Positions 1 through 64,000 of a stretch of 64,000 bases of DNA are shown here, piece after piece (the first letter of the stretch is position 1; each line of letters opens with the position of its first letter). Made by a program: the position numbers and the translations under genes. The stretch comes from Euglena gracilis (taxonomy: Eukaryota), in assembly GCA_039621445.1 (NCBI GenBank), contig CP154954.1, positions 23,696,954 through 23,760,953 of the forward strand, given 5' to 3'. The notes under the pieces are model-generated. The model made no database searches. It had not been told where the DNA came from and worked only from the letters and a program-made list of their open reading frames with translations.

Positions 1-1945
1 AATGGTGACGTTCTCGCGGAACTTGTCCATCCAGTTCAACGTAATGGTCTTCCTAGTCCAACGTCCTTGGAGTACTACAACGTCACGGTGACGCTGTCCC
101 CCCCGGAAGTTGTTCTGCTAGTCCAGCTTGATAGTGGTGCTGTCCCCCCCCAGAGGTTGTTCAACCAGCCGAACGTATCGATGGTATTGTTGCTCTCCAG
201 ACGATGTTCACCAAGTCCATTGTCAGCCCCCCCCCACCGGAATTTGTCCAACGTCATGGTGGTTTTGTCCTTCCAAAACATGTTCACCCATTCCAACGTC
301 ATGGTGGTGCTTCACCCCAAAATTGTTCTGTCCGTCGAATGTCAGGATGGGGTTGTCCCTCCAGAACTTGTTCTACCAGTTAAACGTCAAGGTGGTTCTG
401 TCACCCCTGAACTTGTTCTACCAGTCCAAAGTCATCGTGGTGTTAATTCCGATATTTGTTCAGCTAGCCCAACGCGTCATGGTCCTCTCGGAACTTGTCC
501 CACGTCATTGTGGTGCTGACCCCCTGAACTTGTCCAACGTCATGATGGTCCTGTCCCTGGTTGTCCAACGTCCAACGTTGTGGCGGGGTTGGCGTCCCAG
601 AAGCAGGTCAGCCAGTCCAAATTCATTGCCCCCCCAGATCTTGTCCAACATCACAGTGTCCCCCCCCCCCCGGAACTTGATCTACCACTCCATCGCCACG
701 GTGGTGTTGTCCCCCTGGAACTTGTCCAACATCATAAACATCATGGCGATGGTGTCTCCATAGAACTGGTTCAGTGTCATAGTGGTGCTATCTCCCCCCC
801 TGGAACATGTTCACCCAGTCCAACGTCATGGTGGTGCTGTGCCCCCCTGAACTTGCTCTGCCAGTCTAACGTCACGGTCCCCCATAATTTGTCATGGTTG
901 CCCTATCCCCGGAAATTGTTCCACCACTCCATGGTCATAGTTGTGCTGTCCCCCGGAATTTGTCCTACCAGTTAAATGTCATATGGTGGCACTGTCTTCC
1001 TGAAACTTGTTCTATGCGTCCAACGTCGTGGAGGGGTTATCATTCCAGAAGTCTTCCCACCAGTACACAGTCATGGTCCCTCCAGAACGTCCAACGTCAC
1101 GGTGGTGTTGTCCCCCAGAAATTTTTCTGCCAGTCGAACGTCATGATGATGATGCCCCTCCAGAACTAGTTCCACCAGTAAAATGTCAAGGTGGTTCTGC
1201 CCCTCTGAACTTCTTCAGCCAGTCCAATGTCATCGTGGGGCTGTCCTCCCAAAAGTTCTTCCGCCAGTCCAGGGTCATGATCCCCCCGGAATTTGTCCAA
1301 CATCATGGCGGTGTTGTCTCCACAGAATTTGTCCAACGTCATGGTGGTGCTGTCCCCCCGGAAATTGTTCACCCAGCCCAACGCCATGGCGTTGTTGTCC
1401 TTGCAGAAGTTGTTCAGCCTGTCTAAAGTCATGGTGTCTCCAGAAAATTTTTCCAACATCTTGGCGGCGTTGCCCCCCCTCGGAACTTGTTCTGCTTGTC
1501 CATTGTCATGGTGATGCTGTCCCTTCGGAGCTTTTCTACCAGTCCATCGTCATGGCAGTGCTGTCCCCCAAGGACTTGTTCTACCAGTTAAACCTCATGG
1601 TCACAACTTGTTCTACCAGTCCAACGTCATAGTGGTGCTGTCCCCCAGTACGTGTTCTGTCAGTCCTGGTGGTGTTCTCATCCCAAAAGTGTTCAGCCAG
1701 TTCAACGTCGTGGTCCCACCTGATCTTGTCCAACGTCATGGTGGTGTTGTCCAACATGGTGATGTTGCCCCCAAATCCAACATCACGATGCTCACCCGGA
1801 ACTTGTCCTACCAAGCAAATGTGATGGTGGTTCTGTCTGCCTTGTACTCAGCAACGTCATGTTTGACGTCTCTTTTTTCTTCCCTGCACTTGTCATCCAG
1901 TCCACCTTCACAGTGCACTGTTCACAGTGGTGTTCTCAGCCCCTA
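1..1945. repeat. Degenerate tandem satellite, unit ~40-45 bp (GAACTTGTTCTACCAGTCCAACGTCATGGTGGTGCTGTCCCCC-like)
   Basis: The motifs TCCAACGTCATGGTGG and GAACTTGT recur dozens of times. ORFs here are repeat translations. Confidence 0.85.
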
Positions 1946-4140
1946 AACTTCTTGGCCAATGACCATATGGCGATGTTCTCCCCCTGATCTCCCTAAATTG
2001 CTACGTGTTACTTAATTTCCACTTCTATGCTGCCTCCATTGCAGCGCCCCCCTCACACCCATTCCTCGGGCATTACGTACCATGTTCCTCCTTAGGGGAT
2101 GTTGGGCTGCTGCTGGGCTGCTGTAGTGTACGACAGTTGTTCTTGGCTTGACTACCAGCCCGGGCCCTGGGTGTGCCCCACGGGGGCAGGCCTGCTTGTG
2201 CGGGTCTGCCCACCGTGGGCACTGCGCTTCAGCAGGGCACAGCAAACCCAAACCCAAAACCCCACCTGCCAGGGGGGTCCGGACCGACCCTCGGGGGGGT
2301 TCCCGGGACCCCCCCAAAAAGGGTCAATTTTTTCCTCCGGCGCTTTGCGCCGAAATTTTTTTTGCATTTTTGGCACATTTTTGCCCAAAAAGTGCCCAAA
2401 ATGGCACTTTTGGTCGTTTTGGGGGGTCAAAAATTTTCGGCCACCCTGACCGCGCACCTGTTTAGGTGGGGGGGGGGTGTCCCCCCCACCCCCCCCCCTC
2501 CTGGCCCGCAGAGGGGGGGTCCGGACCACCCCCCCCACCTGTCCTTATATCGAACCGTGGCCCCAACCCAGCCTCTCATTATGGGTGTGCGTCGCAACGC
2601 CAGCGGTCGACCCAAAGTTGGCTTCTCGTCTATGCCGCCCTCCCCCACGGTGGCCACTGCTGCTGCAACCGCTGCTGTTGCCACAGCTTTGCCTCCCTCT
2701 TCTGCCTTTGCGAGAGCGAGTTCGGGCCTCGCACGCGCCCCCCCCCCCCCCCGGCCCAATGGCCCCCTCGGGGCCCACAGCACATGTGCTGTGTCTGAGG
2801 CCTGCTTTCCCTGTACGACCGCTGGGGCGATCGACCGTTGCCTCTGGCGGCTGCGCTGCTTCTGCCTGCCGGGCGTTGGGCGCCAGCACACTGAAAATGC
2901 CCCTTGCCGCCCCAGACGGCTGGTAACTTCAGAAACGTAACATGAGAAAAGCCAACAAGAAACCCACGACTCCTTCGTTTGTTGAAGCAGGGTTTTAAAA
3001 ACGGCACTCAGAATGTTGCACTGAATGACCCTTTCCACCATCATGATTTAACGTGGTTTTCCCAGGAAAAATTCTGACCAAATTTTGAGTCTGTGATTGC
3101 ACACGAATTCTCGTTCCCATCCACCTCAGGTTTGCAACTGGGAAGGGCAACGACGTAGCTACCCCCCCCCCCCCCCGGACGCTGTCCTCTCCTGGGAAAA
3201 TGTCACCAAACCTCCATACTCGCTGACCTGTCACTACAGGGATAGGGACCTGTCAGCTGCCTCTGTGGTTTATCATCTCATTTTTTTTGGAATTTTGGTG
3301 TTTTCTCACGGAAAATGGATTTTTTTTTGAAGGTCGACCTCATTTTTAGAATTTTGGTAACAAAAATGTGAAAGAAATATGAAGGAATTGCATTTTTTTG
3401 AATTTTGAGTCAGTGTGGTGTCGAAAGTTTCGTCTTTTTCTATCCGACCCAGACCTGAGCCCTGTACTCATAGACCTGTCACCATAAGGACCTGTCACCG
3501 ACCTCTGTACTCGCTGACTTGACAGGTGACAGTTTCCTGGGGGGCAGAAGGTATTCCACCAACATCGGTTTTTCTCATCTTCAATTTTTTTTTTATATCT
3601 GCATCCTCTTCCTCGTTTCCCTGGGTGGAAAGTTTCGTTTTTTGTAGATCAAAGAGTTCGAAATTGCCGCGGATTTTCTAAGGAACTCTCAAGCAAAGGA
3701 AAGGGACATTGAAAGCCTCTCAATTCCCAGCAAATCCCAGCAATGCAATTTTTCCCGGTGTGTGGCAGCGCAATGTATGTGATGGATGAACCATTCCTGG
3801 GTATTACAAAGAAAAGAGTTGACTGACAATAATTTGAAGAGTTCAAGCACTCCCACCCACCTTAAAGATTGCCCTCCTTTAATGCGCCTGACCGCTCATT
3901 TTTTTTTGAAACATCAGCACACCATTGATCCACCTGCATTTGGCTTTTTTTCTGCTTCATTTATCAGAGATCCTACCATATGTTCTGAAAATTGCACAAT
4001 GGCATCAAAGTTGTGCAACCCTCATTTTTTTTCAATGGAAAGTTTTGCCCTTGGGGAAAAAGCCACCTCTGCCTGTGAGAGTGGTTGGCATGCACCGACC
4101 CCTGCTGTGACAGCAGGACACCGTCAAGGCACATCGCATG

Positions 4141-4576
4141 TAAGACCCCCCGGAAAATAAGACCCCCCCCCAAAATAAGACCCCCCAAAATAGGACCCCC
4201 CCCCTGGGCCGATCAAACAAAAATCCAAAAATAAGACCCCCCCCCATAAATAGGACCCCCCCCGACGGTGAAAATTTTCCAAAATAATTACCAAAACCCC
4301 AATTCCATAAACAAATGATGAAATTTCAAAAATTTTCAGAATTTTGAAGTGCAAAAAACATGGTAAATGTCAATTTACACCAATTCACACATGGCGCGAA
4401 GCGCGAAAACTTTGGTGCTCTTGGGAACCTGAAAAATTATGTTTTTTTGGGCCCGGGTCGGTCAAGAAAAAATCCAAAAATAAGATCCCCCCAAAAATAA
4501 GACCCCCCCCCCCTGGAGGTTTCCAGCAACGGACCCAAAAATAAGACCCGGGTCTTATTTTTGTGGGGGGGGGTTA
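4141..4576. mobile_element. MITE with AAAATAAGACCC subterminal repeats
   Basis: Ends CCCCCCGGAAAATAAGACCC / GGGTCTTATTTTTGTGGGGG are inverted. A related copy in the opposite orientation lies at 8275-8733. Confidence 0.7.
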
Positions 4577-4675
4577 GGTTTTTCTCTTTGATCGGTATCT
4601 TTTTTTGGACCTCCCAGAATCATGTTTTGTTTGCAAGGTTGCTATTTTGGATGGGACAAGAATAGCTAATGGCGA

Positions 4676-4688
4676 NNNNNNNNNNNNN
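4676..4688. other. Assembly gap (N run)
   Basis: Run of n characters. Confidence 1.
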
Positions 4689-5032
4689 AGGTCAAACTGC
4701 TCAGCGTCGAATTCCTCGTGATCCGTGACCATAGATTCACTTGACACCTGTGTGACCCCTCTGGGCGATTTTGAGAGTGGGTGGGTGGGTCCTGGACCCC
4801 CTCCCCGGGGGGGGGGGGGTGGGGTGCGCCGTGGGCGGGTTTCCTTTCTTAGGAGGTTTGCACCCCCTAAAGACCACGTCAAATCACGCACAGTCACATC
4901 AAATCACGATTGAATTTTCGGTCGCTGGTTTTGTGGAAAGTGTGGGTTTCCACTGCGGCGGGATGGAACCGCCTCCCCCTTCGTTTCACTGCCCAAACTG
5001 TCACCGGGCACAGCGCCTCGCCCCCACACCAC

Positions 5033-5445
5033 ATGGCAGCGGAGGCCACGCTCCACCTCTCGTCCACGGATGTCCCCAGGGTTTGGCCGACTGCCCAGGC
5101 CTGAGTTCTGCTCTTTTCGCCTCAGAGTGGGGGGGGGGTACTCTCCGCTGTGTGCCCAACCCTGGCAGTGCCCTTGGCGTACTTCGACATGGACGCCGGG
5201 ACCCTGGGCGCCATCAAGAAGTTCCCCGCCTTCGCGGACTGGGCGCTGGCAGTACCCAGCCACCCCGAGTTTCGCGTCACTGGGTAGGCTTCCGTTCGTG
5301 GCAACACAAGTTGTGGACAAGATGAGTGCTGTGCTGTCACAGACATCATGGTGCCTGAGTGAGTGTGTACATGAGTGAGTGAGTGAGTGTGTGTGTATGC
5401 CGTTTGGTGTGGTACATGGCATGGCGTGGCGTCGCATGACGTCGT

Positions 5446-5522
<77 letters not shown>

Positions 5523-8500
5523 AGTTATTAAGCCAGACCCGTCCTACCACTGGGGGTCCAGCCACCCAGCACCTTTTCCCCAGACAGCAGCTCCCAGCCA
5601 GGCTAAGGACCCCCCCCCCCCTGAGCGGTAATAAAGTTTTGCAGCCTGTAAAGCCGGCCTGGACTGAAAGTATTTGAAAAGTGTTCAAAATATACAAAAT
5701 GGCCATTTTTGACCGTCCATATTTTGGCTGAAAAAGTACATGCCAGCTGAGTTTGAGCCCTTTTTTTTGCCTGTTTTCAGGTGCAGCTGGGTCCAGCCCG
5801 GCAGCCGGTAGGACCCCCCCAGCCAGCCAGTACCTTTTTCCAGCCGCACCCCAGGGGGTCCTGAAATAAATTAAATGGTGCATACGTATGCCAGTCCCTG
5901 AGCGGCGTCACGGAAGCCTGTCACCAAGGTGGAGGTGGAAAATGTGCGGTGGATTGGGCAGCGAGTCGATGGGGTCCGGGCAAAGGTGGACGTGCAGTCG
6001 ACGTCTGGTCAGGTGGTGACGCAGGCCACAGGGTTGCCTGTCGTTTGCCATTGCCAGTCCGGGCCGTCGAAGGTTCTTCAAGCATTTTGGTGGGGGGGCG
6101 GTCTTCACGAAGAATGGGCGGCTGGGTTTGGCACTGGAACTTTTTTTTTGTGTCGGATGACTCCACCCCTGGGGGTGGGTGGGTGGGTGGTCCGGGGCCA
6201 AGCCCCCCCCCAGGTGGCTCAGAGAGGTCCCCACGCCAGGGGGCCTGAGTCTGAGCTGCCAGAAAAGCTCCAGAAAATCTTTAGAAAACGCCTTCAGACA
6301 CTCCCCCCCCCCGCCCCGGGTTTTGAGCTGTCCTGGGTGGTGGGGCGCCCCTCCTCCTTCATCCTTCTCAGGGATCGCAAAGCGAATCTCTGGATACCAC
6401 CGCTGCGCCATTTGGGTGAGGAACACTGGAACTTCCCAAAGCGTGGCACACACCACACAACCCCCACACAAGACAAGCAATGAGAAGAAAACAGGTCTAT
6501 CCATAAGGTTGCCAAGCCGGAGGGGAGCCACCATCTGGGCCAGGGGCGGTCACAAAAATACAAGAGAATCAGGCGGCCTAAATGAGACTCCCCCCCAAAG
6601 CTTTCCAGCAAAGCACCTAACTCCCCGCCCCCCAATTGAATCACGGGGCCGCAACAAGCGCAGGGTCCAAATAGAGCACCTGCTGCCAAAGGCGACGATC
6701 CGCTGCAAGCGCACCCCTCATTTCCATGGGATTTCTAAATAAAATCAACAAAAATCTCGCAGGTAGGGTCCAACTAGAAGCGCACCCCCCCGTCGCGGCG
6801 GTCCGAGGCCCAAGGGTCCGAGGCGGCGGTCCGCTGTAAGCGCAATGTGCTTCTATTGGGGGTTTAACAGTAAGTCCCGGGTCTTATTTGGGGGACGGTC
6901 ACAACAACACCTGCGGGGGTCTGAAACTCTCCTTCATCGAAAAAGCAGAAAACGGCGGTTTATTTGAAAGGCTCGGCCGGCAGCGATTCTGCGGCAGCGC
7001 CGTGTGGCGCGGTGGTGGACACGGCGGAGCACAAGGAGCTGGCGGTGGTGCTGCCCGTCCTGCGACGGCCCGGGGGGCAGTTCCTCTTCCTCGAGCGGAG
7101 CACCTTCGTCACCCCCGGCCGCCGCTCCCTCGTCGCCCTGCAGGGCCACGTGGCGGGGCCCCGGGACGTGCCCAGGGCCACTGGCCAGTCAGCCGTTTGA
7201 AAACCTGACGTCGCTCCAGCTCGCCAAACTTTTTTTTTTGCAGTACGGGTCGCCAATGGTCATTGCGCCAATATCGACCCCCTCACAAGGAACCCCCTGG
7301 GCTGCACAAGAGAGTCAGCATGGTTTGGAGCCCCCCCCCCCCCGGTGCTCGTCCGCAATGTCGGCCCCCCCGTCGGCGTCCCACACCCTGCCCCCAGTGC
7401 TGCGCGACGCCGCGGCGCTGGAGGCCATTGGGCTGCACCCCAGCCACGCTGTTCCCTGGTGGGTGTCCTGCCCTCGCAACCAGGCTCTGCTTAAGGGATT
7501 GCAGTACCCCCCCCCCCCGAGTGGGGGGCTGGACTGCAGCTAGTCCAAATTTGGCTAGTGGGATTTCTAGCAGACCTCCCCCCCCCCGGGAGGTCTGCTA
7601 GCAGGGCTAGCTAGTGGAATTTTTTTTCCAGTGACCGGCCCCCCGGTCCTTAAGCAGAAGCCTGCTCGCAACCCGGGGGGTGCATATACCCACCTAGTTT
7701 GAGAGAGAAAAGGACCTAAGAATATACACGTCCCGAGTGACGTGGCATGTGGCGTCACTCTAATCATGCATGACCTGTCCATTCGGGACACACCAGAGGT
7801 ACACGAATCCATGGCTGAGAGCAGTGATGAGAGCGAGCCCCAGCAAGCCCGCAGGGTGGGTGGGGCAGTGCCTTGACGCGGGTATGACTGGCTTTTTTTG
7901 AGTGATCGGCTGGCTTCCCCTCCCACCCCAGAGAAGCGACGGTGTGGCCCCAGCCCGGCGGACATCACGCCCCTGTCCCCCAAGGCGTTCCACTGCAGCA
8001 CCGACGGCAGCGCGGAGGCAGTGCGCTTCTTCTGCTGGACGATCGGCGACCGCCCCATGACGCACTTCCCGGCGCCGTACGGCGCGCAGGCGACGGCCGG
8101 CGAATGACCACAACGCTGAAGGTGCGGAAGGTCTTCCAGCCCCCTGGGGCCAATTTCTGTACCTTTCTGAGCTTCCAGGGGGTTCTCATGGCAAGTTTTC
8201 AGCAAGTTTTAGGGTTTCACATACCTAGCCCCCCCCTGAGAAATTGCTATGCCCGGGAAACTGTCATGGTCCCAGTAAACCCCCCCCAAAAATAAGACCC
8301 CGGGTCCATTTCATGGGTCGGTTGCTGGAAAGCCCGAGGGGGGGGGGTCTTATTCATGGGGGGGTCCATTTTATGGATTTTTGCTGGAAAATTTTCGACC
8401 CCCCATAATGTCCAAAAATGCCCCCCAAAATACCATTTTTCGAAAACTTCGGCGCTTCGCGCCAGACAAATAGGGGAAAATATGCTGAATTGTATGGAAA

Positions 8501-9189
8501 CTGTCCCAAAATGACAGATTTACCGCCCAAAAATAAAAAAAAAAAAAAAAATCCGGCGCTTCGCGCCGGCAGGGGGGGTCTTATTTATGGGGGGGGGTCC
8601 CTTCAGGGGGGTGGGTCCACAATTTCATGGATTTTGAGCTCGGACCGGCCAGGGGGGTTTTGGACCGGCCAGGGGGGGTGCTTATTTTCGGGGGGGGCCA
8701 TTTTATGGGGGGTCTTATTTTGTGGGGGGTTACTTGGTAATATCAAGGTCTCCGGTGCTGGCCGACCTTGAGGTGACCGTTTCCCAAGGGGGCAGTTTCA
8801 CTTCTTTTGGAGCTTTTTTTGCTGCCCAGCTCTGTCCCTCCCAGGGGTGGGGGGGGGCTTCTGTCCTTTCTGATTCAGTGTTGTTTAGCAAAATAACTAT
8901 TGTCCTCAGAACCTGGAGCCTGTGGCAGCGGGCCAACACCTGGGCGGCGGATCTGTCTCAACTGATGGCTTGGCATCATTCTTCGCAACAACCGCCCCAC
9001 ACACCCGCATCACCACTCCCCCCCCTTCCTGCCTGGCGCCTGCCCCCCAGCCACCAGTTCGTGCTGGTGGGGGAGGCGGAGGTGGAGGAGCAGGTTTTCG
9101 GCCACGCCGCGGGCAAAGGGGAGCTGCGCATCACGGACGCCAACACCGTCCTGGCGCTGGCCCTCTACCGCAAGCTGCAGCGCGGCTGA
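5033..9189 (+). CDS. Nudix-fold protein (NUDT14/ADP-sugar pyrophosphatase-like, degenerate Nudix box), 7 exons, ~240 aa
   Basis: Exons about 5033-5073, 5170-5281, 5926-6023, 7011-7169, 7396-7441, 7952-8083 and 9049-9189 join in frame: MAAEATLHLSSTDVPLAYFDMDAGTLGAIKKFPAFADWAL...VEVENVRWIGQRVDGVRAKVDV...LAVVLPVL...CSTDGSAEAVRFF...ITDANTVLALALYRKLQRG*. The order of blocks parallels plant/fungal NUDT14-like proteins. Junctions are uncertain by 1-2 nt. Confidence 0.8.
5170..5281 (+). CDS. Nudix-like gene exon 2
   Basis: GC3-rich frame PLAYFDMDAGTLGAIKKFPAFADWALAVPSHPEFRVT. Confidence 0.8.
5447..5521. repeat. (GT)n microsatellite
   Basis: Perfect dinucleotide run. Confidence 0.98.
5926..6023 (+). 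CDS. Nudix-like gene exon 3
   Basis: KVEVENVRWIGQRVDGVRAKVDVQSTSGQVVTQ, preceded by the intron end CTGTCACC|. Confidence 0.8.
7011..7169 (+). CDS. Nudix-like gene exon 4
   Basis: VVDTAEHKELAVVLPVLRRPGGQFLFLERSTFVTPGRRSLVALQGHVAGPRDV. Confidence 0.8.
7396..7441 (+). CDS. Nudix-like gene exon 5
   Basis: VLRDAAALEAIGLHP, bounded by CTGCCCCC| and |AGCCAC. Confidence 0.7.
7481..7664. mobile_element. hAT-type MITE (intronic)
   Basis: TIR CAGGCTCTGCTTAAGG / CCTTAAGCAGAAGCCTG, with a perfect 8-bp TSD CTCGCAAC on both sides. Same family as 19506-19891. Confidence 0.9.
7952..8083 (+). CDS. Nudix-like gene exon 6
   Basis: SPADITPLSPKAFHCSTDGSAEAVRFFCWTIGDRPMTHFPAPYG. Confidence 0.8.
8275..8733. mobile_element. 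MITE with AAAATAAGACCC repeats (intronic)
   Basis: TIR GTAAACCCCCCCAAAAATAAGACCCC / GGGGTCTTATTTTGTGGGGGGTTAC. Inverted homologue of 4141-4576. Confidence 0.75.
9049..9189 (+). CDS. Nudix-like gene last exon
   Basis: SHQFVLVGEAEVEEQVFG...ITDANTVLALALYRKLQRG*, which contains the I-x-D-A-x-T C-terminal helix motif of ADP-ribose/ADP-sugar pyrophosphatases. Confidence 0.85.
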   Translation, partial: SHQFVLVGEAEVEEQVFGHAAGKGELRITDANTVLALALYRKLQRG

Positions 9190-11308
9190 CCCCCCCCCCC
9201 CCCCCCGGGCTCCCCCTTCGCCTGAACGGGTGCACGGCTTCTCTGTGGTCTGTGGGGTCGCCTGCGCACAAGGTGGGTGCTTACTTCATCCATGCGTGGG
9301 GTGGGTTTTTTTTGAATGTTGCAACTTTCACTTCCTCCATCCTCCCGCAGTTCGATGCCAACCCTCAACGTTTTGGACCCGAACCGATGTATGTCTGTTG
9401 TGTGTTTCAGCGTTGCTGCTGGCGTGCCGCTTCCCTGCAGCAACCTCGAACTGAACACTTCTGTTGCGAAGTCGGAAGTGGCAAGGCGATAAGAGGGAAA
9501 AGGGGTACAGGGTGGTCCACACAGAATCGGATTTTTCTAAAAAAGGCTTCTGAAGGTGTGGAGTTTTGCCAGCACTGGCAAAACTCCACACATGTCAAGA
9601 TTCTCATGGAAGAGATTTTGCGGCATTTTTTTTGAGCTGGTTTAGGTATGGGAGAGGAGAAGCAAGGAAGCAGATAAGGGGTAACGGGTCCTCATGTTGT
9701 GTGGATCTCTGCCAAACTGGTCGTCATTGCATGCAAGCAAAATTATTGGTTCGTGGTTCGTCTCCACCCTACCCACACCGGCCGTTTTTTGGGACCAAGA
9801 CTTTCCGGAATTTGCATTGGGACGAATTTAAGCTACTTTCTTTTCTTATTCCTTTTCCTCGAATGGCTCTCCTTGAAATACTTTTTTTGTTGTGTGCACA
9901 GCAAACAGTGCCCATACCCATTTCCTTTCTACAAGCATGTTTGTCTACATCTGAAATTTGATTACCATGGCCAAGCAAAACATCTCGAAAATTCGTAGCA
10001 AGATCTGAAATTCAGTTAGATCCAAATAATAATAATTTTTCATATCAATTTTTAATTCGGCTGTATGTTCGACTTTGTTTGATTTTGGGTTCGATTCTTC
10101 CCGAGCATGCAGGGATGCAGGAAGGTCTAGAGGGGGGGGGAGGTTGGTAATGCAATAAAATCTCTGCGTCCTTCACAGGTCGTTTGTGATCACGATGCAT
10201 GCAACGTACTGCAGCGGACGATGGGTCTCGACGTGACTCTGTTTCAGCCACCCCTGGATTGCATTCATGCTTCATTTTCTTCCACCATGGTACAGGGGTT
10301 GACATTTTTTTAAGCATGTTGATGCCGAGATATGGGAATGAGTTCTGATTGCATGATGTTGTGTGTGCCCAAAAACCCCCCCCCCCAAATACCCCCCCCC
10401 CCCCGAAGCCCAGCCCAATCCTAAAAACCAAATCCCCCCAAACATGCAGCCTTTCCCGTTGGTTGTTGACAACCCAAAAGAAACATTTCTCTAGACTCCT
10501 AGGTGCAATTTTCCGTTTTCCGATGAAGAAGGGCCCACACTGTCCCAACTTGGCCAAGACCACTCGGAGGGACAGGAACGCACCCTCATAACAAGGAGGA
10601 GGCAGGAGGACGTGCCACAGTGGCAATGGATTCTCTCAATCATTCCAATGAGGCAGCCAAGGAGGGAAACCCTCGGCTCAAAGATACCACACTGTATGAT
10701 GTCTTCATTATGTCCACATTATGATTCATGTCTATATCTACCCCTGCATGAATAATTGATGCCAGAATGGGGGGCTGCGTTCTGGGTGGGCGAGAGAAAG
10801 CCGGGAGAGCTCCCATCCTGGAGGGGTGCACTTTGGCTGTTTGGTGCGGAACATCTTCGGGACAGGCAGCCAAAACGGGGCGGGGGAGGATGGTGGTCCC
10901 CCAGAAACTGCTGAAAAATCGGCGGTCATTATTGTGACCGGCAATTGCGACCTGTTTAACTGGTGAGTTTGTACAAAGTTTGCGCAAAATAATACACACG
11001 GCCCAGGGCAGGCTCTGGCTGCCGAGAGGCCATCTGAGGACCTCTGGGCGACGCCGCCTGCCACAGCTTTACATGCCGAGACAAGTTTTTTTTGCACGTG
11101 TTGCCTTTCGGTTTTTATTTGGGGAAATGTTGGACGGTGCAAGGGAGCGTTGCAGATGCGTTTGCGCAGCTTTGTGGCTTCCGCGCAGCTGGCGAACGGT
11201 GTGCTGCCTTGCGGCTTACCCGGGGAGGGGGTGGGGTAGGGTTGTGTGCCCAGCGGCCCATTCCTCGGAGTTCCTGTGCGTTCCAGAGGTGCCGGCAGTG
11301 GTGTGGCG

Positions 11309-21390
<10,082 letters not shown>

Positions 21391-23129
21391 TGGCTTGCTG
21401 CTGGCCCCCTGACCACCCTGACAGTGCCAGAGACTGGCGAACGAAGTGACGGGGTCCATGGCTTAGTGCGATGCGGGTGAACAGAGTGCCAGTGCAGGGA
21501 ACGCATTCACCGCAGTCTACATTATCTGTCCCCAGCCTTGGTTATTGTTGGTTTACCCATTTCTCTCGCCACCAATGACAAGACACAGCACGTGGAAAAG
21601 AACCTGCCAGTGACACTTGCATGCACACGCGCGTTCAAGTGCCAGTGTTCCAGTGCCCTCAATACTTGCCGGAAGAGCTCGACTGACACAAGTGCCGGCT
21701 GCCCCCGCCCGCCCGTCCAGTGAGGCCCTGTCGGCGGTGGACCCGATGGACCTCCTCTCCCCCCCCTACCCCCCCCCCCTACCCCGCCTCCCAAACGTCC
21801 GGGGAGAGGGAGCCCTTCCCCTCCACCGTGTCCTCTGCCGCTCAGGCCCACCCCCTCCCTGGGGCAAGGGGTTTTTTTTTTAGTCTTGGACCCCGGGGGG
21901 GGGAGGGTGGGTGGGTCTGGCCGAGCCCCCCCCCCCCCCCCCCCCCGGGGGTGTCCCCTCTAGGGGGGGTGGGATATACTTTTTGGCGTCAAGGTGCCGA
22001 AAAATTTGAAAAAGTGCTGTTTTTAGCATTTTTCGCAATTTTTTTTATCCATTTTCGGGGAAAAGTTAGTGGGTCCCCCTCCCCAAAATGGCCTCTCCGG
22101 TCCCAGGTCGTTGGGTTTGGGTGGGTTCGGCCTGGTCCCAACGCCACCCCGCGGCTTCAGCCTCCGCCCGACGAGCCGCCGTCCCCGCCGTTCCCTGGCC
22201 GCCCACCATTGACTAATGCTGGGCAGCCCCCCGAGCCCCCCTCCCCTCCAGCCTGACAGTGCCGCGAGTGTCCAATGAGTCGAGGCCAGACTTTGTTTGG
22301 GGTGGCGGTGGCTGATTGGTCGATGGTGTTTCGTGTCTTTCCAAAAGTGCGGGGGGGGGGCTGAGGAGGGCGTCGGGAAGCCCATTGCGGTGTGGACAGT
22401 ATTGGGCGCCCCTTAATCGTCCCGAAGGTCCCCCAGATTGCCAATCAATCTGCCCTTTTATTGTCGTCGCACGGCTCGGGATGGCTTGTGCGGCGGTCCT
22501 GCCAGCCCCGACACATTCGGCGTTCGCCACACCAGAAGGTGGCACCAATCCGCCCTCCCCCCCATGTACTCCACTGTCCCCTCCTGTCGGGGCGAGCTGA
22601 TCCTCTTTACACTTACTTGAATTTCTTGTGCGACATTTTCTTTTGCTCGGCCGAGAAAGTGTCGTCGGGCCGTTGGGACACATTTTGTTGTTTGGTGCAC
22701 TTGGAGAGTTTGCCTGGGGAACCTGGTGCATTCCATTTCGGAGAGAAATCTGCCTTTGGCACATCAATGTCAAACGGTGCCAATCAGTACCAACGCCAGA
22801 GTAAGTTATTTCCCCCAGGTCCGATTTCAGCAACAAAAATATGGAAGAATAACAAAAAATCCATGACAAATTTCCAGAAATTTTTTCCAAAAAATTATTT
22901 TTTTTTGTCACAAAAGAAAACTGAAAAAGAGGGTCGTGGTGGAGTAATTTTTGACGCCAATTTTGCCCAAACAATCAGCCTCCACGGACGGGGAGCCCGG
23001 GCTCGTACTCCCTTGAGGAATGCCGACCAGGGAGGAAGGGACACCGAGGGCTTCCGCTCCCGAAGGCTCCGCACTTTGCCTTTGTGAGGCCAGATTGTGC
23101 ACTGAAAAAAGGGGGGCCAGGGCATTCTC

Positions 23130-23909
23130 CAAAGCAGCTTTGGGCACCAAGTCTTTGAAAGTGGGCTTTGAAAGCCTCCACCCCCTTCCGCTGACCAATT
23201 TCAAAAACTTCTTGGGCAGAAAAGCCCGATTTTTTGAGTGAACCAACCCCTTCCCCTCTGATGGAGTGGGGTCCCCACACCTGGGGGGATACCACATGCT
23301 GGGCCAAAAAGTTTTTGGTTATAGAAGCAATGGCGTCAACCTTAATGTCTTTATGGGGGGTTTTCATGAAATCAGAAGGGGGCCCCCAGGTTTCACAAAG
23401 AAACGTGGTGCATCAACATTAGAGATCATCAAATGACAGGGACTGATTTGGGGGCACTGGGGAATAGAGACAACTCTCTCCCACTTGTGAATTTTTTGAC
23501 CTTTACGTTTGATTTTGATGTAGGGTGCCCCCCCAAACATGCTGGTGGTTCTTTGGACCTGTGCCAAATCAGGAGATCGATATAAACAGAGGATTCGTGA
23601 ACAGAAAATGAGTTGTGTACGTAATGTACACATATAAGAGGGCAGGGAGGATTGCGCCAGCCCCAGGAGGATTGGGAGGGGATCCCAGAATGCACCATAT
23701 TTTTCCAAATTTTGGTTCCAAAGCCTTTTATAGGGTTCCAACATGGCATGGAACCTCAGGCCACCAAAGCCAGGGATCAAAAGCATAGCACTGTATGCAT
23801 TGCGTGCTTGGGCCTTTGAAAAGTGAAACAGTTGAATTAAAGCGTCAACCACTTGGTAAGTGGTGGCTTCAGGGAGGCGGGTACCCCCGTTTTGTCCAAA
23901 ATCACCCAT
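23130..23909 (-). pseudogene. Tyrosine recombinase of the DIRS-like element (frameshifted)
   Basis: RILCLYRSPDLA (Arg box), IKIKRKGQK and PHSIRGEG...IGQRKGVEAFKAHFQRL (HxxR box; the catalytic Tyr position reads Phe). Confidence 0.8.
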
Positions 23910-24137
23910 AAAAGCGTAAAGGCGCTTTGATAACGCTTTGAAATGGGGTTTCTTCCCAGGAAGTTGTTAATGGTTGTATTTTGTATTTAATTCCCCTCCA
24001 GAATTTGCCTGAGCAAATCATGCAAAGCAGGGGCCACCTGGCGGGTGGCATTTTCTCCCCCCCCTGCAATTGGAGAACATACCCATGTTAGGGGTGGTTT
24101 TCAGGCAGGGGGTGCCTGGTACTTTCATTTTTGTTAA

Positions 24138-24372
24138 CTGGGGCCACCATGTGGCTGAATCCCAGTAGGGGTGACCATAAAAACTTTGGCCTGTGGAAAC
24201 ATTTTTAATCTGGGGAGAAATTTTGGATTACAGACCAGGGGGGGTTTGCATAAAGATCCTCCATGTTGTCCAGTGGACATTGTAATGCATCTACGGCTGT
24301 GGCCACCAAGTGGGGCCACCTGGCCACAAATTGTGGCAGTTTTTTGTTGCCTGGTGAGGCAAAAAGGTCTGT
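24138..24372 (-). pseudogene. DIRS-type Dam-like (N6-adenine) methyltransferase domain (frameshifted)
   Basis: Manual translation across frameshifts: TDLFASPGNKKLPQFVARWP...AVDALQCPLDNMEDLYANPPWSVI...VFMVTP/YWDSATWWP. Confidence 0.85.
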
Positions 24373-25138
24373 TTTTAGGCTTATATATTTTTTGTACTGC
24401 TGCCTCAGTTATTGAAAAAGATGGGGGTCCAGGGATTACCCCCCCTGTCCATTTCCCACCTGCTTATGGGGTCTGCCAGGCATTCCCTTGAAGGGACCCA
24501 TTTTACTTGCAGGTTTATGTTGTGCTCCATGCACCATTTGAAAAAGGGTCTTAGCACGGAATTGAAGGGGTCTTTTCTGCCCCCCCCCCTTTGTTAAGTA
24601 ATAGTAAATTAATTGATTGTCCACTGACAGGGACACAGTTTCTCCTGGTTGGCTGAGACTTTTTACTGTGCTTATTGCTTCACTTAATTATTTGACGTTC
24701 ATGTGCAAAATGGAGTGTTCCCTCCAAAATTCCTACACAATTTTGCATGTTCGAATGCCCAGCCCCCCCCCCCCCCCAGGCATGGGTGCTGCTGTCTGAG
24801 TGCAACTCCCTGGTTGCACTTTCGGGGAAGGGTCTGCCCCCCAGGTGTCCAGCATATTTTTTTTCTCTCGTAATTGGTCCTTTATTCTTTGGGAAATGGG
24901 GTATTTTGAGTCCCAGGGGGCTGTGGAATTTCCACCAAAAAAATGCCAGGGCATTCGTAAAGGCCCTTAAAAGGGCAGGGAAATTAGAATGCATCTTATT
25001 TGGACCAAAATGGCAGCCAGTTGCCTTTTTGACGTGTAATATTTTTTCACCATTTTCCCCAGCTCCTTTTTTACTGTTTTTATTTTCTGGGGGGGCACCT
25101 GTAATTTTCCCTCTTGGAAGTTTAGTTGAAATACAAGA

Positions 25139-25759
25139 TTATTTACGATTTGGGTGGGCTGCAGGGTGAACTTTTTTACATTTATTTTGAATGCTGATTT
25201 TGATAAAATCCCTGAACACTGCGTTCAGGTGATTTTGTAGGATGCTTTGCGCTGGGGCCACAAGTAAAGTGTCGTCCAGGTAAATAAATACTTGGATGCC
25301 CCTTTTCCTCCACAGCTTTTCGAATGTCTTCATTGCTGACATAAAAATTTGGGGCATTACGTTTAGGCCAAAACAGCCTGCCTGGAATTCACAGGTCTGC
25401 CCACCCACCTGATGTCTTAGAAAAGGCCTTAGGGCCTGGCTCACTGGGATGTGGAAGTAAGCATCCTTTACGTCTATTTTTGCTGCCCAGTCGCTTTTTT
25501 CAAATACTGGAAAAATGTGCTGGATGTGATCCAGCTTGAAAGGTTTCACTTGGAACCTTTGATTTAATTCCCTGCAATCACTTATTAATCTCCATCTTGT
25601 CTGCCCCCCTTCTGGTTTTGAAATCGGAAACCAGGGGATTAGGTGCTGGGTGGTTGAATACCTCACCCTCTTTACGGATCCAGATTTTTCGTAATCCTGC
25701 AGAATTTTTCCTGCTTGGTGTAGGTTCAAATTTGCCCTGGTTTTTGGCTGGGTGGACAA
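25139..25759 (-). pseudogene. DIRS-type reverse transcriptase
   Basis: WRLISDCRELN...KIDVKDAYFHIPV...FGLNVMPQIF...IYLDDTLL. Confidence 0.92.
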
Positions 25760-26563
25760 TTTTGGTGGGTTTAACCAGGGGGGTTGAATGCCGTCCCTGA
25801 TGAGTTGACGTGTTGTTGGGGTGGGAATTTTTTGTGCACAATTTCAGGCTTTTTTGCAGCATTTGATAGAGGGGGGTGTCTCCACATTTTTTCTACATGG
25901 AATTTATTTCCTGGATAAGATGATTTTGGGGGGGCTGGGCTGGGGATGTTGGACATTGCACCCCTAGGTCCCCTGGGGCTTGGGCACTTGGAAAAAGAAA
26001 TTTTTCCTGGGGGGATGTGCATGCACTCTCTCTCCTCTCTGCTCACATCTCTGGAGGATCTTGTTGTTGAAAGACATACTTAATGCTTAATGCCCCTGTT
26101 TGCCTATCAAGTCTTCTTCATGTTGATGTGGTTGGTTGACATACCATAGGAGGGCCTCTGTTGGTCTCCCCGTGGTTGAACAATCAGGACTTGAGAAATT
26201 AATGTTGGAGGGGTTCCTGCCACTCCCTCCAAAAGGGCAACCGTGGGTCCCTTTTCCTCTTGGGATTGGGTTATTGAAAGGGCCACTGTGGGTCCATTTT
26301 CCTCCTGGGGCTGGGTGATTGAAAGGGCCACTGTGGGTCCATTTCCCCCCCATTTTGGGCAGAGGGCCTCTGTGGGTCCCTCGGGGGATTTCTCCAGCAG
26401 CTTGGGGATGATGTCCCTTAGCTTCTTTGGTGGCCACTGTGGGTCCACCCTGCTGGCCTCCAAGGCCTCCATGTATAAAGACTTTTTCCATCTGTTGGCC
26501 TTCCAGGCCTTGAGTTCTTCTTGGCCTGCAACACCACTGGAAATCTGGGGGGGCTGCTGTGGC

Positions 26564-26879
26564 AGTGTACGTCTGATTCCCAATTCCCCTTTCCCAATTC
26601 CCAAAAGCCTTCGCTTTCGCCTTGGCACACCTAGTTGGGAACTGAAAATCAGAGTAACAGAAAATCCCTTTTTCCCACTTCCCAAGAAGCAAAGCACAGA
26701 GCAATGCAGGGAGGACGGACTGGATATCCAAGTCCGGTCCGGAGAAAAGGAAGGAATAAGAATATAAAAGAATACCACCTGTGGAGAGAGAAGGGGCACC
26801 CATTAGGAAATCCTAATAGGATCTGATTCCATCCTAACTTCCTCAACGGAAGGGGACAGAAGCATACGCCTGGTACACA
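26564..26879 (-). repeat. Element A 3' LTR
   Basis: Direct repeat of 52121-52429. On the minus strand it is preceded by the PPT GGGAGGGGGA (26880-26889). Confidence 0.93.
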
Positions 26880-27705
26880 TCCCCCTCCCAGGGCTATGCC
26901 AGATTTCCCTTTTGGACCAGGCATTCTGGCCACAGGGATTTCGGACACAGACCTGGTCTGTGGGAGGTGCACCCTGGCGCATCCACAGGGGCCCTTTCCG
27001 TCGCACAGGGGTCCACTCAAAAGGGGGGGGGGGCGGAAAGGAGGGGACCCAAAAATCCCAAAACGCGCAAAATGGTTTCACCTATTCTGCGGTGGCTTAT
27101 GGTTATTTAGTATATTATAGCCCACTGGGGAAAATGGGGCTGGCAGGTTTCCTTGCCAAGCAAACCCATCCACCCAGTTTGGGTGTGCCCAAGGCACTTG
27201 GGGTTGGGTCCATGGGCATACCAGGAAAACCCATGGGGAGGGTGTGGAAGGAGGGGGCCTCTGGCCAGTCAAACCTGGGCAGGGCGCATGGCCAGTCAAA
27301 CCTGACCACGCAAAAGGAAATCCTACTCTACAAAACCAACTGCCGGCGACAGCATTTGCCCCCGGGGGAAAGTAGAGAGGAGTGGGGGGTTGGCTTAGGT
27401 CAGAAAAGTGGTGCTGTCTGGCAGCCTTAAGGCCTCAAACGGCCGAAAAGAAAAGAAAGGGAAAGGAAAAGGGGCCGTCGGCCCTGTGCGCTGCGTGTCG
27501 CACGCCCGCAAGAGGGGAGAGGGGAGAGGGGTGTGCATGCATGCGCACGGAATCCTGCACATGGCAGCATCCCGGTGGGAACTTACTAGCGGCGAATACC
27601 GCAAAGGGTCTTCGAAGGGGTTGTTCGGGCGAATACCCAAACAGGGTGTCAGGCGAATACCTGACGAGGGTTCTGAAAGACGCCGCATTGGCGCTTGCAG
27701 ACACC

Positions 27706-30700
27706 TCACCTGCCTTTATCGGCTGGACGTTCGCGCACCACACGCCAGTAGTCGTGTTGGGGGTCCCCTAATGGGTCCTCAACCAACTCCAGTTGGCGCG
27801 GGGAACGCGGCGGATCTGATTCACTCCGAATGGTGTTGAGCTCCGGATCGTTGGCATCAAAGGAAAGGGTCTCCCAGTCCTTGATCCAATTATTCGGCAG
27901 CTTCTCCCTGGTACGGTCAGCATGATGCTGAAGATACCGTTGGAGCTGCTCCCAGAAAATTCTGGGCAGCATCACCGGCCAGATGATGTAATTCATCCGG
28001 GGGTGATTCGCAGGCACCTGCGGGGGCATCCCTGGGGTCTGCTTGAAGTTGATGTCATACAGCCACCTCGCTGTCCGAGCTCGTGCGGTATGGGGCCGTA
28101 ATACAGCCGCCAACCAGCCTCTGAAGTCCACCAACTCGTGTTCTTCAGGAGGCCACAGTGGCAAGGCGTATCCGCCATGCTGACGCTTGGAGAACAGGGG
28201 GTAAACCTGTGTCTCCCAGTCGCCATCAGTCCAGAGGTAAGGCATTCTTCCCTTGGCGTGTTCCTCGACGGCGAGGCGCATTGCCCCAGCGTCGATCTGG
28301 AACTCACGGGCCATTCCCGTGTGGCGGTAGCTTTCTACCTTTCGGAAGTCGGAGTGCTTCAGGCGGCCTTCCACCTGTTTGTACTCCTTCTTCCACTTCT
28401 CAAGTGTCTCCCAGTGGTGGGGGACAATGGTGGTGACTGCTCCATCAGCAGTCTGCACGAACTTGGCCCCTATACAGTTGATGCACAAGGCAGGGATATC
28501 CCTGTCGTGAGCATTCTCACTGTAGGAGTAGTTCAAGCTGTGCTTCCAGGCGTTCAGGCACTCGCCACATACGAGCGCCACACAGTTCGGCACATATGCC
28601 CTGTGGTGGAACGTCGTGGATTGCACCTGCCGCTTGCACACATGCACAAGCGGTTGGTTGTGCCGCACACGGTGGCACACGGTGCACGTCCAGGCAAAGG
28701 ACGTGCCGTGCTGGAAATCCAAAACGCAGTCCTCACCAAAGTACTGTGCTAGTACTCTGGGTGAGCGCCTATTCCAGAATGTCCAGGTATGTTCCGGGAC
28801 ATAGTGGAAAGGTTCTCCTCGGACGAAGAGGGGTTGAATCCATCGATTCAGTGACCCTTTCTGGTGCCTAATAACAGCCAGTTTCTTCGTCCTCTCGTCC
28901 ACGGTGCCTAGTCTGGTCAGGATATCCTGAGTTCAGAGCTGGGCATCCGCAGACACAGGAGGTGAAGCAGGTTCATCCTGCTCCTCATCCGTCGATCCGG
29001 CGGAAGACTGGGCCTGTCGACCACGAGCCTTACCTTTCGGTTTGCTCTGGCCGTACCCGGACGATGCAACGGCCGAATAGTTGTGCATTGTCGTAGGGCC
29101 TTTCGGCTGTCCGCCAGTCTGACCTCCAGCGCCACCTTTCGGTGGTGGTTTCCCATCACCGCCTTTGGCAGGGGGCTTACAGGGTGCAGCACCCGGTTTG
29201 CCTCCTTTCGGCTTCGCACTCCCGGAGTCAGGAGGCGACGCCTGCGGCTTACTCCTGGTATCAGGAGCCGATGGTGCCGGAGTAGACGCTTGCCGTCTGG
29301 GCGAAGCGGGCATACTGACCGCTGGGTCGCGCATGACGCTCCGGGGGGTCGGCACACGTTCCTGGGGTTGTTCAGCCGTCCGTCGCCGAGCAGGTTCATC
29401 CTGTCCAACGAGGCGTGGCACTGTAATCGTCACCGGAATCGGTGCTTCCACAGGCGCTGGCACTCCCAGAAACTCTGCCATTGTCTTCGGGACGGCAGGG
29501 ACCCTGCGCGGTGTCGGTGGTCGTCGGGGTATCTCCTCCACTTCCATTTCGACATCCGGTGTAGGAGGTTGATCCTCCACAACCGCTGGCGCAGGTGCTA
29601 CGGGAGGTTGATCCTCCGGTGTAGCCGGTGCGACAGATGGCTCTGTCAGCTGGGGTTCATCCCCTGAAGGTGGTTGCACTGCTGCCGGAGATGGGGGTGT
29701 GGGGACACCGACATCTGGTGTCTCCACGACCTCGGCGGTGGAGCTTGATGCTACGCCTCCACCTCGTGGCGTTAGTGCTGCAGCCACGGCAGTAATGCCG
29801 GTGACTACGGCGCCGAGCACACGGCCTCCTAACGAGGTGCGTGCTGTGGGACTGGCAGGCTCTTCGAGGATATCCTCGACGACCATACCAGTCACCTCGG
29901 CTGGATGCTCAGCCGCTGGAACAGGCGTAGCATCCATAGGTATATCCCTGCAGGTGCTCCGTCTGGCCTAGGCTGTGCCGGAGCAGGCAGAGCAGCGTAG
30001 AGGATATCCTCCACGTTCTCACCTTCCTCCTCAGGAAGTTCCTGGTCTCCACCTACCAGTGGACAGACGGAAGCCGCCGCGGGAGCCGGGGAAACCGATC
30101 GTTCCCCTGCCGCTCGCGGGGCAGAGACGAAGGATACAGCCGTTCCTGTCGGAGACGGCGGCGCTGCCTCCAGAATGGTGACGGACGGGCTGCGGTCGCG
30201 TTCCTCCCGCCGCGGAATCGCGGTGGTGGAAGCGACTGACGCCTCACGTCTCCTTCGCGCCAGAGTTTCATCCTCTGGGGCGATGAAGCCGCGCAGATCC
30301 TCAGACGAACGAGGATCGTCGGGGTGCCATCGGCATCCCTGGGCATCCGCCAGCCTGTAAAATGCCAGCGTACGGCTGCTGGCGCTGTTGGGCCAGGGTG
30401 GCGACCATGATGGCTGCACCCAAGCGTTGGCAGGCCTGTTCGGGCCCAGGAATCCGCGGTAACGCGTATCCTCCCAGACCTCGAAAAAGCCCTCCTCGAA
30501 CTCCTGAACGCATGCCAGAATCGGCATACGCTGTTCGAGGATGGCCTGCGGGTGACACATCAGCGGAAGGAATACCTCCCGGTCGAGGGTACCGCCAAAC
30601 CGTCGCCGCAAATGTTCTTCCAGGCTGATATCAGCCAGGTGCCAGTTGGGGCGCAGGTGGCCGAGAATCCGACGACGAGGACTCTCGATGGCGTCACCGT

Positions 30701-31196
30701 AATCCGGTGGCAGGCTTTCCATACCAGGCCTATCGTCCTGGGGATCACGGAGATGTATATACACCTCCATGACATAGGTAGTCCGGGCTCGCCACCAGAA
30801 CTGCTGCAGCATAAAAATACGCTGCTTGTGGACGCGGCGACTTTTGCCCTGGACATCCGGGGCGTCGCGGCACACATGCATAAGCATGCGGCGTCCCATC
30901 TCCAGGCCCGGGTTATCCCGAGGCGGTGGAGGACTTCCGCGCACGCCGAATCCCCAGAAGTCGACAGGAAATTCCTGCCGGCAGCACTTACAACAGAGGT
31001 CATACCTCTGTGGGTAAGCCAGGGAAACTCGCTTAACGCGGAAGGTGGAGCCGTAATGGCTCACCAGCCACACCTGGAGGTTGTTGCACCACAACACCTC
31101 GATCAGGCGTTCGATGTCGGGGTGTAGTGGGTAGAATTCCCACTGCACGCCGAGGGGTCCGACTGTATGAATACAGTCGAAGATTGCCTTCAGCCT
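27706..31196 (-). pseudogene. Element A extra ORF, C-terminal part (frameshifted; Pro/Glu-rich linkers, Cys clusters, 8-Cys finger)
   Basis: Consecutive ORFs 29892-31226, 28933-29937 and 27706-28902. A homologous copy lies at 57300-60560 (+). Confidence 0.75.
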
Positions 31197-31200
31197 TCGG

Positions 31201-31651
31201 TGTGTACCAGGCAGCCGTAAGGCCACGGTACTGTGTATGTAGGTATAAGCCTACGGCCAGATATAGCTCTGAGCCCCATACACAGTACTGTGCTAGGTGG
31301 TATTCCTAAAGATGGCCAACGGCCTGAATTAGGAATACCTCACCCATATTCTGGTTCTCCTCTCCACAGGTGGTATTCGTATTCTTATTTTCTTCTTCAC
31401 TTGAATATCAAGTTTGATTTGTTTCATTTGAAGTCCGAAACGGACAGCCAAGTCACTTGGCATTTTCTTTGTGTAGCCCATAGGGCTTCTTCACCTGCCT
31501 TGTGCTCTGCATAAGCCCAAAGGCAATAAAAACTAATAAACTAATAGTTAATTAAAAGATTCTCTTTTTTTGTTACTCTCCTGGTTCTGTTCCCACGGGA
31601 GGGTGTAAGTAGGCCGACAGGCAGTGGGAATAGAGTCAGGGGACGTACACT
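31201..31651 (+). repeat. Element B 5' LTR
   Basis: TGTGTACC...GTACACT followed by TGGTAGCAGA. Confidence 0.93.
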
Positions 31652-32214
31652 TGGTAGCAGAATAGGTTACGAACCTACACATACTTCACAAACAGAAAGA
31701 CTACCAAGGAGTACACTTGGTAGTGTACTCCTTGGTAGTAGTACCAAACTGCCTGTCGGCCACACCCATACCCACACTCACATCCCTACACTTGGTAGCA
31801 GAGTAGGTTTCTTTCCTACACCCCTTCTCCCCCCCCCATCTTAACAGGTGACTTCAAACAGTGAGTGGTGCTGAGCCTATAGGCTACAAAGCATCTACGA
31901 GCTGTTTGGAGCCAACTTCTAAGCACAGGTACAAGCTTCAGGAGGTTCTGGGCAGTATACGCTGCCACATCCTTCTAAGTTTGTTCCTTTGCTTACCTTT
32001 TGGGGTTTGATTGTGTTTGTTTCTGCAAATAAAAATATGCAGAGCTCAAGCACCAACACACTCATTGATTACCAAGAATTGATAAGTTCTTTGAGAAGCA
32101 CTTGTCATGAATTTTTGCAAGAGGAGTATACGCTCCAGTCCAGGTATTTCCCAAGCTCTATAGAGCATCCCCCACGCCAAAATTTCCAGCTCTATTGAGC
32201 ATCCACCCACCCCA

Positions 32215-35200
32215 GTGGTTTCCAGCTCTATTGAGCATCCCCCCACCCCAGTGGTTTCCAGCTCTATTGAGCACCCCCCCACCCCAGTTTTCAGCTCTAT
32301 TGAGCATCCCCTTACCGTAATTTTCAGCTCTACCGAGCATTCCCCCACCCCGCTTTCCAGCTCTATCGAGCATTCCCCCCACAGCTCTATCGAGCAACCC
32401 CCCACCCAATGGGTGCCACACCTAACGGTGTCCAGCTCTATGGAGCATTCCCAACCCCAACGGGGTCCAAACCTAATGGTGCCTCATCCCCTCGCCCAAT
32501 GGGCTCCCCCACACCCATTGGTGTCGAGCTCTATCGAGCAACATATAGCCCAACGGGCACAACCCCTTTTGATGGAAAGCCGATCGGCTGATAGGTATTC
32601 ACCCCAGCGAGATCTCGCACTAATGCCGATAGGCACATTTGATTCTGAGGCAGTTGCGCCGCATCAACTTTTTGTTGAGGGTGGGTTAGAAACACCATGT
32701 TTTATCCAACCTCCCCATGCGCTCACAGATCCAAGTCCTATAGGACAGTTGCAAGCACCACCCGATACGGGTTCTTTTCTTGCATTGCCTTGTATGGATT
32801 TGGCAAATTTGCGCCAACGTTTTAAAACACCTATGCAGGCACAATTGCCACAAAGAATCCAAAAAGTGAGTGAGACAGTGTGTGAAATACAATCCCGCAA
32901 TGATGCGAATTTTTCCCACTTGCAACATAGTTTGAAGGATTTGTCTGAACAACTGGAGCCAATATCGGCACTTTTTGAGCACAAAAATCCTGATATGGGA
33001 GCTTTTGTTACCTTGGAGCAGTTCACTGCATTCCAGGAAGCGCAACAGCGCATTATGAAGCTGAGCCGTGAATCGGCAAATTTTCACCATATGCACACCC
33101 AACCTGATGAAGGTTTCGCTTCCAGCACTTATGTGCAGCAATTGGAGGAAAGACTTTCCCGGTTGGAGCGAAAATTCTGCTGTGGAAATTCTGCTGAAAT
33201 AACAAGTTTTTACTCCCATATCGCGAATATCGCAAGCAGGCAGGATGCTTACCACCAACGGTGGCAGAATAATATTGTTGACATCCAAACCGCAATTGCG
33301 GAGTTGCAGAACCGATTTTCTGCAGATGTGCGTAATGAAAATCACCAAGTCAGGAAAAAATTTTGTGACAGTCTCATGAATACCGAGAAAGCCGTGAAAC
33401 AGGATGTCACAAATTTGCAAAATGACCTTATCGCGCTATCCGCGCAAGTTTCGGTCTTGATGAAACAGCCAAAGGCTGAAATAGTCAAAAGTCCGCAATC
33501 GGACCAACCATCTCCACAACTGGAGTCTATTTCCGAAGTTGTGCACACTCTAGCTGTGCGACTACGGGAATTGGAAAGTGGTTTTGGAAAAATTTCGCAA
33601 GATTTCCGGTCTTTTTCTGACAAAATCCCTCTTCTGGACGATATGTCCAAACACCGCAGGCGTATTAAGCGCTTGCAGGAAGATATTGGTGCAATCACCG
33701 ATCACCTGAAAATTCTCGATGATTTGGAGAAAAATTTTCGTGACTTTACAGAACATTTGGATCAAGTACACGCACAATTGCGTTTTTTACAACAAAAACC
33801 CGATATGGGTGTTGTAGGCACACTTGCCGCAGATTCCAGCTCCAAAAGCGCTAACAGCGCACCTGTGGCAGAGCCTATTGGCACGTTGCCACAAAATTAC
33901 GATTCTGCTCATGCAGTGGTCCCTCCCCAAGCGGTACCAGTCCCAATGGACCATTTTTGGGATGATTCGGTTGGTTTTCAAGAGAAAGCCAAGCGAAACC
34001 CTCAAAGAAATCGAAAAATTTGGGAATATGAACTTCGCGGTATGAGCCGCACTCCCGCACATGGTATTGATCCTGAGATGCATCAGCATCACCATTCGCG
34101 CATTCGCGATTCACCAAGTTTGCAAGGTACCTATGGTACACCAAGTGGAATATTGAATGCGCATTCGCAAAATACACCCAAAAGTACACTTGGTGCAACC
34201 ACCGAGGTACCCGCGCATGGTGCGGTTTTGCGCCCAGGCCCATCCTCCTTGAATACCACCGAAGGGCCATGGGAGTCTCAGAAAGATATAAAAGGAATCA
34301 TCGCTATCGCGAAAAAGGTAAAGCCCCAATGGGACGGTGACCCAACAACATGGAAACAGTTTTTCCGTGATTGGGAATATTATTGGGATCTGAAAGGATC
34401 AACCCACAACGGAAACCCAGAGGTGATCAAAATGGAATTCATAGATTGTCTACCAAAAGACGAAAAGGAACGCGCCAGACAATTGGTCATTCGCGGGCGC
34501 ATTTCTTTTCAGGATTTGGTAGAGCAATATGCTTCATCATGTTCCAGTTTGGTTTCCAGAATCACTCTGGAGAGAAAATGGCGGCAATATGCCCCCCATG
34601 ACCGAAAATGGAGGTCGATAGACCTATGGTACTCAAAATGGCTCGCATTGGCAGCCGAAGTAGACGAGTTAGGTGAAACCCAAATGAAAGAGCAATTTGA
34701 CGCAGTATTGCTGCACTTTATACCCAAACTCATCAAAGAAATTCACCGCGAGGAACTCGCAGGACATATTTTGACGCTTGATGAGCGATGGAACTATGTT
34801 TCCAAACAATTGAAGCTATCACAGCTTCTCGGACAAATCCAGTCGGCTTATACGAGCCACCCCACAGCGGGAATACCCGCTATCCAAGTCAGTTCTGTGA
34901 AAAATGTGTCATGCTTATCACATACCGCTATGGCGGAATCCAAATTGCGCAATTCGCGCTCTTCAGAAGAATTTTCGGACAAATTGTGCTTTTTGTGTAA
35001 CAAAAAGGGTCATATATCTTGCCATTGTCCAAATCCTGCAGCGCGAAAGCGCAACCCAAGCCCAAGAGGATCAGCCTCATCATGCAGTTCTCGTTTTTCA
35101 CAAAATGCGCATTCGCAAAATTCAAAATATCGATCACGATCCACATGTTCACTGTGCGGATCCACCAACCACCCCTCACCCAAATGTCGCTATGCGACCC

Positions 35201-35448
35201 CTCCCCACCCAAGCCAGAGTCATCGCGATATGAGTCGCAGTTCAAAAGATCATACTTCAGCCAAAAGGCATAAGGTAGGTCAACGAACAACCTCTATTGA
35301 GGATTATCACCCGGCTTCGGGCAGGGAGGGGGATGATACCCCACCTAACCAAAGGGATCATCCCTGCTTTAGCGCTCATAAATTCAGGGACGTATATGCG
35401 TCCAAAAAGTCATGGGCTGATACGGCCATTGGTTCGGATTTTGAGTAA
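32215..35448 (+). CDS. gag: Element B Gag (coiled-coil N-terminus, capsid-like domain, CCHC knuckles)
   Basis: 1077-aa ORF with KVKPQWDGDPTTWKQFFRDWEYYW, CFLCNKKGHISCHC and CSLCGSTNHPSPKC. The true start is probably near 32037, separated by a disruption. Confidence 0.88.
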   Translation: MVSSSIEHPPTPVVSSSIEHPPTPVFSSIEHPLTVIFSSTEHSPTPLSSSIEHSPHSSIEQPPTQWVPHLTVSSSMEHSQPQRGPNLMVPHPLAQWAPPHPLVSSSIEQHIAQRAQPLLMESRSADRYSPQRDLALMPIGTFDSEAVAPHQLFVEGGLETPCFIQPPHALTDPSPIGQLQAPPDTGSFLALPCMDLANLRQRFKTPMQAQLPQRIQKVSETVCEIQSRNDANFSHLQHSLKDLSEQLEPISALFEHKNPDMGAFVTLEQFTAFQEAQQRIMKLSRESANFHHMHTQPDEGFASSTYVQQLEERLSRLERKFCCGNSAEITSFYSHIANIASRQDAYHQRWQNNIVDIQTAIAELQNRFSADVRNENHQVRKKFCDSLMNTEKAVKQDVTNLQNDLIALSAQVSVLMKQPKAEIVKSPQSDQPSPQLESISEVVHTLAVRLRELESGFGKISQDFRSFSDKIPLLDDMSKHRRRIKRLQEDIGAITDHLKILDDLEKNFRDFTEHLDQVHAQLRFLQQKPDMGVVGTLAADSSSKSANSAPVAEPIGTLPQNYDSAHAVVPPQAVPVPMDHFWDDSVGFQEKAKRNPQRNRKIWEYELRGMSRTPAHGIDPEMHQHHHSRIRDSPSLQGTYGTPSGILNAHSQNTPKSTLGATTEVPAHGAVLRPGPSSLNTTEGPWESQKDIKGIIAIAKKVKPQWDGDPTTWKQFFRDWEYYWDLKGSTHNGNPEVIKMEFIDCLPKDEKERARQLVIRGRISFQDLVEQYASSCSSLVSRITLERKWRQYAPHDRKWRSIDLWYSKWLALAAEVDELGETQMKEQFDAVLLHFIPKLIKEIHREELAGHILTLDERWNYVSKQLKLSQLLGQIQSAYTSHPTAGIPAIQVSSVKNVSCLSHTAMAESKLRNSRSSEEFSDKLCFLCNKKGHISCHCPNPAARKRNPSPRGSASSCSSRFSQNAHSQNSKYRSRSTCSLCGSTNHPSPKCRYATPPHPSQSHRDMSRSSKDHTSAKRHKVGQRTTSIEDYHPASGREGDDTPPNQRDHPCFSAHKFRDVYASKKSWADTAIGSDFE

Positions 35449-38400
35449 AGACACCCAAAACCCAGGGATGCGGACTACAGGGGCTACTAGAAAGGAGGTG
35501 ACAGGAGTCATGACCCCAGTCATCCCCTGCCCAGTATCCTTTCTGGTCATCGTTCCAGGATTTTCCGGTGTCCCCGCTCAAAATTCTGCCAAATTTTTGA
35601 CATATAGACCATTTTGTGTTTCCGGTTGTGGTTTATCATGGGATAGCCCATGAATGTCCATGTGGTTGAGTGGATTCCCGCTCCAAGAATGCACACGACA
35701 CCGCAAAATTCTTCCCCCCCTCAAACTTCCACTAATCATCACTTTTACATACCGTTTTTGATGACAGCAACACCGTTTTCAACAACACCAACACCGTTTT
35801 CAACACAGGGTAAAGAGAAAGTGCCCCCCCTACCCACCGCATATCCACAAACGTTCCACATGCGGTAGGGGTAACAAGTAGCTCTACCCCCGATCGTTCC
35901 ACTGGGTTCCAAGACGAAAGCCCTAAGGCCTGAAGTTTAAACGGTGTCGAGTAGTCGCCCAGCTGCTTTCAACTTTTCGTTTTCCACCAGGTTTGTCGAT
36001 TCAGACAATCCTGTACACCCCCCGCAGCTCAAATTCGCATACAATTTTTCTTACACCCTCCCCCCCCCCCCCCCCAGACCGACATGCGCGACCAGGACAA
36101 CTACTCCGCACCTCCCCCCCATGGTGTGCACTCTGGGAGAACTTTCCACACAATCACCAACCAAACACAAAGGTGAATATGCACATCAAAACTAACCCCC
36201 CGACACTCTATCTCCAACGGAGAGCTATTCATTGACCAATTTTTGTCAAGTGCAAGACAAATTCAGCACTATGTGCACATTCCCCCCGAAGCGCATAGCG
36301 CACATCAATGCCGATGCGCATAGCTCACATTCCCCCCCAAGCGCTAATTGCGCACACCGCGCGTCGCGCGAATCCTGCGCATATCGCGCTTAGCCTACCC
36401 CCCCCACGCACATGTTGTGCAGTGAGGCAACTCCCCCCCCGCGCGTATCACGCCATATCCATATCATGCGCGTATCGCGCTAGACCCGGCGCGTATCGCG
36501 CCACCCACCTTGGCAACCCCCCTTTCTCACAATGCCGTGTGAGCACTATCGTGCATTTATGACACATGGGTATACGCCCAAACCACCCATATTCTTTTGG
36601 GAATCATTCCCAAAGTTTTATGTGTGGAAATGGGCACTTCTGTTCATGGATGTTTGTTTCTGTACCACATGATCAAATTGCAGATTTTGTTTGATGACAG
36701 CAAACAAGAAGTGAAGTTTTATGTGAATACGGTTTTTTTGCCCAATCCATTCCCACACCAAAAATATTTTGGTGTTCCCAAAGCTCTATGGAGCAAAGCA
36801 ACACAAGTTGTGTGATAAAGTTTTTGGGATGTATTGCAAATACTGCATTTTTCCCGAAAACGTGTCCAACTTGTGCTAAAATAGCATTTTTGTGCCTTAA
36901 ATGGCTTATTATTTTGGCAAAATGCAATCCCGATATGGGAAAATGCTCAAAATTACAGAAGTGAATCCCGATAGGGAAATAAGTTGAATTCCTTGAGAAA
37001 ATCTGCAACATAGTTGCCCCCCCCCCCCAAAAGAAAATGAAGAAAATTCATTCAAACATGCATTTTTATGGACTTGACCACTTAGCCTTAGGTCTATGTG
37101 ACCAATACAACCTATGATGTACAAGGCTTTTAGGCCATTACCCATGTGGTCCATGGGTCCATAGGACCAATTTGCACAAATTGCAAGGACCAAAAGGACC
37201 AAAGGTCCACAAATCCATATTGTACGTGAAAAGTCCATAGGACCTCAAAAAATGGCACAAAAAGCCATATTACATGGCTGAAAGTGGCTGAATTGGCCAA
37301 AACAAGCCAAATAGGCTAGGTTTATGCAGATTTGCATAAGTGTCACTTTGGCATAGCCTCAAAACCACCACAAAAGCTTCAAAATTTCTGGCACCTCGTG
37401 CCATGAGGTTTTGACTGTATGTAGTAGTGCCTATGAGATAGGAACCAAAAGTTGTCTTTGTAGAATAAATTATGGGAGCTTATAGCAAAAGCTCACTCAC
37501 ACAGGCAAAAGATCAAAGACGTATCTCGGCGCCTGTAGCTGGCCGATAGGCCATGTTACCCCTCATTCGAAAGCTCGTTGGACGAGCCGTCCAGCGATGC
37601 TATCAGATCGCTGTGACTCTGCACGGTACTCTTATTTGGAGAGATCGTGAAAAATTGAATTAAGCCCAGCCAATCTGGCCAAAAGCCAAATTTTGAGCCA
37701 GATCTTGTACGATCGTGTACCAGACTGGCAAATCATCCTGAAAGGCTTCTATACTGTTCCCTACATCGTTTCTGATGGCTAATTACCATTGGTTACCAGA
37801 TTGGCTAATGGCCATTTTTTAGTACCTTTGGCAGCATTCTGCCCATTACCCCCTCTGTATGGCCTATTAGGCCTGGTACAGTTCAGAGGGCTATAGCCCA
37901 CAATTTGGAGTCATTTCGACTCACTAGAATCATTTTTAGGAGCACTTATGTGCAAATTTTCATTTAAATCATTGATTTTCTGCAATTTTTAGTGATTTTT
38001 CCCTATTCTGGCACTCATATCCCTAATGGGAGTGACCATGAGGCACTATGCCAGAGTGGAAGGCAAAGGGATATGCTGATAAAGGCAATTTTTCCTTTGC
38101 TCAAGATGTCATAGACATGTTTTACTTGTATTTTTAAGCGTATTTTTGCTTTTTTGCGATATTTTTGCACAATTTTACAGCTTTTTGGGTGATGTGGTGA
38201 TATTAGACACCCAAATCCCAAAATCTGTACAACAACAAACATGCAGTGTTATTGGACACTCTCAACAAGCACTATGTGCACTTGGCAAACTTGCAGTCTT
38301 AAATGACTCAAAATGCAACAAAGTTGCACTTTTGGTGACAAAAATGCAACTCTCGACGCAGAATCTGCATTTCTGCCCTAAATCCTGATGGGGATTTCCC

Positions 38401-39747
38401 TAAAAATCTGACAAAAGTCAGTATTTCTCAGTGACATAGTCGCAAATGATGAGATTTTGTCATATTTGCAGTATTTTTTTCTGCTTACCACGCTAACGGC
38501 ATTCTTGCCCCACCCCCCCCACTTTATTCAGTGGGACCCCCTTACCAATATAATTCGGACCCCCCCACTTCATTCAGTGGGATCCCCTTACCGATATAAT
38601 TCGGAAGACCCAAAGGTCATCATGTGCAACACCAATGGTGTCATTCTGCAAGGTTTATAAGAACCATAGCTCAAAAATGGTGAAATCCGGCTTTTTGTGA
38701 TGAATTTCACCGCACTGGAACAATGTTCCATCCTTTTATGTGCATTCACAGTTCATTTGCGGTTTTTCAAAGTGGTATAAGCCACACCAATTACAGTTGT
38801 TCTGTGATTTGGCAGCAGCCTGCCACAATTCCGCATTTTTTCTGCGGTTGAACACCTCAGTATGATTTTTTTGGCAATCTGCCGAAATCGTTTGATTCGG
38901 GTATACACCCAGTAGTATTTTTGTGCCATGCATATTCCGCAAGGCAATGTTTCTGGGCGATAAAGCCTACCCCCCCCCATAATTTTTGGCTAATGCCAAC
39001 CCTTCAGCCTACAGGCTGCACACCCAAGGCACAAATGCCAAATCTACAGTTTTTAGGGCTATTGCCCACTATTATGAGGTATACGCCTCTGGGGATACCC
39101 CATCGAGAACACCGTGTTCGCCCTGCACTATGAAGAGTTCACAGCGGTATATGCCGCCAGTAAGAAGACGCACAGCACACAGCGCGCACAACGTAATAAT
39201 TAGGCCAACTTGTTACTTTTCGGCCTTAAGGCCCCCATAAGACTGCCAGACAGCAAAAATTCTGCCTAAGGTCTTTTGACCAGCCCCCCACTCCTCTCCC
39301 GTTTCCCCCCCGGGTAAAATCGCTGTCACCGGCAGTTGGTTTTGTAAATAGGCTTTCTTCCCTGGTCAGGTATGACTGGCCAGGTACCCCTCCTTCCACA
39401 CCCTACCTCTACAATCTTTTCCGATCATGGAATGAGACCACCACAAGTGCCATAGGCACACCCCAAACGGGGTGGATGGGACTTTCTGGAATGGAAACCT
39501 TCCAGCCCCATTTTCCAATGGGCTCTTCCACTTCCACCCCTTTGCCGCAATAAGTAGGCACCGCATAAGCGGTTAACCACTTTTGCGCGTTCTTGCGATA
39601 TTTCGCACTTTCCTTCCCACACCCCTGGTGACAGGAGAACCAAAAGCCGCATACGGCTCTGTGACAGGTCCCCGTCCCGAGGACTGTGTCCGGCATTCCG
39701 ACTGGCCTGGTCAAGTAGGGAAATCGGGCATAGCCCTGGGAGGGGGA

Positions 39748-40198
39748 TGTGTACCAGGCAGCCGTAAGGCCATGGTACTGTGTATGTAGGTATAAGCCTA
39801 CGGCCAGATATAGCTCTGAGCCCCATACACAGTACTGTGCTAGGTGGTATTCCTAAAGATGGCCAACGGCCTGAATTAGGAATACCTCACCCATATTCTG
39901 GTTCTCCTCTCCACAGGTGGTATTCGTATTCTTATTTTCTTCTTCACTTGAATATCAAGTTTGATTTGTTTCATTTGAAGTCCGAAACGGACAGCCAAGT
40001 CACTTGGCATTTTCTTTGTGTAGCCCATAGGGCTTCTTCACCTGCCTTGTGCTCTGCATAAGCCCAAAGGCAATAAAAACTAATAAACTAATAGTTAAGT
40101 AAAAGATTCTCTTTTTTTGTTACTCTCCTGGTTCTGTTCCCACGGGAGGGTGTAAGTAGGCCGACAGGCAATGGGAAAAGAGTCAGGGGACGTACACT
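39748..40198 (+). repeat. Element B 3' LTR
   Basis: Repeat of 31201-31651, preceded by the PPT GGGAGGGGGA. Confidence 0.93.
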
Positions 40199-42560
40199 TC
40201 GGGCCAACACACGCTGGTCCCGAAATCCCAACTGGTGCAGGTAACTGCGACCAGTGGAGTCGCTGAAGAGACCCCAGTTCTGGCAGGGGTATCCCAGCCA
40301 AAACCAGAGCTCCCAGAAACCCGGCTGGGCATCCAGCAAGGGTCTGCTACCTTCACCTTCGAAGGCGTACAGATCTATTCCGTAATGGAATAGTCTGACT
40401 CTGTTCTCGGTGTGGCGTAATACCACATCGATGACTGCTTGTGGAGGGGTGACGGGGCGGTTCCCTGCAACATGGTAATCATGCTGCATTCGCCAGCCTT
40501 CGTCTTCCAGCTCCTCCTTGAACCTGAGCAGATGCTCAAAGTCCGAGAGAACTTCTGCTGGTTCTTCTTCCTCCTCACGTGCTGTTCCCTTACCTTTACC
40601 CTCACCCTTCCCTTTGCCGGCCACGCCTTTGCCTTCTCCCTTGCCTTTGCCCTCGGCCTTGCCTGTGTCCTTTCCCGTCTGGCGAATACCAGAGGGTCGG
40701 GCGCTCGGTGCCGCAGGAGTCGGTTCGGTTCCTTCCCATTCCATCTCTGGGGAGGGACCTGGCCGACCCGCTGCACGTCGCGGTGATGGCGTGGCTGGGC
40801 GCTGGCTAGGAGTCTGGCGTGTGCTTGGTTTCGACGCAGGGGGTCGCGGCTCCTTCCATACCGGAGGGATCGGCGGTGGCATAGCCGCAACAGGACGGCT
40901 CATCGCCACCTGTGCCTCTGCCGGTGGTCGTCTAGCCGGGGTATCCTGGCTGGCTTCCACTTGCATCGCCACACCGCCTTCCGCGTCCCGTGGGCTGGGT
41001 CGCCTGGGCTGTGGGGTAAGGTTCTCCGTAGTCCTGTCGCGCTTCAGGGTGGCAGGTAATACTGCCACACCTGCCGGGGGCTCACCGGGTAATACCGGGG
41101 TTGCCACCCGCAGCTGCGGCTGGTACGGATGGTAGGTGTATCCACGACCCTGAAGGGCAGCCAGAGAGGCGTAATACCTCGTCCGGTGCTCTTCAGACAC
41201 GAATACTGGCTCCTGTAGGAAGTGCCGAGCAAGCTCATCCTGCTCGGTTCCCGGAGGCGCCATGTGGTAGTAGGAAGTCTCCTTCCGACAGGGGATATCC
41301 CCAGTCTGGACAGGAGCTGCACTGGGCGATCGGGCTGCCACACGGTGGGGAGGTTCATCCTCCACCACTATGAGCTCCGCCTGCCGCCGTGGCTCAACGC
41401 CAGGGACAGGGGCGACGGTCTGTGGCATCCAGTGCATGAAAGTGTTGACGTACTCAGGGGGCACGTCCGACTGTCCGGCTGCGTGTGCGCCTGTGCTTTT
41501 CCGCTGCCCGCGGCTTAACCCTTTGCCATCTCTTGGGGGGGTATCCTGGCTGGTCGTCCTATGCACCCAAATGTCCCTGTGGGCTGGCGGGGGTCTCCTC
41601 CTGTCGCGCAGGGGGTCTGCCACTGCCGGACAACCGGGGCCACCCTGAATGGGGGACGGGGGGGCGCTCTGGCTCCTCCTGAAGGAAGTGCCGTAGTCGC
41701 GCCCGGAGGCCGCCTGGATACTCTGGACAGGAGCTGCCAGGGGGGGCCGGGAGGTGCTCACCACTGCAGGTGCAGCGGGAGGGGGGGGCAGGCCAGGGGC
41801 ACAGGATATGCACCGCCCGCCCGCCTCGGCGCGGGCTGCGTGCTGCCACGGATCCTGCTGCTCCTGCGGGGGGGCCGGCGAGGGGGGCGAAAAAATTCAT
41901 CCCAGGTGGGACATGCACAGCCTCACCTAGGGGGCGTGGTGCATATGCGGTGTGGGATCCCACCGGCGTCTGCGTTTGCACATGTGGGCGGCACATACAC
42001 GCCCAGGTCCATCATTGTCTCGCCAGGCTCGAATCCGGAATCGGATGCCGACGAGAAATACCGTCTCCCCGTCATCAGGGCTTGACCACAGGGACACCAC
42101 TGAGCCACAGGGGTGTTGGCTACCACCAACAACTGAGCACAGTATGCATCCCAAAGGGCTTGCATAAAGGGCTCCGTTGGGGGGTGTGCGCACATACGCA
42201 TCGCCCGCTCCAACGTCTCCGTAGTGCGGAAGATCATCTCTCCCGCATACGGGAGCAGGCGCGATCTGCGCTGCGCTGGTGGCTGAGGTGCCGGCTGCTG
42301 GACGGCAGATGGATCTGGTACCGCATATGCGGACCGGCTGCTGGTAGCCGCGGCGAATACCGGGGCTGAAGCCCTCTCAGCATGTGGGGCACCCGGAATC
42401 GGGGCCTCAGCATACTGAGGGTACTGGGGGTATGGCGCGCCAGAAGGCTGCGGCCATGGTGGACCTGGTCCAGGTCCGCGCCCAGGCAGCATGATGCTAC
42501 CCGAACGACGACGACAACTAAGGGTAACCTTGTTGTCAGTCGCTTTGAGTGCTGGTGCAC
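40199..42560 (-). pseudogene. Element A extra ORF, N-terminal part (Pro-rich, frameshifted)
   Basis: ORFs 41923-42492 and 40088-41764. The latter reads into B's LTR and continues in frame at 31196 once B is removed. Confidence 0.7.
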
Positions 42561-42682
42561 TGAAAAAGGAAGGCTTCTATCTTAATCAAAAACTCTGCGA
42601 GAAAGACAGAAGATGAAATGCAGGGGGGTATAAACGCGAAACATTCACATAAAACAGACACATTCTCCAAAACGAAATCGTT

Positions 42683-43990
42683 TCAGAAAGCGTTTATGTT
42701 TATGTCTATGTTATTGCGCTTGTTCCACAGCTTCAAATCATGCTGGATATATCCAACAAAACTGGATGCCGGCTCCCAAGTGTCCTCCTCTGGCCCATAC
42801 CCTTTCCAGCGAACTTTCCAGTAGTGCACACCCCTGTCGACCTTGTGGTCTATTATCTTATCGACCACAAAGTCGTCCGTTTCAGGTAATCTGGAACGGG
42901 GCTTGAAATATAGGCAGGGGATAGCTTTTCCGTCTGGGGGGCTTAGGTACGGTTTGAAGTCGTCCATATGGACGTCCTCAATCCCGTTGGGCAAGGCAAC
43001 TTTATATCGCCCGCTACTACCTAACCTCTCCAATATTTCGCATGGGCCGAGCCAAAGAGGATCTAGCTTGGAAGATTGCATGCGGGTGCGGTTATTCCGT
43101 ACCCACACGCGGTCACCTGGACTATACACAGGTGTGTTGAAGTTCTGTAAAAACGATTTCCGTTTGTTGGAATGAATTTCTGTGATACGTGATTGGACTG
43201 CAGAGCGGAGTGATTCCACTTCTGCAAACTACGTTTCACAGCTGACGCTACTTCGGGCGGGTCTCTCCGAGGGGATATCCCCTATGGCCGGAGGGTCTCG
43301 TCCGAAAACAATTTTGTACGGTGAGTGTGGTAATACCAACCCTGGCAAGGTATTGATGTAAAATAAACACCAATGAAGAACGGATAACCAATTCTTACCC
43401 GAGTCAGCCAGTGAAAGGCGAAGCATATTCACAACGGATTTCACGGCTGCATCGGCTCTACCATTGCCTTTCGGGCGGTATATAATGGAAAAATGCTGCT
43501 CAATGCCGAGTAAACCGCACAAAGTTGTGAAAAACCGCGAAGAGATCAAGTGATCTTGATCACTCACGATTTCGTTCGGTAAACCCATTAAGCAGATACA
43601 TTTCTCCAGGAATATGGATGCCAAAATTTGGGCTGTCAACCCTGCTTTCCGGCATGGAATGGCTACTATGTACCCACTCAGCCGACAGACGACAACAAAA
43701 ACGTAATCGTAAATTTTGTCATCTGATCCTTTGCAAGGTTCAAGTTCGAGAAAATCCATGCAGATGGACGTAAAAATGTCTGGTGGTACGGGGAAAAAGT
43801 CCATCGTACCAGGGGGGGGGGTACCTCTGCGCGGTTTTACAGCCTGAAAAATTTGGCACCGTTACGAAAATCGCAAACAGCGCGAATATAATTCTTTTTC
43901 ACTCAGGGTTGTGCAATATCTGCGACCCTCCAGTGAAAGAAGTTCGGGGGCCCCAGGGTGACCATGGTTGTGATAGCTCAAAATCACATC
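42683..43990 (-). pseudogene. Element A integrase with GPY/F-like region and C-terminal chromodomain
   Basis: SICMDF...NEIVSDQD...PKGNGRAD; KLDPLWLGPCEI; VDKIIDHK...WKVRWKGYGPEEDTWEP. Confidence 0.92.
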
Positions 43991-45734
43991 ATCAACCAGG
44001 TCTTGGGGTATACAATATTTATAACCAGAATCATTCCGGAAATAACCCGCAATGGTGATAGAGAGTAATTCTCCATGGATTCACCATTACGAAGTCTATT
44101 CACAATGGTACTATATATAGGATCACGCGAATAATCCCATTCGCGGAAAAATAGGGGGGTAGGAGTTTCCATACGCGTAATGCGACGGGGTCCGGCAGTG
44201 CGTCCACGCCGGCGCCTTCCACGCAATGGTGAAATGGCGATGCTGCGATATACCCGGGAAACAGGTAGTGCATCGAGCATGTTGTCCGCAGCGTCGGATC
44301 GACGTGCGAACTGGTCAGTCTCATGGCTGCCATGAAAAGTCGCATCACCCTCATCCGGGTTCCCAGGATAATACCAGGGAGCTCGGCTGAGAGGATCCGC
44401 TACTTTCTGTGTATGACCTGGGGTATAGATAACCACCAGGTTAAACTGGATCAAGAACTCATGCCATCGGCATCTTCTGCCCACTGATGACATGGCCTTG
44501 TTTAGGTCCTCGGTATACCAGTGTTGAAGGCTCTCATGATCCGTCAACACGAGTATCTGGACCAAGCTGCTGGCTATCCAGCTGCGGAATTTCTGGAGAA
44601 TAAGCACAATGGCATATGTCTCCTTTTCGCGAATGCTCCATTTAACCTGTCCTTTCCCGTTGTCGCCCTGTAGCTTCCTGCTGAAGAAAGCCACAGGTCG
44701 GAGCTCATTCGCCGCATTATGCTGGCTAAGAACCCCGCCAACAGCGTAATCGCTGCTGTCGACCTCCAGGACATACGGTTTATATGGATCCGCGATATCG
44801 AAAACCACGTTCTCGAGCAGCAAGTCCTTGATTTTATTCAAGGCCTCGCGCATTTGATCATCCCAAATGATTTTTGCGTTATCGGGTGTCCGATTTTTGA
44901 GCTGTCGGGTTTGGGGTACCGCGATTTTCGCGAAATCTTTCATGTAAATCGCGTAATATTGGGCTAATCCCAAAAATCCCTTTAAATGTGTTAAGGTCTT
45001 AATGACCTCAGGAGTCCATTTCTTAATGGCCTCCATCTTACTGGGTGCGGCTTTACGCTTCTCGTTGCTCAGTATATGCCCGCAAAACTTAATATTTTTG
45101 CGAAACAGGTGCATTTTGGAACCCTTCACAAAAAGCACATTCTTTTGGAACGCGGATAATACCGCGCGCACATCGCGATAATGCGGGTCGAGGATATCCT
45201 CGCCCGATTTCGCGGATGGCGGTTGGGTTCCCACCAGTACATCATCGATGTACACCAGAGCAAACGGTAAATCGCGCAAAACCCACTGGATCATGCGTTG
45301 AAACATGGCTGGGCCATTCTTAACACCCATGGGGAGTACCGTCCATTGGTACACACCCTTGGATGTCACGAATGCCGTGTACGGTTGCGAATCAGGATGC
45401 AAATGCATCTGATGGAAACCGTCTTCCAGATCGAAGATTGACCACAACCGGTTATCCGATTGTTTGGTGATCAAATCCTCGATCAGCGGTAACGGGAAGG
45501 GGTCATCCTCCGTTTGGGAGTTCAGGTACCGGTAATCCAGCACTAGTCTCCACTTCTTCTGACCAGACTGGGCAGCGGGTTTGGGCACCACAAAAGCCTG
45601 TGATGTCCATTCGCTCTTGGAAGGGATAATCCACTTCCGCTGGATGAGCTTCTCAATCAATCTTGTTCGCGTTCTCCCGAACAACGGAAGAATTTCCGGT
45701 GCATGGGTTTAGCGCCATCCTTGAGCTCGATTTT
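43984..45734 (-). pseudogene. pol: Element A reverse transcriptase-RNaseH (Ty3/gypsy)
   Basis: WRLVLDYRYLN, FDLEDGFHQ, LPMGVKNGPAMFQ, VYIDD, EVDSSDYAVGGVL, EKETYAI and TDHESL. Confidence 0.95.
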
Positions 45735-45949
45735 TCAAACACCGAACGGGCCGCGAATCGCGGGGTCGATGTCGCAGGCGTAAACTGGGTTATCCAGTAC
45801 ACCATGAAATTCGCGAGTAATTCGCGAACAATAGTCAGCAGACTTGGGGTGTTGGTCCGCACTCTCAATGACCGCAGAAATCTGCGTTGAGGGTGTGGCA
45901 TCCCCATCCGTACCAAGGTATCTTGGCAGACGCAAATCGGATATTCCGA

Positions 45950-46355
45950 ATGCGTCAAAGAAACAAACGCGAAAAATGATTTCTTTAACAGGTGGTAATA
46001 ATATACCACAAAAATCCTCAAATAGTGGTACATCAGTGGGTAAATCCCACCAATGAAAGCACACATAGGATAGTTGGTGAAACCAATCCGCATTCGGATT
46101 GACGGGTATGAGGAGAGCTCCTCGCGATTCATCGCGGAGGATTTTCTCCACCACATCCAGGATAAGTTTCGGGGGAGGGTGCATCCAGAGCACCGTATCA
46201 CCCCAAAATTTCAGAAACGCGTTGGAATGTCGCGACCAATATCGCGACAAGCGCGCATGCGCTTTTGATGAAAACGCATCAATTTTCAACGACAAATCGA
46301 AGGAATCAGCCACAACCGCGATTTTGGAGAACCATTCCTCCAAAATACGGTATTG
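45950..46355 (-). CDS. Dam/DIRS-like amino-methyltransferase domain inside gypsy Pol (between PR and RT)
   Basis: IDAFSSKAHARLSRYWS..NAFLKFWGDTVLWMHPPPKLILDVVEKI...ALLIPVNPNADWF aligns motif by motif with DLFAS..N.KLP.F..DA...LYANPPW..I....MVTP.W....WW of the DIRS MT at 24138-24372. Confidence 0.8.
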
Positions 46356-47244
46356 ACCAAAATTAAATGCGTTCCATACACGCATCGCGTAGGTGTCGAC
46401 CTGGTTCGCGGGTTGAAGAGCGGTAACGCAATTCAGGGATCCGCAAACATAAGTCAAGGGTGTGTCATCCACACTCCCGAGGGGCATTCCCAAGGGTTGA
46501 TGGGTTGGATGGGCGCATACCCAGTCCATATCATGCCAGATGGAGGTGGGGGAGGTGTGTGACACGGGTTTCGCGGTCCCAAACAACAAGGCAATACCTC
46601 GTTGTTGGGGCACTTGATGTACGGTCGCGCATTGCGATCCGCAACCAAGTGTATGGTTACGCGAAATCGGGATTAGTGTTGGTGTTTGGACTAGACATCC
46701 ACAATCGAAATCTGGCAGGGCGGAAATTCTCCTACAGTGCACACATTGGTAGGAAGTATCGGAGTAGTGCTCCTGGTCGCGCATGTTGGTCTGGTGGGGG
46801 TGTGTGTAAAAGTTGGGATGCGCTTTTGAAGCTGCTGGGGGGTGTACAGATGTATCTGAAAGCGATACATCTGGTGGAAAACGGGGTATTGATGCAGCTG
46901 GGCGACTACTCGACACCGTGATCACTTCAGGCCTTTGGGCTTTCGTCTTGTAACCCAGTGGAACGAGAGGGGTACCGCTACTCGCTTGCCCTGCCTCATG
47001 GGGACCGGAAGTTGGTGTGTCAATGGGCAGAGGGTGAACTTTCTCGGTACACCCGGCGTGGAAAACGTTGGTTGGTGTTGTTGGTAACGGGGTAAAATTT
47101 CGTGAAAACGGTGGAAAAATTGGTGGTCATCGCGGTTGACGCCACAGGTGATGAAGGTTTGGGGGGCAATGAAGAGAATGGTGATGTGCGCAAACCGTGG
47201 GAGTGGCAATCCACTACCAGCCGGTGCTGACGTAAAAAGGGGGA

Positions 47245-47646
47245 TCACAGAATTACGTCAGAACCATGGATTCCAGATTCGTATCCCCAGGTATCCGGAA
47301 AATTTTGCGGTTGGGGGGTGTGTGAGTGGTGCTTGGGGATGAGGGGTAGGACAATGTCCAAAAAGCATCCCAAGTCACCACCGCACATGGGGGTGTTGTC
47401 AGCCGTCGTAATTTTGATCGGCTTCTTGGCTTTCACCAAGAGGGGGGTTGGTATCAACCCGAACCGAAAAAGTAGTGCAATGCGACAACCAGTGTCAATG
47501 AGAATTTTGACTTTTGCACAAAAATTTTGGATTTTGATTTCCGCTTGGACCAAAAGTTCCATGGGGGGTAAGCAAAGTGAAGGGTCTGGCGAAAATACGT
47601 TTTCTTGCCAGCTTTCCCACGAACCCTTTCCTACTTTGCACAACAT
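47245..47646 (-). CDS. Element A aspartic protease
   Basis: VKILIDTGC...IHGSDVIL. Confidence 0.85.
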   Translation of the reverse strand: MLCKVGKGSWESWQENVFSPDPSLCLPPMELLVQAEIKIQNFCAKVKILIDTGCRIALLFRFGLIPTPLLVKAKKPIKITTADNTPMCGGDLGCFLDIVLPLIPKHHSHTPQPQNFPDTWGYESGIHGSDVIL

Positions 47647-50600
47647 TCCGAGCGGAAAGTTGGAGTGGGGGGTGGGGGACCCGAAAATTTTCTGGGTACC
47701 GACCAGAAAGGCAGATGGGCAGGGAGGCAGGGTTGATCAGGTCCAACCTCCATCGGTTCATCAGCCCAGAGGTCCGTGCCCTCGGACCTCGGGCTCCCCC
47801 ACTCCAGGTCCGAACCGGCCGAATAGCCGGCTATGGGCCTTTTAGAGCTATAAACAGATTTCAACGTGCGCACCGCCATGCGGGCCTCGTCGAAATCGGT
47901 ATCCGTGGTCTCATCCCCCTCCCTGCCCGAAGCCGGGGTGTCATCCTCCAAACAAGATATCCTGAAACCGTTTTTATGGCGGTTGGAGGAGTGACCCATG
48001 TCACCGCGATTCATACCGCGAAGACGTTGGCCAGGGCGGGGAGAACGAGAACGCGGACGTTTGGACGAGTGGTGATCACTCGATCCACACATCGAACACC
48101 GAGATTTGTGTCGCGATTCTGGGTAACGGGGGGATCGATTTCCCGATTTCCTGTCAAACCGTCGTGGTGACCGGATATCCCGTCTATCGGGGTTTTCCCG
48201 ATGAGGATCGCGAAGAAGATGATCCGCTTCGCGAACGCGATCGCGATGTCTCGCGATGAGAATCACGCTTCTTGGCCGGTGCACCGGGAGACCTACCCCG
48301 AGGGGTACCGTGTTTCCGCTCATCGCGGAACGGGATCCGGGGGCTAACACCACCGGAACGGGGACCCGATGACCGTGAAATGCCCGATTGGCGTGAAAAC
48401 GCGGAGGAACCCGAACCCCGTGATGAGGTCGAGCCTCGCAGACTCTGGATACGCTTACGTGCTTCAGGATTAGGACATTCTCGAGACATATGTCCCGATT
48501 TGTTGCACAAAAAGCACACTTTATCCGTGGCTTGGTCCGAAGAACGCGGGTATCGCGTTTTCGATCCCGCGGTTGGTGAAGTGGGTGAAACCGGTGATTT
48601 TTGCAATGCGTTCACCGAACCAGCCGGTAATCCAGCGGTTGGGTGTGCGTTATACGCAGATTGAATCTGACCAAGAAGATGTGGTAGTTTCAGTTGCTTG
48701 GAAACGTAGTTCCAGCGTTGGTCAAGAGTCATTGGATGACTCGCCAAATCCTCACGGTGGATATCCTTGATGAGGCTAGGCGTGAAATGCATGAGAACAG
48801 CGTCAAACTGTTTGCACATTTCCTTTTCACTGAGCTCATCCACTTCAGCGGCAAGTCCCAACCATTTGGCATACCAAAGGTCAATGGACTTCCACTTGTG
48901 ATCGGGTGGGGCGCATGGCCGCCACTTGGTCTCTAGGGTAATCCTAGCGACCAAACTTGAACTGGTGGAACCGTATTGCTCCACCAGGTCATCAAAGGAA
49001 ACGCGGTAGCGAATCACGAGTTGTCGCGCGCGTTCCTTCTCATCCCTTGGGAGGCAATCGATGAATTCCATCTTGATCACCTCGGGGTTTGTGTCCTGGG
49101 TTGGCCCTTTCAATGCCCAGTAATACTCCCAGTCCCGGAAAAACTGTCTCCATGTGGTTGGATCACCGTCCCATTGGGGTTTCACCTTATTCGCGATTGC
49201 GATGGTGCCCTTGAAGTCTTTCTGAGAAACCCAGTGACCCTCGGTGGTATTCCGCGGTTTTGGGCCTGGGTACGCTCGAGCACCAAGCGTATCCTTTCCG
49301 GATTCTTGTCGGAATCGTGAAATTTCTGGTGAAGGTGAATCCTGGTACCAGAAATCCGGCCACAAACCCTGTTGGTCTCCCGTAATACGGGGACTCTCCG
49401 GTGTGGGGGTATGTCGCGCATGCAACATGTGACCCACTCCCGGTGTACGGGTTTGGCTCATTCCACGCACAAGCATGGAATGATGGATTTCTTGGTGGAG
49501 ACTTGGCGGAATCGCCGTGTTTTCCGAAAATTCGGTTCCCGTAATGGGAAATTCATCCGAAAACTGAGTTTGGGATGTGGACAAGGCCAATGGTGGCACA
49601 ATTTGCGGAAGCGCGGATTGTGACACTCGGGACACGGGTGGTGGTGGTGCAGGTGCACCCAGTGCCTGGTTATGAAAACGCGACTCTGGAACATTTGGCG
49701 CATCTTCGGCAATGCATACTGCCGAATTGCGGTGTGAAACCTGCTGTTGGTTGGACACATTATCCAAACCCACAGACAAGTCATGCACACTTTGCTCCAA
49801 ATGCTCAACGAGTTGGAGTTGGCCGCAAATACGGTCAACTTCATCCTCCAAAGCGCGAATACGCTTGCGGTAACGGGAAAAGTCATCCAAGTGCGGAATC
49901 CTTTCGGAAATTCCGGTAACATCTTGGACAAGTTTCCCGTGAGACTTATCCAATAATTGGAGTTGTCCCATTAATGCTTTTACAGCATTTGACAGAATCT
50001 GCAAAGGTGATGTTACCTTGGTTGGTGTGGTGGTGGGTGCAACCGGTGCGGGGTTATCCGACAACACGGTTGTGGTACCCACGGGCAAATTTCCGGGTTG
50101 TGGCTTATCCAAAAACGCGGAAATTCGCTCATCCAACCTGGTAATCTCACTTTGCGTGGATCGGGCATTCCGATTCACCGATTCCTCAAGCCGTAATAGG
50201 CTGTTGCAGAAATCTTGCAAGGTTTCCTGATTGTTAGTGAGCATTTTGTCATAAAATGCCTTAAAATCAGGGTTCTCGGTAATCAGTTATCCCGGATTAC
50301 CTGCAGAAAAAGACTGCATTTCCGTCACTTTGGTAGAAACCGATGCATACCGGGTCTGGAGTTCCCCAATAGCAGTCTGAATACCGCTAATGTCCGGAAC
50401 TCGGTGGGAAAGGGCGGAATAGCTTTGTTGCAAATCCGCAATGGCCGAGTTAATCCCGCCAATGTCGGATTGCAACTGCAACTGCAGGGAATCCTGCCGT
50501 TGTGCTACTTCCGCGACTTTCGTGCTCAGATTGGATAATCCAACCCGATTTGCGTCACAATAGCAGGTTTTCTGCTCCAAACGGGAAAGTCGCTCCTCCA

Positions 50601-51766
50601 ACTGCCGCACATACGTGTGGGGAGCAAAATTCTCGTTGGCTTGTGACTGGAATTGCGGAAACTTTTCCATTTTATCGCACAACTGCATAATGCGGTGTTG
50701 CGATTCATGGAAAGTTGCGGACAATGTGGTGAAATGGTCCATAGACACAAATCCACCACTGCTGGATGTTGCAGACGAGGAATCTCGTGCATGCAACTGT
50801 TGTTGCAAATGCGACAACGCGGATGAACAGGACTCCATTTGTCCCGATAAATATTGTAGTGAGTCATGCAAGTGCAGAAACTTGGAGTCATTCCGGTTTT
50901 CTGCTTCATGCATGCATTCACTAATTTGCCGGAAGTTTTGCGGGAGTTGTTGGCACATTTTGTCAAAGGTTTCCCGAAAGTTTGCAAGGTCAATACCGGC
51001 ACTTTCGAAATTCCTCTGGCAATATTTGCCAACTTCCTGCAAGTAATTCCAGCAGTATTTCAGCTTGGTGAAGACATGTTTTTGGTTGTCCTCATCAAAC
51101 TGGAGCACTTTGTTGAGTGCGGTTGCACAATCTGCAACACATTGTTGCACATGGTTGAACTGCCTCACAAGGGGGTGATCCCCTGGAAGCCGAGCAACGA
51201 TATCCTGCACATCCTCAGCAGTGAGGAGCTCCCCAGTGCCCTTCCCATAGCCATCCATGGGTTGGGACGTACCAGAGAATTCTGGTACCACTAGGCGAGT
51301 CTCCGGTTGCCAAGGTAATGCGGGATAGCACCCAAGATCGGGTGGTGGTGGCAAAGCTCTGTAAGGGCTTGCCGGTGGAAGAACGGGTGGTGGTTGAAAG
51401 AAACACGGGGTTTTCCAGCCCACCATCACCAGAGAAGCCCGGTGGCGGAATCACCACGGGTCTCTCCGGTGTGCGCAACTGCACCATTGCCGCAGACAGA
51501 GGCGAATACCCCCGTTGTGGCAAGGTGAGTGCGGAAGAGGCCGCATTAGCCTCTGAAGCCAATGATGTGGAGGGCGCATCGCCGACCACTGTCAATGATG
51601 ACAAATGTTGCAACCTTGACAATTGAACCAATTGTGCCTCATCGGCGTGGGAACTGGAAGCACTTTCACATAAAAGCTTCCAATCCCCATTTTCTTGGTC
51701 AATGTCTTGCAATGATTCCTGTAATAAGGCATAATTGAATTGATGGTTGGGGCCTGTGCTTTGCAT
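47631..51766 (-). pseudogene. gag: Element A Gag (frameshifted; coiled coil, capsid-like, CCHC)
   Basis: ORFs 51215-51766, 50287-51429, 48184-50244 and 47631-48353. Homologous to B Gag; contains CFLCNKSGHMSREC. Confidence 0.88.
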
Positions 51767-51954
51767 CTTTCTGATGACAAAAACAGTAAAAACCCAGAAA
51801 ACTAAGCAGTTGTGCTGGCACCAGAGGGGCTGTAACGGGTAATACCGTACAGAGCCTTCCGGGGCCTGCTCGTCTGCTTAGACGTTGACTAGAAGCCGGG
51901 AGCTGACGCTGCTACCGTGTAATAACGGTGCAGGGGCCCTCCGCTGCCACTCAG

Positions 51955-52120
51955 CGTAGGATCGAACCAACCTGCTACCAAGTGTAATACTTGATAGCGT
52001 TTCTTTCTGTATGGGCTGTATGTGTAGGATCGTGACCTAATCTGCTACCAAGTGTAATACTTGATAGCGTTTCTTTCTGTATGGGCTGTATGTGTAGGAT
52101 CGTGACCTAATCTGCTACCA
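51955..52120 (-). promoter_or_regulatory. Element A primer-binding region: three tandem TGGTAGCAG sites (70-bp duplication)
   Basis: CTGCTACCA ends at 51980, 52050 and 52120 on the + strand. Confidence 0.85.
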
Positions 52121-52429
52121 AGTGTACGTCTGATTCCCAATTCCCCTTTCCCAATTCCCAAAAGCCTTCGCTTTCGCCTTGGCGCACATACTTGGGAACT
52201 GAAAATCAGAGTAACAGAAAATCCCTTTTTCCCACTTCCCAAGAAGCAAAGCACAGAGCAATGCAGGGAGGACGGACTGGATATCCAAGTCCGGTCCGGA
52301 GAAAAGGAAGGAATAAGAATATAAAAGAATACCACCTGTGGAGAGAGAAGGGGCACCCATTAGAAAATCCTAATAGGATCTGCTTCCATCCTAACTTCCT
52401 CAACGGAAGGGGACAGAAGCATACGCCTG
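52121..52429 (-). repeat. Element A 5' LTR (outer 7 bp missing)
   Basis: Repeat of 26564-26872. Confidence 0.92.
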
Positions 52430-53262
52430 CAACACCACTGGAAATCTGGGGGGGGGTGCTGTGGCCCCCCCTTTTCCACCTGAGAGGGGCTGTTGTGTAA
52501 GATAAATTGGGGGGGTCTGACAGACCTTTTCTGCCCCTTCCTGAGGGGATTTGCTTGTAAAACTGGCCCCCCCATGGCCCTTGTAGTGGTGACCTCCTTG
52601 GCCTTGATTCCATCTCTCCAGCCTTTGGCCAATTTGTGCACAGGCGACTGGGCGCCTTTGGGAGAAATGCCCTTGATATGTGGGCTTTGGATGTCCAATT
52701 CTGCAGCATTTTGGGCCTCGATGGCCCATTCTTTGCCCACCAGGGGCTGGGGCTTACTTCTTTTATCTGGGCACAGTTGTCCAAGGACCGTGGCCGTCAC
52801 TGGGTGGGGGGTTTGGGCTGGCAAATTTCTGGGGTGGGGGTCTGGGTGGGAAGAACGGCCACATTTTGCCACGTGTAGACCGAGGCTCCCAGTTCTCCAG
52901 CTGCTGCTGCCACTGCTCCAGGACGTCCGCGGCGATGTAATTCCAATTCCATTTCTATTGCATTGCTCATTGAAGTCAAAGTTGAATTTTGATACGTGAC
53001 TTTTTAGTTGCTATTCGTCTGGTTCCTGTCCTTCTGGATATTGAATTGATATTGACTTCTTTTCTTGGTTCTTCTTCGTTCGTGAACTCTTTTCCTTTCT
53101 CTTGGGTTTTCGAAGGGCATTTTAAGAATCAGCCAACTCCGGCGAAAAAAACACACTCAGCGGGACCTCCTAACCCAGCACACCAAAACAATCACAGCAA
53201 ACCGCCGGCGAGCAAAGCATGGCCTCACAATGACGAAGTGCGGAGCCCGAGGTGTCTCAGGA
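52430..53262 (-). mobile_element. 5' part (head and gag-like ORF start) of the DIRS-like element interrupted by A
   Basis: Begins with a duplicate of 26529-26563. The head motif GACACCTCGGGCTCCGCACTT is inverted relative to a similar motif at 23040-23090. Homologous to 60572-60951 and 60952-61758. Confidence 0.7.
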
Positions 53263-53559
53263 GGAAGTGGACATGAAGGCAAGAGGGCAAAAGCAAAGTG
53301 AACTGCGAGACCTCGTTTTTTTCGTCCAAATGCTCGTCATGTGTTTTGTGTTCCCTTCCTTCTGTTGAAGACCTTTGGCTCCTTGGAGCTGCTGATAATG
53401 TTCGTGGACTGGGGTGGCGCAGCCGTTCGCTACTGACCAAAGACGGCACTAAGGGCTCTCCAAAGTAAGGCAGCACGTTGTTTGCCTTTTTTTTAAGGGC
53501 GAATGTGTTCAGGAAAGTTTTGATTTAATCCTTTAGAGCCTTTTGCCGCCAGCTAGGAT

Positions 53560-55140
53560 GCTCTAATCTTTGCCCTTGTGAGACCGTGCCTTGGTCGCTG
53601 GCGGCGCTGTTTGGATTGCTTTGGCGCGCCGGGTTAAGGCATCCCGCTTGGTGCCTTTGTCGCCGGAGTTGGCTGACTCTAATTTTACCCTTTGATGACA
53701 AGAGAACAGGAACAGCAATGCCAGCATGAGATGCGCGTGCGGAACTTTAAGTCAGAAATTGATGAATTTTGTTTGAAGTGTCTCAATGAAAGAATCAGTT
53801 TCCAAGACTAACAGCCCCGGAAATCCTCAAGAGGGAGCAGCAGTAGCAGCTGGACTACCTGGCGGCGCGACTGTGGCGAACCTTGGCTGCCCCTTCCCAC
53901 CAAAAAATGTCACCAAAAGAAAAATCAACAACCCAAACGTCGCAATGGACCCCGGCAGACAATGGTCAGAAGACCCCGAAAGGGTACGGGGTGACATCTC
54001 GGGCTCCGCACTTTGCCCGTGTCAGGCCCTGCCTTGTTTGCTGGCGGTGTTGTGTGATTGTTGCTGTGTGAATGTCAATTGAAATGTTTACAATTTCAAT
54101 TTCTCACAATCTCACAAGGACTTTGTTTATTGGCCTTCAATGTCCCTTCCTCCCCTGTCTGTTTTCCTCGAGAAAGTACGTAACAGCCAGCAGGCCTGTG
54201 AAGTCAGAGCCATGTGGGGCAACATTTCTTAACACAACATACATCCAAGCGGGGCAATGCCAGCCAAAACTTCATAGGCAATGACGTAAAAAAAAAGCCG
54301 CGACGGCACGATCCCTAGGGCTCCGCACTTCCCTTATGTGAGGTCATGCATTTTTGCCGGCTGTCTTTGTGTTTGATGTTGTTGGGCTTCTCCTCCTTAT
54401 TGCCTTTTTTTGCCGGAGCTGGCGGTTCCTATTTGTCCTTCGACATGGAGAAGATCACTTTATTTCTGACAAGCGGAGATGAAATGGCAGTCCAACTGAT
54501 GTGTAACGTGCTATCCTTATCGCCAGAAGTCGTCGTCGCATTTTTGGGGGCGACCGTGGATGTGGTGGTGAGTTTAATCAACAAAGCGCACAACTGCGAG
54601 ATACCACAACGTGCACAGTCAGCGTTGAGCGCCCAACTGGAGCCGCCATGGTGGCAGCGTCTCTGCAGGATTATTTTAAGTGCAACATGTACTCAATCGC
54701 CCTTGCCTGCGAGGCGGACCCCGGAACGCACTTCGAGATGACGGACCGCCAAGCCGAAGTGGCGTTCGAACTGTGCCGGGTGTGGATGGAGGCAGCTGGA
54801 CGAGATCTACCACCAGCAGCCGCTGCACAAGTTGCAGCGGCGGCGGCGGACCGATGAATGCCGTCTGGCACGGAAGCGACCGCGATCGACGAGGAGTTGG
54901 AGATTCCGCAGAAGACGAGAAATAGCCCGCTGGCATGGGATCCAGCGGATGTGCCTCTGCCGGCCGACCTGGCGGCCGTATATCATCGTTTGTCCGAAGG
55001 TCTGTAGCAAGTTGATGCCAGAGCCCTCTTGGAGTAAAGTGCAAGGTGGATCTAAATAACCATCGCCAAGACGACGCTGACCAGGCAGACAGGGTGCCAC
55101 GTCAAGTGCAACAGAAGTTGCTGGGGTTGCAGCGGGTTTA
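53560..55140 (+). mobile_element. Several truncated 5' ends of the YR family, the last followed by a divergent broken ORF (54346-55100)
   Basis: GGGCTCCGCACTT head motif at ~54000 and ~54318; GCCGGAGyTGGC motif at ~53660 and ~54410. Confidence 0.55.
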
Positions 55141-58100
55141 TGTGTACGAGGCGTATGCTCTCTGCCCTTCCGATGAGGTATCGGGCAAGAGAGCAGATCC
55201 TATTAGGATCTTCTCACTCCCCCTTTCTCTCTCCACAGGTGGTATTCTTTCCTATATTCATTAAAAACTTCCAACTCTGTTTCTCCTTTTGTTTTCCTTC
55301 CCTGTGCTTTGCTTCTTGCCGTGCGGGGAATTCTCAAAACCCGTTAGTCTAATTTTCAGTCCCCAAGTAGGCGCGACAAGGCGAAAGCGAAGGCTTTTTG
55401 CGGAAAAGGGAAGATCAGACGTACACTTGGTTGCAGATTAGGTCACGATCCTACACAGACTGTACACACAGAATTCTCTGTGGTTGACTGGGAGCAGAGG
55501 GCCCCCGGCACCGTTATCACACGGTTGCAGCGTCCGCCCCCGGCTTTTAGCCAACTTCTAAGCAGACGAGCAGGCTCCTGAAGGTTCTGTACGGTATTCA
55601 GCGTTACAGCCCCTCTGGTGCCGCACAACTGCCTATTTTTGTGGGTTTTTGCTGCTTTTGCCGTCACAAAGAATCAAAGCACAGGCCCCAACTCTCAACT
55701 CAACTATGCCTTATTTAAGGCGTCATTGCAAGACATTGACCAAGAAACTGGGGAGTGGAAGCTTTTAGGTAAAAGCGCTTCCAGTTTCCATGCTAATGAA
55801 GCACAACTGATTCAATTGTCAAGATGGAAACACTTGTCATCATTGACAGCGGTCGGCAATGAGCTGTCCACGTCATTGGCTTCAGAGTCCTCTTCCGCAC
55901 TCACATCCCAAACCATGGATGGCCAAGGGAAGGGCACTGGGAAGCCCCTCACTTCAGGGGATGGGAAAGATATCGTTGCTCGGATGCCAGGGGATCACCA
56001 CCTTGTGAGGCAGTTCAACCATGTGCAACAACGCGTTGCAGATTATGCAACTGCGGTGAACAAAGTGCTGCAGTTTGATGAGGACAACCTGAAACATGTC
56101 TTCCCCAAACTGGAGTACTGTTGGAATTATTTGGAAGACGTTGGCCAACACTATCAGCGAAATTGCGAAAGTGCGGGTGTTGAACTTGCAAAAGTTCAAG
56201 AAACCTTTGACAAAATTTTCAAACAACTCTGGCAAAACTTCAAGAAAGTTCAGTGAATGCATGCATGAAGCGGAAATACGGAATGACTCCAAGTTTCTGC
56301 ACTTGCATGACTCACTACAGCAGTTACCGGGACAAATGGAGTCATGTTAATCCATGTTTTTGCATTTGCAGCAACAGTTGTATGCACAAGATTCCTCGTC
56401 TGCAACAACCAATTTTGGTGGATTTGTGCCTATAGCCCATTTCACCACCCTATGCGCAACTTTCCACGAGTCGCAACACCGCATCATGCAGTTGTGCGAT
56501 GAAATGGAAAAGTTTCGGTAGTTTCAGTCACATGCCAACGAGAATTTCGTTCCCCGCTCGCATGTGCAGCAGTTGGAGGAACATATTCCCGAAACCCTGC
56601 TATTTTTATGCAAATAGGGTTGGATTATCCAATATTGGCGTGAATGTGGCGGAGGTATCACAACGGCATGATTCCCTGCAGTTGCAGTTGCAATCCGTCT
56701 TTGGCAGTATTAACACAGCCATTGCGGGTTTGCAACAGAGCTGTTACGCACTTTCACACCGAGTTCCTGACATCAGCGATATTCAAACTGCTTTTAGGGA
56801 ACTCCAGCGAATTTTCCAATTTCGAATTTCGAATTTCCGCGTTGATGGATAAGCCACAACTGGTAATTTTACCCGTGGGTACCACAACCGCGTTGTCGGA
56901 TAACCCTGAACCGGTTGCTCCCACCACCACACCAACCAAGATAACCTTTTCAGACTCTCTCAAATGCTGTGAGAGCATTTACGGGACAACTCCAATTAAT
57001 AGATGAGTCTCACAGGAAACTCGTTCGAAATGTCTCCAGAATTCTCGAAAGGATTACGCATTTGGATTACTTTTACGTTACCGCAAGCATATTCGCGCTT
57101 TGGAGCAAGAGGTTGACCCTGTTTGCGGCCACCTCCAGCTTGTGGAGCATTTGGAACAAAGTGTGCATGACTTGTCTGTGGGTTTGGACAATTTGTCCAA
57201 CCAGCAGCAGGTTTCACACCACAATTCCGCAGGATTGCTGAAGATGCGCCAAATGTTCCAGAGTGGCGTTTCCAAAACATGACTCCTGGTGCATGCATGC
57301 ATGGGATTCCGGGACCAGCTTGTGTTGGCTCGGAGGCTGAAGGCCTACGTCAACTGTATTTACAGTGTACGTCCCGCCCTCGCTTTTCTACTTATCCTTT
57401 CCTCCCGGAAAATGCCAGAGGGTGGATTAACAACAAAATTTGATTCCCTTTCCCCATTTCATTGCAAGGCACAAAGACAAGAAGAATTTTTGGGACCGCA
57501 GTCCCTTGTATGAAAGTACTTTTTGCACCTTTGAGCTTTGTCAAAGAAAGAGTAAAATTCTTTATTCAAATAGGACTTCGCCCACGAATTCTAAAAGAGA
57601 AGTGCAAAGGACGAAACCCTGTAACCTTGAGTTAGGAACCACTTAGCCTGTTAAGCTTTTGATCTCAAATTGGATTCTCTCTTTGTCTTATGATACCGTT
57701 GTACTGTGTAATGCCGGCCGTATCCAGATTGTAGGCCGTAGCCCGCTGGTATCTGGAACACAGTGCCATGGCATAATGGCTGCCTGGTACACATTTACTC
57801 AGTATGCACCCTCGGTGTCAGTGGAAACTATCCACCGCACCCCGATATCGAACGCCTGGTCGAGGTGTTGTGGATGAACAACCTCCAGGCGTGTCTGGAG
57901 AGCCATTACGGCTCCACCTTCCGCGTCCTGCGCGTTTCCCTGGCCCACCCGCAGAGGTATGAAATCTCGTGTACGTTTTGTGGGCAGGAATTTCCTGTCG
58001 ACTTTTGGGGATTCGGCGTTCGTAAAAAACCTCCACTGCCTCGGGATTTACTGAACGTGGAGATGGACGCCGCATGCTTACGCATGTGTTTCGCGACGCC

Positions 58101-60565
58101 CCAGATTCCCAGGGCAAAAGTTGCCGCGTCAAAAAGCAGAGTATTTTCATGCTCAAAAAGTTCTGGTGGCGGGCTTGGACCACCTATGTCATGGAGGCGT
58201 ATCTACATCTCCGTGACAGCCAAGACGACGAGCCTGGTATGGAAAGCTTGCCGCCGGACTACAGCGACCCTATTTGGGGGTCGTCGGCGCGCCGACCTAC
58301 GCCCAGATTGGTACCGGGATGATATCAGCCTGAAGGAGCAACTGCAGCGACAGTTTGGCGGCACCCTGGGCCGGGAGCTGTTCCTCCCATACATCACGGA
58401 CCCGACAGCCAACCTCGACCTGCGCGTGCCTATTCTGGCATGTGTCCAGGAGTTCGAGGAGGGGCTCTTTGAGGTCTGGGAGGCAACGCGCCTCCGAGAT
58501 CTCTGTAGCCCGAATGTTGTCTGGGTCCGACCATCGTCGCCCCGAATGGGTGCGACCATCATGGCCGCCACCCTTCCACAACAGCACCAGCAGCTATACG
58601 CTCACCTTTTACAGGATGGCGGGTGCTCAGGGATGCCTATGGCACCCCAACAATCCTCGATCGCTCGAGGATCTGCGCGCCTACAATGCCCCGGAGGATG
58701 ATTCTCTGGCGATGAGGAGACGTGAGACGTCAGTCGCTTCCACCACCGATATACCGCGGTGAGAGGAACGCGAACACATGCTTCCGTCACCATTTTGGAG
58801 GAAGCGTCGCCGTCTCTGAATGGAACGGCAATATCCTACGTCTCCGCCTCGCGAGCGGCAGGAGGACGATCAGTCTACCCGGCCTCTTCGGCTGCCACCT
58901 CTGTGTGTCCACCGATAGGTGCAGACGAGGAACATCCTCAGGAGGACGGAAAGAACTTGGAGGATATCATCTACACCGCTCTGCCCACTCCGGCAGAGCC
59001 CCGGCCAGACGAAGCACCTGCAGGGGATATACCCGAGGCTGCGACGCCTGTTCCGGCGGCTGGGCCCCAAGCCGATGTGGCAGGTATGGTCGTCGAGGAT
59101 ACCCTCGAGGAACCTGCCAGTCCCACAGCACGCCCCTCATTACGAGGCCGTGTGCTCGGCGCCGTGGACACAGACATTTCTTCCGTGGCCGCTGTACTAA
59201 CGCCGCGAAGTGGAGGGGCAGGATCAAGCTCCGCCGCTGAGGTCGTGGAAGCACCAGATGCCGGTGTCCTAACACCCCCGCCTCTGGCAGCAGTGCAACC
59301 ACCATCAGGGGATGAACCTCAACCGACAGAGATATCTGTGTTACCGGATACAACGGAGGAGCAACCTCTCTTAGCACCTGTGCCAGCAGTCGCGGATGAT
59401 TAACCTTCTAGACCAGATGTCGAGATGGAAGTGGAGGAAATACCCCCATGACCACCGACACCACGCAGGATCCCTGGAGTACCGAGAACGATGGCTGAGT
59501 TTATGGGAGTTCCAGCGCATGTGGAAGCATGAGGACCACAGCACCGCGCCAAGCCGGGCAGGATAAACCTGCACAGCGACGGCCGGCAGAGCAGCCCCTG
59601 AACCCGTGCCGACTCCTCGGAGTGTCATGCGTGATCCAGCGGTCATTAGGGCCAATTTTACCCAGACGTCTGCTCCAGCGCAACCCGCTCCTGATACCAG
59701 GGGTAAGCCAGAGGCGTCGCCTCCTGATTCAGGGAGTGCGAAGTCGAAGGAAGGCAAACCGGGTGCTGCACCCTGTAAGCCCCCTGCCAAGTGCAATGAT
59801 GGGAAACCACCACCGAAAGGTGGTGCTGGCGGACGGAAGAAAGGGCCTCCGACATTGCACGACTATTCTGCCGTTTCATCGTCAGGATGTTACCAGAGCA
59901 AACAGAAAGGTAAGGGTGGTGGCCACCAAGCACAATCCTCCGCCGCAATGGCGACGGACGGGGAGCAGGATGAACCTGCTTCACCTCCTGTGATTGCAGA
60001 CACCCAGCCCTGGACTCAGGATATCCTGACCCAGCCTCGGCACCGTGGAAGCAAAGGCGAAGAAACTGGCTGCCATTAGGCACCAGAAAGGGTCACTGAA
60101 TCGATAGATTCAGCCACTCATCGTCAAAAGAGAGCCCTTCCACTATGCACAGGAACATACCTGGACATTCTGGAACAGGTGCTCACCCCAAGTACTGGCA
60201 CAGTACATCGGCGAATACCGCGTGTTAGATTTCCAGCACGGCACGTCCTTTGCCTGGACGTGCACAGTGTACCACCCTGTTGGGCACAACCAACCGCTTG
60301 TGCATTTGTGCAAGCGGCAGGTGCAATCCCCGTCGGTCCACCACAGGGCATATGTGCCGAACTGTGTGGCGCTCGTATGTGGCGAGTGCCTGAACGGCTG
60401 GAAGCACAGCTTGAACTACTCCTACAGTGAGAATGCTCACGACAGGGATATCCATCCCTTATGCATCACCTGTATGGGCGTACAGACTGCCGACGGTGCA
60501 GTCACAACCATCTTCACCCAGCACTGGGAGACGTTGGAGAAGTGGAAAAAGGAGTGCAAACAGGC
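55141..60565 (+). mobile_element. Element C: decayed, internally deleted A-family copy (LTR 55141-55427, PBS, 5' gag, then a jump to the extra ORF)
   Basis: The LTR is the reverse-complement homologue of A's LTR. The gag remnant at 55670-57280 and extra-ORF remnant at 57300-60560 match A. Confidence 0.88.
57364..57793 (-). mobile_element. Solo LTR D (B-related family)
   Basis: On the minus strand it reads TGTGTACCAGGCAGCC...GGGACGTACACT, with a 5-bp TSD TTTAC. Confidence 0.88.
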
Positions 60566-60571
60566 CAGGGT

Positions 60572-61758
60572 GGTCCAAGGACCGTGGCCGTCAGTGGAGG
60601 GGGGGTGTTTTGTGCTGGAAATTTATTGGGTGAGGGTCTTTGGGAGGAAGAACGGCCACCCTTTGCCACGTGTCGACCGCATCTCCGAGCTCTCCAGCTG
60701 CTGCGGCCACTGCTTCGAGACGTCCGCGGCCATATAATTCCAAATTCTTTTCCACAGCGTTGCTGGTTTAAGTCAAAATTTAAATTTTATAATTGACTTT
60801 TCAGTTGATATTCGTCTGCTCCGCGTCCTGTTGGGCAATGAGTTGGTATTGGCTTCTTTTCTTGGTTCTTCTTTTTTCGTGAACTGGTTGCACTTTCTTC
60901 TGGGTGTCGAAGGGCATGTTGAGAATCAGCCAACTCCGGCGAAAAAGGCACGACACCTCGGGCTCCGCACTTTGCCCTTCTGAGGCCATGCCTTGCTCGC
61001 CGGAGATCTGTTGTTTGATTGTTACGCGTTGGGTTAGGAGTCCCCGCTTAGTGCCTTTTTTTGCCGGATTTGGCTGATTCCTAAATTGCCGTTCGACACC
61101 CATAAGAAAGGAGAATACCTCAACTCAAGACAACGAAGTCACCAAAGGAAGTCAAATTCAAATTCTCGAACGAGAAGAACCAGCTGAATATCAAACTTAA
61201 AAAAATTGAAGAAAATTAAATAACTGACTTCAATGAAAGATGAAGTGGGGAAGTAATTGGTATTACGACGAAACGCAGCAGTGGCCGCAGCAGCTGGAGA
61301 ACCTAGAGATGCGGACAAGCCGTGGCAAGCTGTGGTCACCCCTTCCCCACCCCTCTCAGAAATTGTACCACAGCCAAACCGCTCCAGTGACCAGCCAGGA
61401 ATTCAGGTCAAAGGGCCAGAGCCCACATGGGCAGATGGAACCAAGGCCAAGGGGGAGAACATCACAGAGGCCATGGAAGACAGTATTTCAAGTCAACCCC
61501 CACTGGGAGAGGTCAACCAAAAGGTCAGCCAAAAAGTTATTTTCAAAAAGTCTTTTCCACATTCCACACAAAGAGGCAGAGACCTCAATGCCCCACAAGA
61601 TTTCAATTGGGCATGAGAGCCAAGGACAGAGAAAGATTCCCAAGACAAAAGGGGGGTCAAGACCATTCAACAACGGCAGGGGACCCTTTCAAAGCAGGGC
61701 CATGGCGGCCATGATCTGCTGGGCAACGACGGCATTCCCCAGGCCATGAAGGCAACAC
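60572..61758. mobile_element. Two head-to-head 5' fragments of the YR family (60572-60951 minus, 60952-61758 plus)
   Basis: Both are homologous to 52430-53262. Confidence 0.7.
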
Positions 61759-64000
61759 TGTGTACCAGGCAGCATGAACACCATGACACTGTGCAAAGCA
61801 GCAATCTGCAGAATGTGCAGTGGCATGCCAGATAGTACTATTCATGCTTCTGCAATAATAATTGCAGAATTAGGAATAGCCTATCCTATCTCGGATATGC
61901 CCCTCCCTTCACAGGTGGTATTATTTTGTTTCATGCTTCATTAGCCCAAAAGGGCAAACCACGATTTGAAGTTTTGAACTCCGATAGGAGAACACTACTG
62001 GAACTGAAGTTGCCAAAATCACACCTGGTTTGCCTTGTGCTCTATATAAGCCCAAAGGCAATAAAAACTAATAGGTAAGTGAAAGACTTTCTTTTTTTGA
62101 TACTCTCGTGGTTCTGTTCCCACAGGAGGTCGTAAGTAGGCCAACAGGAAGTGTGAATAGAGTCAGGGGACGTAGACGTGGTTGCAGATTAGGTTTCCTT
62201 TCTACGCCCATACTCCCCCCTCCCCAACAGCTGACTTCAAACGGTCAGTGGTGCTGAGCCAATAGGCCACAAAGCCACCACAAGCTGTTTGGAGCCAACT
62301 TGTACGCAAAGATTCCGGCTTCTGGAGGCTCTGGGCAGTATACGCTGCCACAACCTTCTAAGTTTGTTCCTTTGCTAACCTTTTGGGGTTTGCTTGTTTT
62401 TTTTCCTGCAACTAAAAATATGCAGAGCTCAAGCACGAACACACTCATGGATTACAAAGCATTGATTGATCCTTTGAGTAGCAGTTGTTATGCATTATTA
62501 CAGGAGGAGTATAGGCTCCTACAAGCTTCTTCACCCTTAATGGGGGACCCTCAAGCTCTATTGAGCATTACCACACCTGAGCTGTGCCACACTCCGTTGT
62601 TCCCTTCTCCAGCTCTGTTGAGCATCCCCCCACACAAATGCCAAGCTCTATTGATCATGATCAACCGCAATGGGGTCCACGCCTAACGGTGACTCAAGCA
62701 CCGCCCGATACAGGTTCTTTTCCTGCATTGCCTTGTATGGATTTGGCTAGTTTGCGCCAAAGTTTTGAGACACATTTGCAGGCACAATTGCCAGAAGAAT
62801 TGCAAAAAGTGAGTGAGACAGTGTGTCAAATACAATCCCGCAATGATGCGAAGTTTTCCCACTTGCAACATAGTTTGCAGGCTTTGTCCAATAAACTGGA
62901 GCCAATTATGGCAATTTTTCCACAATTGCAGCAAAAGTTGCATGATCCTCCCACCAAATATCCTGATTTGGGGAAATTTATTACACTGGAGCAGTTTTCC
63001 ACCATTGCAACTGCTTTTCAGGAAGCGCTACAGCGCATTATACAATTGAGCGGTGATTTCGCGATTTTTTTCCACTTTTCTGCCCAAGCACGCGAAAGTT
63101 TTGCCCCCCGCACTTATGTGCATGAATTGGCGGAAAGATGTTCTCGTTTGGAGCAGAAATCTTGGCATTGCAGTGAAGTTCCCACTAAAATTGCAAGTTT
63201 TCACACCCAAGTCGCGAATATTGCGAGTAGGGTTGAGGCTTTGCAACAACAGCGGCAAAATGACATGGTAGAAATTAAAGCCGATTCGTCTAAGGTTTGT
63301 GCCTGCTATGCGGAAGTGACCGGCAAAATGACTGATGTGACCGGAATTAAAACACCGATAGCGGACTTACAGAGATGTATGCAAGAATTAAGCACAATGT
63401 TGCTTCAGGTGCAATCACTAGTCCTATACACATTGCCTTCGACCACACCCATACCCACACTCACATCCCTACACTTGTAGCAGTTTTGCGCAGCTGAAAA
63501 TCACCACGTTATGGAACGAATTTGTGACAGTCTCATGAATACGGAGAAAATGGTGAAAGAGGATGTCACAAAGTTGCAAAATGACCTTATCGCGGTATCT
63601 GCGCAAGTTTTGGTCTTGATGGAACAGCCAATGGCTGAAAAAGTCAAAAACTCTGGAGGCCATTTCCAGTGCGATACGCACATTAGCGGTTCGAATTCAA
63701 GAATTGGACACTGTTTTTGGTGCAATTCGCAAGATTTCCTGTCGATCTCCGACAAGTTACCCTCTTACCGTAGGCGAATAAGGCGTTTACAGGATGATGT
63801 GAGTCGGATAAACGACAATTTGCAAGTTCTTGACAAATTGGAGCAAAGTGTGCGTGAATTGGCAACCAATTTGGACCAGGTACACGCACAATTGCGTTCT
63901 CTACAACAAATCTCGCATTCGGGTACGGTTGGCACACTCGCCACATCTTGCAGCTCAAAAAGCGCTATTCGCGCAACCATTGTAGAGCCTACCGTCAAAT
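61759..64000 (+). mobile_element. Element E: B-family LTR (61759-62178), PBS and decayed gag running off the window
   Basis: TGTGTACCAGGCAGC start and TGGTTGCAGATTAGG PBS. ORF 62584-63480 is homologous to B Gag. Confidence 0.88.

Follow-up and report, generated by a model that had tools for sequence, protein, structure and literature searches.

Gene structure and intron geometry

The window analyzed here is a 64-kb stretch of Euglena gracilis-like nuclear DNA, in which exons match the EukProt proteins EG_transcript_25896 and EG_transcript_10281. The two corresponding genes, A and B, and those of their introns that matter for the following are:

Gene A, 5033-9186, + strand, homologue of EG_transcript_25896, 7 exons and 6 nonconventional introns
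Gene A exons, 5033-5073, 5170-5281, 5926-6024, 7012-7169, 7396-7441, 7952-8083 and 9049-9186, + strand, from a tblastn map with boundary enumeration
Gene A intron 1, 5074-5169, + strand, canonical N3-CAG...CTG-N5 followed by G, flanking 8-mers GATGTCCC and GCAGTGCC (5/8 in agreement)
Gene A intron 2, 5282-5925, + strand, 11-bp terminal stem opening with a TAG/CTG pair, TAGGCTTCCGT / ACGGAAGCCTG
Gene A intron 5, 7442-7951, + strand, nonconventional, 510 nt, exons ending at 7441 and resuming at 7952
Exact 8-nt direct repeat CCCCAGCC, 7438-7445 (left) and 7948-7955 (right), + strand, bordering gene A intron 5
Gene B, 11309-22591, + strand, homologue of EG_transcript_10281, 15 exons and 14 introns, 0 of them GT-AG
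Gene B intron 9, 19394-20219, + strand, canonical GAT-CAG...CTG-CCCCC followed by G, contains MITE2
Gene B intron 10, 20413-20886, + strand, 13-bp terminal stem, not CAG/CTG

The gene A query exon shares 98% identity with protein P0001, and exon mapping of the transcript-derived protein identifies 5074-5169, 5282-5925, 7170-7395, 7442-7951 and 8084-9048 as introns. In intron 3 of this gene (approximately 6025-7011) no 3/5 register fits, and the predicted duplex crosses both junctions; intron 2 harbors a (GT)37 array. The gene B product is a secreted or membrane-bound protein in which Pfam recognizes teneurin-like EGF domains; the gene was mapped as 16 blocks, since a 13-nt duplication splits exon 13 in two. 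In gene B intron 12, window and transcript disagree, which leaves the boundary without resolution; going by the signature only, this intron would span 21381-21706, and it was excluded from all counts. The small sample consists of 20 introns in the two genes, 19 of them resolved, plus two MITE copies. A codon-usage scan detected coding-like ORFs in genes A and B alone, and therefore the intron set of the window cannot be enlarged.

Euglenid nonconventional introns are reportedly described also by Milanowski et al. in works of 2014 and 2016. The published splicing code for those of Euglena reads N3-CAG-helix-CTG-N5 followed by a purine, or in its general form 5'-N3CDG...CH'GN5-6 followed by R (Nomura et al., 2025, PMC12501133), and such introns account for approximately 72% of the E. 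agilis introns and for 86% of the non-slidable introns of E. gracilis (PMC12501133 and its SI). None of the 19 resolved introns of the window has GT-AG ends. With the register of slidable introns picked by motif, on protein-level evidence only, they distribute over the following geometry classes:

N3-CAG...CTG-N5, then purine: 8/19 resolved introns
Same register, complementary triplets of different sequence or a CA/TG pair: 7/19 resolved introns
6-nt 3' spacer: 2/19 resolved introns
4-nt 3' spacer: 1/19 resolved introns
No fit or no spacers: 1/19 resolved introns

The earlier note on this DNA had taken pairing of CAG at +4..+6 with CTG at -8..-6 as the rule for host introns. This holds for the 8 introns of the first class, but 7/19 use other pairs and 4/19 lie outside the register. 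Altogether, 9/19 resolved introns conform to the strict code and 15/19 to the 3/5 register, while the two spacers add up to 9 or 7 nt in 3/19. In all 15 register-fitting introns the downstream exon starts with a purine, and the three-nucleotide 5' spacer has a consensus of its own, with G at +1 in 11/15 and C at +3 in 9/15. The two ends of an intron read as an imperfect inverted repeat, approximately 10-12 nt long and specific to that intron, with the CAGG(C) core also present in the MITEs. Moreover, both junctions carry one common pyrimidine-purine consensus, which was likewise noted in PMC11282704 and is as expected of copies of one target site.

Intron 7442-7951 is absent from the transcript-derived protein P0001, where ...GLHP is joined to SPADIT.... 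Its boundary is slidable over 7438-7446, and no register in this range yields GT-AG ends. With 3/5 spacing, the paired triplets are CAC (7445-7447) and GTG (7944-7946) rather than CAG and CTG, so that the CDG/CH'G pair is missing at +4..+6 and -8..-6; in the sole CAG register (7438-7947), the CAG faces CGG and the exon starts with a pyrimidine.

An inverted-repeat element family nested in introns

Two members of one MITE family reside in the window, each of them within an intron:

MITE1, 7481-7664, 184 bp, CAG...CTG termini (start CAGGCTCTGCTTAAGG, end CCTTAAGCAGAAGCCTG), nested in gene A intron 5
MITE1 TSDs CTCGCAAC, 7473-7480 (left) and 7665-7672 (right), perfect 8-bp pair
MITE2, 19506-19891, 386 bp, CAG...CTG termini, same family as MITE1, nested in gene B intron 9
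MITE2 TSDs ACCCGGAC, 19498-19505 (left) and 19892-19899 (right), perfect 8-bp pair

As the earlier note had described, both copies (2/2) start with CAG, end with CTG and are flanked by perfect 8-bp TSDs. The inverted ends of MITE1 span approximately 17 nt with a one-base bulge, and those of MITE2 match perfectly over 17 nt (CAGGCATTTGCTTAAGG). The copies share about 87% identity over approximately 160 nt; the family, CAGGC...TTAAGG, can be written as CAGGC(A/T)T(T/C)TGCTTAAGG. The 17-mer of MITE2 has three matches with at most 3 mismatches in the window, compared to 0.25 expected from 100 shuffles, and no third family copy was found there by this pattern search, with the 8-mer core or by sensitive blastn. 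The minimum-energy RNA folds of the elements have -109.3 kcal/mol (z = -8.2) for MITE1 and -203.6 kcal/mol (z = -8.1) for MITE2, and in each of them the terminal helix lies exactly at CAG/CTG. Scans for terminal inverted repeats with duplications of 3-10 nt, and for 7-of-8 duplications with gapped inverted repeats, recovered none of the host introns. They also returned one more element with an 8-bp duplication at 10805-12139 and three weak candidates. Wherever an element in the window has clear duplications, these measure 8 bp.

The family can be called hAT-like on two criteria only, the CAG...CTG ends and the 8-bp duplications, and the hAT label given in the earlier note is unproven. hAT elements have the terminal consensus YARNG and the target preference nTnnnnAn. 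The MITE end CAGGC matches the former at 4 of 5 positions, and of the duplications CTCGCAAC and ACCCGGAC one has T at position 2 and both have A at position 7. The family thus resembles hAT MITEs in duplication length and in its short terminal inverted repeats beginning with CAG; it differs from them in agreeing with YARNG at only 4/5 positions and in having no transposase partner in the window, where Pfam detected no hAT or Merlin transposase domain in 269 ORFs of at least 95 aa (123 of at least 140 aa and 146 of 95-139 aa). The domains that this search did return were those of retroelements alone. The DNA transposons documented in E. gracilis are Merlin elements that make 8-bp duplications; in this superfamily the duplications measure 8-9 bp, and the terminal inverted repeats start with a conserved 5'-GG (PMC8101967). 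The MITE ends differ from this in beginning with CA. The termini of the MITEs and of the 10805-12139 element had no match among the sequence portions listed in the supplements of PMC8101967, a comparison that carries little weight; the MITE 8-mer core matched sequences from other species in these supplements. Rfam gave no match across the whole window.

Match of the elements to the Euglena splicing code

The requirements of nonconventional splicing have been determined experimentally (PMC12501133). The 5' spacer must be strictly 3 nt long. The optimum of the 3' spacer is 5 nt; one additional nucleotide costs 30-40% of the transcript, and with one fewer approximately 20% is kept. Also needed are a purine at the exon start and pairing adjoining CAG/CTG. 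Synthetic 50-bp introns that consist of N3-CAG, about 12 bp of pairing and CTG-N5, followed by a purine, are spliced precisely with nothing else, and foreign introns are spliced at a non-native exon site (PMC12501133).

Read together with its duplications, MITE1 has the form AAC-CAG...CTG-CTCGC followed by A, where the last three nucleotides of the left copy would serve as N3 and the first five of the right copy as N5. MITE2 correspondingly reads GAC-CAG...CTG-ACCCG followed by G, this purine being the sixth base of the right copy. Given a cut 3 nt inside the left duplication, exactly 3 nt precede CAG in both elements. Both further contain the complementary CAG...CTG triplets with the 17-nt inverted repeat and a terminal helix in the predicted folds, and in both CTG is followed by 5 nt and then a purine. 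Judged by sequence, the two MITEs with their duplications thus satisfy every element of the published code.

The arithmetic put forward in the earlier note, 3 + 5 = 8, is correct, and its two spacer lengths are those backed by experiment (PMC12501133). Because of this sum, a cut at the code distances would take out the MITE plus exactly one copy of the duplication, and owing to the self-complementary CAG/CTG ends such removal would work in either orientation. When transcribed, a MITE with its duplications would present three unpaired nucleotides, a helix running from CAG to CTG, five unpaired nucleotides and a purine, and cutting at 3 and 5 nt would restore the pre-insertion mRNA. MITE1 and MITE2 may be removed in this manner as nested introns. 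As the complete signal is carried along with the duplications, MITEs of this kind would be pre-adapted introners for the nonconventional pathway.

Repeats at the borders of host introns

If host introns descend from such insertions, the 8-mers predicted at their two borders should still resemble each other. For the 15 register-fitting introns these 8-mers are identical at 59/120 positions, compared to 43.5 ± 4.9 in 100,000 permutations (p = 0.0011). The excess persists without intron 7442-7951 (p = 0.0045) and for all 19 introns (p = 0.0047), and twelve offset controls gave 30-45 identities versus the 59 of the true register. The values quoted earlier for individual introns were all reproduced: 7/8 for 7442-7951, 5/8 for 5282-5925 (TCACTGGG / TCACCAAG) and 5/8 for 5074-5169, as well as the lack of a remnant in 7170-7395 (1/8) and 8084-9048 (2/8). 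The excess over a shuffled control, which the earlier note had proposed as a check, is therefore present in the window in aggregate, but it is absent from the 8 canonical CAG/CTG introns (23/64 versus a null of 23.9 ± 3.7, P = 0.64). The whole signal derives from the 7 non-canonical ones, which agree at 36/56 positions versus 19.6 ± 3.4. Terminal stem length and 8-mer identity are uncorrelated (rho = 0.17, p = 0.54).

The most conspicuous repeats are found in two introns. The one at 7442-7951 is an exact 8-mer, CCCCAGCC, and lies one nucleotide off the register of the earlier note. Gene B intron 10 (20413-20886) is bordered by the exact 7-nt direct repeat CGACCTG at 20407-20413 and 20881-20887. 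In both introns the repeat adjoins the terminal helix, and the 8-mers defined by this helix agree at 7/8 and 6/8 positions, respectively. Exact border repeats of at least 7 nt in 2/19 introns compare to 0.028 expected from random pseudo-junctions within 5000-22600, where repeats of at least 8 nt occurred at a frequency of 0.00077.

These data have to be weighed against coincidence or convergence. The 3/5 spacing could be a property of the splicing enzyme that sums to 8 by chance, any CAG...CTG inverted-repeat element would then look intron-like, and the border repeats could derive from a cleavage-site consensus, from other insertion or repair events, or from duplications of other lengths. This explanation would account for the lack of remnants in the canonical introns, the confinement of the excess to five positions (see below) and the existence of spacer sums of 9 and 7. 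It would also suit the lack of MITE copies among the introns: whole-intron copies of the family, which the earlier note had suggested looking for, are missing (0/20 introns in the window), both copies being nested within introns. In addition, the a priori odds that a duplication length equals 8 are roughly one in eight. However, the permutation test removes the common consensus, and yet an intron-specific excess stays (p = 0.001); chance likewise accounts poorly for the two repeats of 7-8 nt. Since foreign introns are spliced from a non-native exon site (PMC12501133), border repeats are dispensable for splicing, and for this reason they look like historical scars. Finally, coincidence has to explain three independent features together, namely the CAG/CTG ends, the adjoining helix and the equality of 8 with 3 + 5. 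We regard it as possible but lean against it.

The positional profile raises a second alternative. The excess is located exactly at -5 to -1 (41 identities observed versus 24.2 expected), and none is seen in the 15 introns at the intron-side positions +1 to +3 (18 versus 18.1), although an 8-bp duplication predicts an excess there too; a repeat of 5 nt would explain this profile at least as well as one of 8 nt, and perhaps better. Introns might accordingly have arisen from insertions that duplicate 5 nt, with the three nucleotides before CAG representing the 5' end of the element (G-S-C-CAGG), in line with the spacer consensus reported above; the MITEs in the window would then be unrelated to intron origin. 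However, the G-N-C tendency also occurs in the starts of downstream exons, which raises the permuted expectation and thereby masks a duplication signal at +1 to +3. The two longest repeats, moreover, pass the junction, to +4 in 7442-7951 and to +1 in 20413-20886, the only elements with clear duplications in the window make 8 bp, and the profile is drawn from a sample of 15 introns. On this evidence, we consider a 5-nt duplication rather improbable.

Proposed origin of the introns

As a single explanation for intron 7442-7951 and the MITE family, we propose that such MITEs are pre-adapted introners and that some introns are decayed relics of elements making 8-bp duplications, a proposal to which we give an even chance. 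The gene of intron 7442-7951 is an expressed one of Euglena gracilis, and this nonconventional intron has the look of an old insertion, as its exact 8-nt repeat adjoins imperfect inverted ends; the younger MITE1 would have landed inside it later. Inverted-repeat elements that made 8-bp duplications probably survive, as decayed relics, in at least some nonconventional introns, most plausibly in this one and in 20413-20886. Descent of host introns from MITEs of the present kind is, like the superfamily of these MITEs, what we infer. As a whole, the introner route envisaged in the earlier note is partly supported.

The relationship could in principle run in the opposite direction, with the MITE family being a mobilized nonconventional intron, or a fragment of one, that a transposase had captured by its CAGG...CCTG ends. 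The terminal pentamer CAGGC of the MITEs is indeed common to several host introns, and MITE1 and MITE2 both reside within introns. However, duplications of 8 bp and inverted repeats of 17 nt, both of them perfect, are typical of transposase substrates, the stems of host introns are much shorter and imperfect, and no donor intron with internal similarity to the MITEs exists in the window. We therefore deem this direction highly improbable.

Descent of introns from MITEs also permits a further-reaching idea, which we advance with considerable doubt. One class of DNA transposon, cutting with an 8-bp stagger, could have left its imprint in the cutting distances of 3 and 5 nt, and the nonconventional pathway could have arisen, or have been kept, as an RNA-level eraser of CAG...CTG-ended inverted-repeat elements, each with exactly one copy of its duplication, in either orientation. 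These elements could then have colonized coding sequence almost freely and given rise to the majority of the nonconventional introns of Euglena, which number hundreds of thousands.

Paralogous copies at 49600-52100 and 55330-57350 were compared as a source of empty sites. The two indels between them, of 206 and 256 nt, have neither inverted ends nor duplications; they look like deletions and were discarded.

A concrete MITE family that carries the full sequence signal makes the general idea of a MITE origin specifically testable. If the proposed origin is true, it would explain the lengths of the 3- and 5-nt spacers, and the introner phenomenon would gain a non-spliceosomal case. If it is false, the border repeats, being dispensable for splicing, still call for another explanation.

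Comparison with known systems

The host introns of the window belong to the euglenid nonconventional introns as characterized in PMC12501133, and the MITEs with their duplications conform to the same code in sequence. Unlike these introns, the MITEs are repeated DNA elements bounded by terminal inverted repeats and TSDs, nested in introns and known here from their sequence, and intron 7442-7951 itself has CAC/GTG in place of the canonical triplets.

An origin of euglenid introns from MITEs has been suggested before in general terms, as the earlier note had stated: the inverted ends were interpreted as terminal inverted repeats, the border repeats as TSD-like, and insertion as the process that makes introns (PMC3935182; PMC11282704, legend to Fig. 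3D; PMC12501133). Transposable elements were then unknown in euglenids according to PMC3935182 (Milanowski, 2014), and the passages on MITE origin in these three papers name no element family, duplication length or superfamily. Here, by contrast, a concrete family making 8-bp duplications is available, and its duplication length is tied to the 3 + 5 spacers. A MITE origin with TSD-like repeats has thus been published; the arithmetic of 8 = 3 + 5 and a concrete code-compliant element family were not found in the literature searched.

A parallel is provided by introners, known from Micromonas and Aureococcus among others (Huff et al., 2016). They are non-autonomous DNA transposons that create an intron upon insertion; the splice signal comes in part from their duplication, and excision restores the coding sequence (PMC11282704). 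Introner families comprise many near-identical whole-intron copies, of which there are none among the 20 introns of the 64-kb window. Common to both systems are the insertion of a DNA transposon and a duplication that contributes to the splice signal. Introners are spliceosomal, however, with GT/GC-AG borders of which one site is co-opted from a 3-nt duplication (PMC11282704), whereas the mechanism proposed here would be non-spliceosomal and measured from a helix. Unlike in introners, the duplication would supply both spacers, with no demand on its sequence beyond one purine.

Genes and repeats of the window

Two genes were delimited by tblastn and exact k-mer mapping:

Gene A, 5033-9186, + strand: EG_transcript_25896 homologue, 7 exons and 6 introns
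Gene B, 11309-22591, + strand: EG_transcript_10281 homologue, 15 exons and 14 introns

The translated exon 6985-7169 matches the EukProt protein EG_transcript_25896 (P0001, 242 aa) at 98% identity, and an exon at 20040-20438 matches EG_transcript_10281 (P0002, 484 aa, with teneurin-like EGF domains); these matches identify the window as Euglena gracilis-like nuclear DNA. A codon-usage scan of the window found no coding-like regions beyond the two genes. The exons of gene B give 16 blocks in the mapping, exon 13 being split by a 13-nt tandem duplication (CCCCCCCTACCCC, 21759-21785) that shifts its frame away from that of the protein derived from the transcript. The adjoining region of intron 12 also departs from the transcript, by an extra codon and a changed C-run length. 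These differences could reflect an allele that is divergent or defective, or else an assembly error in a homopolymer.

Outside the genes the window is rich in repeats, among them a Ty3/gypsy-like retroelement (42686-50286, - strand) whose long open frames contain chromo, integrase, reverse transcriptase, RNase H and zinc-knuckle gag domains; a fragment of reverse transcriptase, separate from it, occupies 25142-25843 (- strand). Inverted paralogous repeat copies at 28374-31156 and 57809-60564 (81% identity over 2.8 kb) contain long ORFs without Pfam match, and other repeat pairs are present (e.g., 31201-31652 with 39748-40199, 99%). Gene A intron 6 (8280-8730) and the region upstream of the gene (4163-4583) contain repeated short palindromic GGGGTCTTATTT.../...AAATAAGACCCC modules in both orientations; a 13-N gap is also located upstream of the gene (4675-4688). 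Gene A intron 2 holds a (GT)37 microsatellite (5447-5521).

The MITE family and its classification

Two copies of one MITE family reside in introns: MITE1 (7481-7664) in gene A intron 5 (7442-7951) and MITE2 (19506-19891) in gene B intron 9 (19394-20219). As the earlier note had described, both begin with CAG, end with CTG and are flanked by perfect 8-bp direct repeats (CTCGCAAC and ACCCGGAC, respectively). They share the inverted ends CAGGC..TGCTTAAGG (perfect across 17 nt in MITE2, with a one-base bulge in MITE1) and are approximately 87% identical across the first 160 nt. The terminal 17-mer occurs three times in the window at up to 3 mismatches (0.25 expected), and no further copies of the family were found there.

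The same note had assigned the family to hAT. The 8-bp duplication and CAG ends are hAT-like, but the family matches the hAT end and target consensus sequences only in part, and a Pfam scan of 269 window ORFs detected no hAT or Merlin transposase domain. The E. gracilis DNA transposons on record, in the accessible text of PMC8101967, are Merlin elements, which likewise produce 8-bp duplications. Merlin ends begin with GG according to that study, whereas the MITE ends begin with CAG, and the E. gracilis alignments available from the supplement of that study also end differently from the MITE. We therefore refer to the family as 8-bp-duplicating and hAT-like, with no superfamily assigned.

A third element with inverted ends and a duplication spans 10805-12139 (1335 bp; 10797-12147 with flanks). 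Its direct repeat of 8 bp (AAAGCCGG) is exact, and its inverted ends (GAGAGCTCCCAYCC) agree at 13/14 positions. The scan that detected it gave 2 matches in the real window, against none in any of 60 simulated windows of matched composition. Within it lie the first two exons of gene B with the start codon, all of intron 1 and 46 nt of intron 2; the element could carry part of a gene in the manner of a Pack-MITE, or the overlap could be coincidental.

Match of the MITEs to the splicing code

Knock-in experiments showed that the 5' spacer of nonconventional introns must be exactly 3 nt, that the 3' spacer works best at 5 nt (6 tolerated, 4 poor), that the exon has to open with a purine and that pairing adjoining CAG/CTG is needed; synthetic 50-bp introns with these features alone were spliced precisely (Nomura et al., 2025; PMC12501133). 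Together with their duplications the MITEs read AAC-CAG...CTG-CTCGC/A (MITE1) and GAC-CAG...CTG-ACCCG/G (MITE2), and in the RNA folds of both the terminal helix opens at CAG and closes at CTG (z about -8). Both copies thus carry every sequence feature that the published code requires. As inferred from the sequence and the published experiments, cleavage at these two distances (3 and 5 nt) would take out the MITE plus 8 nt, i.e., exactly one copy of the duplication; since the reverse complement of CAG...CTG again reads CAG...CTG, this would hold in either orientation. The proposed 3 + 5 = 8 correspondence is a real geometric match to which the published experiments lend mechanistic meaning, but no intron of the window is itself formed by a copy of the family.

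Geometry of the host introns

Intron boundaries were derived from protein-level data by enumerating all donor/acceptor pairs compatible with the protein and then selecting the register by motif. Gene B intron 12, where the window departs from the transcript, was left out, so that 19 of 20 introns were counted. A GT-AG reading is possible for none of the 19, in agreement with published genome-wide E. gracilis figures, by which GT/GC-AG is absent from 86.4% of non-slidable introns (SI of PMC12501133). Eight introns read N3-CAG...CTG-N5 followed by a purine, and in seven this 3/5 register is kept by different triplets (TAG/CTG, CAC/GTG, CCG/CGG, TGG/CCA, GGG/CTC and, in two cases, CA/TG only). 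The downstream exon begins with a purine in all 15 register-fitting introns. The others comprise two with a 6-nt 3' spacer, one whose spacer is 4 nt long with C as the next base, and one without spacers.

Gene A intron 3 (6025-7011) lies outside every 3/5 register; its predicted end-to-end duplex crosses both splice junctions into the exons, leaving no unpaired spacers. Four of the 15 register-fitting introns end in CTG-CCCCC followed by a purine (7388-7395, 11996-12003, 16447-16454, 20212-20219), gene A intron 6 ends in CTG-CCCCCC (9040-9048), and the 5' spacer tends to G-S-C. The spacers are therefore non-random in this window.

Repeats at the intron borders

The borders of the window introns carry repeats in excess of chance, which speaks for duplication remnants. 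At positions -5..+3, the two 8-mers predicted as duplication remnants agree at 59/120 positions in the 15 register-fitting introns (permuted-partner mean 43.5 +/- 4.9, p = 0.0011; twelve offset controls, 30-45). Significance persists when intron 7442-7951 is dropped (p = 0.0045) and when all 19 are included (p = 0.0047). Two introns have exact repeats at their borders, of 8 and 7 nt, whereas repeats of at least 7 nt arise at random pseudo-junctions (5000-22600) with a frequency of 0.0015, corresponding to 0.028 expected among 19. In both introns the terminal helix adjoins the repeat, and the 8-mers set by the helix agree at 7/8 and 6/8 positions. Since foreign and synthetic introns are spliced without matching flanks, as the available text of PMC12501133 reports, such repeats are not a splicing requirement, and they are best read as insertion scars.

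The intron coordinates and individual identities previously listed were all reproduced (7/8 for 7442-7951, 5/8 for 5282-5925 and 5074-5169; 1/8 and 2/8 for the two negative cases at 7170 and 8084). For 7442-7951, the border repeat is an exact 8-mer (CCCCAGCC, 7438-7445 and 7948-7955), 1 nt off the proposed register, and in the 3/5 register CAC pairs with GTG instead of CAG with CTG. Other results speak against duplication remnants: the eight canonical CAG/CTG introns show no excess over permuted controls (23/64 vs. 23.9 +/- 3.7, P = 0.64), and the whole signal derives from the seven non-canonical ones (36/56 vs. 19.6 +/- 3.4, reached by 0/200,000 permutations). No relation was seen between the length of the terminal stem and 8-mer identity.

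Position by position, the excess falls only at -5..-1 (41 vs. 24.2 expected) and is absent at +1..+3 (18 vs. 18.1) and -6..-8. A 5-nt repeat at the borders fits the silent +1..+3 positions at least as well as an 8-nt repeat does; alternatively, a signal there could be masked by the G-N-C tendency that exon starts have in common with the 3-nt spacer. An 8-bp duplication would be expected to start at the left edge of the excess, -5, but this is not decisive because the constrained CTG begins at the same place. The window data are compatible with both lengths and do not separate them.

Relation to published models

That nonconventional introns have a MITE-like origin, as the earlier note mentioned in general terms, was indeed proposed in 2014 (PMC3935182) and restated later (PMC12501133, PMC12621601, PMC11170887). 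A 2024 review (PMC11282704) describes, in its accessible text, CAG/CTG at +4-6 and -8-6 as inverted repeats and intron borders often carrying TSD-like repeats. The accessible text of the MITE-origin accounts names no element family, duplication length, superfamily or link between 8 bp and 3 + 5 nt, and a literature search, covering text only and few subscription journals, returned no such statement either. The occurrence of CAG...CTG MITEs whose 8-bp duplications match the intron geometry is confirmed in the window, and their interpretation as an introner route is partly supported. Compared with the published MITE-origin hypothesis, this represents a new form that is concrete and testable.
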